Shown: in pieces, positions 1-64,000 of the stretch
Position numbering within the stretch: the stretch's first letter is position 1
Layout: every line of letters begins with the position of its first letter
Assembly: GCA_002269645.1 (NCBI GenBank)
Contig: NIVC01000245.1
Location: forward strand, 62,001-126,000
Reading direction: 5' to 3'
Origin: Macrostomum lignano
Taxonomy: Eukaryota
DNA: 64,000 nucleotides
Translations under genes and position numbers: made by a program
The notes under the pieces: model-generated
The model's input: the letters and a program-made list of their open reading frames with translations, nothing else
Told to the model about the DNA's origin: nothing
The model's database searches: none

Positions 1-479
1 GACCCGGGTTCGTGTACTGACCCTGGCTGCGGTCCTCCACTGACACGCGTACGACGCGGTGTCCGTCGGGACTAGGCTGCTCGAGCGTACGACGCACGAC
101 AGCCTACAGACTCGCGTACGACGCAGAGCTGCTTGGGGTGGGACCGGCGTACGACGCAGTTAATCCCTCTAAGGTGCCTAGTACAGATGCAGACCCAAAT
201 GACGTGCAAATTGGAAGGCTTACCAGCCGCGATTTCGTCGTACAAGAAACAGCGCCGTCAGAGCAGTGGTGATCTCGATATTCTTTACTTATATATTTGT
301 CTAGCAATTCTGCGAGGAATAGCAATTCAGCAACCAACGCTGGCACAATCGCCGAGGAGCCACGAAGACAACGAGAATGGGGTCTCAAGGGGGCCGAATA
401 AATAGGCAGCAAACTGGGGGTCGAGGGCGCGGGATAAAGGCAGAAAAGGGGGCTTAGACATCAGCCAAGGCAACGCATG

Positions 480-720
480 AGCTGTACCAGCCAATCGCCG
501 GGGCGCAGCACGGCAGACTGGGACTGGCAGCCAATCACAAACAGGGGCGGGGCAGCAAAGCTAACAAAATAATGGGGCGGGGTCGCACAGGGGGGGGGTC
601 GCACGCAGAGCATGGGGGGTTGACTCAACAGAAAAGGTCTAGGCAGGGAGGGGAGGGGTACGCACGCGCAGAAGTGCAGGTGAGTGAGTCAGAAAATATC
701 TAAGGAGGGGGGAGGGGGAG
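480..720 (+). promoter_or_regulatory. Cluster of promoter-like motifs (2x CCAAT, 2x GGGGCGGGG, TGACTCA/TGAGTCA), possibly a retroelement promoter remnant
   Basis: Motifs read directly at ~490, ~530, ~545, ~574, ~621 and ~686. No associated gene was identified. Confidence 0.3.
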
Positions 721-843
721 AGGACGGCCCACTGGCCCGGTGCAGCAACTAAGCAAAGAGCACATTGTCATAACACATTCATGACAATTTAAACTTAAAG
801 AAGTAAAGTCAGCTGAGTGCCGCAAACTGTGCATAGATAAGGT

Positions 844-1212
844 GATGGCGCCCCTCTCAAATGAACTGGCGCCCTCTCAAATTCAGTTATGAATGAACTG
901 ATGGAGTCCCTCCTCCTAAATCAGATGGCACTCAATCAAATGAAATGGCGCCCAATTAATGAAATGGCGCCCAATCCAGTGAAATGGCGCCCCTCTTAAA
1001 ATGAAATGGCGCCCAAATAAATGAAATGGCGCCCAATCAAATGAAATGGCGCCCAATTAAATGAAATGGCGCCCAATCAAATGAAATGGCGCCCAATCAA
1101 ATGAAATGGCGCCCAATCAAATGAAATGGCGCCCAATTAAATGAAATGGCGCCCAATCAATGAAATGGCGCCCCTCTCAAATAAGATGGCGCCCAATCAA
1201 TGAAATGGCGCC
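844..1212. repeat. ~20-bp minisatellite (AAATGAAATGGCGCCCAATC)n
   Basis: Direct tandem copies, clearest at 938-1212. Confidence 0.9.
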
Positions 1213-1410
1213 GTCGTGTAATGAAAAAAATTCCTGCTGTTGATGGCGCGCAAGAATCTGGATTAGCCCGGAATCAGATATCAAATTGCTAATGCCCTCA
1301 GTGGAAGAGGGGCGCAGAGGGGTCGAGGCGGCATGTGTCTGTCTGTCTGTCTACATAATGCGGGCAAACCTGAAGGGTGAGGGGTGAGGGGGCAAAGTGG
1401 TCCCCCCGGT

Positions 1411-3183
1411 CACGGAGATTTTCCTCAATCGAGTCTGACAGGAGGATGACTGCTCAATTCCATATTCTCTTATATACATTGTAAGGCCCCCCCCCTACTC
1501 CTCCGTTGGGGCTGAGAGCAAAGTTTTGGAAGAAAACGAAACACGGAGAATTTCCAGTTCTCCCGCAATGTTTATTTCCCTCGCCGCTGCAGCATCCCCC
1601 CCGCTCCCCTCTCCAGCTCAACCCCTGGGAAGATACACCTGGAGTCTATCACTTTCTGATGGCTGGCAAACACTCTTCTGCGACAGGGACTCTAAGCCCC
1701 CCTCACCCCCTGCCCTCGCATCTCCCATGCAGTCACTCCACTCCATCGCAATGCTTTGCTTTTTCCCCATCGAATGCCTGAAAACTTCTTTGGTCTTCTC
1801 CTCTTGCGACACTATATTTCTCTTGAGAGCTTTGCAGGGACGAGAAGGCCTCTTCTTGCAGCTGCATAGCTTCATCTCTCCAGCCAGGTAGATCTGAAAC
1901 GAAAATCTGGATTGACAACTCCTTTAGTTTTTGTATCGTATTAATTTAAAAAAATCGGTTAGATGACAAGGGATGTTGGTTTTCTCAAGTTTTGACTCCA
2001 ATGGGATGGATCTCCACAGAGTTATAATTGGGTCAAGCAATTAAACAAAATCGTTTCTACATCGCTATCGCAACTTTTTTACGTCAATTTTATATTGTTA
2101 ATTAATTTTTTTATTAATGCTTATAATAAGATGTTGCTCTAATGAATCAAGTGTTTTAAAAGGTTCGAAAACTGATAAAACAGGAGTTATGAAACATGTA
2201 AATTTACTAACAATAAATCATGATCATATCTGCTGTCGGGCAGGGTTCCTGTACTCCAAACTCTAGTTGTTGGTCTCCCTGTCTCTCTCAGCCCCGCCGA
2301 TATTCCATCTTCCAAAACTTAATAGTTGGATCCTCCCAGCATCCTTAGTCTTCATCGCTTCTCAGTGAGTCTTCAAACGCGCCAATCCCTAAAAAAGCAA
2401 GGTAAGATTAGATTTTCCTCTCCCTGCCCTGTCCCTCTCCCTCGCTCTCTTCACCTCAGCGGCAGCAGCAGGTGAAGAGGAACCACACTGGGTTGGAAGG
2501 TCCAAAATTGGAAAATAATTCTTACTGAATAGTTAAAGACTTTTATATATTGTATATACATGCAGCCCTAACATGCGGAGCAGACCAACATTCTTCACCA
2601 CATCCAATCAATTGGCTGCCTGATTTTAGAGAGTTATAATTGCTATGAGCACACACACCGCACTGGGGGAGAGAAGACTGACTGGACCTACTGAGCATTG
2701 AGATTGAGACTTCGGATGCCCGTAATCCATATAGATTATACTATATAAGATGAGGTGCTGCTCAGAATGTTGTGTCAAGCCAGATCCTCCTGCTCAGAAT
2801 GTTGTGTCAAGCCAGATCCTCCAGGAGTTTGCTGAATTGCCAACCTTCTTCACTTCTTTCCCCTATTTTTCGGGCAAGTTGAAGCCAAGTTAAATCCCCC
2901 AGTCCCCAGGCGCGTCGCGCTACGTATTGACAGAGGAGGATTTGGCGCAAACAGCCAGGTGCAGATTAGACCACCGGGCGAGACAAACACACACACTTTC
3001 CCTCCTCGCGGCTCCTCCTGACCTCCAGCGGGCAGAACCAGCAGCTGCGCAGCAAATTGACTTCTTTGTCCGGAGTCCGTTGAAGCCTATAGGCGGATGC
3101 CAGAGGATAGAGACCAGCGTGGGAACTCCTAAACTCAGGTTTCTTCAATCAAGTCTCTATTATAAGTGAGGAAAATCTCCGTG
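1411..3183. mobile_element. Non-autonomous DNA transposon with CACGG...CCGTG termini (Chapaev/CMC-like)
   Basis: A 17-bp perfect inverted repeat: CACGGAGATTTTCCTCA (1411-1427) and TGAGGAAAATCTCCGTG (3167-3183). CAC...GTG termini are typical of CMC/Chapaev elements. No transposase ORF inside and no clean TSD. Confidence 0.55.
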
Positions 3184-4403
3184 TGTGTGTGTGTGTGCTC
3201 ATAGGCTGCTGGGGGAGACTCTCCTTGGGCAAGGCAGGTGTTTCGCAGTCTCAGATGAGTATTAGGGAATCTTGGCACCTCTGTTTTTATTGTTATAGAG
3301 TTTATTTCCCCTACCTACCAGTCTCCCGTTACCGTGAGAACTCGCGTCTGCTGCAGCAGCTTCATTACCTCGGCGCTGATTGCTTAAATAAAGAATATGG
3401 AGATGCAGGAAATTCTATTAATTTGCCAGCGGCCTCTAGCGGTTCTGTTTTTACACCGTTGATTCGGAATAAAATTGAGCCTTGCGCATGCAGCCGTGGA
3501 AAATGAGGAAATCTATTCTCTCTAGCCTCTCCAGATTATTGTTTTTATTTCCCATCTAGAATTGCCTCATTCACTGAGAGCTCTTTTTTTATCTGAATTG
3601 CGTTCTATCGAAACTGGAGTGAATTTCGCTCTTGATAAACTTTTTTATTGCTGATTTTCTTCAATATCAGTCAAGTAATTGATCGATTTAAATTCAAAAA
3701 GACGCAAATAGTAAAACAAAATACAATTATATGCGGCATGCAAGTATAACTTAGAGAATAAAATTTTCGTATATTAGATTTTTTAATGAATATTTGTAAA
3801 TTAACGCGAATGTAACTTCGACAATTGGTTGTACATGATAATTTATCATTCACTTTCTTGTTGGCAATTTAAATAACGCATATATACGAAATAAGATAGT
3901 CGCTAAGATTAACAATAAACAATTGCAAGCGATGTTTACAAAACCAGTGACAAACTCTGCAATATGCAACATACGATGCAAGCTTCAAACATCAGAAACC
4001 GAACTTATGCTATTTAGAAAAGAAACAATTAACAATATAAGCAGGAAAAAGCGAATTAGAAGCATTTCTTCTTGAGTCAATAGACTACAAATTTAATTTC
4101 TATACAAAAGAGATTGTTGACCTCCAAATTAGTTGAACATTGAATGGCGGTGTGCAATGCAGCAACGAGGTACAGGTATGTGTGCGTATGTGAACTGTTT
4201 ATCAAGGGCTAGATAGTATGTATCGCTGACACCATTTACCACCAGAAAGCAATTTTAAGCAAACAAGCTAATATATAGCACGACTCTGCTATATTGTTTT
4301 ACATGTTTTTACAATTAAATAATTATAGCACTTGTGCACAAATTTTCGATTGTCTCGCTAAGCGATTAAGAGTCGCAGAGATGCAATGTTACTCAATACT
4401 AGC

Positions 4404-7400
4404 TCAGCTCACCAGCTCAGCCTGAGGCGCAATCAACGGCTCGTCTTCTTCATCCTCGTCCTCGGCCAGCATCTCCTCGTCAACGTCCTCCTCTTCGGCG
4501 TCGTAGAAGTCCTCGTCCTCGTCCTCGTCGGTTCTGGGATCCTCCGACTCCGGGATGACATTGCCGAAGCGTTCGTGATTCCGGAGATGTCGCTCCAGGT
4601 TGGCCCGCTGACCGAATCGTCTGGAGCAGGTGGCGCACTCGAACGGTCGCTTCTTTTGGTGGATGTTCTTCAGGTGGCGCTGCATGTTGGAGCTGATGCT
4701 GAACGCGCGGTCGCAGATGGGGCACTGGTACGGCTGCTCGCCTGTGTGCGTTCGAATGTGACGCGACAGATTTGCTGCCCTGGGAAACGATTTGCCGCAG
4801 AATTCGCAGGTGTGCCGGCCACGACGGAGCTGACCGCCGAGGACGCCGTTGGCACCGCCGCCGTCGCTATGGTGTCGCTGGTGCTGATGATGCGGCTGCG
4901 GATGCTGCGGGTGCAGCAGCTGCGACGGCGGAGGATTCCGTTGCGGCGACGGTTCCGATTTGCCTCCGTCGCTGGGCTCGATGAAGCGCCGATTGACCAG
5001 ACTCCAGAACGCGGCCGGGTCCATCACTTTCGGCAGGGCCAAGATGCTGCTGTCGGCGGCTCCGCTGCAGCCGCCGCTGCTGCTGTTGCTGCTGTTGCTC
5101 GACTGCGGAGTTGGCGACAGCTTAGTTTGCTTTGCTGACGCGGCAGTGCGGGTTGTTGGCGAGGCCGACTTTAACTGACGCTTTCGCTTATGCCGTTGAA
5201 CCGTAGGCTGCTGATCCAGTTCACCGTCGCTGCGGGCTTCCATCTCTTTTGGCTCGTCTTTCGCCGAAGCAACTTCCGATCCGCGAAGCTCCAGTTGGTT
5301 CTCTTCGTCGTAGTCGTCATTGTCGACGTCGTCAATAACCTGCTGTCGTTCAATGCGTTTCGGCACGCTGAGGTCCAGTGGCAGACCGTCTACACGTTTG
5401 CGATCCTCTGTGACGTCATCCCCATTTTCGGTCGGCGACTTGAAAGCCTCCTCCCCCACAACCAGATCCGATGGCTCATCGACCAGCGCGGAGGTGGATT
5501 GAGCCGCCGGCGACATTGATTGCTCCATCGACGAGTGCTGATGCTCTTCTGGCAGCTCCCTGGAGAGCTGCTGTCGAACCTCCGGCGTTGTTGACGAATG
5601 AGACGATGGCGGTGGCGGTGGTAGCGGTGGTGGCGGCGGTGGGGTCAGTTTGGGCAGCTGGAACGGGCGCTGCCGTTGCTGGAGCTCCTGTTGCTGATGA
5701 GGCGAGCCACCAGCGGCTGCCGCGGCAGCAATCGACTGCAGAAACTTGCGCTGCAGATCGCGATAGAACTCCGGCAGTCCTGCTGGCCCGCCCGAGCGGT
5801 GGTGGTGTTGAGAGTTCGACAGCGACGGAGGCGGCGGTGGAAATGGCATCGGCCACGGCGGCCTCTGGTGCAGCGGCAGCTCCGTCGGCCACTCGGGCAG
5901 CATCGGCCGGTGATGGCTGCCAGGGAAGAACGGCGGTGGCGGCGGCGGTGGCAACATCGACGGCGGAGGTCCCGGCGGATGCAGCATCGGGTTGGTCAAC
6001 GGCGGTGGCGGCAGCAGAGCGGAATTCGCCGACCTGTGCATCTGGTGCAGCGGGTGGTGATGATGCTGCCGGTTCCCGTTGGCATGCTGCTGTCCCGACG
6101 CGGCCTTGCTGGGACTCGGTCGCCGATGCTCCGAGCGTCTCTCGTTGGAAGCGCCGCCGCCACTGCCGCCTGAGCTGTGGCAAGTCCTCCGGTGCTTGTC
6201 CAGCGAGTGCGCCGTGGAGAAGAGCTGGTCACAGCCTGGACAGCTGACTTTCTGACGGCAGGACGGCTGCATCCGCTTGTGCCGGCACAGGTTGGAGAAC
6301 TGGGTGTAGCTTTTCTTGCAAACGTCGCATTGGAACGGCTTGTGCGTGCCGTGGATGTGCATGTGCTGCTTGAGGCCGCTGCTAGTGCCGAAGCCTTTGT
6401 CGCAGATCGGGCAGGCGTGAGGACGCGACTCGCTTCGTCCGACGCTGCCGCCTCCGCTGCCGACGCCGCTGCCTACGAGACCTCCAGCTGGATGGAAACC
6501 GGCCGACTCCAGCATGTGTTGATGACTTTCGTTGACATCCTGGTCAAGATCGGGGTCTCCAAGCAGCTCGTCGGAGCAGTAGTTCAACCGGCAGCCAATC
6601 AGCAGGTCGTCCTCTTCGTCGTCTTCTGGACCTTCGAACTCTTCGCCATCTGGGCCGACTTCTTCCGGTTCGGCGTCCAGGTCGGCTTCGGGGAAATCGG
6701 CGAGCTCTTCTCCGGACGGATCCGGCTGGGCCTGCTGGCGGAGCTGCTGCTGCTGCTGCTGCTCCTGATCGGCTGGCGTGCTGAAATTTTGAAAAGATTG
6801 AGTTTTTGTTTTAACGGCCATCAGATCGCCATCAAACGAAGCTGAAAATTTCCATCAGGGAAGCTAAAATGTCCACCAGGGAAGCTACAATGTCCACCAG
6901 GGAAGCTACAATGTCCACCAGGGAAGCTACAATGTCCACCAGGGAAGCTACAATGTCCATCATGGAAGCTACAATTGTCCATCATGGAAGCTACAACTGT
7001 CCATCATGGAAGCTACAATTGTCCATCATGGAAGCTACAATTGTCCATCATGGAAGCTAAAATTGTCCATCATGGAAGCTACAACTGTCCATCATGGAAG
7101 CTACAATTGTCCATCATGGAAGCTACAATTGTCCATCATGGAAGCTACAATTGTCCATCATGGAAGCTACAACTGTCCATCATGGAAGCTAAAATTGTCC
7201 ATCATGGAAGCTACAACTGTCCATCATGGAAGCTACAATTGTCCATCATGGAAGCTACAATTGTCCATCATGGAAGCTACAATTGTCCATCATGGAAGCT
7301 ACAACTGTCCATCATGGAAGCTACAATTGTCCATCATGGAAGCTACAATTGTCCACCAGGGAACGGAAGCTACAATTGTCCCCCAGGGAAGCTACAATTG

Positions 7401-9648
7401 TCCACCAGGGAAGCTACAATTGTCCACCAGGGAAGCTACAATTGTCCACCAGGGAAGCTACAATTGTCCACCAGGGAAGCTACAATTGTCCATCATGGAA
7501 GCTACAACTGTCCATCATGGAAGCTACAATTGTCCATCATGGAAGCTACAATTGTCCATCATGGAAGCTACAACTGTCCATCATGGAAGCTACAATTGTC
7601 CATCATGGAAGCTACAATTGTCCACCAGGGAACGGAAGCTACAATTGTCCCCCAGGGAAGCTACAATTGTCCACCAGGGAAGCTACAATTGTCCACCAGG
7701 GAAGCTACAATTGTCCACCAGGGAAGCTACAATTGTCCACCAGGGAAGCTACAATTGTCCATCATGGAAGCTACAACTGTCCATCATGGAAGCTACAATT
7801 GTCCATCATGGAAGCTACAACTGTCCATCATGGAAGCTACAATTGTCCATCATGGAAGCTACAACTGTCCATCATGGAAGCTACAATTGTCCATCATGGA
7901 AGCTACAATTGTCCATCATGGAAGCTACAATTGTCCACCAGGGAAGCTACAATTGTCCACCAGGGAAGCTACAATTGTCCATCATGGAAGCTACAACTGT
8001 CCATCATGGAAGCTACAATTGTCCATCATGGAAGCTACAACTGTCCATCATGGAAGCTACAATTGTCCATCATGGAAGCTACAATTGTCCATCATGGAAG
8101 CTACAATTGTCCACCAGGGAACGGAAGCTACAATTGTCCCCCAGGGAAGCTACAATTGTCCACCAGGGAAGCTACAATTGTCCACCAGGGAAGCTACAAT
8201 TGTCCACCAGGGAAGCTACAATTGTCCACCAGGGAAGCTACAATTGTCCACCAGGGAAGCTACAATTGTCCACCAGGGAAGCTACAATTGTCCACCAGGG
8301 AAGCTACAATTGTCCACCAGGGAAGCTACAATTGTCCACCAGGGAAGCTACAATGTCCACCAGGGAAGCTACAATGTCCATTCATCAAATGATATGTAAA
8401 CAAAAACTGGCATTCGTCATGCTCTCTCACCTTCCAGAACTCTCTTCCACACTATCGTTAGCCATCCCTGATGTACTATTGAGTAAAGCAGGCACTCTAT
8501 GAGACGCTGCCGGCACCTGCTGCTGCTGCTGCTGCTGCATCAGAGCCTTGGCGACGCTCTCCGAATTGCAGCGCATCAAAGTTTTCCTCTTCTCGGCAAT
8601 ATCGGCGTTTGGATTTCGACAAACCGACGTCTCGTGTCGACGCAACGAGCTGATGGTCTTGAACTGGTTGCCGCACTCGGTGCAAGTGAAATTGTTACCG
8701 ACTCCTGAATCAATTCATTAGGATAGAAGGCAGTTAGTATCAGATATCTTCATGCTAAATCTTCATAAAATGAATATAGAGCATTTATTTCACCATGTTA
8801 TATACCACTAGAGCAGTACCTCGTGCTATTTAGAACTTCAGTTCGCCTAATGGCATCTATGCAGAGCATTGCGAAGCGGTTATGCAATTTTGAGTATAGG
8901 CACGTTGTTCTTCAAGAGTTTGACCCTAAATATTGCTGACCTGAACTGTACATTTGCTCGCTGTCTGTTAGAATAAACTGTTTGTCCAGAAGGAAATGGA
9001 TGACAGTATGATGTACATCGAATAAGAGTAGGAAGAGATTAGCTATAGCGATTTCGTGACCTGACTAACAAGCCTTTATTAAATACATCATTTTGCTGTG
9101 ATTTTTTGGCGTCAGTGAACAGCGTATCTCACCTTCGATTCCTGCACCTCCGGCCAGATTTCCGCCAACTGCACCGCCGCTTCCTCCGGCTTTGGTGGCG
9201 GCCGAAGCTGCGGCGGCGGCTGCGGCAGCTGCGTGGTGCAGCCCCGCCAGCATCTGCTGCAGCGACGCTGGCGACGACCCTGGCGGCGGCGGTGGTGGTG
9301 GCGGCGGCGGTGGTGGCGCCAGAAATCGAGCCGACGATGTCGGTGGTCTGGACGACGGAGGGGTAGCGGCGGCGGCGGCGGCGGCCGCATCCCAGGCGGC
9401 AGCAGGTGGCTCAACGAGCTGAACAAGCCGGGAGGAAACGGAGCCACCGGCGAGCTTCCACTTGACATCGGCGGCAGCAGCGGTGGCAGTGAGGGCGGCT
9501 GATACTGCTGATGCATCGTCAGCGCCGCTGAGCCGCCTCTTCCACCAGCTGACGCCGCGGCTGCGTAGAGCTGCTCGAGGATCATCAGGTGCTGCTGCGG
9601 TTCGCCTCGCTTTTGAAATGCCGCCGCTGCTGTGGTCTGCACGGAAAG
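4404..9648 (-). CDS. MECOM: MECOM/EVI1-PRDM16 (EGL-43/Hamlet) family C2H2 zinc-finger transcription factor; exons 9648-9133, 8704-8431 and 6780-4404; further 5' exon(s) not located
   Basis: The large exon encodes [23 protein letters not shown] / [22 protein letters not shown] / [23 protein letters not shown] (EVI1 ZF5-7-like), PSDLV and PLDLS CtBP-type motifs, [29 protein letters not shown]...[15 protein letters not shown] (EVI1 ZF8-10-like) and an acidic tail. Exon 8704-8431 encodes a C2HC finger [28 protein letters not shown] sites are phase-compatible (GAA G|GTGAGA at 9133; TTCAG|GA at 8704; GGA AG|GTGAGA at 8431; TTTCAG|C at 6780). MECOM versus PRDM16 cannot be distinguished in an invertebrate. 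Confidence 0.9.
6857..8380. repeat. 22-bp minisatellite (CCATCATGGAAGCTACAATTGT / CCACCAGGGAAGCTACAATTGT)n in a MECOM-like intron
   Basis: Tandem units in two main variants with higher-order blocks (marker GAACGG at 7361, 7630, 8119). Source of the 474/498/388-aa pseudo-ORFs. Confidence 0.95.
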
Positions 9649-10932
9649 CTGCATAAAATCAAATGCGAAACAGATTAGGGAATGACTAATCATATCTATA
9701 AGCCGTTTGGAATATTAACAGGTGTGTTTGAGCTACCCGATAGATTGGATTTGTGTCATCGGGCAGTCAGCTAGTCTGTCAGCCCCCCCCATAGGCGCAA
9801 TTTAATTAAGCTACAAAAAATCAGAGCAGTTATAGGTCTTATAAGATATGTATTGGAACTGCTTGGGGAGGCTCCATCGGATTCTGCAGGCTCAAACACC
9901 ATGGATAATGCATGCTTCCACGATAACGCTGATTCGAAGGCCGAACACAAACACACCATGCAGCTCAGCCTTCGAGTATAAGCTCAGTAACCCCAAGTTG
10001 AGTAGCTAGTCTTGTCTAAATAGTTATAAGCGATAAGAGATTTAGTTGAAGGAAGAACACACATCCCAGGAAGCTGATTAACTACATAGCCAGCATCATT
10101 GTTAATTGATTAATATTGAGACACATGAAACGGGTCGAGGGCTTTATAATACAGTGATTTCTATCAAAAACTGAAAGATTCATTGGCTCACCTCATCGGG
10201 AAACAGGCTGCTAGCCATTGAGAGTTTCCTGCGCGAATCCGTTGTTGCAGTATCTGTCAGAGAGGTGTGAGATTGCAAAAGTTGCTATTGCGAGATGTGC
10301 ACGAATTACTGGGAACAGTCTGCGTTCCAGTTTAGGCGGTAATAAATAATAATTCACAAACCGGGAAAATATTGGGAGAAATTTGAGCTTCAGAGACTGC
10401 ATGCTGCAAGACCCATGCGCGCATGCTGCAGTTGGACATCATGCTGGAAAAGGGGAGAACACAAACGGAAACTGCAGGGATGAAGTAAGAAAGCAGGAAC
10501 TGAGAGAGCGGGCATGGACTCCCATGCAGACACCGCTTTTGTGGACAATGCCACCCCAGTCACAGCACAGGCTGCGCGAGAATTAGTAATGGGATGCCGC
10601 TCGCAGAGGACCAAGGATGCTTCATCATCAGAAATCTGAGCCTTTTCCACCCAAGAATTTCTGTGTGTACATCGAATTGGTGTTTATAATATGTATAATA
10701 GTAAACAGACAGGCTGTCTGTCTGCATAGTATCGGTGTACGAGTGAATCCATCTGAGGAAGTGCTGGAAGTCTATGAAAAGGGACAAAAACTTTTGCTGG
10801 GATAGTTGACCATATTCGATGTGATGTGATACCTTAATACTAATGCCATCTTTGCTTTTCCAAATTGATTTAGAGAGGACAGGAAGTTACATTTAATGTT
10901 CCTCGGGTGTGTTTCAGCTTATGCATTAATAT

Positions 10933-11656
10933 CAGAGGCGCCAGCACCAGAGGCGCCAGCACCAGAGGCGCCAGCACCAGAGGCGCCAGCACCAGAGGCG
11001 CCAGCACCAGAGGCGCCAGCACCAGAGGCGCCAGCACCAGAGGCGCCAGCACCAGAGGCGCCAGCACCAGAGGCGCCAGCACCAGAGGCGCCAGCACCAG
11101 AGGCGCCAGCACCAGAGGCGCCAGCACCAGAGGCGCCAGCACCAGAGGCGCCAGCACCAGAGGCGCCAGCACCAGAGGCGCCAGCACCAGAGGCGCCAGC
11201 ACCAGAGGCGCCAGCACCAGAGGCGCCAGCACCAGAGGCGCCAGCACCAGAGGCGCCAGCACCAGAGGCGCCAGCACCAGAGGCGCCAGCACCAGAGGCG
11301 CCAGCACCAGAGGCGCCAGCACCAGAGGCGCCAGCACCAGAGGCGCCAGCACCAGAGGCGCCAGCACCAGAGGCGCCAGCACCAGAGGCGCCAGCACCAG
11401 AGGCGCCAGCACCAGAGGCGCCAGCACCAGAGGCGCCAGCACCAGAGGCGCCAGCACCAGAGGCGCCAGCACCAGAGGCGCCAGCACCAGAGGCGCCAGC
11501 ACCAGAGGCGCCAGCACCAGAGGCGCCAGCACCAGAGGCGCCAGCACCAGAGGCGCCAGCACCAGAGGCGCCAGCACCAGAGGCGCCAGCACCAGAGGCG
11601 CCAGCACCAGAGGCGCCAGCACCAGAGGCGCCAGCACCAGAGGCGCCAGCACCAGA
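10933..11656. repeat. Perfect 15-bp array (CAGAGGCGCCAGCAC)n, about 48 copies
   Basis: Every full 60-bp sequence line through the array is identical. Confidence 0.98.
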
Positions 11657-13631
11657 AGGCGCTCAACACTAACTCCTGATAAATAAATAATACTGACAAA
11701 GTGAAAGAACTTACAGCAGAAACGCTATATCAATATCCCGATGATTTACTGCGGTGATTCAGAATTTCAGGAATGTCAGAAATATGAGTATATCTAGATA
11801 ATTTTTTTCTGCATGCTCATAACTCTTTCGATTTGGTATTTATATATGCCTGAGAAAGGGCTGTCTGCAGAGCTGCTGTCTCAAAGCCCACCTCTTCCTA
11901 GCGCCGAGATACCCTCGGCGGCATGTGAGAAAAGAACTGCTTAATTTCTGTTGCCAGCAAGAAAATTTGAAAGGGAAAGAGACTGAGAGAAGCGAGTTCA
12001 GTCCCAGATCGATAGCAATAAGCGTGTAACCACTTCTCCCCCCAAAAAGGTCGTAAAACTGCTCATTGGAGCTAACTGAATGGCCAACGCGCCGTGTTTT
12101 GTTCCAGAATTAAAAGAAACAATGTTATTATAGTCATAGACTTGACTGGACAAAAACCTCGGTTCATTTTGGCAGCTATTGTCGCGCGAGGGGGTTGTAA
12201 AAACGTTGCTTTTAAGCCCCGAAATTGAGCACACGTTGGCTTGGAATTTCACATTTGTTGCCGTGCAAGGCGGAGACCCGACCAACACGGTGTGAGAATT
12301 GGTGCGATCAGTTTCCACGGTTCTCCTCACGCCTGCTTGAGTGCCAAAGATTATGATAAGACAAGCTGTTACGAAAACTGCGCTAGGATTTGACGTTTTG
12401 CTATTTTGTACGGCGCGCGTGTAAAAAATTTTTCAGCCTTAAGCAAGGTCTGAACAATGCCGCACGGATATCAGCTGCAGTTTACGATGTGAAAGGACAG
12501 AAAATCTCAATGGAGCTTTTTACATTTCTTGTCGTATCTGACCGCGGGAGAAAAGATTTGGATCTTTTGTGCGCACGCATGAGCTCGCCAAAAATTGCTG
12601 GAGAAGCAGAGAATTCTGAGACAAATTCCCACCGCAGCGTGTGTGCGCATGCGTCATTTTTCAAATTGTTGAAAAGCAGAAATGCAGAAAGTAAAAATGC
12701 AATAGTTTCAGGCCACGCTTCTTCTGTATCAAGACAAGATCCAGACAAGACTTCATCCAGCAAATTGCTTGGGAACTCCGGCTTAGCAACTAAAGCACAG
12801 CTAACCACCAGCTAGTTCTATAACAAGATTGTCTGCCACGTGTCACCAATTCGTAGCTTATTATACAATAAACAGTTCAGCAGAGGCGCGGGACAAAAAA
12901 AGAAGTTGATATTTTCTTTACCAACAAAAAAGTAACAAATTCTCGGATAGCTCGACTGAACCTGTTGTGTGAACTTACTTTGGTATCGGATGATGTGCAG
13001 CCGCTTCTGGTCTTCACTCTTCTTGTTGACTGTTGGAAGTTATTTTTTGTATGGCTACCGGATTCTCAGATTATCTTGAAGATGCAACTAAATGCGGGAG
13101 GATGACAGCAGCTGCTCTTATATGAATTAGCAATTCTTGTCGGATGTCGGGGGGGGGGTCCTCGAGAGCGGGGCGGGGTGTTGGGGCATTGGGGGGCCGC
13201 CCCCCAAACCTTTGTGGGTTGGGTGGCTGCGGGGGTTGGGGCTCGGGGGGTGGGGTGCCGCTCCCACTGATAACTGTTCTGGTTGGCTCCCATCCCCCTG
13301 CTGTCCTCCTTTAGAAGATCTCGGGTGGCCCCCTTTCTTCTTCTTCTACCTCCTCGTCTTCCTATCCTTGCTTGTCTTTCACAGCCCCCCCTCTCCCTCC
13401 TCTCCTCCTTCTTGCCATCTTTTCCTGTCTGGCGGCTCTTCTCAAGAGAATCGCGGGCGTTGATTGGTTCGGGGAGCGAGCGGGAAGCCACAGCGTATTG
13501 GTCCCATTAGGCTGGGCCGTGGCCATGCGGTCGGTTGGACATGCCCTCACAGTTTACAGATTCAATTATTGCCAGAAAATTCCCATTTTTCATACACATT
13601 AAATTGGAAATAGTTTGACCAAAATCTCACT

Positions 13632-14037
13632 CTCTCACTCCGTCAGTCACTCCGAGAATCTCAGCCTCTCACTCCGCCAGTCACTACGAGAATCTCAGCC
13701 TCTCACTCCGCCAGTATCTCCGAGAATCTCAGCCTCTCTCACTCCGTCAGTCACTCCGAGAATCTCAGCCTCTCTCACTCCGCCAGTCACTCCGAGAATC
13801 TCAGCCTCTCTCACTCCGTCAGTCACTCCGAGAATCTCAGCCTCTCTCACTCCGCCAGTCACTCCGAGAATCTCAGCCTCTCTCACTCCGCCAGTCACTC
13901 CGAGAATCTCAGCCTCTCACTCCGCCAGTATCTCCGAGAATCTCAGCCTCTCTCACTCCGTCAGTCACTCCGCCAGTATCTCCGAGAATCTCAGCCTCTC
14001 ACTCCGTCAGTCACTCCGCCAGTATCTCCGAGAATCT
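13632..14037. repeat. ~34-36-bp minisatellite (CCGAGAATCTCAGCCTCTCACTCCGTCAGTCACT)n
   Basis: Tandem copies; the same family occurs in reverse orientation at 20017-20211. Confidence 0.9.
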
Positions 14038-16743
14038 TAGTCCCTGTCTGTCTCTCTATACCCGTCTCTAATGACAGCAGACCTTTCAACAACTTTTCAA
14101 TTTTGAAAAACGGTCACCCACACGCAGTCTCATTATTAGTGTGCAGCACCATCCAAGTCTTCTCAATTTCACTTCACGTATCACACGACATGCGTGCCGG
14201 AGATTCCCTTTAAAGATGGGTCTCCAATATAGAGTCGCACAAGACCGTGGTGGGGAGTCTCCCTATCAAGCCTGCATTGACAATATGACAATATCAAGCT
14301 GCGCACTATGGCTCCACTCAAGGGCTTGTCATGCTGCTTCTTCCGGGGGAATTGGTGCTGTTGTTGCAGACGCAGAAAGCCTGACTGAATCTTTTCTTTA
14401 ATAATATAACAGTCAGTACAGAGTCAGCGAAGTCTGATGCCGACACGAAGAAAATATTGGCTGCATGGGCGTCTTCGGGAAGACTTTTGAAGAAGATGAT
14501 TAGGCCCGTGGAAATGAGCAGCCCTGCATGATTTTTATATGGCGGGCTGAAAAATGGCTGATGATAAAGCGACTTTCATGTCCGCCTTCATGCTCAGGTT
14601 CCTTTCACTGACAGGCGGGGTCGGGCCTTCCTCCAGTGATCCCATTGATTGTTATTCTAAGCATCCCGGATGGGGATCTAGTCTCCGCGCGGGACCCTTG
14701 CGGCAATTGTATTGTTCCCATCTTTGAGATGGCAAGTTCCTGTGAACACGGGGCGGGGGGGGGGGCGTCTCCTGCCTACATGAAGATATTATTGAAAGTT
14801 ATATCGGGGAGACTCATAAGATATAATAAATGTGGGGGGAGGAACTGTGCATGTACACATAAAGACCTTCTATACCCCATGGTATTGTTGTGACAACAGG
14901 ATAGGGGCTGACACAAATTGAGAGGATGCGGGCAGGGTGGCTGTGCAGCAGAGGATTAATGTCCCCAGCGGGAAGGGGATCTGTTAGCCACCACAACTCT
15001 CGGTAGGGAAGTTGCAGGGGAAAACTATAAGGAGAAATATGACCTATAGAGGATTTGAGACATTTTCTGCCGCGGTCGAGGAGCTGGGAAATGCTGGGAA
15101 ACAGGATTTTTAAAGCTTTTTTAATGTTTTTTGAGCTTTGAGCTGTTCTCACTTAACGCTGTATAAATTAATTGTGGGATTAGCCTTAGCCTGTTATATT
15201 GGAGGATATGAGGGTAGCAACTATATTGGACAGTAATTGCCTTGTTTACTTTTAGTTTTATTGATGCTTTTTAGAACTCTTTTTAGCAAAAAAAACAATA
15301 TTTTGACTGGGTGGAAAAATATTTAATGAAATTAAAATTTTCAATCGGCTCTGTGGGGGGGCACGGGTAATCAAAGTTGATAGGGGGAGAACTGACAGAC
15401 GGACTCAAAGAAAATAAGTGGAATTTAAAAGACGCAGTTCTTGTGGAAAAGTTAAGAGAGGTGGTCAATGAGAGAGATGTAGATAAGATAGCAGTCAGTA
15501 GAGAGAGCAGTAGATAAGAGAGGGAGTCAAGGGGAAAGAGAAGTAGATAAGGGAGGTAGTCAAGGAGAAAGAGGTAGATAAGAGACAAAGTTAAGAGAGA
15601 GAGGTAGATATAAGAGGTAGTCTAGGGAGAGAGAGAGGTAGATAAGAGATACGCCAAGGAAGAGATGTGTTAAAATTTTAAGGCCAATTAATTTTCATAT
15701 ATAGCATCTGCATTTTGAACCGCCAACGCCAAGAAGGCAAAGGGGGAAGCTGCGATGACGGGATTGTGGCGGCGGGGGGATGGAGCTGTGAAGCTGGAGG
15801 TGTCGCTTCGCAAATGGGAAAATTGGAAAAGTCATATTGCTGTTCAGTCAGCCGTGGAGTCCGCCACAGCTCTCATGGTCTTTGGATGCCGAGCCGCTGT
15901 GGAAATCTGCGCGGGGATTCTGGGGATTCTGTATAGTAAGATGGGGCTGAGATGAAGCTCAGCGCGGGGGGCTCCATGCTCAGCCAAGCTGAATGTCGAC
16001 TATGATGAGGTTTGATCCCCGAACTCCCCTCTCCGCCGGATATTCGCCAGACCTCATCACTTTCTCTTCAGAATCAGGCGGTGCGGACTCAACATTATAA
16101 AAAGATGAAGACTTGACGCTGGGAAAAAAAGCGCGCTCTCTCTTGTCTTGAAATTGGCACTAGCCGCTGCTGCAGGAGAGCGAGAGAGCGGGAGATGAGG
16201 AAATGGGATTCAATTTTTTGATTTGATAAAGCCCGACCCCTCTTTCTCCCCCCCACTCACTCTCTCACTTCCCCTTTTGCCAAAGTGATAGATAGGAGTT
16301 CGACTTCATCTGGTCAGCGCCAGGTCTGGTCAAGCGTGAATGCCAGAAATCTCCTCATTCTCCCGCAGCCCGAGAGTCCCTTTGGGGAATCCACCGCGAT
16401 TTATCGAGAGAGCGGAGAGACTTTTAATAATCAGCCTCTCGCACACGCTCGCGTCAGGGGTTGGCCTGATGGTTAATGAAAACTCCTGCTGCACCACAGG
16501 GACTCACAGAGATGGCGAGCGAGAGTCTGTGCGCGCGCTCCGCGCTCTGATAGCTCAATTATCAATGCGATCGCTGAGAGATGGATGCTGTTTATTCCGG
16601 ATCTCAGCATCTGTGTTTCATCGAAATATTTTCAAATTGAAATTAAATTCAGTTTTTGGAGAGCAATGCCATGCTGCTTAGCTTCGACACTTTAGCTGTA
16701 AACTATTGTTAAATACGCTCTTAGATTAGATTATTGGATCCAA

Positions 16744-17625
16744 TTCTATCGCCAGTAGATCAGATTCTAGCGCCAGTAGATCAGATTATGGCGCCAGTAG
16801 ATCAGATTATAGCGCCAGTAGATCAGATTATAGCGCCAGTAGATCAGATTCTAGCGCCAGTAGATCAGATTCTAGCGCCAGTAGATCAGATTATAGCGCC
16901 AGTAGATCAGATTCTAGCGCCAGTAGATCAGATTATAGCGCCAGTAGATCAGATTCTAGCGCCAGTAGATCAGATTCTAGCGCCAGTAGATCAGATTATA
17001 GCGCCAGTAGATCAGATTCTAGCGCCAGTAGATCAGATTCTAGCGCCAGTAGATCAGATTCTAGCGCCAGTAGATCAGATTCTAGCGCCAGTAGATCAGA
17101 TTATAGCGCCAGTAGATCAGATTCTAGCGCCAGTAGATCAGATTATAGCGCCAGTAGATCAGATTATAGCGCCAGTAGATCAGATTCTAGCGCCAGTAGA
17201 TCAGATTATAGCGCCAGTAGATCAGATTATAGCGCCAGTAGATCAGATTCTAGCGCCAGTAGATCAGATTCTAGCGCCAGTAGATCAGATTATAGCGCCA
17301 GTAGATCAGATTATAGCGCCAGTAGATCAGATTCTAGCGCCAGTAGATCAGATTATAGCGCCAGTAGATCAGATTATAGCGCCAGTAGATCAGATTCTAG
17401 CGCCAGTAGATCAGGTTCTAGTGCCAGTAGATCAGATTCTAGTGCCAGTAGATCAGATTCTAGCGCCAGTAGATCAGATTCTAGCGCCAGTAGATCAGGT
17501 TCTAGTGCCAGTAGATCAGATTATAGCGCCAGTAGATCAGATTCTAGCGCCAGTAGATCAGATTCTAGCGCCAGTAGATCAGATTATAGCGCCAGTAGAT
17601 CAGATTCTAGCGCCAGTAGATCAGG
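16744..17625. repeat. 21-bp minisatellite (GCCAGTAGATCAGATT[C/A]TAGC)n
   Basis: About 42 units with interspersed C/A variants; source of the 343-aa APVDQIL pseudo-ORF. Confidence 0.95.
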
Positions 17626-18271
17626 TTTTATGGCATGAAACTTCGCCAATCCAATTTTCCCATAGAGTTTCACAGAATCCTGACAATTCCTCTTCTTCCC
17701 ATCTCAGTCGGCGGTCCTTGTCGCACAAGTCTGACACATTCAATTTGCGTTCGAGTGAAAATTGACAGCGCCATAAGGCCCGCGGCTGCTACACAAGCGC
17801 ATGATAAGGAGAAATATTCGAGTGGGTGAAAACTGGACAGACTCGGCGAAGTGGTCATGATTTGGAGAATTTAGGGGAGCAATAATGTAAGATTGCTGTG
17901 ACACACGAGGCATCGAAGCAGTTAAAATCCTCTTTCCCAAATACCCAACCAATTATTTCCATCTGTTCGCGGAGTGGGGTTGCTTTGCCTTATAGAATTG
18001 TTCAAGTGTATCAAGCCGGTTTTTTAAATCTGCATTGGGCACCAATGCACCACTGAGTTAATATTGACGTTTTTGCACGTCTGGTCTGATCCTAACCATG
18101 CAGCGTCATCGCTCTTTCAAGTAACTGCGGCACAGTGCCTCAGCATCTCCTTAATTTATTCAATCTAATTCTTTATTTGCTTCTTTGTCTCTGTCTACTT
18201 CTCTATCTACTTCTACCTATAGCTCTACTTCTCTTTATCCACTCTTCTATCTACTTCTTTATCTACATATT

Positions 18272-18578
18272 CAATAATAATAATAATGGATTAAACCTGC
18301 CCTAATGGCCAGATGTGCAACCGACAGCTCAGCCGCAGCTATTGCGCGGCGCATCTGAAGGCTGCGTACGGCTGTTCAGTCCAAGGACTGGGGGGGGGTC
18401 GCCACACACACCCTCAATTACCCCAGCTAATGCTGGCACCCATTTTACAGCTGGGTGAGCTGAAGCAATGCAGAGTTAAGTGTCTTGCTCAAGGACACAA
18501 ATTGTTCCGAGTGGGTCGAGAATCGAACCCCCGACCTTCCAGTTGTGAGTCCGATGCTCTAACTACTAGGCTACAACC
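18272..18578 (-). mobile_element. tRNA-derived SINE with a CORE-like central domain and (ATT)n tail
   Basis: The minus strand reads GTAGCCTAGTAGTTAG (A box), GGTTCGATTC (B box), TTGTGTCCTTGAGCAAGACACTTAAC, CCCAGCTGTAAAATGGGT (CORE-like), then a 3' tail ending in ATTATTATTATT. Confidence 0.8.
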
Positions 18579-20016
18579 CTCTAGCCTACTTTTATCTGCG
18601 TATCTATCTACTTTTCTATCTACTCTACATCTCTATCTACTTCTCTATCCAGGTCAAGAATTTATATCTATTTATCGATCTCTTGTTTATTTTCTTTAAA
18701 CTTCAAACCGATTTTTTTCGCATATAATTACGAAATATTCGGCCTCGAATTTTCTCTCACTTTTCACTTTCGCCCTCATAAAAAACGTTCACAAATTTTC
18801 AAGCTCTTGCTGGGCCGCTCGGCTGGCGCAACTTGTAGCAAAATTAAAATAAAAAAAGATTTTGCTTTTACACGTCGCTAACAAGAGAAGGTGCGTACGG
18901 AGATGCGAACTGTGTTCTAAGTGTCTCAAATTGCATCTGTGGTGTGTTGCAACATCTGCGGTGTATATGGTACACACGTGTTTCAGTTTGTCTTGAGTTC
19001 ATGCAGTTATATGGCCAAAATCTCCAACCCTATATAGCATTTTCTTCTTTGCAAAAGCAGCACCGCTTCGCTAGAAATTGCGCTCCTCCTCTGCATTCTG
19101 CTCCAATATGCAGAAGCATTGAGAATAATCAAGAAGAACTTGAATGTTGCAATTTTTTGTATGTTAGAATCTCCGAAACTGTATGCATGTGTTACTTTCG
19201 CCACCTCTTTCAAGGTGAGGGATGGGAGTTTTATGGCACCGCCTGCGGCGCGGGACTGCAGAGAGCGAGAGTTAGAGGGTTGGGCATGGAATGCTAATAA
19301 TGTGATTGATTTTAGCGATACGGAATCATAATACGGAATTATATAATAGCTTTTGGTCTACGCTCGAGTAACGAAGCTTTTGTCTATGGTATGGTAGTTT
19401 GGTCCAACAAGCACCTAATTTGGTCCATAGCGGCTCTGTTGTTACACCCCTAGATTCTAGAAGCAGCAAGGACGTCCACCTAGTCCGCAAACTCATTGAT
19501 TAGCAATCCAGATACTGCATACTCGTATATGCAGTCGTCCATGACAATACTAGTATAGAAAGCAATTGGTCGGGTTTGTAGCCCAGTCTTCTTCTGGGCT
19601 TTTTCAGATCAAATTGTATCGAAAATTGTTATGCAGGTAGATTATAAATCAGGTAATTTTTTTTTCGCTTGCTTTCTCGCAGGTAATTAGAGCCTGCTGA
19701 TAGACAGATACATGCAGAGCAACCGCTTTTGCGCCTGCCAAGTTGAATTGCATCTGGGGTAATAGCAACACCTTTATATGCGGCCTAAGTAGCGATTTCA
19801 AAAGCAAACGGAAACTAGCTTGTTCCATTAATTTGTTTAAGTTATTAGTTATTAGTTATTCACAAACTGTATCGAATATTGTAGAATATATTTTATTTCG
19901 CATGGAGACTGCGAAATCCAACACCTCAGACAGTTGGAGAGCCAGCGGCTGTTGTAACTCTGCCGTTCACTTGTTAATATTGGCCTGCTGCCGGGGAGTT
20001 TCATAATCACTAGCGG

Positions 20017-20211
20017 GATTCTCGGAGTGACTGGCGGAGTGAGAGGCTGAGATTCTCGGAGTGACTGACGGAGTGAGAGGCTGAGATTCTCGGAGTGACT
20101 GACGGAGTGAGAGGCTGAGATTCTCGGAGTGACTGGCGGAGTGAGAGGCTGAGATTCTCGGAGTGACTGGGGGAGTGAGAGGCTGAGATTCTCGGAGATA
20201 CTGGCGGAGTG
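20017..20211. repeat. Reverse-complement copy of the 13.6-14.0-kb minisatellite
   Basis: CTCGGAGTGACTGACGGAGTGAGAGGCTGAGATT units. Confidence 0.9.
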
Positions 20212-20689
20212 AAATTTTACATTTCTCATTCCATCCAGACTGAAAATCCCCCCAGAGATGCATCCTTGAGCTTAAATGGCAAGATTCGAATATCCACGCA
20301 CTCCAATTGGGTTTTTTTACCAAAACAGGTGGCAAAGAGTTTTTATGGCGTCAATTTTTCAACAATCTGTTGCAACTAAAATAATGATAAGAACTGACTG
20401 GATTGAGACCCGCTTAAAGACACATTAAAATCTATATAAAGGCAGTCAATTGTGCATTTTCTACTCGGGGTCGTAAATTGTGGCCTTGTCAGAATAGAGG
20501 CCAAGAGAGGCTTCGCTGATCAAACACTGCCGTCCCATCAGCTTCATCAACTCTGGCTTGAGATGGCGCGTTCTGTAAACTGCATTCGAGCGCGTTCGCT
20601 CATTTTAGCTCTATCTTGAAGAATTTACTGCCTCAGTGTGAGTCTTGCGGAGAAAAAAGTGCTCTCTGCTGCTCTTTACTGGCTCGCAA

Positions 20690-23600
20690 ACATTTCCCTC
20701 TCTATCTCCCTCTGTGTCTCCCTGTCTATCTCCCTGTCTATCTCCCTGTCTATCTCCCTGTCTATCTCCCTGTCTATCCCCCTGTCTATCTCCCTCTCTA
20801 TCTCCCTCTGTGTCTCCCTGTCTATTTGCCTGTCTATCTCCCTGTCTATCTCCCTGTCTATCTCCCTGTCTATCTCCCTGTCTATCTCCCTGTCTATCTC
20901 CCTGTCTATCTCCCTGTCTATCTCCCTGTCTATCTCCCTGTCTATCTCCCTGTCTATCTCCCTGTCTATCTCCCTGTCTATCTCCCTGTCTATCTCCCTG
21001 TCTATCTCCCTGTCTATCTCCCTGTCTATCTCCCTGTCTATCCCCCTGTCTATCTCCCTCTCTATCTCCCTCTGTGTCTCCCTGTCTATTTCCCTGTCTA
21101 TCTCCCTGTCTATCTCCCTCTCTATCTCCCTCTGTGTCTCCCTGACTATCTCCTTATCTATCTCCCTGTCTATCTCCCTGTCTATCTCCCTGACTATCTC
21201 CCTGTCTATCACCCTGTCTATCTCCCTCTCTATCTCCCTCTGTGTCTCCCTGACTATCTCCCTGTCTATCACCCTGTCTATCTTCCTGTCTATCTCCCTC
21301 TGTGTCTCCCTGTCTATCTCCCTGTCTATCTCCCTGTCTATCTCCCTGTCTATCACCCTGTCTATCTCCCTGTCTATCTCCCTGTCCATCTTCCTGTCTA
21401 TCTCCCTCTGTGTCTCCCTGTCTATCTCCCTGTCTATCTCCCTGTCTATCTCCCTGTCTATCACCGTGTCTATCTCCCTGTCTATCTCCCTGTCTAACAC
21501 CGTGTCTATCTCCCTGTCGATCACCGTGTCTATCTCCCTGTCTATCTCCCTGTCTAACACCGTGTCTATCTCCCTGTCGATCACCGTGTCTATCTCCCTG
21601 TCTATCTCCCTGTCTAACACCGTGTCTATCTCCCTGTCGATCACCGTGTCTATCTCCCTGTCTATCTCCCTGTCTATCTCCCTCTCTATTTCCCTCTGTG
21701 TCTCCCTGTCTATCTCCATGTCTATCTACCTGTCTATCTCCCTGTCTATCTCCCTCTCTATCTCCCTCTGTGTCTCCCTGTCTATTTGCCTGTCTATCTC
21801 CCTGTCTATCTCCCTGTCTATCTCCCTGTCTATCTCCCTGTCTATCTCCCTGTCTATCTCCCTGTCTATCTCCCTGTCTATCTCCCTGTCTATCTCCCTG
21901 TCTATCTCCCTGTCTATCTCCCTGTCTATCTCCCTGTCTATCTCCCTGTCTATCTCCCTGTCTATCTCCCTGACTATCTCCCTGTCTATCACCCTGTCTA
22001 TCTCCCTCTCTATCTCCCTCTGTGTCTCCCTGACTATCTCCCTGTCTATCACCCTGTCTATCTTCCTGTCTATCTCCCTCTGCGTCTCCCTGTCTATCTC
22101 CCTGTCTATCTCCCTGTCTATCTCCCTGTCTATCACCCTGTCTATCTCCCTGTCTATCTCCCTGTCTATCTCCCTGTCCATCTTCCTGTCTATCTCCCTC
22201 TGTGTCTCCCTGTCTATCTCCCTGTCTATCTCCCTGTCTATCTCCCTGTCTATCACCCTGTCTATCTCCCTGTCTATCTCCCTGTCTATCTCCCTGTCCA
22301 TCTTCCTGTCTATCTCCCTCTGTGTCTCCCTGTCTATCTCCCTGTCTATCTCCCTGTCTATCTCCCTGTCTATCTCCCTGTCTATCACCGTGTCTATCTC
22401 CCTGTCTATCTCCCTGTCTAACACCGTGTCTATCTCCCTGTCGATCACCGTGTCTATCTCCCTGTCTATCTCCCTGTCTAACACCGTGTCTATCTCCCTG
22501 TCGATCACCGTGTCTATCTCCCTGTCTATCTCCCTGTCTATCTCCCTCTCTATTTCCCTCTGTGTCTCCCTGTCTATCTCCATGTCTATCTACCTGTCTA
22601 TCTCCCTGTCTATCTCCCTCTCTATCTCCCTCTGTGTCTCCCTGTCTATCTCCATGTCTATCTCCCTGTCTATCTCCCTGTCTATCTCCCTCTCTATCTC
22701 CCTCTGTGTCTCCCTGTCTATCTCCATGTCTATCTCCCTGTCTATCTCCCTGTCTATCTCCCTGTCTATCTCCCTGTCTATCCCCTTGTCTATCTCCCTC
22801 TCTATCTCCCTCTGTGTCTCCCTGTCTATTTCCCTGTCTATCTCCCTGTCTATCTCCCTCTCTATCACCTTCTGTGTCTCCCTGACTATCTCCCTATCTA
22901 TCTATCTGTCTATCTCCCTGTCTATCTCCCTGACTATCTCCCTGTCTATCACCCTGTCTATCTCCCTCTCTATCTCCCTCTGTGTCTCCCTGACTATCTC
23001 CCTGTCTATCACCCTGTCTATCTTCCTGTCTATCTCCCTCTGTGTCTCCCTGTCTATCTCCCTGTCTATCTCCCTGTCTATCTCCCTGTCTATCTCCCTG
23101 TCTATCTCCCTGTCTATCTCCCTGTCTAACACCGTGTCTATCTCCCTGTCGATCACCGTGTCTATCTCCCTGTCTATCTCCCTGTCTATCTCCCTCTCTA
23201 TTTCCCTCTGTGTCTCCCTGTCTATCTCCATGTCTATCTCCCTGTCTATCTCCCTCTCTATCTCCCTCTGTGTCTCCCTGTCTATCTCCATGTCTATCTC
23301 CCTGTCTATCTCCCTGTCTATCTCCCTCTCTATCTCCCTCTGTGTCTCCCTGTCTATCTCCATGTCTATCACCCTGTCTATCTCCCTGTCTATCTCCCTG
23401 TCTATCTCCCTGTCCATCTTCCTGTCTATCTCCCTCTGTGTCTCCCTGTCTATCTCCCTGTCTATCTCCCTGTCTATCTCCCTGTCCATCTTCCTGTCTA
23501 TCTCCCTCTGTGTCTTCCTGTCTATCTCCCTGTCTATCTCCCTGTCTATCTCCCTGTCTATCTCCCTGTCTATCTCCCTGTCTATCTCCCTGTCTAACAC

Positions 23601-23965
23601 CGTGTCTATCTCCCTGTCGATCACCGTGTCTATCTCTCTGTCTATCTCCCTGTCTATCTCCCTCTCTATTTCCCTCTGTGTCTCCCTGTCCATCTCCATG
23701 TCTATCTCCCTGTCTATCTCCCTGTCTATCTCCCTCTCTATCTCCCTCTGTGTCTCCCTGTCTATCTCCATGTCTATCTCCCTGTCTATCTCCCTGTCTA
23801 TCTCCCTCTCTATCTCCCTCTGTGTCTCCCTGTCTATCTCCATGTCTATCTCCCTGTCTATCTCCCTGTCTATCTCCCTGTCTATCTCCCTCTCTATCTC
23901 CCTCTCTATCTCCCTCTGTGTCTCCCTGTCTATCTCCCTGTCTATCTTCCTCTGTGTCTCCCTCT
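20690..23965. repeat. 3.3-kb 12-bp array (TCCCTGTCTATC)n with higher-order variant blocks
   Basis: Tandem 12-mers with recurrent TAACACCGTG/TCGATCACCGTG marker blocks; source of the 1158-aa SISL pseudo-ORF. Confidence 0.97.
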
Positions 23966-25085
23966 TCATCTCTCTCTATTTCTACATCTCTGCTCTTACC
24001 ATATTTTTCAATCAAATGTCATCTTCTCTCTCCCTAATCCATTCTCCCTACCTTCTCTATCATTATTTTTCTCTTCACAACGGAACTGAATTCCCGGATC
24101 AAATTTCAATATAAAAATAAAAATTCATCAACCAATGTAGATTGTCCAACCGGACTTTGTCGAACGTGATGTTTTGGAGGCTAAATATGATGAAGGGATC
24201 TGAAGAGGCTGGTATAGACCGCGGTAACCAATATAAAAGACAGGGTTGCTCAGAAGAGATCGAGCTGATAATTATTGCAGAGAGAAATGTCCTGCAGAAG
24301 GTGGACACACATGGACCCGAAGCTAGTTAAGCAAACACATGCATGCATATTAATGTATGCATTGTCCATTGGCACATTTACCAGGGGATCTGGCAAAATA
24401 GGGAAGAGGGGCTGTGCTGGTCTCCTTCCTCTATAGATCTGACCACCAGATACGAAGTCGGTTCTTAAGCACGCGGACCTGTCACCAACATTGCAATGCC
24501 CAAGTGGGACTGTGGACCGTGGCTAGCGATATATTTCAGCAGAATTCTGCCAATAATGGGAGGTGCTGCCGTGCTGGCCGGCAGAACACGTCGGCACCAG
24601 TGCGTTTTTCTCTGATCCTTTCTAACAGAGGAGATTATTTTTTAAAAAAACGATGCTTGAATGCATTCTGCTCCACGGGTGTAATATGCCGCCCCCTGTT
24701 GTCCGTCCGTGTCTGGTGTGGGTCTTCAGCTGTTCGCATGCTCTTTCGCATCAGTGAGCTCACAACTGACTCTGTGGGAGGCTGTCCATCATAACAGACT
24801 TTCGCCTTTCAATTAGGAAGTCTTTCAACTGCGGTTGATAACTTGAGCCATTCAGTTTCGATAGTAATTTATCAAAAAAATTCTGAGATAAACAACTCCG
24901 TCTTAAGAAGCGAAGACTGTAGAATCGGAACGGCAGGGATTCGCTGTGGGATAGGCGCAAATCCCCTCAGATGGATTGAGTGCACATGTAAAGTTTATGA
25001 GGCACAATAGTCAATAGACACATGAAGCACAAAATGCAAATAAAATCCACGTAGGGACATACAAGTCAAAAAGATGCGTACTACA

Positions 25086-25913
25086 TAAGACACTTTGAGA
25101 CACTTTGAGACACACTGAGACACATTGAGACACATTGAGACACATTGAGATACATTGAGACACATTAAGACACACTGAGACACATTGAGACACATTGAGG
25201 CACATTAAGACACATTGAGACACATTGAGGCACATTAAGACACATTGAGACAATTTGAGACACACAGAGTCACTGTGAGACACTTTAAGACACTTTGAGA
25301 CATATTATGACACATTAGGACACATTGAGACACATTGAGACACATTGAGACACATTGAGACACTGTGAGACACATTGAGACACATTGAGACACATTAGGA
25401 CACATTGAGACAATTTGAGACACACTGAGTCACTGTGAGACACTTTAAGACACTTTGAGACACATTATGACACATTGAGACACATTAAGACATATTGAGA
25501 CACATTGAGACACATTAAGACACATTGAGACACATTGAGACACATTGAGACACATTGAGACACATTGAGACACTTTGAGACACACTGAGACACATTGAGA
25601 CACACTGAGACAATTTGAGACACACTGAGACACATTAAGACACACTGAGACACATTGAGACACACTGAGACAATTTGAGACACACTGAGACACTGTGAGA
25701 CACTTTGAGACACTTTGAGACACATTGAGACACACTGAGACACATTGAGGCACATTGAGACACATTGAGACACATTAAGACACATTGAGACACATTAAGA
25801 CACTTTGAGACACATTAAGACACTGTGAGATACATTGAGACACTGTGAGACACATTGAGATACGTTGAGACACATTGAGACACTTTGAGACACTTTGAGA
25901 CACATTGAGACAC
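25086..25913. repeat. 10-bp array (GAGACACATT)n
   Basis: Tandem copies with variants. Confidence 0.95.
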
Positions 25914-28377
25914 AAAGACCCCATCACCCGGTGATGCAGAATCAGTACGTCTTCAGTGACATACAGCACAGATTTTTTGTCTAATTATAATTAGTAAAAA
26001 AGTTTCTAAGTCAGCTAGGAAATGTTCAGGAAACCTCTGGTGACACAAAAATCGATTAATTCTCTCAGCGGTTGCAGTCTCAGAGTTTGGAATCCTGTCA
26101 TTTTGGCTGGCAGCCAATATACTGCCATAAATCCCATAGCTTGCGGCCCAACACTGCAGAGTCCCAGAAGAAAGAGTTTTTTCTTCAGCTTCACAAATTG
26201 GCCATCATGTAGTGAGGCTGCATGCTTGCCAAAAAATTAATAAGAAAAAATCTACATGACAAAAAGCTCTGAATGATGATGATGAAGATGAGAGAGAGAG
26301 AGAGAGTGAGTGAAAGTGTGAAAGCCTCATCAATGCAGCTCAGTAGCATTGTCCACAATGCATCCCCATCTTTGAGTTACCTTGGCTGGCTTTTTAACAA
26401 TTCTCAATTTTTCACACCACCTATAACGACATCATTCATCAGAGAAGTGCCAACTGATAGCCTGTGTGCAGGTGTCCGATGACAATAGGCTAATTAATTA
26501 TTTATTAGCTTTAATTTACAACACTATAGCGTGTAAGACTCAACTGCATGCAAATTTTCTTCGCTGTGTAATACTTGTCAATTTTTCCTGGCCGCGTAAA
26601 TCCAGCCTCCTGCATGGCTGCTTCATCAAGTGTGAGTTATACATATAGGTAATCATATAGCACCCAGATAGTCTTCTCTTTTACTCAACTTTGGATCCTA
26701 TAAAATTCTGTGCAAGCTTGTCTCTCAACTCACCCAAATATGCGTGCATGCAGTATAGGCTTTGGCTTTGCTATTAACGCTTGTCAGAGAAATTTCTCAA
26801 AACCCAAGCATCGATCGGCAAAACCAGCACTGAATTATAATTTCTACCTTTAATAAGCTGCTAGCTAATACCAGTGCAGCTTTCCTAGAACTCGGAGAGC
26901 GATAATTAGGATTATTGATGAGTTGAACTCCAGTGGGGAGGGCTATCGTGTATTGGTCTATGCGCTGTCTCAAATTGACAGCTTTAAATTCTCGCAGTAT
27001 TGGCTACATGCCATTGGATCCTCACAAATAGGTAAGATAATTAGCCAGCACTCATTAGTGGGATTTATTGGTTTCGTTTTTTTCACTTGACAGACAAGTC
27101 CGTTAATCCAAGATTTACCTCCATTTGTGGTTCCTCAACTAGGATTAGTGCGTACATGTAGTACGTATTGTGTCTTTTCTGATTTTAATCTAGCTTGCGT
27201 TAAAACATCAATTAAGACATATATGGTGATCATATGTACGCCCCTTTCAGAATACAACAATCTGCATGCAAAATCGACATGCTTGTAATTAATAGGTGTA
27301 AAAGTTATAGTTGTAATTTTGTAATTCTGTCTTAAAATTGATCCAGCAGAATTCTCAGATAGACACCCAATTTCGACTAATAGCCAATTGCATCCATTCT
27401 TTCCTCCCGGTTCAGATTTTCATTCTTTTGTTGTCCAGGCAACTGGTGGAGTGCCCGAACTATGGAAACATGTAATTCCAGTACCACTAAGGTCAGGAGG
27501 TTTAGTAATTTATTTCACAATTATATCGGGTCTTAATAGTAATTTGACATAGCAACAAAAGTATATTTATTTTTATTGTTATTTAACTACTATGAGTAGC
27601 AATGCAAAAAATTATTGCGTGGAATGTCCATGTACGTTGTATTGTAAATATTTGTAAAGGTTTGAAGAGTAATATAAATTGCCATAGTGTACAGTTGGCA
27701 AAATAATTCAAATCTATTCATATTGCGAACAGTATATTAATTGATGAAATGAGCAAGCAGCAGATATAAAAACCAGTTTTGATGATGGGATGACAAGAGG
27801 AGGTGAAGAGAAGGGAGATTATACACACTGTGCAGTCAGCTGGCGTAAAGTTAGTTTTCAGCGAACGTATATAATTTAGTAAAGTCAGGAACATTACTTC
27901 CGAATTAGAGTGCATTTTAATTTGAATAAAGAAGCTAAAACTCTACGGAACGTGCAATGAAATTATTCCTATGCCAGTTTAATAGATATGAAGATAACAT
28001 TCCAGAATTTACCACAAAAATAGTTCCTGCAAAACGTAACTTAAAATTGCAACTACAGAAACTACAGAAATTGTACAGTAACATATTGTGGTTTATGTTT
28101 TTATTACGGACAAATAATATAAATAAAATACTTTCCGTAAGCACTAATAGCATATACTATAAATTATCGTTTTTTGTTAGTCTTATGGTCTTTTTGGCGC
28201 AATTTAAAAACTTTTTTATTCAAAGAAACAAGTTGATACTGAAGTTCGGTTAAAAACGAAACAAAAAACGCTAGAAGATTGAACGAGCTTTTTTCCTCCT
28301 TATTAGTTGCAACACTGGCGCCAAGCTGCAAAGCCTTGAACTGTGAACTACAATATTTTTAACCAAAGCCTTTCAGT

Positions 28378-30464
28378 ATGTCGATTTTATACGATCGTAA
28401 TAAAGACAACACAGTTGAAAAAGCTCTTTCTTTAGCGGAACGGTCAGGAATCCTACGTCTTTGTAAAAGAACTTTGAAGTCATTTCCACCTATAGCTGTT
28501 AAATTTAATTTTTTAGATCTTTTGACATTAGGTGAGTTAATTTGCTTTTATTTATTCCACTGGTATTGGTAGTAAGTCCTCTGATTAATTTTGTTAATGT
28601 AAACATAGGATGAAGGATAATCGTATCAAATGGTATATAAGATAATTATAGGAATAATATATTCTAGTTTTAAGTGATTTGTCTTTGTAAATAGTCGTTT
28701 ATTTAATCATATATTCCTATGGTTATAACAAGTATCTTATAATTTTTGAAAACATCAGGGTTAGATTATATAATCTTAGATATTATTATTTATCTTTTTT
28801 ATATAGTTTCCATATTGCAGATTGTGTTATATGTATGCCAGAAAGTATCTCTACATATAAAAATCAAAACTCTGTCTGTCTGTGTGTCTGTGTGTGGACA
28901 ATTTTGATCGCTATGGACTCCCAAACCGCTCAACCAAATGACACCAAATTTTACACCCACCCTAAACTCACTACGGAGAATGTCTTAGGCTACCTTTAAA
29001 TTTCCTAAATTTGAGTCTTCCTACCTAAAAGTGCAAAAAACTGCTCAAAATGCGCGATTTTTTTACTAAAGCCTCCTTAGCGCCGCTCCACTTCTACCGA
29101 TCCTCTTCAAATTTGACACAGGCAATTTTCAACTATTTTGACACAATCGTGTAAAATTTCGAGTCTCAAAGTTAATCCTGAACGGCGCTGTGCACTTTTA
29201 AAGTTTGGCTGTTTTTTTCAGCGAGGCAGCCACCCCAACCTCCGCCCGCCTGCCTCTCTTTCCCGATCTGGGCCCAGATGTGTAAAAGGGTTTCAAAATT
29301 GACTAACTTTCAGCTGCCATAAGTTTGCTCCAAGTAAAGCGATTGACTTCAAACTTGACACAATTCTTCATTGACTTATTCTCTGTCTAAATGTAAAGTT
29401 TCAACTCTCTAACTCAATCAGAACAGAAACTGTAAACATGTAAAGTTTGTCTGCTTTTTCTGTTGTTTGTGCCACTCACTCACTCATTCCCCCAGAGCCA
29501 GACGAAGGGTCAGGCGATAGGGCTCAATGTACATAGCGAATGTACAGTGTTTTGGAATAACTTTTTAATAGCCTTCTCTGTACCCCGCGAGTGGAGAGGC
29601 GTGGAGAGGAGAGAGTTTAGCGAGAGATTCAATTTCAAACCACTGTCCTCTGAATAGACAAGTCTGCAGCAGTTAAACAAGGATGGCAAATCAAGGCGAT
29701 GTGGGATGGTTTGTAAAAATATCGAAAAATTAATGAATAACTGATTACAATGCAATCCTACTAAATTAGTTAGTTACAGCATGAAGCTTTTAACATTAAG
29801 ATTCGCATTAAGGTAACTTTAAAATTTAAATGGCTACGAAGAAATGCGTATTTCCATGGTTGTTAGACTGCTGCAGACTGGTGGTGGAGCTGGAGAATGG
29901 AGATACACAAATTCCTCTCAGGGCTGCTAATTGGCCAGAAAGATGACGCGATTAAAGCATGAGAAATGATAACAAATAACAACCATGATAGTATTACTTC
30001 CCATCCCATGCACAAACTGGCTTTCGAAGCAGGGATCGGCAGATTTTTATCTCAAAGGCCAGATAAAGAATCCAGCTCATGGCTGCGGGCCAGATGAGAG
30101 TGAAAAGGAAGAGGAATAGACTATTAGAGAGGGAGGAGGGGCGAGAGGGGGATAAGAGAGCAGATAGAAGATAACAGGAGAGACGAGGGGGTTGAGGAGA
30201 GAGCAGAGAATATGGGACGAAGAAGCGAGAGGGGGGAGAGAGAAGGGAGACGAAATAGTAGAGGTGAGAAGATGGAGAGAGAAGAGGGGAGAGATGAGAC
30301 AGAGGATCGATGAGAGAGGAGAGTGGAGAAGAGTGAGAAGAGATGAGAGATGAGAGATAAGAGGGGGAGAGAGAGAGGAGTGAGAAGAGAGGAGATTAGA
30401 AAGGATAGAGAAGAGAGGAGATAAGAGGGAGAGAGAGAGAGGAGTGAGAAGAGAGGAGATAAGA

Positions 30465-30544
<80 letters not shown>

Positions 30545-33500
30545 GAGAAAGAAGAGAGGACAAAGGAGAGATGATAGAGTAAAGGGAAGAGGAGGAGAGA
30601 AAAAAGAGATGAGATTGTAGAGATGAGAGAGATGAAAGGAAAGATGAGAGAGTAGAGATGAGAGATGAAGGAAGAGAGAGCAGAGTGCAGAGAGACGAGA
30701 GAAGAGAATAGAGGGGAGAGAGTATAGAAGAGGGAAGAGAAGAGAGGAGTAAGGAAAGAGAGGAGTCAGAAGAGGGGAAAGAGAAGAGTACACAGTAGAG
30801 AGGAGAGTAGAGATGACAGAAGAGAGAGGGAAATGAGAGAGCAAAGATGAGAGTGAACAGACGATATAAGAGAGGAGAGAGGAGAGTGGAGAGAGAAGAG
30901 AGAAGACAAGAGAGGGAGAGAGTATAGAAGAGAGAAGAGAAGAGACGAGAAGAAAGAAGAAAGGAAAGAGAGTCCTGAGTCAAAAAGGGGAAAGAGAGGA
31001 GTACAAGAAGAGAGAGGTGAGAGAACATATGAGAGTAAAGATGACAGATGAGAGAGGGGAGATGAGAGAGCAGAAACCAGAGTGAACAGACGAGAGATGG
31101 GAGAGTAGAGAGAAGAGAGGAGAGATAAGAAATAAGAGATGAGATGTGGGGACAAGGGAGAGATGAGAAGTGAGTGAGGAGAGAGGAGGGGAAGGGAGAG
31201 AATTGAGAGGACAGGGGAAATTGGTGAAAAGGACGAGAGAGGAGAGGAAAGAGAGGAGAGATTAGAGAGAAGAGAGATAGGACAGGAGAGAGCAGAGAGA
31301 AGAGAGGAGAGAGAGAAGAGAGAAATGAGAAAAGATAAGAGAGAGAGAAGATAAAAGAAGAGAAATGAGATATAAGAGAGCGAAGACGAGAGAGAAGGGA
31401 GGTGAGAGAAAAGAATAGTGGGGAGAGGGAAGAGACGAGAGAAGAGGGGAGAGAGGAGAGAGGACAGAGAAGAGAAGAAAGAAGAGATAAGAGGAGAAAA
31501 AGAGGAGACGAGAGACGTGAGAGAAGATAGGAAACAGAAAAGAAGATGGAAGTTTTAAAGGATGCAAAGTACATAGGGAGAGGCAGAGGTAGAGGCCAGA
31601 GTTTGCCTGACATTCTGCGCAGCACCCCAGCCAACAATATCAATGTTTGCTTCAAATCCTAATTTTACACGAATTTATACTCTATTTTATGTTTAACTCC
31701 ATCCTAACTATTAACAAGTTTTTGTTTGAGTTTGACCTCAGATTTTAGATTACATGCAAAAATAATTCTGGGGAATGGAGTTCCCCGGGTTCAAAATCCG
31801 CGGGTTTCAACAGCTTGTTTTACTATATATTAAAGTGTATGCCAGTAAAATATGCCAATTCAGTGTTCAGTAAATTGTATACCAATTTGTATGATTAACA
31901 AGCATACAAACAATGCAACAAGCAATAAATATAAAAAAAATTGCTGCAGAAAAATGAATCCTTTAATTATAAAAATGGAACTAATTAGTAAAACAAAGTA
32001 ATTCTATTGTAGTGAAACTACAAGTAAGCTTGAAAAATATATTTTATGAGTTAAAAGATAAAAGGATTGGGGCAAGAAACTTAACTGCAAGAAAGAACTA
32101 TAAAAGGAAATTAATATATGGTAAAATCATGGCAAACCAAGCTGCAAAAAAGTACAACAAAATATCTATACTATATTATTGGGGGGGGGCAGGGGTAGCC
32201 CAGTGGTAGTTGGTAGTATAGCTGCTCTGCTGTGCTAGCGACCTAGGCTTGATTCAAAGTATAGTCACATTAATTTGGGGCTGAATTGTAATCTTGGAAT
32301 TGGAAGCTTAGTTCTGCTTGTGCAATTAACAGCCTTGAGAGCCAACCCCCGAAGGCGTAGTGAAGTGTACATGCCTAACGATAATATAAAGTTAGGGCTG
32401 CTGTACATTCCTGTGTGAGTATGTACTTGTGTACTGGTATATATCTGCATGCTTGTATGCCTGCTCAAAAGAGTTGGTAGAATAGGAAGTAATGCCTCTT
32501 GCCAGTTGTGTACCTATGTCGCTTAAAGTGCGCCAGGGTGCACACAACCCCCTGCCTCTAATAAAAAAATCTATATTATTGATTTAGGCAGATTTTTTAC
32601 TAATACTATAGAAAATTTGAGTAAATTATACAGTTTAGTTATATAGAAGATTTAAAAACCTAAATTATTGTCATAATTTTAAATTAGCTTTACTAAACAA
32701 TTTGTTAGTGTAATTTATGCAATAATATTTTATACTTCTATGCTTTTTGTTGCTATGCTGCAAGCTTGAACAAGTATAGTTAAGAATTTTAAGCCAATGA
32801 TTATGCTAGAAAGTTGTATAATGTATTTTGCTTCTTGTATGTCAGATGTATACTAGCCAAAGCATTTGAACCCTAGAATTTTCTCGAATATACTACACCT
32901 TCCACAATATGGTATAGCTTTGATTTATATAACTGTATTCAATCCAATGTATTTTAAAAAGATTAAGAGTTTGCTAGCTGTTAGACCTCTTATATTTGAC
33001 TAATATTAACAATAATAATCCTGTTTAATTACTTCTTTTGCAATATACAATAAATTCAAACCTATTTTTTCTATTCTTATATAGGTATACGAGCTATAAA
33101 GACCTATAAAAGAGGGAATTCTAAAGCTCTATATACACTTATGCCTATTTATATCTTTATAGGTAAATAATAACTAAAGTTATAGATTAGTAGTTTAATA
33201 GCAAAAATTATAGTTTAGTAGTTTTGATTTAAATCTACCAAAGAACTGCATTTAATATTTAGTTCATTTTATCACTTCTTTAAGTTAAGTCCCAATTGCA
33301 AAGTTATGTTTATGATAGAAAGTAGCACAATAATAAATAGTAATTTAGACTATTGAAAAAGCACAATAACTGATAAAGAAGTGATAAATATGGTCATGCA
33401 TGTTAAAATTGAAGTCTATTGTCAATTAGCTAGATTTTAATACTTTGTGTACTTTTTAATATTAAGTTATAATTCTATATTATTTTATTACTTTTACATA

Positions 33501-36500
33501 AACTTTTGTTATTATTATAAAATTTAGTATCATAAAGTGTAGTGATAAGTTAAAAATATATAAATTCTAACATTAACATAAATGTTGCTTGTAATCTCAA
33601 GTTCTATTTCTAAATGTTTTTGTTAACTTATTGTAATCAAATTATATAATTTATAGTCTGTCTATTTTGTTAGCATATTTTATAGTAGTATATTTTTCTC
33701 CATTATAAGCTGGTGAATGTCTGATAGATTATCTTCTATAAGTATTCTTGGCATTATTGAACAACCTACTATTTCAGAATTAGAAAAGAAATAGTTTTTT
33801 TAATCTTCTTTCCAATGCACCCCTATGCCTACATTGTAGATCTATCGCATAACAAGCTAACAGAATACCCAAAGCAGCTGTGCAACTGTCATTTCCTATC
33901 AATCAGCAATTGTAGTCACAATTTGTTAAAATCATTACCAGACGAATTTGATCAGCTGCAGAATCTTCTACAATTAGACTTGAGCTACAATTGTTTAACT
34001 GTACTGCCAAAATCATTGTGCAGATTGCAGAAATTGCAAGTGCTCATTATTTGTAATAATAAATTGTCCAGCTTGCCAGATGACTGTGGAGACCTTGTCA
34101 GTCTGGTAGTATTGGTGAGCTGTCAGTCAAATGAATATCCTAATATCTTAAACCCCAACCACATGCATTAAATATGAAATTCATATTGATTTTTTTTCCA
34201 GGATGCATCAAATAACAAAATTCAGAGCGCTTCAGCCAGGCTGGTCAATTTGAAAGCGTTGAGAATCTTCAAGCTTCGCAACAATGCATTGCAAAGTGTG
34301 CCAGAAGGTATGTTGTGCCTTTTGTAGGTTTTTTTTAGTTCTTCGGCTCTAAATGATTTCAAAGCTTGGAAAGCCAATTTGTGAAGATTCAAATTTGTGA
34401 AGATTCAAATATGTGAAAATTCGAACTTGTGAAGATTCGAAATTGTGAAGATTCGAACTTGTAAAAATTCGAACTTCTGAAGATTCGAAATTGTGAAGAT
34501 TCGAACTTGTGAAAATCTGAACTTGTGAAGATTTGAACTTGTGAAGATTCGAAATTGTGAAGATTCGAACTTGTGAAAATTCGAACTTGTGAAGATTCGA
34601 AATTGTGAAGATTCGAACTTGTGAAAATTCGAACTTCTGAAGATTCGAAATTGTGAAGATTCGAACTTGTGAAAATCTGAACTTGTGAAGATTTGAACTT
34701 GTGAAGATTCGAAATTGTGAAGATTCAAATTTGTGAAGATTCAAATTTGTGAAGATTCGAAATTGTGAAGATTCAAATTTGTGAAGATTCGAACTTGTGA
34801 AGATTCGAACTTGTGAAGATCTGAACTTGTGAAGATCTGAACTTGTGAAGGTCTGAACTTGTGAAGGTCTGAACTTGTGAAGATTCGAATTTATGAAGAT
34901 TCGAACTTGTGAAGATTGAAACTTGTGAAGATCCAAACTTGTAAAGATTTGAACTTTTGTGAATGTCCGAACTTGTGAAAATTCGAACTTGTGAAGATCT
35001 GAACTTGTGAAGGTCTGAACTTGTGAAGATTCGAACTTGTGAAGATTCGAATTTATGAAGATTCGAACTTGTAAAGATTCGAACTTTTGAAGATTCGAAT
35101 TTGTGAATATTCGAACTTGTGAAGATTCGAACTTGCGAAGATTTGAACTTGTGAAGATTCAAATTTGTGAAGATTTGAAATTGTGAAGATTCGAACTTGT
35201 GAAGATCTGAACTTGTGAAGGTTCGAATTTATGAAGATTCGAACTTGTGAAGATTCGAACTTGTGAAGATTCGAACTTTTGAAGATTCGAACTTGTGAAG
35301 ATTCGAACTTGTGAAGATTCGAACTTTTGAAGATTCGAACTTGTGAAGATTCGAACTTGTGAAGATTCGAACTTGCTAAGTAGCATATAAAGCGTGTTTA
35401 TTCATTCGCTAATACAAGTCAGAATCATCATATTCCCCTGAACCCCTATCAGAATGGTGCCATCTCCGGCTTCACTGCCTGGACTTGTCTGTCAATCAGC
35501 TGACAAGCTTGCCACCAGCCTACAGCGAGATGAGACCTGGCCTGACCCAGCTCAACCTTGAGCTCAATCCCATGCAGTCTCCGCCGCCTCACGTGTGCTG
35601 TCGCGGTCCCAGTCACGTGTTGAAATTTTTAGCCTCCTGCAGGGCCGGTACCGAACTGCCTTGGCACTATGCCAAACCGTCTTCCTCATCTGGGGCGGCA
35701 GTGTCCTCAGTTGGGCGGCGAAATCAAAATAATTTATCGGCGGCGACTTCAAAGGAACCGGCTGATGCAACGGTGGCTAATTCTACTGGAGTGCTGATTG
35801 CTGCGCCTGAAGATTTTGCCGATTTTAATGGAGACGCTTTGCCTGTGAGCACTTGTGTTTTTCTTTTTAAAGAATTGGGACTATTTGAAATTGCGTGCTA
35901 GCTCCATTGGGATTTCCCAGATTTTAGAGGATTTTTCGTCTTTAAGTTTTATTTAGTTTTTTTTATCCATGGGATCTTTTGGTTTTCTGGGATTTGAGTA
36001 TCTGTGGAATCTGGGTTATTGGAGATTTGAGAATCTGTGGGATCTGATTATCTGTGGGATTTGATTATCTGTGGGATCTGAGTATCTGTGGGATCTGAGG
36101 TATTGGGGATTTGAGTATCTGTGGGATCTGAGTATCTGTGGGATCTGAGGTATTGGGGATTTGAGTATCTGTGGGATCTGAGGTATTGGGGATTTGAGTG
36201 TCTGTGGGATCTGAGGTATTGGGGATTTGAGTGTCTGTGGGATCTGAGGTATTGGGGATTTGAGTGTCTGTGGGATCTGAGGTATTGAGGATTTGAGTAT
36301 CTGTGAGATCTGAGTTATTGGGGATTTGAGTGTCTGTGGGATCTGAGTTATTGAGGATTTGAGAATGTGAGGGATCTGAGTTATTGAGGATTTTAGTATC
36401 TGTGGGATCTAAGTTATTGAGGATTTGAGTATCTGTGAGATCTGAGTTATTGGGGATTTGAGTGTCTGTGGGATCTGAGTTATTGAGGATTTGAGAATGT

Positions 36501-39500
36501 GAGGGATCTGAGTTATTGAGGATTTGAGAATGTGAGGGATCTGAGTTATTGAGGATTTTAGTATCTGTGAGATCTGAGTTATTGGGGATTTGAGTGTCTG
36601 TGGGATCTGAGTTATTGGGGATTTGAGTGTCTGTGGGATCTTAGTCTCTGGGATCTGAGTTATTGGGGATTTGAGTGTCTGTGGGATCTGAGTTATTGGG
36701 GATTTGAGTGTCTGTGGGATCTTAGTCTCTGGGATCTGAGTTATTGGGGATTTGAGTGTCTGTGGGATCTTAGTCTCTGGGATCTGAGTTATTGGGGATT
36801 TGAGTTATTGGGGATTTGAGTTATTGGGGATTTGAGTTATTGGAGTGTATCTTTCACTGTGCAAGTTTTATTTTAATGTAAAAATCCTCTTTAGCAATTA
36901 ATTCCTTTCCATAATCACTGATTTTTTCGCTCTCTCAAACAAACAGTCCGCAAAAGAAGTAAAAAAATTGAAGTGGACTGCAAACGCATTCCACATTGGC
37001 ACTTGGTAAATTAATTATTTACGATTTACTGCCGTAAACATGGCAAATCACAAATATTTTTGTGTAAGATAAATAAAATGACTAGAAAATGAAGTTTCTA
37101 CCCATTTGGTTTGCCGGCATGCATTCGGATGAGTCAAATATTTTTTGTTTAAAATGTTAAACTCATATAGTTGCTTTTCACTAGTTTTTTAGCCCGCAAA
37201 GTTTTTTTCACATTTTAATTTTCGCATTTTTACTATCAGTAGAATGTTGGGGCGTTTTTTGCTTAATTTGTTGTACAAAAAAAACCATTCTATTTCTTCA
37301 GTCGATGCCTCAGCTGACGCAGCGGCGAATTTCTACTGTCTCGTCGGGTTCGTCTAGCGCCACTCAGCTCTCGGCTAGCGCTGCGGCTCTTCAATTCAGT
37401 TCGAGTAATTCGGTTATGCAACGTCTCGAACAGCAATCTAGCCGGCTTGGCGGTAGTTCCACGTTGCCAAGGCGACGGCCTGCAACGATTGTAACTCTCG
37501 ATGCAACCGCTGTTGACGCTTCAGTGAGCGGTGAGATTTTGCAATTTGAAATTGTTGGATTTGTTTTATGAGTATCTACGAGTTGATATTGTTGCTAGGG
37601 TAGCTACTGTGTTGCTAGGGTAACTATTGTGTTTCTACGTAGGGTAGCTATTGAGTTGCTAGGGTAGCTATTATGTCGCTAGGGTAGCTGCTACGTTGCT
37701 AGGGTAGCTGACTGAGTTGCTAGGGTGGCTACTGAGTTGCTAGGATAGCTATTGGGTTGCTAGGGTAGCTATTGGGTTGCTAGGGTAGCCATTGGGTTGC
37801 TAGGGTAGCTATTGGGTTGCTAGGGTAGCCATTGGGTTGCTAGGATAGCTATTGGGTTGCTAGGATAGCTACTGGGTTGCTAAGGTAGCTATTGGGTTGC
37901 TAGGGTAGCTATTGGGTTGCTAGGGTAACTATTGTGCTGCTAGGGTAGCTATTGCGTTGTTAGGATAGCTAATGCATTGCTAGGGTAGCTACTTTGTTGC
38001 TAGGGTAACTACTGTGTTGCTAGGGTAGCTATTGTGTTGCTATGGCAGCAAGATCGTATTGCTATGGTAACTACTCGGCTATCACGTTATGTTAAAAAAC
38101 CATCCTCAATTCCAGCCTCCGCCCCAGCAGCGCCATCGGCCCCGGCGCACCAGTCGGACAGTCCGGTCGCTGGCGACCAGCTCGGCCCGGCCGACGCCTC
38201 GGCCGTGGCAGCCATGCGCGCCATTGTGGAGCATCGGCTCGGAGTTCGATTGCCTGATCGGTCGGACAGGCTGGCCGAACGCTTGATTGACGGACAGCTA
38301 CTCGGACAGTTGGCCGAACTGGCCGGACAAGAAGGTGAAGCGTTGGTGTCGCCTGGTGGTCACGGCCGGCTGTTGGACTTGTACCAGCGGCTGGGAGTGT
38401 CCGAGGTGAGAATTGGAAGCGTACATTGCCATGAAACTTACCTGTTGCTATGGAGCCGGTTCTTTTGCTATGGGAACTACCCTGTAGCTCTGGAAACTAT
38501 CCTGTTGCTATGGGAACCATCCTGTTGCTATGGGAACCATCCTGTTGCTATGGGAACCATCCTGCTGCTGTGGGAACTATCCTGTTGCTATGGCAACTAT
38601 CCTGTTGCTATGGGAACTATCATGCTGCTAGGGGAAATATCCTGTAGCTATGGCCACCATCATGTTACTATGGGAATTATCCTGCTGCTATGGGAACTAT
38701 CTGTTGCTATGGGAACTATCATGCTGCTAGGGGAAATATCCTGTTGCTATGGCCACTATCCTGTTGCTATGGGAACCATCCTGTTGCTATTGAACTATCA
38801 TGCTGCTATGGGAAATATCCTGTTGCTATAACAACTATCTTGTTGCTATGGGAACTATCCTGTTGCTATGGTGACTATCCTGTTGCAATATACTACTCTG
38901 CTAAGAAAGCGATAAGTCTTACATTAGGTAGTTGAATTAAGTTTCGCGATTGCTTTCTTGAAAGAAATTTCGTAGTAACCGACATTTTTTTCTGGGCCCA
39001 GCGTTTTTTGCTTAGTTACATAACTTAACCTGCTAACTGTTAACTTTAATAAGTTAAATTAACCGTATTGTCTACTTGCAGTGCGGTGTTAAACCGTAGT
39101 TTGTGTTAATAATGCGATTCCTAACTTGTAAAAAAACACATTTTCAGGCTAACTTGTCCTTATTGGCAAAACTAGGGGACTGTCGTGTCAGAGGACCGCC
39201 ACAGTTTCTAGACAAAGTGCTGGCAATTGCTTTGCTCATCTTCTGGCTTCTAACCTGCGGTTACTTGCTAAATAACAGCTGGACTGTTTCTTGCTGATGT
39301 CGTGTTTTAAATATCTCGATATCATGAAACAGAACATTGGTCTTGATATTCATTTTGTTCATAAAACATAGCTCATTATTATTAGATTTTTTGGCGTACT
39401 CTATTGTGGTCGATGCTACATGTGCATCAAATGAGGTATGTGCATTCCGTCTCAGTACCGTCAGAGTCTCTGCCCCAATGCCCTCTCTCTCCCGACGAAA

Positions 39501-41015
39501 CCCCTACCCCAGTAGCATCTGCCCCCAATGTACTCTCTCTCCCGACGAAACCCCTACCACAGTAGCCCCTGCCCCCAATGTACTCTCTCTCCCGACGAAA
39601 CCCCTACCACAGTAGCCCCTGCCCCCAAATTACTCTCTCTCCCAAACAAACCCCTACCCCAGTAGCATCTGCCCCCAATGTACACTCCCGACGAAACCCC
39701 TACCCCAGTAGCCTCTGCCCCCAATGTACTCTCTCCTGACGAAACCCCTACCCCAATAGCATCTGCCCCCAATGTACTCTCTCCCAAACAAACCCCTACC
39801 CCAGTAGCCTCTGCCCCCAATGTACTCTCTCCTGACGAAACCCCTACCCCAGTAGCCTCTGCCCCCAATGTACTCTCTCCCAAACAAACCCCTACCCCAG
39901 TAGCCTCTGCCCCCAATGTACACTCTCCTAACTAAACCCCTACCCCAGTAGCCTCTGCCCCCAATGTTCTCTCTCCTAACTAAACCCCTACCCCAGTAGC
40001 CTCTGCCCCCAATGTACTCTCTCTCCTAACTAAACCTACCCCTGTAGCCTCTGCCCCTAATGTACACTCTCCTGACTAAACCCCTACCCCAGTAGCCTCT
40101 GCCCCCAATGTACTCTCTCTCCTAACTAAATCCCTACCTCAGTAGCCTCTGCCCCCAATGTACTCTCTCTCCTAACTAAACCCCTACCCCAGTAGCCTCT
40201 GCCCCCAATGAACACTCTCCTGATCTAACCCATACCAAATTAAGCCTCTGCCCTCAATGTACACCTAAAGGCCACTCTAGAACTTAAAATTGTAGAAAAA
40301 CATTGTAGCATTTATTCTCATGGCGTATTATATTCGTCCTATTTTTGTCTTGAAAATTTTCAACAGTTCATTTAAAACAATATTTCCAAGTTGCATATTC
40401 AATCAATGCACTGAATTCCTCTATCACTCACTTTCTAAGCTGTGGCCATAGGATATTCTTTAAGCTTTCAACTTATTTATCCACTACTAATATACAGTTT
40501 TTGTACGTTTTTATCTACGCTCAATGCGAGTTTTTAGAATTGTAACTTCTATTATTAAAACATTACCACGATAAACCGGTTTTTACAATAGTAATATTGA
40601 AAATCATTGCCTTGTTACATATGTTATAATTGAATCTCTGTCTGCTTTCACTTTGTCTCTTTGTCTTTTAATAATTTAATAATAAATTTACTTATTTTTA
40701 CCACATTGTCTAGTAACTTTAAATTTTCTTATTTTATTTTTTAAGTCTTGTTATATACGTTTCCTAGTTTTTTCGTTAAGAACTTTCTTCTCTTAACTTA
40801 ATACTATCTAGTTGCAGTTTTATAGTGAACTTTGATTCATCTCGATGGTCAGGAGAAAGTGCTTAATGCCCCTATATAGTTTCTGGATAGTTTCGATACG
40901 CTACTTATGTACATTCTGATCTATTTTTATTTTTATTGGTTTACAAATTTGTTTTATGTGTACATGCTCCCGGGATAACATAGAACACGTCACAGACAGA
41001 CAGACAGACAGGCAG

Positions 41016-41054
<39 letters not shown>

Positions 41055-41101
41055 TTAAGACACTAAGACAGAGAGACAGACAGACAGAGACAAACAGACA
41101 G

Positions 41102-41164
<63 letters not shown>

Positions 41165-41363
41165 GAGAGACAGACAGACAGACACTATGACAGACAGATA
41201 GACAGACAGACAGACACTATGACAGACAGATAGACAGAGAGATAGACAGACAGACAGACAGACAGACACTATGACAGACAAACAGACAGGCAGACAGACG
41301 GACAGACAGACATTAAGACACTAAGACAGAGAGACAGACAGACAGACGGACAGACAGACACGC

Positions 41364-41402
<39 letters not shown>

Positions 41403-41493
41403 TAAACACTATGGCAGACAGATAGACAGATAGACAGACACTATGACAGACACTATGACAGACAGATAGACAGACAGACAGACAGACAGACAC

Positions 41494-41544
<51 letters not shown>

Positions 41545-41653
41545 CTATGACAGACAGATAGACAGACAGACAGACACTATGACAGACAGATAGACAGAGA
41601 GATAGACAGACAGACAGACAGACAGACACTATGACAGACAAACAGACAGGCAG

Positions 41654-41684
<31 letters not shown>

Positions 41685-41811
41685 TTAAGACACTAAGACA
41701 GAGAGACAGACACGCAGACAGACAGACAGACAGACAGACAGATAGACAGACAGACAGACAGATAAACACTATGGCAGACAGATAGACAGATAGACAGACA
41801 CTATGACAGAC

Positions 41812-41860
<49 letters not shown>

Positions 41861-42385
41861 CACAGACAGACAGACAGACAGACAGACATTAAGACACTAA
41901 GACAGAGAGACAGACAGACAGAGACAAACAGACAGACAGACGGACACTCTGACATTTAATCAGACATAGACATAAACATGTTTGAAACGAAGATGCGCTG
42001 TGTTTTCTTGTTGTGGTGACTGAATCGTTAAAATCGTAACAAATATAATTGACCCTGACTAATTTGCTAACACTTTATAGACGTGAAATTGTCTAATTTC
42101 ACTACTGATTAATAAAACAAGTAGCATCTAACGCATTTTTTCTGTTAGTCTTTTTCATTGTACGATTTTGTTTGATCAGGAAGAATTGTAAAATTTTTTG
42201 GTGCGAATTTAAATTTTAACTTTCCCTTTTTCTAGTTGCCAGCGGCGAAGACTTCGGACCCCGTGATTCAGCACCTGGTGCGGATGTCGCGGGCTGTTAT
42301 CGCACTGGAAACCAGACTGAAACGCAATATTGGAGATTTAAAGTGCGCCGCTCCAACATTTAGAAGTAACGCGGATTTTGACTAA
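28378..42385 (+). CDS. LRCH: LRCH-like leucine-rich-repeat and calponin-homology protein, 7 exons (28378-28531, 33840-34114, 34202-34307, 35453-35844, 37302-37530, 38116-38405, 42236-42385), 1596 nt = 531 aa
   Basis: N-terminus [25 protein letters not shown] matches the LRCH start. It is followed by LRRs ([41 protein letters not shown]), the LRR cap [25 protein letters not shown] and a C-terminal CH-like segment [14 protein letters not shown]...[10 protein letters not shown]...YQRLGVSE. All six introns are GT-AG, the phases chain correctly, and the summed length is divisible by 3, ending in TAA. Confidence 0.88.
30030..31617. mobile_element. hAT/Charlie (MER58-like) MITE termini enclosing a long purine tract
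   Basis: Left end CAGGGATCGGCAGATTTTTATCTCAAAGGCCAGATA...GCGGGCCAGA and right end GGCCAGAGTTTGCCTGACATTCTG resemble CAGGGGTCGGCAAAC-type hAT MITE ends. No 8-bp TSD is seen. Confidence 0.5.
30090..31560. repeat. ~1.5-kb purine-rich (GA/GAA/GGA) low-complexity tract including a perfect (GA)n at ~30469-30541
   Basis: The plus strand is overwhelmingly A/G. Confidence 0.95.
32190..32568 (+). mobile_element. Possible old tRNA-derived SINE in LRCH intron 1
   Basis: A-box-like GTAGCCCAGTGG, degenerate B-box GGCTTGATTC, moderately GC-rich body in an AT-rich context, A-rich tail AATAAAAAAA. Confidence 0.35.
34378..35375. repeat. 16-bp minisatellite (GAAGATTCGAACTTGT)n in LRCH intron 3
   Basis: Tandem copies. 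Confidence 0.95.
36010..36845. repeat. ~33-bp dimeric (16+17) minisatellite (GGGATCTGAGTTATTG GGGATTTGAGTGTCTGT)n in LRCH intron 4
   Basis: Alternating related half-units. Confidence 0.9.
37590..38070. repeat. 20-bp minisatellite (GTTGCTAGGGTAGCTATTGG)n in LRCH intron 5
   Basis: Tandem copies. Confidence 0.9.
38430..38885. repeat. 20-bp minisatellite (GTTGCTATGGGAACTATCCT)n at the start of LRCH intron 6
   Basis: Tandem copies; related to the intron-5 unit. Confidence 0.9.
39465..40262. repeat. ~47-bp minisatellite (CCCAGTAGCCTCTGCCCCCAATGTACTCTCTCCTAACTAAACCCCTA)n
   Basis: Tandem copies in LRCH intron 6. Confidence 0.9.
40990..41950. repeat. (GACA)n microsatellite with interruptions
   Basis: Tandem 4-mers in LRCH intron 6. 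Confidence 0.95.
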
Positions 42386-42770
42386 TAAACAACATTTGAG
42401 ATTTTATAACTGTGTAGACCGTGTTAACTTGTCGAACTAGTTTGTAATTTTAAAATATCGTGATTCTAATTTTATGGAAAGTAGTCATAGTTAGTCGTAT
42501 TAAACTTGCTTGTGTTGTATGACTTCAAAAAATAAACGATATAGTAGTTGACAATTCATTTATTAAATGGTCATTTTTATTTGTCTAGCTAGTGCTTTTT
42601 TGCCCGAACGAAAAAACATATTGCACTACTTTTCAGACCAGGTATAAGTAGTACAAGTTGGCGGAATAAATACGAGCGTAAATCGTGTAGCTACAGAAAT
42701 AATGAAAGACGCACTAGTTAAACCAAACACAAAACTATCTGTACATAAAGCACAGAACTTATGTCCTTAG

Positions 42771-43706
42771 TTAGAAAATGTTAGCAAGGAACAGCAACCG
42801 CCTTCGGTCATACTCAGCCAGAATCAGATTAGCCTGATTACCCAACTCGATCAGGGCGACCCCAGAAGGCCTTTGAAGTGGGTTGCCTCCAGCATCCTGT
42901 AAGAAATTCTGCGAAACATTACCAGCAATGTCATAGACAGTGACAGAGTTGTTGGCGAACCCGCTAACGATCACGTGACCTTGGCTGTCTGCAGCAATCT
43001 GGCATAGCAGCGGTGAGCCGTCGATGGGTCCCGAGTGCTCTCTGAGATTCTGCAAGCCAATGCTTAACTTGAAGACGCGGCCGCTTCGATTGTCGCTCAT
43101 GAAGACGTCGTGCTCAGAAGCGGCAAGACTGCCGAGGTCCGACCCGACGAGCAGCGGCTCAGAGCTCAAGTTGACGATGCTCACTGCAGACAGCTGCTTG
43201 CTCAGCACCAGCAGTCGAGGTCCGCTCCGGTCCAGCAGCAAAATGCTGTCGTTGTTTCCAGCTACACCGCAGATGTTCAAAGAGTCGGCGCCTTCGTGCA
43301 GTCCGAGACGGTCGGCGCCGAGCTGCAGCGACACTCCGCCGCTGAGGTCCATCGCCGTGATTCGATCGGGCTGAGCCACGATCACCTGCTGCAGCTGCGA
43401 GTCCCAGTGCAGTCCCGTCACCTCCTTGTCCCAGTCGATGGAGTCGCAGTGAAGCTGGAACGGACCTGCCGAGCCATCCAGAGGCGACACAAGCAGGTAG
43501 TTAAAGATGCTCGGGTCGAATGACACCAGGACGCACGGCTGGGTCAGCGGCGATAAATATTGTTGAGTGCTGTCGGCGTCAGAGGCTCTGACCACTCGGC
43601 TGGACGAGTTGACAGCGAAGCCTCTTGTACAGGTGCACACAGCCAGCCGCTTGGGACTGGCCCTCAGAAAGTCGTGCTCAATTTTTGTGGACGATTGGTT
43701 AGGCAT
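42771..43706 (-). CDS. NHL-repeat / beta-propeller protein, copy A (311 aa, single exon, hydrophilic N-terminus)
   Basis: Intact ORF with NHL-like blades (QIAADSQGHVIVSGFANNSVTVYD; RPSGVAL...LILAEYDRRRLL). Paralogous to the adjacent plus-strand ORF. Confidence 0.75.
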   Translation of the reverse strand: MPNQSSTKIEHDFLRASPKRLAVCTCTRGFAVNSSSRVVRASDADSTQQYLSPLTQPCVLVSFDPSIFNYLLVSPLDGSAGPFQLHCDSIDWDKEVTGLHWDSQLQQVIVAQPDRITAMDLSGGVSLQLGADRLGLHEGADSLNICGVAGNNDSILLLDRSGPRLLVLSKQLSAVSIVNLSSEPLLVGSDLGSLAASEHDVFMSDNRSGRVFKLSIGLQNLREHSGPIDGSPLLCQIAADSQGHVIVSGFANNSVTVYDIAGNVSQNFLQDAGGNPLQRPSGVALIELGNQANLILAEYDRRRLLFLANIF

Positions 43707-43828
43707 ATTTTTAGTTATCTTTCGGTCACTTAATTTTGTTATAAACAGTAGTTCACTCGTTAAACGTAACCGTCTATTCGTGAGGTAAGGTTATTTAACG
43801 CAGATTCACAATTCAGATTCTTTTATTT

Positions 43829-44917
43829 ATGTTCTTTGAAAAGAAATTCCACGTGAAGCTGCATTTAGTGCGCCAGCCACTGTCAGAGCAGTTTTTGCTA
43901 GGGTTTTCTGCGGTGCTTGCTCTCTCTGTCTCTTTTGTAGCAGTTTATGCAAAGTGTAGACGGCTGGCTGTGTGCACCTGTACAAGAGGCTTCGCTGTCA
44001 ACTCGTCCAGCCGAGTGGTCAGAGCCTCTGACGCCGACAGCACTCAACAATATTTATCGCCGCTGACCCAGCCGTGCGTCCTGATGTCATTCGACCCGAG
44101 CATCTTCAACTACCTGCTTGTGTCGCCTCTGGATGGCGCGGCAGGTCCGTTCCAGCTTCACTGCGACTCCATCGACTGGGACAAGGAGGTGACGGGACTG
44201 CACTGGGACTCGCAGCTGCAGCAGGTGATCGTTGCTCAGCCCGATCGGATCACGGCGATGGACCTCAGCGGCGGAGTGTCGCTGCAGCTCGGCGCCGACC
44301 GTCTCGGACTGCGCGAGGGCGCCGACACTTTGGACATCTGCAGCGTAACTGGAAACAACGACAGCATTTTGCTGCTGGACCGGAGCGGACCTCGGCTGCT
44401 GGTGCTGAGCAAGCAGCTGTCTGCAGTGAGCATCGTCAACTTGAGCTTTGAGCCGCTGCTCATCGGGTCGGACCTCGGCAGTCTTGCCGCTTCTGAGCAC
44501 GACGTCTTCATGAGCGACAATCGAAGCGGCCGCGTCTTCAAGTTGAGTATTGGCTTGCAGAATCTCACAGAGCACTCGGGACCCATCAACGGCTCACCGC
44601 TGCTATGCCAGATTGCGGCAGACAGCCAAGGTCACGTGATCGTTAGCGGGTTCGCCAGCAACTCTGTCACTGTCTATGACATTGCTGGTAGTGTTTCGCA
44701 GAATTTGGTTGGCATTTTTTCTGCATGGCAACCTTTTAAGCTTCCGTCTGGCGTCGCGGTTTTCGAGTCCGACACTGGTATCACACTGCTCGTGTCCGAC
44801 TACGGTAGCAAAACTTTGTATGCGATTTCGTCTCCGTTTGATGAGTCTGACAAAGAAGTGGAGAAATTCTTGGGAATCTCCTTTTCCGAGGTGGTTAACT
44901 GTCGGTCCAGTGCCTAG
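43829..44917 (+). CDS. NHL-repeat / beta-propeller protein, copy B (362 aa, with an N-terminal hydrophobic segment)
   Basis: Intact ORF; 235 of 248 aa identical to copy A over RLAVCTC...VSQN; last blade KLPSGVAVFE...LLVSDYGSKTLY; N-terminal FLLGFSAVLALSVSFVAVYA followed by KCRR. The true start is uncertain because potential acceptors lie at 43940-43959. Confidence 0.7.
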   Translation: MFFEKKFHVKLHLVRQPLSEQFLLGFSAVLALSVSFVAVYAKCRRLAVCTCTRGFAVNSSSRVVRASDADSTQQYLSPLTQPCVLMSFDPSIFNYLLVSPLDGAAGPFQLHCDSIDWDKEVTGLHWDSQLQQVIVAQPDRITAMDLSGGVSLQLGADRLGLREGADTLDICSVTGNNDSILLLDRSGPRLLVLSKQLSAVSIVNLSFEPLLIGSDLGSLAASEHDVFMSDNRSGRVFKLSIGLQNLTEHSGPINGSPLLCQIAADSQGHVIVSGFASNSVTVYDIAGSVSQNLVGIFSAWQPFKLPSGVAVFESDTGITLLVSDYGSKTLYAISSPFDESDKEVEKFLGISFSEVVNCRSSA

Positions 44918-45044
44918 AAGACTGTTTCATGTGCTTTTCATGTGCTTTTCATAGCGTTTTCATGTGCTCTTGTTTCATTGTGTACTGTGGATTGTGCTTG
45001 TATAAACGCCATTTTTTACCAAGTAAAATTACTTGCATGTCATG

Positions 45045-45170
45045 CAGGGGCGTCGCCGTAGATTACTGTATATGGTGGGGGACAAATTAATAAAGCATTG
45101 GCATGTCCCCCATAGCTTTTACTGGGAGGAAACGTCCCTCCTGCCCCCCCCCCCTGGTGGTGACGCCCCT
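45045..45170. mobile_element. Short MITE with (G)CAGGGGCGTC...GACGCCCCTG(C) terminal inverted repeats
   Basis: TIRs at both ends of a ~125-bp GC-rich insert. A decayed, reverse-oriented relative of its interior lies at ~50275-50360. Confidence 0.6.
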
Positions 45171-46620
45171 GCTGCATGTACCAAGGTATACATGTAAATA
45201 CAAATCATGTACAGCAGGCACATTTTAATATTAAGCTATATAATTTATATATAACTTCTGTGAGCTGTGATACTCAAATTTTACATTTTTAGCGTAAAAT
45301 TTACGCCTGAATTTATGGTAATAGCTATATGTATTTTGCGTTAAAACTCACAAAAAATGTCCACATGTGGTACCCGCGTACAATTAATTTCTATAATTTA
45401 CATGTTACATGGCATGTCATGCGTAAAATGGACGTCACAATAGGCTTTTTACATGTACTGTTTTGCTCATAAAACAACAGCTGACTACTTCTTTTTTGTA
45501 ACTGTCGCACAATATAAAACAGAATATCGATTGTTTATATTCTTTGAAAAGTTTTATGTTACATTATGTAAATACAGCAGGATAACAATTAGCCGCACAA
45601 AATTGCGTCGAAATTGAAACAGAAATTGAAGCACGGCTTCAATGTTTCGTGTATAAGTTTTCGTCTTTTCGAGTATAAGTTTTAATAATTTTGGGGAATT
45701 GCTGATGAGTCATTATTTTACGCATCTTGTTTAACTTTTGAATCTACGTGTGTGTGTACTTGTAGTAGTAGTATAGTTGATTATCTTTTTCAGCAATTTT
45801 AGTTCTGAGGAACCCTTTGTGTATGTGATGCTAAATTATAAATTAAAGACGTTTTTATGTTCTTTTTTCAATTCAAGATGAGTGTGTGTAGTAAAAATGT
45901 AGTATTAACCAGTAATCTACAAGTCAAATGTTTTGAGTTTTTTTTCAGAAGACAAGTTACTGATGTTGAAAGAAAATTTAGATCGCATATTTTTATAGAA
46001 ACTGTCCAGCCAACCAGAAAAATGTTGAGGTAGCCACCTATAGCTACTAAACCGTTGCAAAAGTGATTTTATTGGTAAAAATCCTTCATACTCCACATAA
46101 ATTTCAGAAACGCATTTTCAGCCGAATTGTTCACTTTTATTTTCAAAGTAGGAGGCTGTCCAATCATTTATATGTGACAGTGTGATTCGTAGAAGCGTGT
46201 ATCGTATTTCTTTATTTTCATATGCATACCGTACTACTACTGTATTCTTTCATTTATTTTAACAATATTCGTACGTATTATTATCGCGCTATTTTTACTG
46301 TTAATTGCTTTGTTTTTGTAGCCTCGTATGTATTTATTCTATTATTTGTATTTCATTCATATCGTTATTATTTCTCGTAAAGTAGTTCTACTTATGTACA
46401 TGTACTGACGTATGTTATTCTTGCATGATATATTTATCGATTAATTTGTACATGTACATTGCGCGCCGCGTGGGGGGGGGGGTTGTTTGTCTGGGTTTTG
46501 GATTAAGGGTGTTGTTGTCTGTTTACCTTTAAATATATGCTTACACTAGTCAGCAGCCGCTCTCGCCCTTCCCCTTGCTTCGCTTCTCTAGACCTAGGCT
46601 TGCTAACCCTTAGCTGTGAC

Positions 46621-49329
46621 GCCCCGATCAAAAAAAGTTGGCTTAATTATGTCTTGAAGATGTCTTGCATAAGCTAGAAAGATGTCTTTAAGACGTCTTA
46701 TAATTGACTTAATTCGGTCTAAAAATTGGCTCCTTGCAACACTTGTAGACAGCTTAGAGATAACTTAAAGACGTCTTAAGACATCTTCAAGACATCTTAA
46801 AATCTGCTCAAAGACATCTTCCAGATGACTTGCAAAAGATGTCTTGCCCAAGATCATTTAAGAAATGCTGTTACCATGGTAATCAAAATTGTTTAAAAGA
46901 AATGACAAAAAGTATTACAGCACTCTTTTATTGGTTTCATTTCAGGCAACATTGATATTAAAGAAAAGCTTTTTGAGCTTCTAATTATGGTTCAATGCAA
47001 TTTATCATTTATTTTTTGATTTTATAAAAGGTACAGATTAAAAGTCACAAAAGCAATTAAAATGGTGAATTGAAAACAAGTAAAAATACAATATTTAATA
47101 AAAGTGCAAAAATACTCAATTGTATAAATATATAATGCATCATACCCAGTCATTGCATGGAAAGACTTAGTTAATGCAATAATGACTAAGTTGCTCATTG
47201 CTTGGTAAAAAGCTTGCTGTCAATTGATCCTTTGCTAGCCAATTACTAGTTTAGAATTGGCTTAATCCAGGAAGATTCAAGACCCAGGTTAGCTTGCACA
47301 ATGATAAATAGCATGCGTTGATAACAGTGGCTGAAAAAGATAAATTTAAAAAGGGTTATAGTTTATAGTTGAGTTTTAATAATTTCAAATTTATAAGTAA
47401 AAAGAATTAGATAATAAAAAATAAATAAAGAATAATTCTACTTTAAAACATTTATAAACAAATTATCTATAAGCTATACAAATTCAATAGCTTAGCCTTA
47501 GGCTCAAATATGTAGGCTAAGGCTTAGGGGCCTAGGGCCTAATCTCAAGGCAAAATAAAAAGATTGGAATGCCAATTTTATAAAACTTCTAACTTCTAAG
47601 TAAACTAACTCTATTTTTAAATCTATTAGGCCTAGGCCTAATCCAATTTTTGAATATGATATAATAAATTAGGCCTAGGCCTATATATAGCCATTTTAGG
47701 CTATCTATTTTTTATTTTAATTTTCATTGGCCTAGGGGGCCTAGCCTTTAGTTAGACAATGGCACCTATAATATATATATAGTATATTGAAAGCATATGT
47801 ACATTGCCATTAGCCACTAATAAAGGCAAAGAAAAAGGCAAAAGCAATAATATAGGGCTTAAGCCTAAGGCTTAGCCCAAGGAAATTATTTAATTTTGAC
47901 ATAAAAATCAAAACAAAATTTTTAGGCTTAAGGATAGAGCTAAGAGGCCTACAAAAAATTAGTCTTGATAAGCCAATCAATAGGCCTAGCTATAAAATTC
48001 TAACTTTAAATAAAAAACCAGAAGTAAGTAAATAAAACACTTTATACTTATAGGCCATAGTTAAAGCCTGAATCTTTTAAGGCCTAACTTATATTTTAGT
48101 TTAGTCTAATTTAAAATTATAATTTGGAAATCAGGATATTACAATTCTATTGCACAAAGATATAAAACTATATTCTGGGTTCTTTGTTTGCACCTGGCAT
48201 TAGGATGGGAAATCAAATCCTGGAAGCTATCCAAGGAAGGACTAAGTAAAAGACTAGGGGCCTTTTCATATTACCAATTCCAGAACCAGAATCGGTTCGG
48301 AATTCCAAGAAAAACAGCAGTATAACTATTAAACTCTGTTAATTTATTTGACTGCCTTAACAACCTAACTTAGCACAATTTTTCAATTTCTTCTTGGTGA
48401 TTGTCATTCAATAATAAAAACTTTATAGCACGTATCTCCCTCTAGTTATGGAGACAAAAAGTTATACTTCACAAATTGGTTCTGGTTCTGGAACCAGAGC
48501 AAGCAATATGAAAAGGCCCTAGGAAGGTCTAACTTGAGGATAGTAAATGTAAATCATCACTAATACACTATCACAGTAAGTAAGGATAAACCTAGGGTAG
48601 GGCTTAGGCCAGAAATCTATATAGGCTATAGCAGCCAATGAAAAATCGAAACTTATCACACAAGATAGAAACAAGTGTTCGACAATTAGGCCCCTAATCA
48701 TTAATTGATGATCATTAATCATGCCCGGGGGGTTGTCTTTAGTTCTTTTTAAAAATGATGTTCCGCCATTTTGTTTTTGGCTGTTTTGAACAAAAGCATC
48801 ACCGATAAGAATATATATTGCATCTTTGTCTATTTTTAATTCTGAGATGTTTAGATTTTTGTAAATATTTTTACCATCATCAATATTGTTGTAATTAAAC
48901 TTTGTCTTTAAGTTTATAACGACCCAATATAAAAAATTGCATATATTGCGCTTCAAAAAAGCTTAAAGGGTTATTTAAAATAAGCAAACCTTCCACAGAC
49001 TACAATTCAACGAAAATTAGCGATAAACGTCACAATAGTGCTTGATTTTCTTTTTTATCGATTTAGTGATCTGGATAAATTTGTATCTGAAATTTCCTAC
49101 TTACAGTAGAAACAGTAGTTTATGTAATTTTTTGTCTTTAAGGTGATGTCTTAAAGATGTCTTAAACAAGACATCTCACAAAAGTCAATTTTAAGTCATC
49201 TTGAAGACAGCTTCGTCAGGATGGCTTGTAGAAGCAAAGTTAAAGATATCTTGAAATTGTCTTGAGGTGTCTTTAGCCATCTTAAGACAATTATAAGATG
49301 TCTTAAGACAACTTCTTTTTGATCGGGGC
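46621..49329. mobile_element. Non-autonomous DNA transposon with GCCCCGATCAAAAAA TIRs and subterminal AAGATGTCTT/AAGACATCTT repeats (CMC/EnSpm-like organisation)
   Basis: Left GCCCCGATCAAAAAAAGTTG and right CAACTTCTTTTTTGATCGGGGC. Both ~200-bp subterminal zones are packed with AAGA(C/T)(A/G)TCTT motifs. The AT-rich interior has no intact transposase; TSD not identified. Confidence 0.7.
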
Positions 49330-49519
49330 TGTCTGGCCTCCTTACACCAACTCTTCCGCCGTCTACCTTGGCACACCAATTAGTTAATTAACTGATCCAG
49401 CAATTTTAAGTAGCACTAGCAAAAGTCTAAGGGTTGAAGCGGCTTGCCGATCTGCTAAATAATCGTGAACTATCTAAATTAACCGCTACACAAATCCGTC
49501 TTATTCGCCTTATTCGTCA

Positions 49520-49645
49520 CATATAATCCCACATCCGATGCCCTCTTTGAAAGTCATCTCGAAGAGTTCCTCTGGCGTCGCATGTACCCTACCAACGTCT
49601 TCGGTGCAGTGCTGTATTGGATTGCCCATTAATATCCTGTTAATC
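49520..49645 (+). pseudogene. C-terminal remnant of a Merlin/IS1016-family transposase
   Basis: Translation PTSDALFESHLEEFLWRRMYPTNVFGAVLYWIAH*YP matches the Merlin C-terminal pattern (S)xxLFxSxLxEFLWRR...F..(I/L)A..YP. It contains an in-frame stop and no upstream DDE region. Confidence 0.55.
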
Positions 49646-50269
49646 CTGTTACTGCGATGTTATAATCCTGTTAATGTTCACTTGTTTGATTGTTCATGAC
49701 GTTGGCGCGGATTCAAAAGTAAAATAATTACGCGAAACAAACTACAACAACATTGCCGTAGTTGCACATATATTATACCTGAACTGAAATCTCCTTATGA
49801 TCTTCAGTTCAGTTTCAGTTTTGTATCCTTGCTGCCCTACCATCTCACTAACCTGCATGCTTCAAAAGATTATTAAATCAAAGCAAGACAACTGGGTTAT
49901 GATTTTCACCTGACAAGTAGCTTATCTGCAGATATTACTACTTGAGAATGAATGATTGAATTATTGCAAACCAGGATTGGAATCCCAATGGTCAATCCTA
50001 GGATTTTCTAATCCCAGACAAGTGTGATCCCAGAATTTAGAATCCCAGGATTCAAGCATAATTAAAATCCCAGTATTATAGGATCCCAGGATCCTGGGAT
50101 TGTATTCCCTAAATGGCTAAATAGGAGTAGGACAATGGATGGATATATATTATATTTTTTGTGATGCTTAAAATCGATCTATTGCTTTAAGCAAGCAATA
50201 CTTAAAGCAGTATATTCCTTAAGGGATATATATCATATCATAAATTGGTGATAATTGCATTACTACTAG

Positions 50270-50362
50270 GCCCAGTTGGGGGAACAGAGGGGACATGTCC
50301 CCCCTCCTAATAAAAGCTATGAAGGGAATGCCAATGCTTTGTCCCTCACCCCACCTTATAAA
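50270..50362. mobile_element. Decayed inverted relative of the 45.05-kb MITE
   Basis: GGGGACATGTCCCCCTCCTAATAAAAGCTATGAAGGGAATGCCAATGCTTTGTCCC resembles the reverse complement of ~45070-45150. Confidence 0.5.
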
Positions 50363-51059
50363 CCATTCTGGTAGGCCTAGGCCTAATCAATAATTTTTCT
50401 TTAGGGTGCCAAAATGTAGTGCTTTTGGTGCCAAAATAAGTGTCTGGGATGCTAAAAAGAGTGCCTATTATGCCAAAATGAGTGCCTGATTGGTAATATA
50501 TAATAGCAATATCAATCTTTAAGGATATTATATTATTTGGCATTCCTAATTCCAAGGATTAGTTTTTCTAGTATATAAGTATAGTGAATTAACTTTTGTA
50601 TATTTAGTTATTTTATTTTAAATAATTATTTTCAATTCAGTTTAGGGCCTAACTATAATTGTATGATATATAGATTCTAATATTTGATAGATGTATGATA
50701 TTTGATTACACAGTCAAATAAGCTTTTAGAAAAAAAATTGCATAAGTGTTTCAAAGAATAAGAATTATATAGTGTCATTATTTTTAGTTTTTTTTAAATG
50801 AAAGCACAAAGCTTTTGCCCTAAAAGCTAGCTATCTAGTGTAAGATATTATAGCCTAAGATTTCAGCATCCCCTTTAAGCTATCTCTTAACTATACCTTT
50901 TTCTTTCCCTTTAATGTTTGGCCTACCAATCACTCTTAATTGACCCATCCCTTGGCAATCTAAAAATTTATGAGCCAAAGCATTTTAGCAAGTCTTTCAT
51001 AAGACTTTATATCCCAACAACTCACTTCATAAGCTATAGAATCTTAGCAATCCCCCCAT

Positions 51060-51970
51060 GACATCTTAGCAATCCCCTTTTGTAAGCCTTGACATCTCAG
51101 CAATTCCCTCCCCCACAAGCCTTGACATCTCAGCAATTCCCCTCCCCCATAAGCCTTGACATCTTAGCAATTCCCCTCCCCCATAAGCCTTGACATCTTA
51201 GCGATTCCCCTCTCCCCATAAGCCTTGACATCTTAGCAATTCCCCTCCCCCCACAAGATTTGACATCTTAGCAATTCCCCTCCCCCACAAGCCTTGACAT
51301 CTTAGCAATTCCCCTCCCCCATAAGCCTTGACATCTTAGCAATTCCCCTCCCCCATAAGCCTTGACATCTTAGCGATTCCCCTCCCCCATAAGCCTTGAC
51401 ATCTTAGCGATTCCCCTCCCCCATAAGCCTTGACATCTTAGCAATTCCCCTCCCCCATAAGCCTTGACATCTTAGCAATTCCCCTCCCCCATAAGCCTTG
51501 ACATCTTAGCGATTCCCCTCCCCCATAAGCCTTGACATCTTAGCGATTCCCCTCCCCCCATAAGCCTTGACATCTTAGCGATTCCCCTCCCCCATAAGCC
51601 TTGACATCTTAGCAATTCCCCTCCCCCATAAGCCTTGACATCTTAGCGATTCCCCTCCCCCATAAGCCTTGACATCTTAGCGATTCCCCTCCCCCCATAA
51701 GCCTTGACATCTTAGCGATTCCCCTCCCCCATAAGCCTTGACATCTTAGCGATTCCCCTCCCCCATAAGCCTTGACATCTTAGCGATTCCCCTCCCCCAT
51801 AAGCCTTGACATCTTAGCAATTCCCCTCCCCCATACCATAAGCCTTGACATCTTAGCGATTCCCCTCCCCCCATAAGCCTTGACATCTTAGCGATTCCCC
51901 TCCCCCCATAAGCCTTGACATCTAAGCAATTCCCCTCCCCCCATACCATAAGCCTTGACATCTTAGCAAT
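51060..51970. repeat. ~35-37-bp minisatellite (CCATAAGCCTTGACATCTTAGCGATTCCCCTCCCC)n upstream of shark
   Basis: Tandem copies. Confidence 0.95.
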
Positions 51971-52013
51971 TTTCTCAGCTTCTCTCAGCATCTCAGCTTA
52001 GATAAGCTGGGAG

Positions 52014-52135
52014 ATGGTAGCTTATTGGTTTAACATCGGCTTGTAACTGAGAGATCAGGGGTTTGATTCTTGACCTGACTTAATTGGAACCCCTGTTGGT
52101 TGCACATCTGTCCATTAAGGCAGGTGTTATAAAAA
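52014..52135 (+). mobile_element. Decayed, internally deleted copy of the same SINE family as at 18.3-18.6 kb
   Basis: Head GGTAGCTTATTGGTTTAACATCGG...GGGGTTTGATTCTTGACC and tail GGTTGCACATCTGTCCATTAAGGCAGGT align with the 5' and 3' ends of the 18.3-kb copy; the central part is missing. Confidence 0.65.
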
Positions 52136-52199
52136 ATAACTTTTTTTTCTATTGAGATTGCTTAGTCAATTAGCAAAAATGTTCTGAAACCTAGTAGAA

Positions 52200-53139
52200 A
52201 TGAAGAGACACAAGGCACTAACTGGATTATTTAAACATCTCATGCAGCAGAAGCAGCGTCCATACTGGTTTCACGGCCAGTTGGGTCGCGAAGAAACTGA
52301 GCGTCGTTTACACGCTCAAGGCGGCCATGGCGACTATCTAGTTAGATATTCCAGCGCCACTGGCAAATATGTTCTGTCATTGCTGCACACTGACGGCTCG
52401 ATCTATCACTATCCAATTGATCGATTGGACGATGGTTTCTATCAATTAAGAGGAACTGAATCGAAATTTCTCGGCTTGGATTTGTTGCTAACTGATTTTA
52501 GTAGGGCTCTAGTTGAAGCATCGGGCGGCATTGTCAGACGGTTGGGTAGGCACGTACAAGCGCAGGAGCCTCCGCCCGCGGAGCTGATAGTCTATGGCAC
52601 AACCACCCCCCTGCACGAGGCTGTACGTCGCGGCGATACATTAGAAATTCGTCGCTTATTGTTAAGCTTGTTACAGTTGGCTAAGACTACTACTAGTACT
52701 AGTGGTCAGTTGTCAATATCTATTGTGAATGAGAAATCAGCAGATACCGGTTCTACAGCTTTGATTGATGCAGCTAAGACTGGCAATGCCGATTCTGTTA
52801 GACTGCTGTTGGAGGCTGGGGCAAATACGGCACTGTGGGACTGCGCTGGTTATTCTGCGTTGCATCGAGCTGCTCAGAAAGATTTTGTCAGCGTTGTGGA
52901 GCTGCTGCTCACGCTGGGGAAAGCTGATCCACAGGTTAGCTTTAGGTGGACAAAATCTGACACTTGAAAATGCTGTGGGAGAGTCAGGGTGCGAGTCAGG
53001 AGGTAGAAGAGTCAGGGGATGGCAGGATCAGGTAATGAGAGAGTCAGCTAAGAGAATCAGGGATAAGAGAGAGTCAGATGAGAGAACCAGAAATGAGAAT
53101 CGGAGAGAGAGCGATGAGAGAATCAACCACGAGACTCAA

Positions 53140-53174
<35 letters not shown>

Positions 53175-54307
53175 ATCAGGGATGAGACTTAGAGAGAGTC
53201 AGATGAGAGAATCAATCAGGGATGAGACTCAGAGAGAGTCAGATAAGAGAATCAGGGATGCGACACAGAGCTAGTCAGATGAGAGAATCAGGGATGACTC
53301 CGGATGAGACTCAGAGAGAGTCAGATGAGAGAATCAGGGATGAGACTCAGAGAGAGTCAAATGAGAGAATCAATCAGGGATGAAACACAGAGAGAGTCAG
53401 ATGAGAGAATCAATCAGGGATGAGACTCAGAGAGAGTCAAATGAGAGAATCAATCAGGGATGAAACACAGAGAGAGTCAGATGAGAGAATCAATCAGAGA
53501 TGAGACTCAGAGAGAGTCAGATGAGAGAATCAGGGATGAGACTCAGAGAGAGTCAAATGAGAGAATCAATCAGGGATGAAACACAGAGAGAGTCAGATGA
53601 GAGAATCAATCAGGGATGAGACTCAGAGAGAGTCAGATGAGAGAATCAATCAGGGATGAGACACAGAGAGAGTCAGATAAGAGAATCAGGAATGAGAGTT
53701 CGGGATGAGAGCTAGAGCCAGGGAAAGAATGTGAGAGTCAGAGAGGGCAAGGTAAAGTCAGAATGGGAAAAGGATAAGAAATATTTAGGCAAATTAACCC
53801 CTCCCCCAATTATCGTCCCCATCGCCGCGCAGATCCGCTGCCCCCTATCCGGCAACAGTCCCCTTCACGAGGCCGCCATTCTGGGCCACTCGAATTGCGC
53901 CAGTGCTCTGCTTCGCCACGGAGCTGCCGCGCATCCTTTGAACGCCGACGAGGAGATGCCCTACGAATTGGCGCTGAGATTCGGCTTCGCTGAGCTGGCA
54001 GATTATCTGGCTGATTGGCCAGCGGAGGAGCTGGAGGACGGGCTGGAGGATGGCGACTCGGAGGTGAGCTGTCTGCCTGTCTGCCTGTCTGTCTGTCTGC
54101 CTGTCTGTCTGCCTGCCTGTCTGCCTGTCTGTCTGTCTGCCTGTCTGCCTGTCTGCCTGTCTGTCTGTCTGTCTGTCTGCCTGTGCCTGTCTGCCTGTCT
54201 GTCTGTCTGCCTGTCTGCCTGTCTGTCTGCCTGTCTGTCTGTCTGTCTGTCTCCCTGTCTGCCTGTCTGTCTGTCTGCCTGTCTGTCTGTCTGTCTGTCT
54301 GCCTGCC

Positions 54308-54350
<43 letters not shown>

Positions 54351-57300
54351 CTGTCTCATAAAACTCCAATCCCCCCCAAAACCTCCTCACTGTCCTCAGT
54401 CGCACCTGCAGCGCCAGCTGTCCACCGCAGTGTGGTACCACCCCAGCCTCAGCCGCGCGGACACTGACGCGGCCATGAGGTCGCTGAGCAACCCGCCGCT
54501 AGACGGTGACTTTCTAGTTCGCTTGTCGACCTCCACAACCAGCGCGGCCGATGATTTCGACGATAGCGGCGCCTCTGCAGGCACGATTGCCGCTAGCCAT
54601 CGAAGCTTGCCTACAAATCCAATGTCCAGGCATCAGAAACGATTTGTACTCTGTTTAGCCAGCTCCGGTTCAGTGTATAAATACGCGATAGACTGCGATG
54701 CTGGCGCCTATCCGGTGTCTTCTACTGCTGCTGCAACTGTCGGTTTGCCTACTGGTCGAAGATTGCGAAGAAAACGGGACGCTTGGTACATTGGCGGCGG
54801 GCCAAGGCATCCGAGTCTGGGTGAGAAAGTCTGCAAGCTCATTGGCATAAGAGTCGGTGCTTCACTCTCAATATTATCGCCCCATTTAAAAATCGCCTTT
54901 CAAAATAGCCCTGCAGAATCGCCCCACTTCAGAATCGCCTCACTTAAGAATCGCCCCAATTAAGAATCGCCCCACTTAAGAATCGCACCACTTAAGAATC
55001 GCCCCACTTAAGAATCGCCACAATTAAGAATCGCCCCACTTAAGAATCGCCCCACTTAAGAATCGCCCCACTTAAGAATCGCCCCACTTAAGAATCGCCC
55101 CACTTAAGAATCGCCACAATTAAGAATCGCCCCACTTAAGAATCGCCCCACTAAAGAATCGCCCCAATTAAAAATAACCCCACTTAAGAATCGCCCCTGC
55201 AGAATCGTCCCTTCAGAAGAGCCCCTGCAGAATCGCCCTTCAGAATCACCCCTTCAGAATCGCCCCTGCAGAATCGCCCTTCAGAATCGCGCCCTCAGAA
55301 TTGCCCCTTTAGAATCGCCTCTTCAGAATCGCCCCTTCAGAATCGCCCCTGCAAAATCGCCCCTTTAGAATCGCCCCTTTAGAATCGCCCCTGTAGAATC
55401 GCCCCTGCAGAATCGCCCCTTCAGAAGCGCCCCTGCAGAATCGCCCCTTCAGAATCGCCCCTGCAGAATCGCCCTTCAGAATCACCCCTTCAGAATCGCC
55501 CCTGCAGAATCGCCCTTCAGAATCACCCCTTCAGAATCGCGCCTTCAGAATCGCGCCTTAAGAATCGCCCCTGCAGAATCGCCCCTTCAGAATCGCCCCT
55601 TCAGAATCGCGCCTTCAGAATCGCGCCTTCAGAATCGCGCCTTTAGAATCGCCCCTTCAGAATCGCCCCTTCAGAATCGCCCCTTCAGAATCGCCCCTTC
55701 AGAATCGCCCCTGTTGAATCGCCCCTGCAGAATCGCCCCTGCAGAATCGCCCCTGCAGAATCGCCCCTGCAGAATCGCCCCTGCAGAATCGCCCTTGCAG
55801 AATCGCCCCTTTAGAATCGCCCCTTCAAAATCGCGCCTTCAGAATCGCGCCTTCAGAATCGCGCCTTTAGAATCGCCCCTTCAGAATCGCCCCTTCAGAA
55901 TCGCCCCTTCAGAATCGCCCCTTCAGAATCGCCCCTTCAGAATCGCCCCTTCAGAATCGCCCCTGCAGAATCGCCCCTTTAGAATCGCCCCTTCAAAATC
56001 GCGCCTTCAGAATCGCGCCTTCAGAATCGCCCCTGCAGAATCGCCCCTTTAGAATCGCCCCTTCAAAATCGCGCCTTCAGAATCGCGCCTTCAGAATCGC
56101 GCCTTTAGAATCGCCCCTTCAGAATCGCCCTTTCAGAATCGCCCCTGCAGAATCGCCCCTGCAGAATCGCCCCTGCAGAATCGCCCTTGCAGAATCGGCC
56201 TTCAAAACAATCCAAACAAATGGCCCCTCTCATCGCGTCAACCGCAGGTCACCTAATCGACTATCTGACTCGCATCCCTGACGGAATTCCCTGCCGGCTT
56301 CAGCGCCCCATTCCGCCTAGTTCAGTTCGGCCAAGCTCTCACCACCAGCAGCTGGGATTAATCCCACTAAGCCAAGTGCTGCTATTGTCAAGAATTAGTG
56401 GCAACACAGCAGCAGAAATTGATATGTTCAACGGTCGTTTGTTATCTTCAACTACTACTATTAGTAGTAATAACAGTAGTAGTGCATCAAATTCAACAGC
56501 CAATGTTGCCATTAAAGTTCTAACGCCCAATGTCCGTTCATTTAACGATTCATCGAAAGCGCTAAAATCCCTAGCCGATGTGAAACTGTCTCAGCTGTCA
56601 CACAAGAGTCTAGTTGGCTTTGTTGGCATCTGTCTTGAATCGGCTAACAATAAACTCATGATACTCAATGAGCTCTGCTCCGTGGGTTCGGCCATAGACT
56701 ATGCAATCAGACAGTCGCCAGAATCTAAGCCGCTAGATTTGAGACGCTGGTGTGCTCAAGCTGCTCAAGGCATGGCCTATCTGGCCTCCAAAGGCTGTCG
56801 GCATGGTCGACTGAGTGCGAGGAATATTTTATTGACTGTCGGCACTGGGAGCGACTCCGGCGCTGACAAACTGGTCGCTAAAGTGTCCGACTTTGGATTG
56901 ACTGATTTGATGAGTACTGGATTTGATAAGTGAGTGAATAGATTCGTCCCAGATTTGTGATTTAAGTTTTTTCATTGTTTCAGATCCTAACTTAAGGATT
57001 TCAAACATCCCAGATCCTCATTTGAGGAGTTCAAACATCCCAGATCCTCATTTGAGGATTTCAAATGCCTCAGATCCTCATTTGAGGATTTTAAACATCC
57101 CAGATCCTCATTTGAGGAGTTCTAATATCCCAGATCCTCATTTGAGGATTTCAAACATCCCAGATCCTCATTTGAGGATTTCAAATGCCTCAGATCCTCA
57201 TTTGAGGATTTTAAACATCCCAGATCCTCATTTGAGGAGTTCTAATATCCCAGATCCTCATTTGAGGATTTCAAACATCCCAGATCCTCATTTGAGGATT

Positions 57301-58094
57301 TCAACTATCCCAGATCCTCATTTGAGGATTTCAACTATCCCAGATCCTCATTAGATTATTTCAACTATCCCAGATCCTCATTTGAGGATTTCAACTATCC
57401 CAGATCCTCATTTGAGGATTTCAAATGCCTCAGATCCTCATTTTAGGATTTCAAACATCCCAGATCCTCATTTGAGGATTTCAAACATCCCAGATCGTCA
57501 TTTGAGGATTTCAAATATCCCAGATCGTCTTTTAAGGATTTCAAACATACCAGATCGTCATTTGAGGATTTCAAGTATCCCAGATCCTCATTTGAGGATT
57601 TCAAATATCCCAGATCTTTATTTGAGGATTTCAACTATCCCAGATCCTCATTTGAGGATTTCAACTATCCCAGATCGTCATTTTCAAACCCCCTTTGAAA
57701 CCCTTTCAAATCCCAATTCGATTTCGATCTGCCCAGACACAACACTGCCCTGGAAGTTGGCCGCTGGTATCCACCTGAGCTACTCGAACTGGCCGTCTCG
57801 CTCTCCGATCCTCAACCTGCGACAGCCTCAACCGAGTCCACCGACGTTTGGAGTTTCGGCGTCTGCGTCTGGGAGCTGCACTGCTGTCGCCGCTATCCAG
57901 CTGGGCGGCCCACGCCGTGGCATGGCGCCGGCACTCCTGGCGCTGTTCTCAACCGTCTGCGTCGAGGAGATCGACTTGAACTGCCTGAACCCGCGGCAGC
58001 TGTGGTAGTTATCAAGGACGTCGTAGCGCGTTGCATGGCCGAGGCGGCGCCTCTGAGGCCGGGCTTTGAATGGATTGTGAAACGGTTGGCTTAG
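52200..58094 (+). CDS. shark: SHARK/HTK16-family SH2-ankyrin-SH2 tyrosine-kinase-fold protein, predicted pseudokinase; exons 52200-52934, 53833-54063, 54400-54820, 56248-56929, 57737-58094 (2427 nt, 808 aa)
   Basis: SH2 (WFHGQLGREE...GDYLVRYS), ankyrin repeats (TPLHEAVRRGD, TALIDAAKTGN, SALHRAAQKD, SPLHEAAILGH), second SH2 (WYHPSLSRAD...GDFLVRLS...HLIDYL) and kinase fold (VAIK, HGRLSARN, DFG, RWYPPE, DVWSFGV, RPGF). All introns are GT-AG with consistent phases. The SH2-ANK-SH2-kinase order is diagnostic of Shark/HTK16. Confidence 0.9.
52990..53705. repeat. 36-40-bp minisatellite (GAGAGAGTCAGATGAGAGAATCAATCAGGGATGAGACTCA)n in shark intron 1
   Basis: Tandem copies. Confidence 0.9.
54068..54355. 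repeat. (CTGT/CTGC)n microsatellite filling shark intron 2
   Basis: Tandem 4-mers. Confidence 0.95.
54905..56205. repeat. 14-16-bp minisatellite (AAGAATCGCCCCACTT, then AGAATCGCCCCT[T/G]C)n in shark intron 3
   Basis: The unit shortens from 16 to 14 bp along the array. Confidence 0.95.
56983..57682. repeat. 30-bp minisatellite (CAGATCCTCATTTGAGGATTTCAAACATCC)n in shark intron 4
   Basis: Tandem copies, most with an internal dyad ATCCTCA-TT-TGAGGAT. Confidence 0.95.
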
Positions 58095-59150
58095 AGGTAG
58101 GCAAGGGAGACTGAGAGGTAGGCAAGGAAGACTGAAAAGTAGGCAAAGGAGACTGAGAGGTAGGCAAGGGAGACTGAGAGGTAGGCAAGGGAGACTGAGA
58201 GGTAGGCAAGGGAGACTGAGAGGTAGACAAAGGGAGACTGAGAGGTAGACAAAGGGAGACTGAGAGGTAGACAAAGGGAGACTGAGAGGTAGACAAAGGG
58301 AGACTGAGAGGTAGACAAAGGGAGACTGAGAGGTAGACAAAGGGAGACTGAGAGTTAGACAAAGGGAGACTGAGAGGTAGACAAGGGAGACTGAGAGGTA
58401 GACAAGGGAGACTGAGAGGTAGGCAAGGGAGACTGAGAGGTAGACAAGGGAGACTGAGAGGTAGACAAAGGGAGACTGAGAGGTAGACAAAGGGAGACTG
58501 AGAGGTAGACAAAGGGAGACTGAGAGGTAGACAAAGGGAGACTGAGAGGTAGACAAAGGGAGACTGAGAGTTAGACAAAGGGAGACTGAGAGGTAGACAA
58601 AGGGAGACTGAGAGGTAGACAAGGGAGACTGAGAGGTAGACAAGGGAGACTGAGAGGTAGGCAAGGGAGACTGAGAGGTAGACAAGGGAGACTGAGAGGT
58701 AGACAAAGGGAGACTGAGAGGTAGACAAAGGGAGACTGAGAGGTAGGCAAGGGAGACTGAGAGGTAGACAAGGGAGACTGAGAGGTAGGCAAGGGAGACT
58801 GAGAGGTAGGCAAGGGAGACTGAGAGGTAGACAAGGGAGACTGAGAGGTAGGCAAGGGAGACTGAGAGGTAGACAAGGGAGACTGAGAGGTAGGCAAGGG
58901 AGACTGAGAGGTAGACAAGGGAGACTGAGAGGTAGGCAAGGGAGACTGAGAGGTAGGCAAGGGAGACTGAGAGGTAGACAAGGGAGACTGAGAGGTAGGC
59001 AAGGGAGACTGAGAGGTAGACAAGGGAGACTGAGAGGTAGACAAAGGGAGCCTGAGAGGTAGACAAAGGGAGACTGAGAGGTAGACAAGGGAGACTGAGA
59101 GGTAGGCAAGGTAGACAAAGGGAGACTGAGAGGTAAGCAAGAGACTGAAG
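58090..59150. repeat. 21-22-bp minisatellite (GAGAGGTAG[G/A]CAAGGGAGACT)n directly after the shark stop codon
   Basis: Tandem copies; source of the 465/429-aa antisense pseudo-ORFs. Confidence 0.95.
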
Positions 59151-59724
59151 TAAGAGATAGGCAGAGAGAATAAGATGTAGATAAAACATCTGCATCAATA
59201 AACCAAGAATGACAAGAAATATCATAGCAGCTTAACTTTATTGAAAACTGATGTATCGTGTTGCATAAAATTTCTGCTACAGATATCAGCGTCTCCTTCA
59301 ATACTAAAGGCTTCCTATATTATAAACAATCATTTTTACACTTTTTAATAGCTAAATATAAAAGTGATATTTTTTCTTGTCGTTCATTATTAATGCCGTG
59401 ATATAATCTGTTTTTCTACAACTCAATATTGTAGATATGATGTTTTATAAACAAACTAATCTGTTTCAGAATTGTTTACTTATCTTTTTTAACAGACGCT
59501 CTGCTTCTATTTAAAGAGTGTTTAACTTCCGTAACTTGTTTGGAAATTCTTCAATCTACTATTTAATCTGCATCTTGTGATTTTTCGCTGTGTCTATTTT
59601 AGATTCTAAGAAATACAATTATGTGATCATTGTTTGCTCATACCAGATATTTATGTTATTATAATCAAATTAACTCTTTGCGTTAAATTATTTGTTTTAA
59701 TTTCACTCTAGTTACATTTTACTC

Positions 59725-60470
59725 CCAGATCCTCAGCCACTGGGCCAGCCTCCCAGTTCGTCAGTTTCTTGGCCAGACTTCCAGATCCTCAGTTGCTGGG
59801 CCAGCCTCCCAGTTCGTCAGTTTCTTGGCCAGCCTTCCAGATCCTCAGTTGCTGGGCCAGCCTCCCAGATCCTCAGTTGCTGGGCCAGCCTCCCAGAATG
59901 TCAGTTGCTGGGCCAGCCTCCCAGAATGTCAGTTGCTGGGCCAGCCTCCCAGATCCTCAGTTGCTGGGCCAGCCTCCCAGAATGTCAGTTGCTGGGCCAG
60001 CCTCCCAGTTCGTCAGTTTCTTGGCCAGCCTCCCAGTTCGTCAGTCGCTGGGCCAGCCTCCCAGATCCTCAGTTGCTGGGCCAGCCTCCCAGAATGTCAG
60101 TTGCTGGGCCAGCCTCCCAGATCCTCAGTTGCTGGGCCAGCCTCCCAGAATGTCAGTTGCTGGGCCAGCCTCCCAGATCCTCAGTTGCTGGGCCAGCCTC
60201 CCAGAATGTCAGTTGCTGGGCCAGCCTCCCAGAATGTCAGTTGCTGGGCCAGCCTCCCAGAATGTCAGTTGCTAAGCCAGCCTCCCAGATCCTCAGTTGC
60301 TGGGTCAGCCTCCCAGATCCTCAGTTGCTGGGCCAGCCTCCCAGATCCTCAGTTGCTGGGCCAGCCTCCCAGATCCTCAGTTGCTGGGTCAGCCTCCCAG
60401 ATCCTCAGTTGCTGGGCCAGCCCCCCAGATCCTCAGCTGCTGGGCCACCCTCCCAGATCCTCAGTTGCTA
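59725..60470. repeat. 28-bp minisatellite (CCAGATCCTCAGTTGCTGGGCCAGCCTC)n upstream of TK2/dNK
   Basis: Tandem copies with three variants. Confidence 0.95.
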
Positions 60471-60511
60471 GGCATTCATCTGTAGACTTTCTTCATCAAA
60501 TCTTCCTACAG

Positions 60512-61804
60512 CAACAATGCTCAACTTTGCAGCTGCGCTGCGGAATCCGTCACCTAGCTGCCAGCATTCGATCTGGCCAATACAGATTGGCATCGTCAAT
60601 TGCTAGTGATACTACTAATAGAAGCAACAGTAGTAGTAGAAATGAAAGAATGTCATCTAGCCATAAGAAATTCACCGTATCAGTTGAAGGCAACATTGGT
60701 TCGGGCAAGAGCACTATGCTGGAGTATTTCTCGTCATTAAAATCAGCTCAGGGTATAGTTGAGTCCATACCCGAACCCATTGACAAGTGGTGCAACCTAG
60801 CCGGCGTAAATCTGTTAGAACGATTGTACACCGATCCTAAACGATGGTTCTTTTCGTTTAATTTGTACTGCATGCTGACTAGACTAGATATGCACCGGTT
60901 TGTCACACATCGGCCGGTGAAGATGCTGGAACGATCGGTGTACACCGCTCGGTTCTGTTTTATGACCAATGCCGTCAATCAGGGACTGTTGAATTCCGCT
61001 GAGATGCAGGTGCTGGATTGTTATTATCGCAGTCTGCTCACTGGACAGTGGGCTGAGCACCTTCGTGTGAGTGTTGAGCTCATTAATTTCTATCGTTACT
61101 TTGTTGTGAGCCATTCTATTTCTCTGTTATGAGCCATTCTATTTCTCTGTCATAAGCCATTCTATTTCTCTGTTATGAGCCATTTTATTTCTCTGTTGTG
61201 AGCCATTCTATTTCTCTATCGTAAGCCATTCTATTTCTGTCATGAGCCATTCTATTTCTCTGTCATAAGCCATTCTATTTCTCTGTTATGAGCCATTTTA
61301 TTTCTCTGTTGTGAGCCATTCTATTTCTCTATCGTAAGCCATTCTATTTCTGTCATGAGCCATTCTATTTCTCTGTCATGAGCCAATCTATTTCTCACCC
61401 TCTTTCTTCTATAAAATATCTTTCCAAATTTACATTACATTACACTCGCCTAACCACAAACCATCGCCAATCAGGTTGACCTCTATGTGTACCTTCGCTG
61501 CCCGCCCGAAATCTGTTTTAATCGCGTTAAACTTCGCAATCGAAGCGAAGAATCCGCAGGCGTAACTCTGTCTCTGTTGGAGAACCTGCACCAGCTGCAT
61601 GAGCAGTGGCTGCTCGATGACCAATCAGCTGATCGACCGAACGCTCCGGTTCTTGTGTTGGACGCCAGCCAAGATTTAAACGATATGAAGAGTCAGTGGG
61701 ACCGGCATATGCCTGCAATACTGTTTGATCAGCACCTGTCCAAGGATAGTTGTCTTGGCAACCAGAAGCCAGGTTATGTGCTGGCTAAAAGTTGCGACTC
61801 TTAA
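60512..61804 (+). CDS. TK2: Deoxynucleoside kinase (TK2 / Drosophila dNK family); exon 1 ends at 61066, exon 2 is 61475-61804; first in-frame ATG after the minisatellite at 60650, with an upstream in-frame presequence-like extension from 60512/60533
   Basis: P-loop VEGNIGSGKST, EPIDKW, ERS motif (MLERSVYTARFCF), LID-like YLRCPPEICFNRVKLRNRSEE. Intron CGT|GTGAGT ... AATCAG|GTT is phase 0. Confidence 0.92.
61110..61395. repeat. ~23-bp minisatellite (AGCCATTCTATTTCTCTGTTATG)n in the TK2/dNK intron
   Basis: Tandem copies. Confidence 0.9.
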
Positions 61805-61857
61805 TGCTGTTTTATTTGAAGAACTAAAAGTTCGGTTTGGTTGATTCGGTTCGTTTG

Positions 61858-63385
61858 AAACGGGTGGTTCTAATAGTGAACAGGTGGTTCTGGGAGTGAA
61901 CAGGTGGTTCTAGTAGTGAACAGGTGGTTCTGGGAGTGAACAGGTGGTTCTAGTAGTGAACAGGTGGTTCTAGTAGTGAACAGGTGGTTCTAGTAGTGAA
62001 CAGGTGGTTCTAGTAGTGAACAGGTGGTTCTAGTAGTGAACAGGTGGTTCTAGTAGTGAACAGGTGGTTCTAGTAGTGAACAGGTGGTTCTAGTAGTGAA
62101 CAGGTGGTTCTAGTAGTGAACAGGTGGTTCTAGTAGTGAACAGGCAGTTCTGGGAGTGAACAGGTGGTTCTGAGAGTGAACAGATGGTTCTGAGAGTGAA
62201 CAGATGGTTCTGGGAGTGAACAGGTGGTTCTAGTAGTGAACAGGTGGTTCTAGTAGTGAACAGGTGGTTCTAGTAGTGAACAGGTGGTTCTAGTAGTGAA
62301 CAGGTGGTTCTAGTAGTGAACAGGTGGTTCTAGTAGTGAACAGGTGGTTCTAGTAGTGAACAGGCAGTTCTGGGAGTGAACAGGTGGTTCTGAGAGTGAA
62401 CAGATGGTTCTGAGAGTGAACAGATGGTTCTGGGAGTGAACAGGTGGTTCTAGTAGTGAACAGGTGGTTCTAGTAGTGAACAGGTGGTTCTAGTAGTGAA
62501 CAGGTGGTTCTAGTAGTGAACAGGCAGTTCTGGGAGTGAACAGGTGGTTCTGAGAGTGAACAGATGGTTCTGAGAGTGAACAGATGGTTCTGGGAGTGAA
62601 CATGTGGTTCTGGGAGTGAACAGGTGGTTCTGAGAGTGAACAGGTAGTTCTGAGAGTGAACAGATGGTTCTGAGAGTGAACATGTGGTTCTGGGAGTGAA
62701 CAGGTGGTTCTGAGAGTGAACAGGTAGTTTTGAGAGTGAACAGGTAGTTCTGGGAGTGAACAGGTGGTTCTGGGAGTGAACAGGTGGTTCTAGTAGTGAA
62801 CAGGTGGTTCTAGTAGTGAACAGGCAGTTCTGGGAGTGAACAGGTGGTTCTGAGAGTGAACAGATGGTTCTGAGAGTGAACAGATGGTTTTAGTAGTGAA
62901 CAGGTGGTTCTAGTAGTGAACAGGTGGTTCTAGTAGTGAACAGGTGGTTCTAGTAGTGAACAGGTGGTTCTAGTAGTGAACGGGTGGTTCTAGTAGTGAA
63001 CAGGTGGTTCTAGTAGTGAACAGGTGGTTCTAGTAGTGAACAGGTGGTTCTAGTAGTGAACAGGTGGTTCTAGGAGTGAACAGGTGGTTCTGAGAGTGAA
63101 CAGGTGGTTCTGAGAGTGAACAGATGGTTCTGGGAGTGAACAGGTGGTTCTGGGAGTGAACAGGTGGTTTTGAGAGTGAACAGGTGGTTCTGAGAGTGAA
63201 CAGGTGGTTTTGAGAGTGAACAGGTAGTTCTGGGAGTGAACAGGTGGTTCTGAGAGTGAACAGGTGGTTCTGAGAGTGAACAGGTAGTTCTGAGAGTGAA
63301 CAGGTTGTTCTGGGAGTGAGCAGGTAGTTCTGAGAGTGAACAGGTGGTTCTGGGAGTGAGCAGGTGGTTCTGGGAGTGAACAGAT
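61858..63385. repeat. 20-bp minisatellite (GTGAACAGGTGGTTCT + AGTA/GGGA/GAGA)n downstream of TK2/dNK
   Basis: About 75 units with interspersed variants. Confidence 0.97.
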
Positions 63386-64000
63386 GATTCCGAGAGTGAG
63401 CAGCTTTTTAAATTTATAACCTATTTGTTATATTTTGTTAAACCTGGTGATGGAATGGACAGTGAGCTTTACTTAGCAGTCAATCATTAATATTGCAATT
63501 GTTATAATTTTTTAGAGTTGATAATTTTATTGGCGTACTAATTAATATTAATAATATTAATAATACTAAAATCATGACTTTATTTTTTGGCACATGAACT
63601 TGCACTCTTTTCACTATTTTTGGTGTTGTTTTTGATAATATTTTCTAGCCATTCTCTAGCATACGCAATCACTGTCACTAAATTAGTCAACCAATATGAC
63701 CACTAAGTTTTATTCTAGCATCCAATGCATTGTTGTGCAGCAATTGTAGGGGTTGAGCTATTTTATGATGATACTGAAATAAATTTGAATTTATTTTTCT
63801 TCTACTATGTCCATATTTTTGCAAAGCAATTGCAAAGCAAAGCAATTTTCAAATAATTACAGTAGCTTGAAAGCGAATATCTGTCTTGTATATTGGATAT
63901 ACTTGAAAACTCGATTAAAACGCCAATCGTTAATCACACCATCTTTTCTGGGGCAATATTCAGTTGGCAAGCAATTATTCATTTCCGCTCTAAGTCTGAG

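What the first reader, a model, noticed from the sequence alone, without database searches (positions are those of the whole stretch)
42771..44917. Head-to-head NHL-propeller gene pair forming a palindrome with a gene-conversion signature and swapped termini
Seen: two divergently oriented ORFs with candidate starts 122 bp apart (43706 and 43829). Their 744-bp cores (~42906-43649 and 43961-44704, 311-bp spacer) are inverted near-copies, 235/248 aa identical. Similarity stops abruptly on both sides. The last blades are still homologous (both PSGVA...LL/IL..(D/E)Y) but otherwise very divergent, and the N-termini are unrelated: copy A is hydrophilic (MPNQSSTKIEHDFLR), copy B has a hydrophobic stretch followed by KCRR (signal-anchor-like). 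Five of the 13 core differences fall in one 13-aa window (HEGADSLNICGVA vs REGADTLDICSVT). Inference: an old inverted duplication whose middle is homogenised by arm-to-arm gene conversion, giving a cytosolic and a membrane/secreted version of one propeller from a shared bidirectional promoter. Read-through could also form long hairpin dsRNA.
Basis: partly seen in the sequence, partly recalled or inferred. Interest (0 to 1): 0.7.

Follow-up and report, generated by a model that had tools for sequence, protein, structure and literature searches.

The report
Inverted NHL-propeller gene pair, flatworm
Two head-to-head copies of an NHL-propeller gene in a Macrostomum lignano-like flatworm genome are kept alike by copying between the two arms; the pair is a cut-down version of a three-gene cluster, a solid but ordinary case of gene-family evolution.

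Summary
Arms 42904-43649 and 43961-44706 are 746 nt long with 22 mismatches and no gaps, and the spacer is 311 nt. The two ORFs differ at 13 of 248 core residues.

The DNA is Macrostomum lignano-like (a neopolyploid flatworm). The proteins are single-exon, propeller-only members of a lineage-specific NHL family.

Two other versions of the locus (L001, L002) each hold three genes: alpha and beta in tandem, and gamma inverted. There alpha and gamma form a 987-nt inverted repeat around a 5-kb spacer that contains beta.

The window lacks 4.2 kb and 979 bp of that layout:
- Copy A is beta's 5' end joined to alpha's body.
- Copy B is gamma without its own start codon. It is fused in frame to formerly intergenic DNA, which supplies the "signal anchor".

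Arm-to-arm gene conversion is well supported:
- Synonymous divergence is 0.05 in the core and about 1.75 in the last blade.
- Variants shared by both arms of one locus outnumber variants that group by gene.
- A 54-nt indel is shared by both arms of L001 and absent from both arms of L002.

The cytosolic/membrane split, the bidirectional promoter and the hairpin RNA are untested. The first is unlikely. An assembly chimera at the alpha/beta junction cannot be excluded.

The parts
42771..43706 (-). Copy A, 311 aa, a single-exon NHL propeller. It is a hybrid: the first 38 nt (43669-43706) and the upstream DNA are beta-type, and nt 39-936 (42771-43668) are alpha-type.
   Evidence: ORF. CDS nt 39-936 are 99.9% identical to the alpha copy of L002, while nt 1-38 match the start of beta (P0002). 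Open frame confirmed.
42904..43649 (-). Left arm of the inverted repeat (core of A, blades 1 to 5 and part of blade 6).
   Evidence: It has 1 mismatch in 746 nt to alpha of L002 and 22 to the right arm.
43663..43668 (.). Junction 1. The 6 nt (TCTGAG in coding sense) match both alpha and beta. To the left the window is about 100% identical to L002; to the right it is about 93% identical to both L001 and L002. About 4.2 kb of the three-gene layout is missing here (L002rc 6736-10967: alpha's 5' end, the delta fragment and the body of beta).
43650..43960 (.). 311-nt spacer. It consists of beta-type 5' coding nucleotides, 122 nt of non-ORF DNA (43707-43828, GC 0.30) and the 132 nt that code for B's N-terminal extension.
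   Evidence: It aligns to the DNA upstream of beta in L001 and L002 at 92.9%. Composition.
43829..43960 (+). N-terminal extension of B (44 codons, with a hydrophobic stretch), derived from DNA that lies between beta and gamma in L001 and L002.
   Evidence: In L002 the same DNA is a separate 42-codon ORF ending in TAG; in L001 it is frameshifted. GC3 is 0.48 here against 0.74 in the core.
43951..43953 (+). Run of three A. Two of them are an insertion relative to L001 and L002. The insertion shifts the frame past the TAG and into the frame of the propeller.
   Evidence: Alignment.
43961..43963 (.). Junction 2, with 3 nt of microhomology (CGG). Missing here are 979 bp of the three-gene layout (L002rc 11260-12238), which include gamma's own ATG (MQFI...) and the inner 241 nt of the ancestral arm.
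43961..44706 (+). Right arm of the inverted repeat (core of B).
   Evidence: It differs at 28-29 of 746 nt from gamma of L002 and L001 and carries 9 private substitutions.
43829..44917 (+). Copy B, 362-aa open frame: the gamma-type propeller without its native start codon, fused to the extension.
42771..42903 (-). Alpha-type last blade and stop codon of A. This part has not been converted.
   Evidence: It differs at 0-2 of 125 nt from alpha of L002 and L001, but at 62 of 115 from gamma.
44707..44917 (+). Gamma-type last blade and C-terminal tail of B. This part has not been converted.
   Evidence: It differs at 3 of 118 nt from gamma of L001 and L002. dS against A's tail is about 1.75.
44313..44348 (+). 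Cluster of 7 A/B differences in 36 nt (HEGADSLNICGVA in A, REGADTLDICSVT in B). It covers the loop between blades 2 and 3 and the first strand of blade 3.
   Evidence: The matching stretch in A is 43262-43297. The model has pLDDT below 50 at residues 138-140.

Best explanation
The window carries one of the three subgenome versions of a small cluster of single-exon NHL-propeller genes in Macrostomum lignano or a very close relative.

The fuller layout is seen in two other contigs. It has alpha and beta in tandem on one strand, a beta 3' fragment (delta) between them, and gamma on the other strand, head to head with beta. Alpha and gamma are old paralogs, and their last blades are saturated with changes. 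From about 240 nt upstream of the propeller to the middle of blade 6 they form a 987-nt inverted repeat. Recurrent arm-to-arm gene conversion keeps that repeat 97-98% identical. Beta takes part in the conversion over the first 450 nt only.

The window version has two gaps relative to this layout:
- A recombination within the homology shared by the direct repeats alpha and beta removed 4.2 kb. It left a Lepore-type hybrid gene, A, made of beta's promoter and first 13 codons joined to alpha's body.
- A 979-bp microhomology deletion removed gamma's own upstream region and start codon. It fused gamma's propeller to intergenic DNA. That DNA, with a 2-nt insertion, happens to read in frame and gives copy B.

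What is shown: the repeat, the comparative layout, both junctions and the concerted-evolution pattern.

What is inferred: that the three-gene layout is ancestral, the mechanisms of the two deletions, and that the arrangement is a real chromosome rather than an assembly product.

A is probably a working cytosolic propeller expressed from beta's promoter. B is more likely a decaying or at best newly rewired copy than a designed membrane form.
For: Organism and family:
- The only close proteins are M. lignano Mlig020103g1 and Mlig025699g1/g2.
- Distant relatives are about 530-aa single-exon M. lignano proteins, found in clusters, whose propeller begins exactly at 'LAVC'.
- The fold is an NHL propeller.

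Layout:
- L001 and L002 each hold alpha, delta, beta and gamma. The alpha/gamma inverted repeat is 987 nt at 97.8% with a 5040-nt spacer.
- Both flanks of the window are collinear with these loci.

Conversion:
- dS is 0.051 in the core and 1.75 in the last blade. Beta against alpha/gamma gives 0.06 in part 1 and 0.9 in part 2.
- Quartet sites in the core are 5 by locus, 1 by gene and 1 other, both for L001 vs L002 and for window vs L001. Beyond the core they are 0 by locus and 61 by gene.
- The 54-nt indel in the N-terminal region is shared by both arms of L001 and absent from both arms of L002.
- A and B share the variants at CDS 648-659 (LGLQNL) against gamma of L001 and L002.
- GC3 is highest (0.75-0.77) in the segment shared by all three genes and about 0.5 in other family genes. 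This is only weakly suggestive of GC-biased conversion.

Three versions are expected. About 85% of the DV1 genome is present in three copies, with 2.2% SNPs and abundant indels (PMC10733133).
Against: - No reads were available, so neither junction is independently confirmed.
- The window is a mosaic: 39400-40200 is 99.5-100% identical to L001, 41200-43650 is about 100% identical to L002, and 43600-44000 is about 93% identical to both. The switch of ancestry falls exactly at junction 1. An unequal crossover between two versions would give that pattern, but so would a false join inside the repeat.
- The exact proteins A and B are not on record in any public gene call.
- The two breakpoints are nearly mirror-symmetric, 19 nt apart within the arms. 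Two independent deletions do not explain this.
- There are no transcript data for either copy in this arrangement.
Confidence: 0.6

Rival explanations
1. Assembly chimera. The true third version of the locus also has three genes. The assembler, or haplotype switching in the consensus, joined alpha-type reads of the L002-like version to beta-type reads of another version inside their shared 450-nt repeat. This collapsed 4.2 kb and created the tight palindrome.
For: - Junction 1 lies inside sequence shared by alpha and beta.
- It coincides with a jump from about 100% to about 93% identity to L002.
- The window also contains a block identical to L001.
- The published analysis warns of collapsed and expanded paralogs in this genome (PMC10733133).
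Against: - Junction 2 has only 3 nt of microhomology, so an overlap-based false join cannot have made it. At least one of the two deletions is therefore very likely real.
- The spacer and gamma are a distinct third sequence type, not a mix of L001 and L002.
- Both reading frames stay open.
- Kilobase indels between the three subgenomes are the norm.
- An unequal crossover between two versions predicts the same switch of ancestry.
Confidence: 0.3
2. The pair is a deliberately diversified two-gene unit. A cytosolic copy and a signal-anchored or secreted copy of one propeller are driven by one bidirectional promoter, and the unrelated N-termini are maintained by selection.
For: - Both frames are open.
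- The ATGs are 122 bp apart.
- B has a strongly hydrophobic 19-residue segment.
- The in-frame fusion needed both a deletion and a 2-nt insertion, which could hint at selection for an open frame.
Against: - The extension is not conserved as part of the gene. In L002 it ends in a stop, and in L001 it is frameshifted.
- Its composition is not like the coding core: GC3 is 0.48 against 0.74.
- It abuts the first beta-strand of the propeller with no linker. Strand 18-24 of the model is PKRLAVC.
- In L001 and L002, gamma has its own start codon (MQFI...) and upstream arm.
- B carries 9 private substitutions, 6 of them nonsynonymous. This is the longest branch and is compatible with relaxed constraint.
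- Known NHL domains of this type are intracellular RNA- or protein-binding modules (established knowledge about TRIM-NHL proteins).
Confidence: 0.08
3. A single event with no ongoing exchange. One partial inverted duplication, or one long conversion, overwrote the core of an old paralog before the three versions of the locus separated. Everything since is ordinary divergence.
For: - The 3' boundary of the identical tract is the same in all three loci: window 42904/44706, L002rc 5971/12984, L001 10782.
- Arm-to-arm divergence (2.3-3.9%) is of the same size as the divergence between versions.
- Window vs L002 gives 1 site by locus against 6 by gene.
Against: - Variants shared within a locus outnumber variants that group by gene 5 to 1 in two of the three comparisons.
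- The 54-nt indel is shared by both arms within L001 only.
- Alpha and gamma of L002 differ at 7 of 450 nt in part 1, while alpha L001/L002 differ at 14 and gamma L001/L002 at 13.
- The 1-to-6 result is expected, because the window's alpha is virtually the L002 allele.
Confidence: 0.07

Closest known systems
Palindromes with arm-to-arm gene conversion (human and ape Y-chromosome ampliconic palindromes, X-chromosome palindromes; Rozen et al. 2003, cited from my own knowledge)
   Same: Inverted arms carry genes and stay 97-98% identical, while sequence just outside the arms is far more diverged. Arms of one copy share variants that the corresponding arms of another copy lack.
   Different: This one is tiny: 0.75-1 kb arms against 9 kb to 1.45 Mb. 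The arms end inside the coding sequence, so the two genes keep different last blades. A third, tandem paralog joins in over part of the tract. Identity is lower (97%, against more than 99.9%). The comparison is between subgenomes of a neopolyploid, not between species.
Lepore-type hybrid genes made by unequal crossover between tandem paralogs (delta/beta-globin Lepore, red/green opsin hybrids, CYP21A1P/CYP21A2 chimeras; from my own knowledge)
   Same: Copy A has the 5' end and upstream DNA of one tandem paralog (beta) and the body of the next one (alpha). The DNA between them is deleted, and the breakpoint lies in shared sequence.
   Different: The event is inferred from comparison with two other versions of the locus only. 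It is not confirmed in reads and could be an assembly join. The crossover interval is not resolved, because the beta gene of this version is lost.
TRIM-NHL proteins (TRIM2, TRIM3, TRIM32/Thin, TRIM71/LIN-41, Brat, Mei-P26)
   Same: Both have a six-bladed NHL propeller. The model matches at TM 0.62-0.74, and the family profile hits the Thin, TRIM71 and TRIM2/3 NHL domains at E-values from 2e-35 to 3e-21.
   Different: A and B are the propeller alone, with no RING, B-box, coiled coil or filamin domain. Even the about 530-aa Macrostomum relatives have an N-terminal Cys-rich plus helical region that matches no Pfam family. Sequence identity to solved NHL domains is only 14-18%. No RNA-binding or ligase role has been tested.
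New N-terminal coding sequence gained from non-coding DNA or by capture of a small ORF
   Same: B's first 44 codons come from DNA that is intergenic in the other two versions. There it forms a separate short ORF in one version and is frameshifted in the other. A deletion plus a 2-nt indel joined it in frame.
   Different: There is no evidence that the extension is transcribed or translated. It may only be an open frame in a gene that has lost its start codon.

Membership tests
NHL-repeat beta-propeller | Six-bladed propeller fold that superposes on solved NHL domains | tested here: met
   The AF2 model of A built on a 19-sequence alignment has pLDDT 88.2 and pTM 0.88, with 24 strands in six sheets. 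Top Foldseek hits are the NHL domains of TRIM2, TRIM3, Thin and TRIM71, at E about 1e-11 and TM 0.62-0.74.
NHL-repeat beta-propeller | Pfam NHL repeat (PF01436) above the gathering score | tested here: inconclusive
   A scores 15.6 bits and B 13.6 bits against a cutoff of 20. Five of 19 family members match at E of 0.01 or better, and P0007 passes with 26.6 bits. The family profile hits the Thin NHL domain at 2.4e-35 and TRIM71 at 1.4e-29.
TRIM-NHL (tripartite motif) proteins | RING, B-box and coiled coil N-terminal to the NHL domain | tested here: not met
   A and B begin 13-45 residues before the first propeller strand. No N-terminal module is coded anywhere in the window, L001 or L002. The long relatives have a Cys-rich plus helical N-terminus with no Pfam match.
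Inverted repeat under arm-to-arm gene conversion (concerted evolution) | Synonymous divergence drops sharply inside the arms compared with the adjacent homologous coding sequence | tested here: met
   dS is 0.051 in the core and about 1.75 in the last blade. Identity profile.
Inverted repeat under arm-to-arm gene conversion (concerted evolution) | Arms of one locus share derived variants that the corresponding arms of another version of the locus lack | tested here: met
   Quartet sites are 5 by locus, 1 by gene and 1 other for L001 vs L002, and the same for window vs L001. Outside the arms they are 0 by locus and 61 by gene. The 54-nt indel is shared by both arms of L001 only.
Inverted repeat under arm-to-arm gene conversion (concerted evolution) | GC enrichment of the converted tract (GC-biased conversion) | tested here: inconclusive
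   GC3 is 0.75-0.77 in the segment shared by three genes, 0.68-0.69 in the segment shared by two, 0.55-0.56 in the tails and 0.47-0.50 in other family genes. Beta's unconverted part is also 0.65.
Inverted repeat under arm-to-arm gene conversion (concerted evolution) | Conversion tracts detected in population or pedigree data | not testable with these tools
   No population data or reads were available.
Hybrid gene made by unequal crossover between tandem paralogs | 5' part from one paralog, 3' part from the next paralog in the same orientation, with the interval deleted and the breakpoint in shared sequence | tested here: met
   A nt 1-38 and the upstream DNA are beta-type. Nt 39-936 and the downstream flank are alpha-type, 99.9% identical to L002. 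L002rc 6736-10967 is absent. The 6 nt TCTGAG are shared at the junction.
Hybrid gene made by unequal crossover between tandem paralogs | Junction present in the organism's DNA (reads or PCR) | not testable with these tools
   No reads were available. The exact proteins are not on record.
Signal-anchor (type II/III) membrane protein, for copy B | N-terminal hydrophobic segment of about 19 or more residues | tested here: met
   FLLGFSAVLALSVSFVAVY has mean Kyte-Doolittle 2.19. No dedicated signal-peptide or transmembrane predictor was available.
Signal-anchor (type II/III) membrane protein, for copy B | The segment is conserved as part of the coding sequence in relatives | tested here: not met
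   In L002 the segment ends in a stop, and in L001 it is frameshifted. Gamma there starts at its own ATG, 979 bp further on.
Bidirectional promoter pair | Divergent genes with starts less than 1 kb apart | tested here: met
   122 bp lie between the ATGs.
Bidirectional promoter pair | Mapped divergent transcription start sites | not testable with these tools
   No transcript data were available. The promoter scan on offer covers bacterial sigma-70 only, so it was not used.
Hairpin-RNA (endogenous siRNA) locus | One transcript spanning both arms, and small RNAs mapping to them | not testable with these tools
   In silico only: an RNA of 42904-44706 would fold at -1713 kcal/mol with 734 arm-to-arm pairs, against about -660 for shuffles. 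The two genes diverge, so normal transcription does not produce such an RNA.

The most novel reading that the evidence does not exclude
The tight palindrome is a real, recently formed allele. In it a deletion plus a 2-nt insertion captured a small hydrophobic intergenic ORF as a new N-terminus. This turned an intracellular NHL propeller into a membrane-tethered or secreted protein expressed from the neighbouring gene's promoter. It would be a caught-in-the-act case of new coding sequence and new localisation, in one of three subgenomes of a neopolyploid. A related reading is that bringing the arms to 311 nt apart created a hairpin-RNA source that silences the family.
Probability: 0.08. Interest if true: 0.55.

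Novelty: new member of a known kind. Interest (0 to 1): 0.3.

Why it matters
The pair is a clean, small example of concerted evolution. The conversion tract ends inside a coding sequence, so two genes share blades 1-5 but keep different last blades.

M. lignano carries three diverged versions of most loci in one inbred line. This lets conversion, unequal crossover and deletion since the genome duplication be read from a single genome, and this locus shows all three.

It also gives a practical warning. The apparent domain swaps and the signal anchor in this window come from rearrangement, or possibly from assembly, and not from designed diversification. For flatworm biology it adds propeller-only members to a lineage-specific NHL family of unknown function.

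None of this changes a general principle.

Tried and rejected
- Exact look-ups of proteins A and B and of the 805-aa zinc-finger ORF found nothing on record. The source assembly of the window therefore could not be identified, and no independent contig with the same junctions was found.
- I tried to reach the third syntenic contig of Mlig_3_7 (NIVC01000245.1; loci L003 and L005) through flanking genes. The family genes I could look up on that contig lie about 300 kb from where the locus should be.
- A search for an upstream exon coding the Cys-rich/coiled-coil N-terminus of the long relatives found nothing in the window, L001 or L002. The idea that the ORFs are last exons of longer genes was rejected, also because the long relatives are themselves single-exon.
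- A full-text search for the gene names Mlig025699 and Mlig020103 found no paper.
- The first structure model, from 4 near-identical sequences, was poor (pLDDT 65). It was replaced by the model from 19 sequences.
- The GC3 values for the tails were computed out of frame and should be ignored. One search gives the codon-aligned values.
- I considered a fold-back or missing-adapter read artefact as the source of the palindrome and rejected it. The arms differ at 22 sites, have different tails, and have flanks collinear with other contigs on both sides.
- I considered the window layout as ancestral and rejected it as less parsimonious. Beta's own body and 3' end, and the 5' arm shared by alpha and gamma, exist in both other versions.
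Full report
**Observation**

The repeat finder reports arms 42904-43649 and 43961-44706, 746 nt and 97% complementary, with 311 nt between them. BLAST gives 97.05% identity with no gaps, that is, 22 differences. The two ORFs are 42771-43706 on the minus strand (311 aa, copy A) and 43829-44917 on the plus strand (362 aa, copy B). Their ATGs are 122 bp apart. Nine of the 22 core differences are synonymous and 13 are not. Identity collapses within about 60 nt at each end.

**Organism and protein family**

The window is eukaryotic. Roughly a third of it is micro- and minisatellite arrays.

The only close proteins in the large database are three Macrostomum lignano gene models: Mlig020103g1 (P0001, 92% identical to B), Mlig025699g1 (P0002) and Mlig025699g2 (P0003).

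An exhaustive HMMER search found 85 relatives. The nearest, at 26-35% identity, are mostly about 500-535-aa M. lignano proteins. In these, a Cys-rich plus helical N-terminal part of about 220 aa precedes a propeller that starts exactly at the motif 'LAVC..GF' where the arms begin. These genes have one exon and lie in local clusters.

Pfam's NHL model is below threshold on A and B but passes on one relative. A profile of the family hits the solved NHL domains of Thin, TRIM71, TRIM2, TRIM3 and Brat, with E-values from 2e-35 to 1e-13. An AlphaFold model built on 19 sequences is confident (pLDDT 88, pTM 0.88) and superposes on those NHL domains at TM 0.62-0.74.

So 'NHL propeller' is right. A and B are propeller-only proteins, and no N-terminal module is coded nearby.

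**The fuller layout of the locus**

Fetching the contigs that carry P0001 and P0002 (L001 = NIVC01000909.1, L002 = NIVC01000268.1, both from assembly GCA_002269645.1) changed the picture. Both hold three full copies and one fragment. In window orientation (L002rc is the reverse complement of L002) the order is:

1. alpha, minus strand
2. a beta 3' fragment, delta
3. beta, minus strand (this is P0002)
4. about 1.2 kb
5. gamma, plus strand (this is the P0001 type)

Alpha and gamma form an inverted repeat of 987 nt at 97.8%, with a 5040-nt spacer that contains beta. The repeat covers the 746-nt core, a further 19 nt, and about 220 nt that include a shared start codon (MQFI...AHLRASPKR) and upstream DNA. 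Beta has its own 5' end (MPNQSSAKIEHDFLR). It is 96-99% identical to alpha and gamma over the first 450 nt of the core, and 33% different after that.

The flanks are syntenic with the window: an LRR gene on one side and an SH2-ankyrin-tyrosine-kinase gene on the other.

**What the window is, relative to that layout**

Going rightward, the window follows alpha and its downstream flank up to 43668. It then jumps to the first 38 nt of beta and the DNA upstream of beta (43669-43960). Then it jumps to the core of gamma at 43961. Two stretches of the fuller layout are missing:

- L002rc 6736-10967 (4.2 kb): alpha's 5' arm, delta and the body of beta.
- L002rc 11260-12238 (979 bp): gamma's upstream region, its start codon and the inner 241 nt of its arm.

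Junction 1 lies in sequence shared by alpha and beta; six nucleotides, TCTGAG, match both. The sites used to tell alpha from beta are themselves variable between versions, and the beta gene of this version is gone. The real crossover could therefore lie anywhere in roughly the first 140 nt or more of the shared tract.

Junction 2 has 3 nt of microhomology, CGG.

So the 'unrelated N-termini' have simple origins. A carries beta's promoter-proximal DNA and first 13 codons on alpha's body, which makes it a Lepore-type hybrid. B is gamma's propeller fused to DNA that is intergenic in the other versions. In L002 that DNA forms a separate 42-codon ORF ending in TAG just before the junction point. In L001 the ORF is frameshifted. 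In the window, a 2-nt insertion in the A run at 43951-43953 bypasses the TAG and brings the segment into the propeller's frame.

The extension has GC3 of 0.48, against 0.74 in the core. It runs straight into the first beta-strand of the model, PKRLAVC at residues 18-24 of A.

**Gene conversion**

dS between A and B is 0.051 across the core and about 1.75 in the last blade. dS between beta and alpha/gamma is about 0.06 in the first 450 nt and about 0.9 after that.

The comparison between versions separates ongoing exchange from one old event. In the last blade every informative site groups by gene (61 of 61), and copies of the same gene differ by 0-2.5%. Inside the core, informative sites group by locus: 5 against 1, with 1 other, both for L001 vs L002 and for window vs L001. 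Alpha and gamma of L002 differ at 7 of 450 sites in the first part, while the two alphas differ at 14 and the two gammas at 13.

The clearest single marker is a 54-nt indel in the N-terminal coding region. Both arms of L001 lack the 54 nt and both arms of L002 have them. In the window, A and B share the LGLQNL variants (CDS 648-659) against gamma of L001 and L002.

Window vs L002 gives 1 against 6. This is expected, because the window's alpha is essentially the L002 allele, with 1 difference in 898 nt.

GC3 is highest in the tract shared by three genes and lowest in unrelated family genes. That fits GC-biased conversion, but beta's unconverted half is also GC-rich, so I count this as weak evidence.

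The 3' boundary of the tract is the same in all three versions. It was therefore set before they separated, and later exchanges stayed inside it.

**Selection and the variable window**

dN/dS is 0.3-0.45 across the comparisons, which indicates moderate constraint. All copies keep open frames, although alpha of L001 has an in-frame loss of 72 codons that must break the propeller.

B has the longest branch, with nine private substitutions, six of them nonsynonymous. That is compatible with relaxed constraint, but the numbers are too small to say more.

Seven of the 22 A/B differences fall in 36 nt (scan P about 0.004). Two of them are shared with beta or with other arms, four are private to B (one synonymous), and one is A's own variant. 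The stretch maps to the loop between blades 2 and 3, which has low model confidence at residues 138-140, and to the first strand of blade 3. By analogy with other propellers this loop lies on the top face, but I did not verify that on coordinates. The stretch could be a short conversion tract from an unsampled donor, a multi-nucleotide mutation, or selection on a binding loop. I could not tell these apart.

**Real chromosome or assembly product?**

A published analysis shows that the inbred DV1 line carries three diverged versions of about 85% of its genome, with 2.2% SNPs, 1.1% in coding sequence, and very abundant indels. It also warns about collapsed and expanded paralogs in assemblies (PMC10733133). 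A third version of this locus with kilobase indels is therefore expected.

The window is a mosaic:

| Window region | Identity to the other versions |
|---|---|
| 39400-40200 | 99.5-100% to L001 |
| 41200-43650 | about 100% to L002 |
| 43600-44000 | about 93% to both |
| Gamma (43961-44706) | about 96% to both |

The change of ancestry falls exactly at junction 1. An unequal crossover between alpha of one version and beta of another would produce this. So would a false join inside the repeat.

Junction 2 cannot be an overlap artefact. The spacer and gamma are a distinct third sequence type. I put the arrangement at about 60-65% real and about 30% chimeric at junction 1. The near mirror-symmetry of the two breakpoints, 19 nt apart within the arms, is unexplained. 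A single replication-based rearrangement with two template switches would account for it, but I have no evidence for one.

**Function**

What A and B do is unknown. The fold is that of intracellular RNA- or protein-binding NHL domains. The most economical reading is that A is a working propeller expressed from beta's promoter. B has lost its own start codon and upstream DNA and is on its way to becoming a pseudogene, or at best has been newly rewired.

The shared-promoter idea rests only on the 122-bp distance between ATGs. The hairpin idea rests only on an in-silico fold of a transcript that normal divergent transcription would not make. M. lignano uses spliced-leader trans-splicing (PMC8629364), so transcript starts cannot be guessed from the DNA.

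**Verdict**

The functional ideas are untested, and the membrane idea is unlikely. This is a new member of a known kind: a small palindromic gene pair under concerted evolution, plus a hybrid gene from unequal crossover. It is of moderate-to-low general interest. It is useful mainly as a worked example in a three-subgenome animal and as a caution about reading domain swaps from one assembly.

Noticed in passing
window 44313-44348 (B) and 43262-43297 (A): Seven of the 22 arm differences lie in 36 nt (scan P about 0.004). Four are private to B, one of them synonymous. This looks more like a short conversion tract from an unsampled donor, or a multi-nucleotide event, than independent point changes.
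   Followed up: partly
window 43663-43668 and 43961-43963: The two rearrangement breakpoints sit at nearly mirror-image positions in the two arms, 19 nt apart. Two independent deletions do not explain this; one replication-based event might.
   Followed up: no
window 39400-46600: The window has mosaic ancestry relative to the two other versions of the locus. One block is identical to L001 (39400-40200), one is identical to L002 (41200-43650), and some blocks are 3-7% diverged from both. The cause is either exchange between subgenomes or haplotype switching in the assembly.
   Followed up: partly
window 46623-49327: A 2.7-kb AT-rich insertion is absent from L001. It has clusters of AAGACGTCTT-type subterminal inverted repeats at both ends (46652-46825 and 49182-49314) and looks like a non-autonomous DNA transposon.
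   Followed up: partly
window, many sites (for example 6838-8381, 10933-11662, 16743-17624, 20695-23963, 25088-25914, 34379-35375, 40992-41946, 54891-56197, 58093-59116, 61859-63403): There are at least 20 long tandem arrays with units of 8-48 nt, up to 3.3 kb long (a 12-nt unit repeated 272 times). They generate most of the long 'ORFs' in the window. Array lengths differ between the three versions of the locus.
   Followed up: no
window 4404-6821 (-): A single 805-aa ORF codes a C2H2 zinc-finger protein with proline- and glutamine-rich low-complexity regions. The exact protein is not on record in public gene calls.
   Followed up: partly
window 52200-56933 (+): A multi-exon gene codes SH2, ankyrin repeats, a second SH2 and a tyrosine kinase domain (the Shark/Syk-like architecture). 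Tandem arrays sit in its introns. It is syntenic with the 792-aa gene next to gamma in L001.
   Followed up: partly
window 60600-61132 (+): An exon codes a deoxynucleoside kinase domain (Pfam dNK, 9e-25). It lies directly downstream of a 28-nt tandem array that is read through in the same open frame.
   Followed up: no
L001 4119-4968 (-): The alpha copy of L001 has an in-frame 216-nt deletion that removes 72 codons (blades 4-5). It otherwise keeps an open frame and still takes part in the inverted repeat.
   Followed up: partly
L002 11988-12236 (+) and L001 6594-6837 (-): A fragment of beta's last 80 codons (delta, 84-88% identical) lies between alpha and beta in both three-gene loci. In L002 it is annotated as a 77-aa gene (P0004).
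   Followed up: partly
window 45092-45171; L001 5666-5745 and 11453-11528: A short repeat with a poly-C/poly-G centre (GGGAGGAAACGTCCCTCCTGCCCCCCC) occurs downstream of gamma and, inverted, upstream of alpha in the three-gene loci. It is probably a dispersed element and may mark old duplication boundaries.
   Followed up: no
L003 10031-14151, L004 10031-14171, L005 6595-16062: Full-length (about 530-aa) members of the same NHL family lie in local clusters, in convergent pairs and in a tandem trio. Other clusters of this family may therefore show similar exchange.
   Followed up: no

What the first reader, a model, noticed from the sequence alone, without database searches (positions are those of the whole stretch)
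56248..58094. SHARK/HTK16-type protein with intact SH2 domains but a dead-looking kinase domain (pseudokinase)
Seen: the gene splices into an uninterrupted 808-aa SH2-ANK-SH2-kinase ORF. In the kinase fold the catalytic loop is HGRLSARN rather than HRDLAARN (catalytic Asp replaced by Arg). The Gly-rich loop is degenerate (SRISGNTAAEIDMFNG), the alphaC region has no Glu (RSFNDSSKALKSLADVKLSQLSH), and the activation segment (DFGLTDLMSTGFDKHNTALEVGRWYPPE) has no Tyr before RW. The VAIK Lys, catalytic-loop Asn, DFG, DVWSFG and both SH2 (F/Y)LVR arginines are retained. Known: Drosophila Shark is an active Syk-like kinase that binds the phosphorylated Draper ITAM in engulfment; HG-type catalytic loops occur in JAK JH2 pseudokinases. 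Inference: this is a preserved, catalytically inactive Shark paralog that could act as a pTyr-binding decoy or scaffold in phagocytosis or epithelial signalling. I know of no described Shark pseudokinase.
Basis: partly seen in the sequence, partly recalled or inferred. Interest (0 to 1): 0.78.

Follow-up and report, generated by a model that had tools for sequence, protein, structure and literature searches.

The report
Kinase-dead Shark/HTK16 paralog in a flatworm
The flatworm Macrostomum lignano carries, beside a normal Shark/HTK16 tyrosine kinase, an expressed and selectively maintained sister gene that keeps the phosphotyrosine-docking domains but has lost the catalytic machinery; this looks like the first predicted pseudokinase in this kinase family.

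Summary
Five GT-AG exons (52200-58094, + strand) splice into an 808-aa SH2-ankyrin-SH2-tyrosine-kinase protein. It matches the RNA-seq-derived GenBank model BOX15_Mlig000491g2 of Macrostomum lignano exactly.

It is not an assembly error. Three genomic copies and models from an independent assembly all show HGR.

The same genome holds a canonical paralog, Mlig008106g2, with all catalytic motifs intact. That paralog is the ortholog of the HTK16 genes of parasitic flatworms.

Loss of constraint is confined to the kinase domain:
- Tajima relative-rate test: 52-54 versus 14-16 unique changes (p about 1e-5 to 1e-6).
- 23 of 73 family-invariant kinase positions are lost, against 0 of 36 in the SH2 and ankyrin domains.

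The kinase domain is still predicted to fold well (pTM 0.78). Among the copies it evolves with omega about 0.3 (p = 7e-4 against neutrality). The best reading is a functional pseudokinase that docks through its tandem SH2 domains.

Whether it acts as a decoy or a scaffold is untested. The Draper link is weak, because flatworms lack Draper. The C-terminal SH2 carries two large disordered insertions. No ortholog was found outside M. lignano, and no Shark pseudokinase was found in the literature. Interest is moderate.

The parts
52200..52934 (+). Exon 1 (aa 1-245): N-terminal SH2 (aa 23-96, nt 52266-52487), linker, and the first ankyrin repeats (from aa 133, nt 52596)
   Evidence: ORF and GT donor; Pfam SH2 and Ank. 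The best solved-structure matches are the ZAP-70 and Syk tandem SH2 domains, with R29, R49 and H70 at the pTyr-pocket positions. AF2 pLDDT is 72-81 for the SH2 and 85-97 for the ANK region.
53833..54063 (+). Exon 2 (aa 246-322): last ankyrin repeats (to aa 305, nt 54012) and an acidic window-specific linker insertion (EELEDGLEDGDSE)
   Evidence: The intron 1 position and phase (GxxxPQ|xRCP, phase 0) are shared with the canonical paralog.
54400..54820 (+). Exon 3 (aa 323-462): most of the C-terminal SH2 (from aa 333, nt 54430), including FLVR R362. It carries a 33-aa disordered insertion in the BC loop (aa 368-400, nt 54535-54633) and a second insertion at aa 428-447.
   Evidence: The SH2 core has pLDDT 83-87 and the insertions 26-47.
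56248..56929 (+). Exon 4 (aa 463-690): end of the C-SH2 (to aa 480, nt 56300), a short interdomain linker, the kinase-like N-lobe, the catalytic loop and the start of the activation segment
   Evidence: The intron 3 position and phase (|HLxxxL, phase 1) are shared with the paralog.
56397..56414 (+). Degenerate Gly-rich loop S513-G-N-T-A-A518 (family consensus GxGxFG), followed by a 2-aa insertion and then a 12-aa Ser/Thr-rich insertion
   Evidence: G->S513, G->N515
56514..56516 (+). Retained beta3 lysine K552 (VAIK)
   Evidence: K in 30/30 homologs and in the window
56802..56825 (+). Catalytic loop H648-G-R-L-S-A-R-N655. HRD Arg->Gly649 and catalytic Asp->Arg650; Asn655 is retained.
   Evidence: The same sequence is found in all copies.
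56889..56897 (+). Retained DFG (D677 F678 G679)
57737..58094 (+). Exon 5 (aa 690-808 plus stop): rest of the activation segment, with the family YY replaced by non-tyrosine residues (F688-D689 or K690-H691, depending on the alignment) and a 4-aa deletion of the 'KWPx' P+1 loop; PPE (to nt 57779) instead of APE; C-lobe with DVWSFG; two loop insertions; CW->CM
   Evidence: The intron 4 position and phase (phase 2, in the codon after the YY position) are shared with the paralog. AF2 C-lobe pLDDT is about 90.
52935..57736 (.). Four introns (52935-53832, 54064-54399, 54821-56247, 56930-57736), each filled by its own minisatellite with a 40-, 8-, 14- or 30-nt unit

Best explanation
The locus encodes a functional pseudokinase member of the Shark/HTK16 family (Syk-related, SH2-ANK-SH2-kinase).

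Shown:
- It arose by DNA-level duplication of the flatworm HTK16 gene. Three intron positions and phases are shared with the canonical paralog.
- The canonical copy (Mlig008106g2) stayed a normal kinase.
- In this copy only the kinase domain accelerated. It lost the catalytic base (HRD Asp->Arg650), the Gly-rich loop glycines, the alphaC Glu, the activation-loop tyrosines and four residues of the P+1 substrate loop.
- It kept the fold-determining residues: K552, H648, N655, DFG, DVWSFG and the R-spine residues.
- Every family-invariant residue of the two SH2 domains and the ankyrin repeats is kept.
- It is transcribed at a low level with no body-region bias.
- Its near-identical genomic copies differ mainly by synonymous changes.

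Inferred:
- The protein cannot phosphorylate substrates.
- It is still recruited through its tandem SH2 module to doubly tyrosine-phosphorylated (ITAM-like) motifs. These would be the same class of site that recruits the active paralog.
- There it acts without catalysis. Either it competes with the active HTK16 (a natural dominant-negative or decoy), or it brings its ankyrin and pseudokinase surfaces as a scaffold or allosteric partner. The data cannot separate these two.
- The basic Arg650 at the catalytic-Asp position, as with Lys331 in the HGK motif of human MLKL, might allow cation-independent nucleotide binding. This is speculation.
For: - Gene model and domains.
- Identity with the RNA-seq-derived GenBank model, and how that annotation was made.
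- Expression: Mlig_37v3 entry Mlig000491.g5 has length 2382 nt, equal to the 793-codon CDS plus stop. Its read counts are 58/29/38/38, its class is 'Non-Specific', and its DESeq baseMean is about 25.
- Motif losses against 30 tyrosine kinases and against 8 canonical Sharks.
- Canonical paralog in the same genome.
- The acceleration is specific to the kinase domain. Identity to P0086 is SH2a 60%, ANK 60%, SH2b 49% and kinase 37%. Identity to 7 non-flatworm Sharks is 31% (window) against 46% (P0086) in the kinase and equal elsewhere. Tajima test: m1=52-54 vs m2=14-16, p about 1e-5 to 1e-6 in the kinase, with no window-specific acceleration elsewhere. Family-invariant columns kept: 12/12, 13/13 and 11/11 against 50/73.
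- The NJ terminal branch of the kinase is 1.0 against 0.23.
- Purifying selection among the three copies: kinase 17 synonymous / 15 nonsynonymous changes, omega about 0.30, p=6.6e-4. Whole gene p=6.7e-6. Flanking non-coding DNA is only 91-97% identical, against 97-99.9% for exons.
- Fold retained: AF2 pLDDT 77, pTM 0.78. Foldseek top hits are tyrosine-kinase domains with TM 0.75-0.84.
- SH2 and ANK folds retained.
- Shared introns.
- Precedent for a basic residue at the HRD-Asp position (MLKL HGK): PMC4718504.
Against: - No biochemical data exist. Some proteins lacking canonical residues keep weak activity.
- The window keeps K552, N655 and the DFG Asp, so nucleotide binding and a residual or atypical activity are not excluded.
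- The selection test rests on only 32 substitutions in the kinase exons, among copies that may undergo gene conversion. Four of the 15 nonsynonymous changes lie in a low-complexity insertion.
- One of the three copies (L002) has a disrupted 5' end and a 1-nt deletion.
- No ortholog from another species was found. Long-term conservation of the degenerate kinase domain is therefore not shown.
- The 33-aa insertion sits in the phosphate-binding BC loop of the C-SH2 and could impair bidentate pTyr binding.
- No binding partner is known, and Draper is reported absent from flatworms.
Confidence: 0.72

Rival explanations
1. An atypical but still active kinase: catalysis is rescued by other residues, or the domain has a new substrate class, as in weakly active 'pseudokinases' such as HER3 or JAK2 JH2.
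For: K552, N655 and D677-F-G are retained, along with the regulatory-spine residues H648, F678, L576 and the alphaF Asp726. The domain is under purifying selection and is predicted to fold well.
Against: The losses are multiple and concerted. They are the catalytic base Asp->Arg, all three Gly-loop glycines, the alphaC Glu, both activation-loop Tyr, the invariant Pro of the P+1 loop plus a 4-aa deletion there, and APE->PPE. In HER3 and JH2 the substitution at the base position is Asn. Here it is a bulky cation.
Confidence: 0.12
2. A decaying duplicate: a transcribed pseudogene on its way to loss, with no function of its own.
For: The kinase domain evolves fast. There are many low-complexity insertions. 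One genomic copy (L002) has a frameshift and a damaged 5' end. Expression is low. No ortholog was found elsewhere.
Against: The 808-codon ORF and all splice sites are intact in two copies. Synonymous changes are in significant excess. All 36 family-invariant SH2/ANK positions and 50 of 73 kinase positions are retained. The predicted fold is confident. With about one replacement per site on the kinase branch, an open frame would not survive neutral drift (inference). A similar single-base gap occurs in a copy of the canonical paralog, so the L002 indel may be a long-read assembly error.
Confidence: 0.1
3. An artefact: a mis-assembly, sequencing error or wrong splice model creates the HGR loop.
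For: The assembly is repeat-rich and redundant (PMC5730564). The introns are full of minisatellites.
Against: The same HGRLSARN codons occur in three loci and in models from a second source. The splice model equals the transcript-derived CDS. The deviations are spread over the whole domain, not confined to one site.
Confidence: 0.01

Closest known systems
Shark (Drosophila) / HTK16 (Hydra) family of Syk-related cytoplasmic tyrosine kinases; nearest member is M. lignano BOX15_Mlig008106g2 (PAA89541.1), followed by the HTK16 proteins of Clonorchis, Schistosoma, Echinococcus and Fasciola
   Same: It has the same SH2-ankyrin-SH2-kinase architecture. It sits inside the flatworm HTK16 clade with 100% bootstrap support on the N-terminal domains. 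Three intron positions are shared with the canonical paralog. All family-invariant SH2/ANK residues are kept.
   Different: All other members examined have HRDLA(A/C/T)RN, GxGxFG, the alphaC Glu, YY and WYAPE. These were 8 in the alignment, 9 neodermatan sequences, and every SH2-ANK-SH2 protein checked among the best-scoring representatives. This protein has none of those motifs. It also has extra disordered insertions in the C-SH2 and in kinase loops.
JAK-family JH2 pseudokinase domains (catalytic loop HGN)
   Same: A tyrosine-kinase-fold domain with Gly at the HRD Arg position and no catalytic Asp. JAK1 and TYK2 JH2 align to the window's loop (HGNVCTKN / HGNVCGRN versus HGRLSARN). JAK2 JH2 is among the structural matches.
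   Different: JH2 sits in cis next to an active JH1 in the same polypeptide and regulates it. Here the pseudokinase is the only kinase-like domain, and the active counterpart is a separate paralogous gene. There is no specific sequence relationship: identity is about 25-30%, as with any tyrosine kinase.
MLKL pseudokinase (human catalytic loop HGK)
   Same: A basic residue occupies the catalytic-Asp position. In human MLKL, Lys331 of HGK contributes to cation-independent ATP binding (PMC4718504).
   Different: It belongs to an unrelated kinase group (TKL) with a different domain context. MLKL also lacks DFG, whereas this protein keeps it.
Syk / ZAP-70
   Same: These are the closest solved structures for both SH2 domains and among the best for the kinase domain. 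They share the tandem-SH2 logic of docking to doubly phosphorylated ITAMs.
   Different: Ankyrin repeats replace interdomain A. Interdomain B has no regulatory tyrosines. The kinase domain is degenerate.

Membership tests
Shark/HTK16 family | N-terminal SH2 domain with pTyr-pocket residues | tested here: met
   Pfam SH2 at 23-96. It aligns to the ZAP-70 and Syk SH2 domains with R29, R49 (YLVR) and H70 in place. 12/12 family-invariant columns are kept.
Shark/HTK16 family | Ankyrin repeats between the two SH2 domains | tested here: met
   Pfam Ank/Ank_2 over aa 138-300. 13/13 invariant columns are kept. AF2 pLDDT is 85-97.
Shark/HTK16 family | Second SH2 domain before the kinase | tested here: met
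   Second Pfam SH2 stretch. R341, R362 (FLVR) and S364 are present and 11/11 invariant columns are kept. The core fold has pLDDT 83-87. Caveat: there are two disordered insertions (aa 368-400 in the BC loop, and aa 428-447). Ligand binding was not tested.
Shark/HTK16 family | Phylogenetic placement inside the family | tested here: met
   The NJ bootstrap for the flatworm HTK16 clade including the window is 100% on the N-terminal domains and 79-82% on the kinase domain. These are distance trees only.
Shark/HTK16 family | Catalytically competent tyrosine-kinase domain (HRDLAARN, GxGxFG, alphaC Glu, activation-loop YY, WYAPE) | tested here: not met
   The window has HGRLSARN, SGNTAA, no Glu, non-tyrosine residues for YY, a 4-aa P+1 deletion and WYPPE. 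It is therefore a divergent, non-catalytic member by descent, not a functional Shark kinase.
Pseudokinase (sequence definition) | Protein-kinase fold lacking at least one of the beta3 Lys, the HRD Asp or the DFG Asp | tested here: met
   The kinase fold is confirmed by Pfam (E=5e-38) and by AF2/Foldseek. The HRD Asp is Arg650, while K552 and D677 are present.
Pseudokinase (functional definition) | No phosphotransfer activity; nucleotide-binding class | not testable with these tools
   This needs a recombinant-protein kinase assay and a thermal-shift or nucleotide-binding assay.
JAK JH2-type pseudokinase | Pseudokinase domain in tandem with an active kinase domain in one polypeptide, with FERM-SH2 upstream | tested here: not met
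   There is a single kinase-like domain and the architecture is SH2-ANK-SH2.

The most novel reading that the evidence does not exclude
The kinase-dead Shark is not a recent Macrostomum oddity. It is an ancient flatworm paralog that split from HTK16 before Macrostomorpha and the lineage leading to Neodermata diverged, as the N-terminal NJ trees suggest (88-93% bootstrap). It has been kept for hundreds of millions of years as a dedicated non-catalytic regulator (antagonist or adaptor) of ITAM-type phosphotyrosine signalling, in a phylum that has lost Draper. It would then be the first natural 'tandem-SH2 pseudokinase' of the Syk/Shark superfamily, and a handle on the kinase-independent functions of these proteins.
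Probability: 0.25. Interest if true: 0.65.

Novelty: new variant of a known kind. Interest (0 to 1): 0.5.

Why it matters
Syk-family kinases (Syk, ZAP-70, Shark/HTK16) are the universal readers of ITAM-type phosphotyrosine signals in immunity and engulfment. All described members are active enzymes.

A naturally kinase-dead member that keeps the tandem-SH2 reader and is held under selection would show that this family, like JAK, ErbB and RIPK/MLKL, has produced a non-catalytic regulator. It would also offer a natural experiment on scaffold versus catalytic roles.

M. lignano has RNAi and transgenesis (PMC5730564). The decoy and scaffold hypotheses are therefore directly testable next to the active paralog in the same animal. 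The find also flags a gene that automatic annotation currently names 'Tyrosine-protein kinase'.

The significance has limits. Pseudokinases make up about a tenth of kinomes. The gene is so far seen in one species, and no phenotype or partner is known.

Tried and rejected
- Looked for orthologs of the HGR form in other species. Three word-indexed searches (C-half, family profile, N-half) and one exhaustive HMMER search of 1.84 billion representatives found only M. lignano copies. A cross-species dN/dS was therefore impossible.
- Looked for other non-HRD Shark-architecture proteins among the best-scoring representatives and the flatworm HTK16s. None were found.
- Literature searches for a Shark/HTK16 pseudokinase returned nothing relevant. 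The Kwon et al. 2019 pseudokinase survey is not held.
- Searched for the gene ID in supplements. It is absent from those of Wudarski 2017 and the 2026 aneuploidy paper. It was found only, as Mlig000491.g5, in Brand 2020. The ID-to-gene match there rests on CDS length and is an inference.
- Tried to settle the alphaC Glu position by alignment. Three alignments give three answers (L571, A572, D573), and the structure tool returns no coordinates, so a K552-D573 salt bridge could not be checked.
- Tried to resolve the true start codon (M1, M15 or a spliced-leader AUG). This is not resolved.
- Considered an assembly error, a wrong splice model and a retained intron as the source of the SH2 insertion. 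These were rejected because the transcript-derived CDS contains the same sequence.
- Could not make a meaningful dN/dS comparison with the canonical paralog. Its copies differ at only about 6 of 2364 nt.
Full report
**What is there**

The window is eukaryotic DNA with short exons separated by introns full of minisatellites. Five + strand exons have canonical GT..AG borders: 52200-52934, 53833-54063, 54400-54820, 56248-56929 and 57737-58094. They join into a 2427-nt ORF encoding 808 aa.

Pfam finds two SH2 stretches, ankyrin repeats (aa 138-300) and a tyrosine-kinase domain (aa 541-807, E=5e-38). The finding's coordinates are exactly exons 4-5.

A protein search identifies the gene as Macrostomum lignano BOX15_Mlig000491g2 (PAA87163.1). 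That model is 100% identical to mine over its 793 residues. The GenBank annotation of this assembly was derived from a genome-guided RNA-seq transcriptome (PMC5730564). The splice model is therefore transcript-supported.

In the re-annotated transcriptome used by Brand et al. 2020, an entry Mlig000491.g5 of 2382 nt has the length of the 793-codon CDS plus stop. Its read counts are 58/29/38/38 in four body fragments, its class is 'Non-Specific', and its DESeq baseMean is about 25 (PMC7336406). That means low, ubiquitous expression. The identification of this entry with the gene rests on length and is an inference.

**The observation**

In an alignment with 30 tyrosine-kinase homologs:
- The catalytic Asp column is D in 30/30, and the window has Arg650.
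- The preceding Arg is Gly649.
- The three Gly-loop glycines are Ser513, Asn515 and Ala518.
- The activation-loop Tyr is Phe688.
- The invariant Pro of the P+1 loop is Val.
- APE is PPE.
- K552, N655 and D677-F-G are retained.

No alphaC Glu exists. Alignments place the family Glu opposite L571, A572 or D573, so only a neighbouring Asp is available.

The feature is not an assembly error. Two further genomic loci carry the same HGRLSARN: L001 (Mlig008176g1) and L002 (Mlig019422g1). So do four protein models from another source.

**A canonical paralog in the same genome**

An exhaustive HMMER search of 1.84 billion representatives gave one outstanding relative, P0086 (E=7e-42). This is M. lignano BOX15_Mlig008106g2, 787 aa. 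It has the same SH2-ANK-SH2-kinase architecture and fully canonical motifs: LGEGEFGEV, VAVK, KEAAVM, IHRDLAARN, DFG, DYYRA and WYAPE. It also exists in three near-identical copies.

A family-profile search then recovered HTK16 orthologs from Clonorchis, Schistosoma, Echinococcus, Fasciola, Spirometra and others. Among the nine full-length or near-full-length ones put into the tree, eight show HRDLACRN; the ninth, a 674-aa fragment, gave no motif match. They are 53-56% identical to P0086. There is a second, active-looking Shark, and it is the one orthologous to other flatworms' HTK16.

**Where the divergence lies** (alignment, counts)

| Region | Identity to P0086 | Mean identity to 7 non-flatworm Sharks (window / P0086) | Family-invariant columns kept |
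|---|---|---|---|
| N-SH2 | 60% | 34% / 29% | 12/12 |
| ANK | 60% | 35% / 36% | 13/13 |
| C-SH2 | 49% | 33% / 31% | 11/11 |
| Kinase | 37% | 31% / 46% | 50/73 |

- Tajima's relative-rate test gives 52-54 window-unique against 14-16 paralog-unique changes in the kinase domain (p=3e-6 to 1e-5, four outgroups). The other three domains show no window-specific acceleration; the only significant result there (N-SH2, one of four outgroups, p=0.004) runs in the opposite direction.
- The 23 lost kinase invariants include G513S, G515N, the alphaC Glu, R649G, D650R, R682D, the two YY positions, A702P and W790M.
- The window also has a 4-aa deletion of the 'KWPx' P+1 loop and several loop insertions.
- In NJ trees its kinase terminal branch is 1.0 against 0.23 for the paralog.

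The change of constraint is thus confined to the catalytic domain. The targeting domains evolve at the normal family rate.

**Is it maintained?**

The three genomic copies allow a small selection test. On the star tree the counts are:

| Region | Synonymous | Nonsynonymous | omega | Binomial p for synonymous excess |
|---|---|---|---|---|
| Kinase exons | 17 | 15 | about 0.30 | 6.6e-4 |
| N-terminal part | 8 | 4 | about 0.17 | 0.0026 |
| Whole gene | 25 | 19 | about 0.25 | 6.7e-6 |

- Exons are 97-99.9% identical between copies, whereas the flanking non-coding DNA is 91-97% identical with many gaps.
- AlphaFold2 predicts a confident kinase fold (pLDDT 77, pTM 0.78, C-lobe about 90). Low confidence is limited to the insertions. 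Foldseek's best PDB matches are tyrosine-kinase domains with target TM 0.75-0.84.
- The structural residues of the regulatory spine and the alphaF Asp are all present.

Together this argues for a folded, selected, non-catalytic domain rather than a decaying one. There are caveats:
- Few substitutions are available.
- Gene conversion between the copies is possible.
- Copy L002 has a damaged 5' end and a 1-nt deletion in exon 3.
- A similar single-base gap in a copy of the canonical paralog suggests that such indels may be long-read assembly errors.

**The SH2 module**

The N-SH2 aligns to ZAP-70 and Syk with the pocket residues R29, R49 and H70.

The C-SH2 keeps R341, FLVR R362 and S364. The betaD4 residue is Lys, as in the canonical paralog. 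It carries a 33-aa insertion in the BC loop (aa 368-400, with a DDFDD stretch) and a 20-aa insertion at aa 428-447. AlphaFold2 models the core at pLDDT 83-87 and both insertions as disordered, at 26-47.

'Intact SH2 domains' is therefore true for the cores. The phosphate-binding loop of the second SH2 is unusual, and its ligand binding must be tested.

**Origin**

The window gene and the canonical paralog share three intron positions with identical phase:
- after GxxxPQ (phase 0);
- before HLxxxL (phase 1);
- in the codon after the YY position (phase 2).

They differ in four others. P0086 has extra introns after aa 92, 163 and 543, and the window has one after aa 322. This indicates a DNA-level duplication followed by long divergence.

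In NJ bootstrap analyses the window protein is inside the flatworm HTK16 clade (100%). It lies outside the group P0086 + Neodermata, with 88-93% support on the N-terminal domains and 75% on the kinase domain. The N-terminal domains of the two paralogs evolve at equal rates. This topology therefore suggests that the duplication predates the split between Macrostomorpha and the lineage leading to Neodermata. Distance trees with one long branch are not decisive, however.

No ortholog of the HGR form was found in any other species. The databases seem to hold few free-living flatworms.

**Mechanism**

The best-supported reading is a pseudokinase that is still targeted by a Syk-type tandem SH2 reader to doubly phosphorylated motifs and that acts without phosphotransfer. 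It would either compete with the active HTK16 paralog or serve as a scaffold or allosteric partner through its ankyrin and pseudokinase surfaces.

The recruitment step and the inactivity are inferred from sequence. Decoy versus scaffold is open.

A published survey found no Draper/MEGF10/11 ortholog in triclads, polyclads or M. lignano, although planarians do have shark (PMC7059952).

A basic residue at the HRD-Asp position has a precedent in human MLKL, whose HGK Lys331 helps cation-independent ATP binding (PMC4718504). Whether Arg650 does something similar is speculation.

**Comparison and novelty**

By descent and architecture the protein is a Shark/HTK16-family member. By the family's catalytic hallmarks it is not a functional kinase. 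It meets the sequence definition of a pseudokinase.

It resembles JAK JH2 in the HG-type loop, but it is a stand-alone paralog, not a cis-regulatory domain. Every SH2-ANK-SH2 protein checked among the best-scoring representatives has HRD, as do eight of the nine neodermatan HTK16 proteins examined; the ninth is a fragment with no motif match. Full-text searches found no Shark/HTK16 pseudokinase.

The gene is already in GenBank and UniProt, annotated as 'hypothetical protein' or 'Tyrosine-protein kinase'. I therefore rate it a new variant of a known kind. It is real, coherent and testable in a tractable animal. It is of moderate rather than high surprise, because lineage-specific pseudokinase paralogs are common and nothing is yet known of its partners or phenotype.

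Noticed in passing
window 51083-51971, 53152-53688, 54069-54356, 54891-56197, 56981-57683, 58093-59116, 59722-60473, 61859-63403: Each intron and both flanks of the gene are occupied by a different minisatellite, with units of 34, 40, 8, 14, 30, 21, 28 and 20 nt and up to 91 copies. The 21-mer array begins at the stop codon. This fits the reported 15% simple/tandem repeat content of the M. lignano genome (PMC5730564).
   Followed up: partly
window about 60473-61132 (+); L001 26164-27878; L002 16119-17503: A deoxynucleoside kinase gene (Pfam dNK, E=1.8e-25) lies just downstream in all three copies. UniProt models P0003 and P0004 fuse the last Shark-like exon to dNK. These are either chimeric predictions or traces of a polycistronic pre-mRNA in this trans-splicing species.
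   Followed up: partly
L002 7760-7800 and 9780-10199; L005 exon 1: Copy L002 of the gene has a rewritten start region (ATGCTAAAAAATGA...) that gives an in-frame stop before codon 4. It also has a 1-nt deletion in an AAA run of exon 3. A copy of the canonical paralog (L005) likewise has a 1-nt gap in exon 1. These are either real pseudogenised copies or long-read indel errors.
   Followed up: partly
window exons 1-3 versus exons 4-5, compared with L001 and L002: Synonymous divergence among the three copies is about 3-4 times higher in the kinase exons (17 changes per 232 synonymous sites) than in the N-terminal exons (8 per 360), Fisher p=0.003. The canonical paralog's copies differ at only about 6 of 2364 nt. 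Gene conversion or a mosaic copy history is possible, but this remains unexplained.
   Followed up: partly
window 52200-52245: The GenBank CDS is 5'-partial and starts at Gln16, right after Met15. UniProt models from another assembly read Gln instead of Met at position 15. The M. lignano spliced leader ends in ...GCATG (PMC8629364), so an SL-donated start codon is conceivable. The true start was not resolved.
   Followed up: partly
L001 13595-24360: Intron 4 is about 10.8 kb in copy L001, against 0.8 kb in the window. There has been a large insertion or repeat expansion in one copy.
   Followed up: no
window 4404-6821 (-): A single-exon 805-aa ORF encodes a C2H2 zinc-finger protein (Pfam zf-C2H2, E=6e-30) with proline- and glutamine-rich low-complexity regions.
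   Followed up: no
window 42771-43706 (-) and 43829-44917 (+): Two divergently oriented ORFs of 311 and 362 aa encode closely similar proteins with no Pfam match. They form a head-to-head local duplication.
   Followed up: no
window 20600-24100 and 30000-31700: Kilobase-scale strand-asymmetric simple repeats (GC skew down to -0.64 and up to +0.66) create long spurious ORFs in several frames.
   Followed up: no
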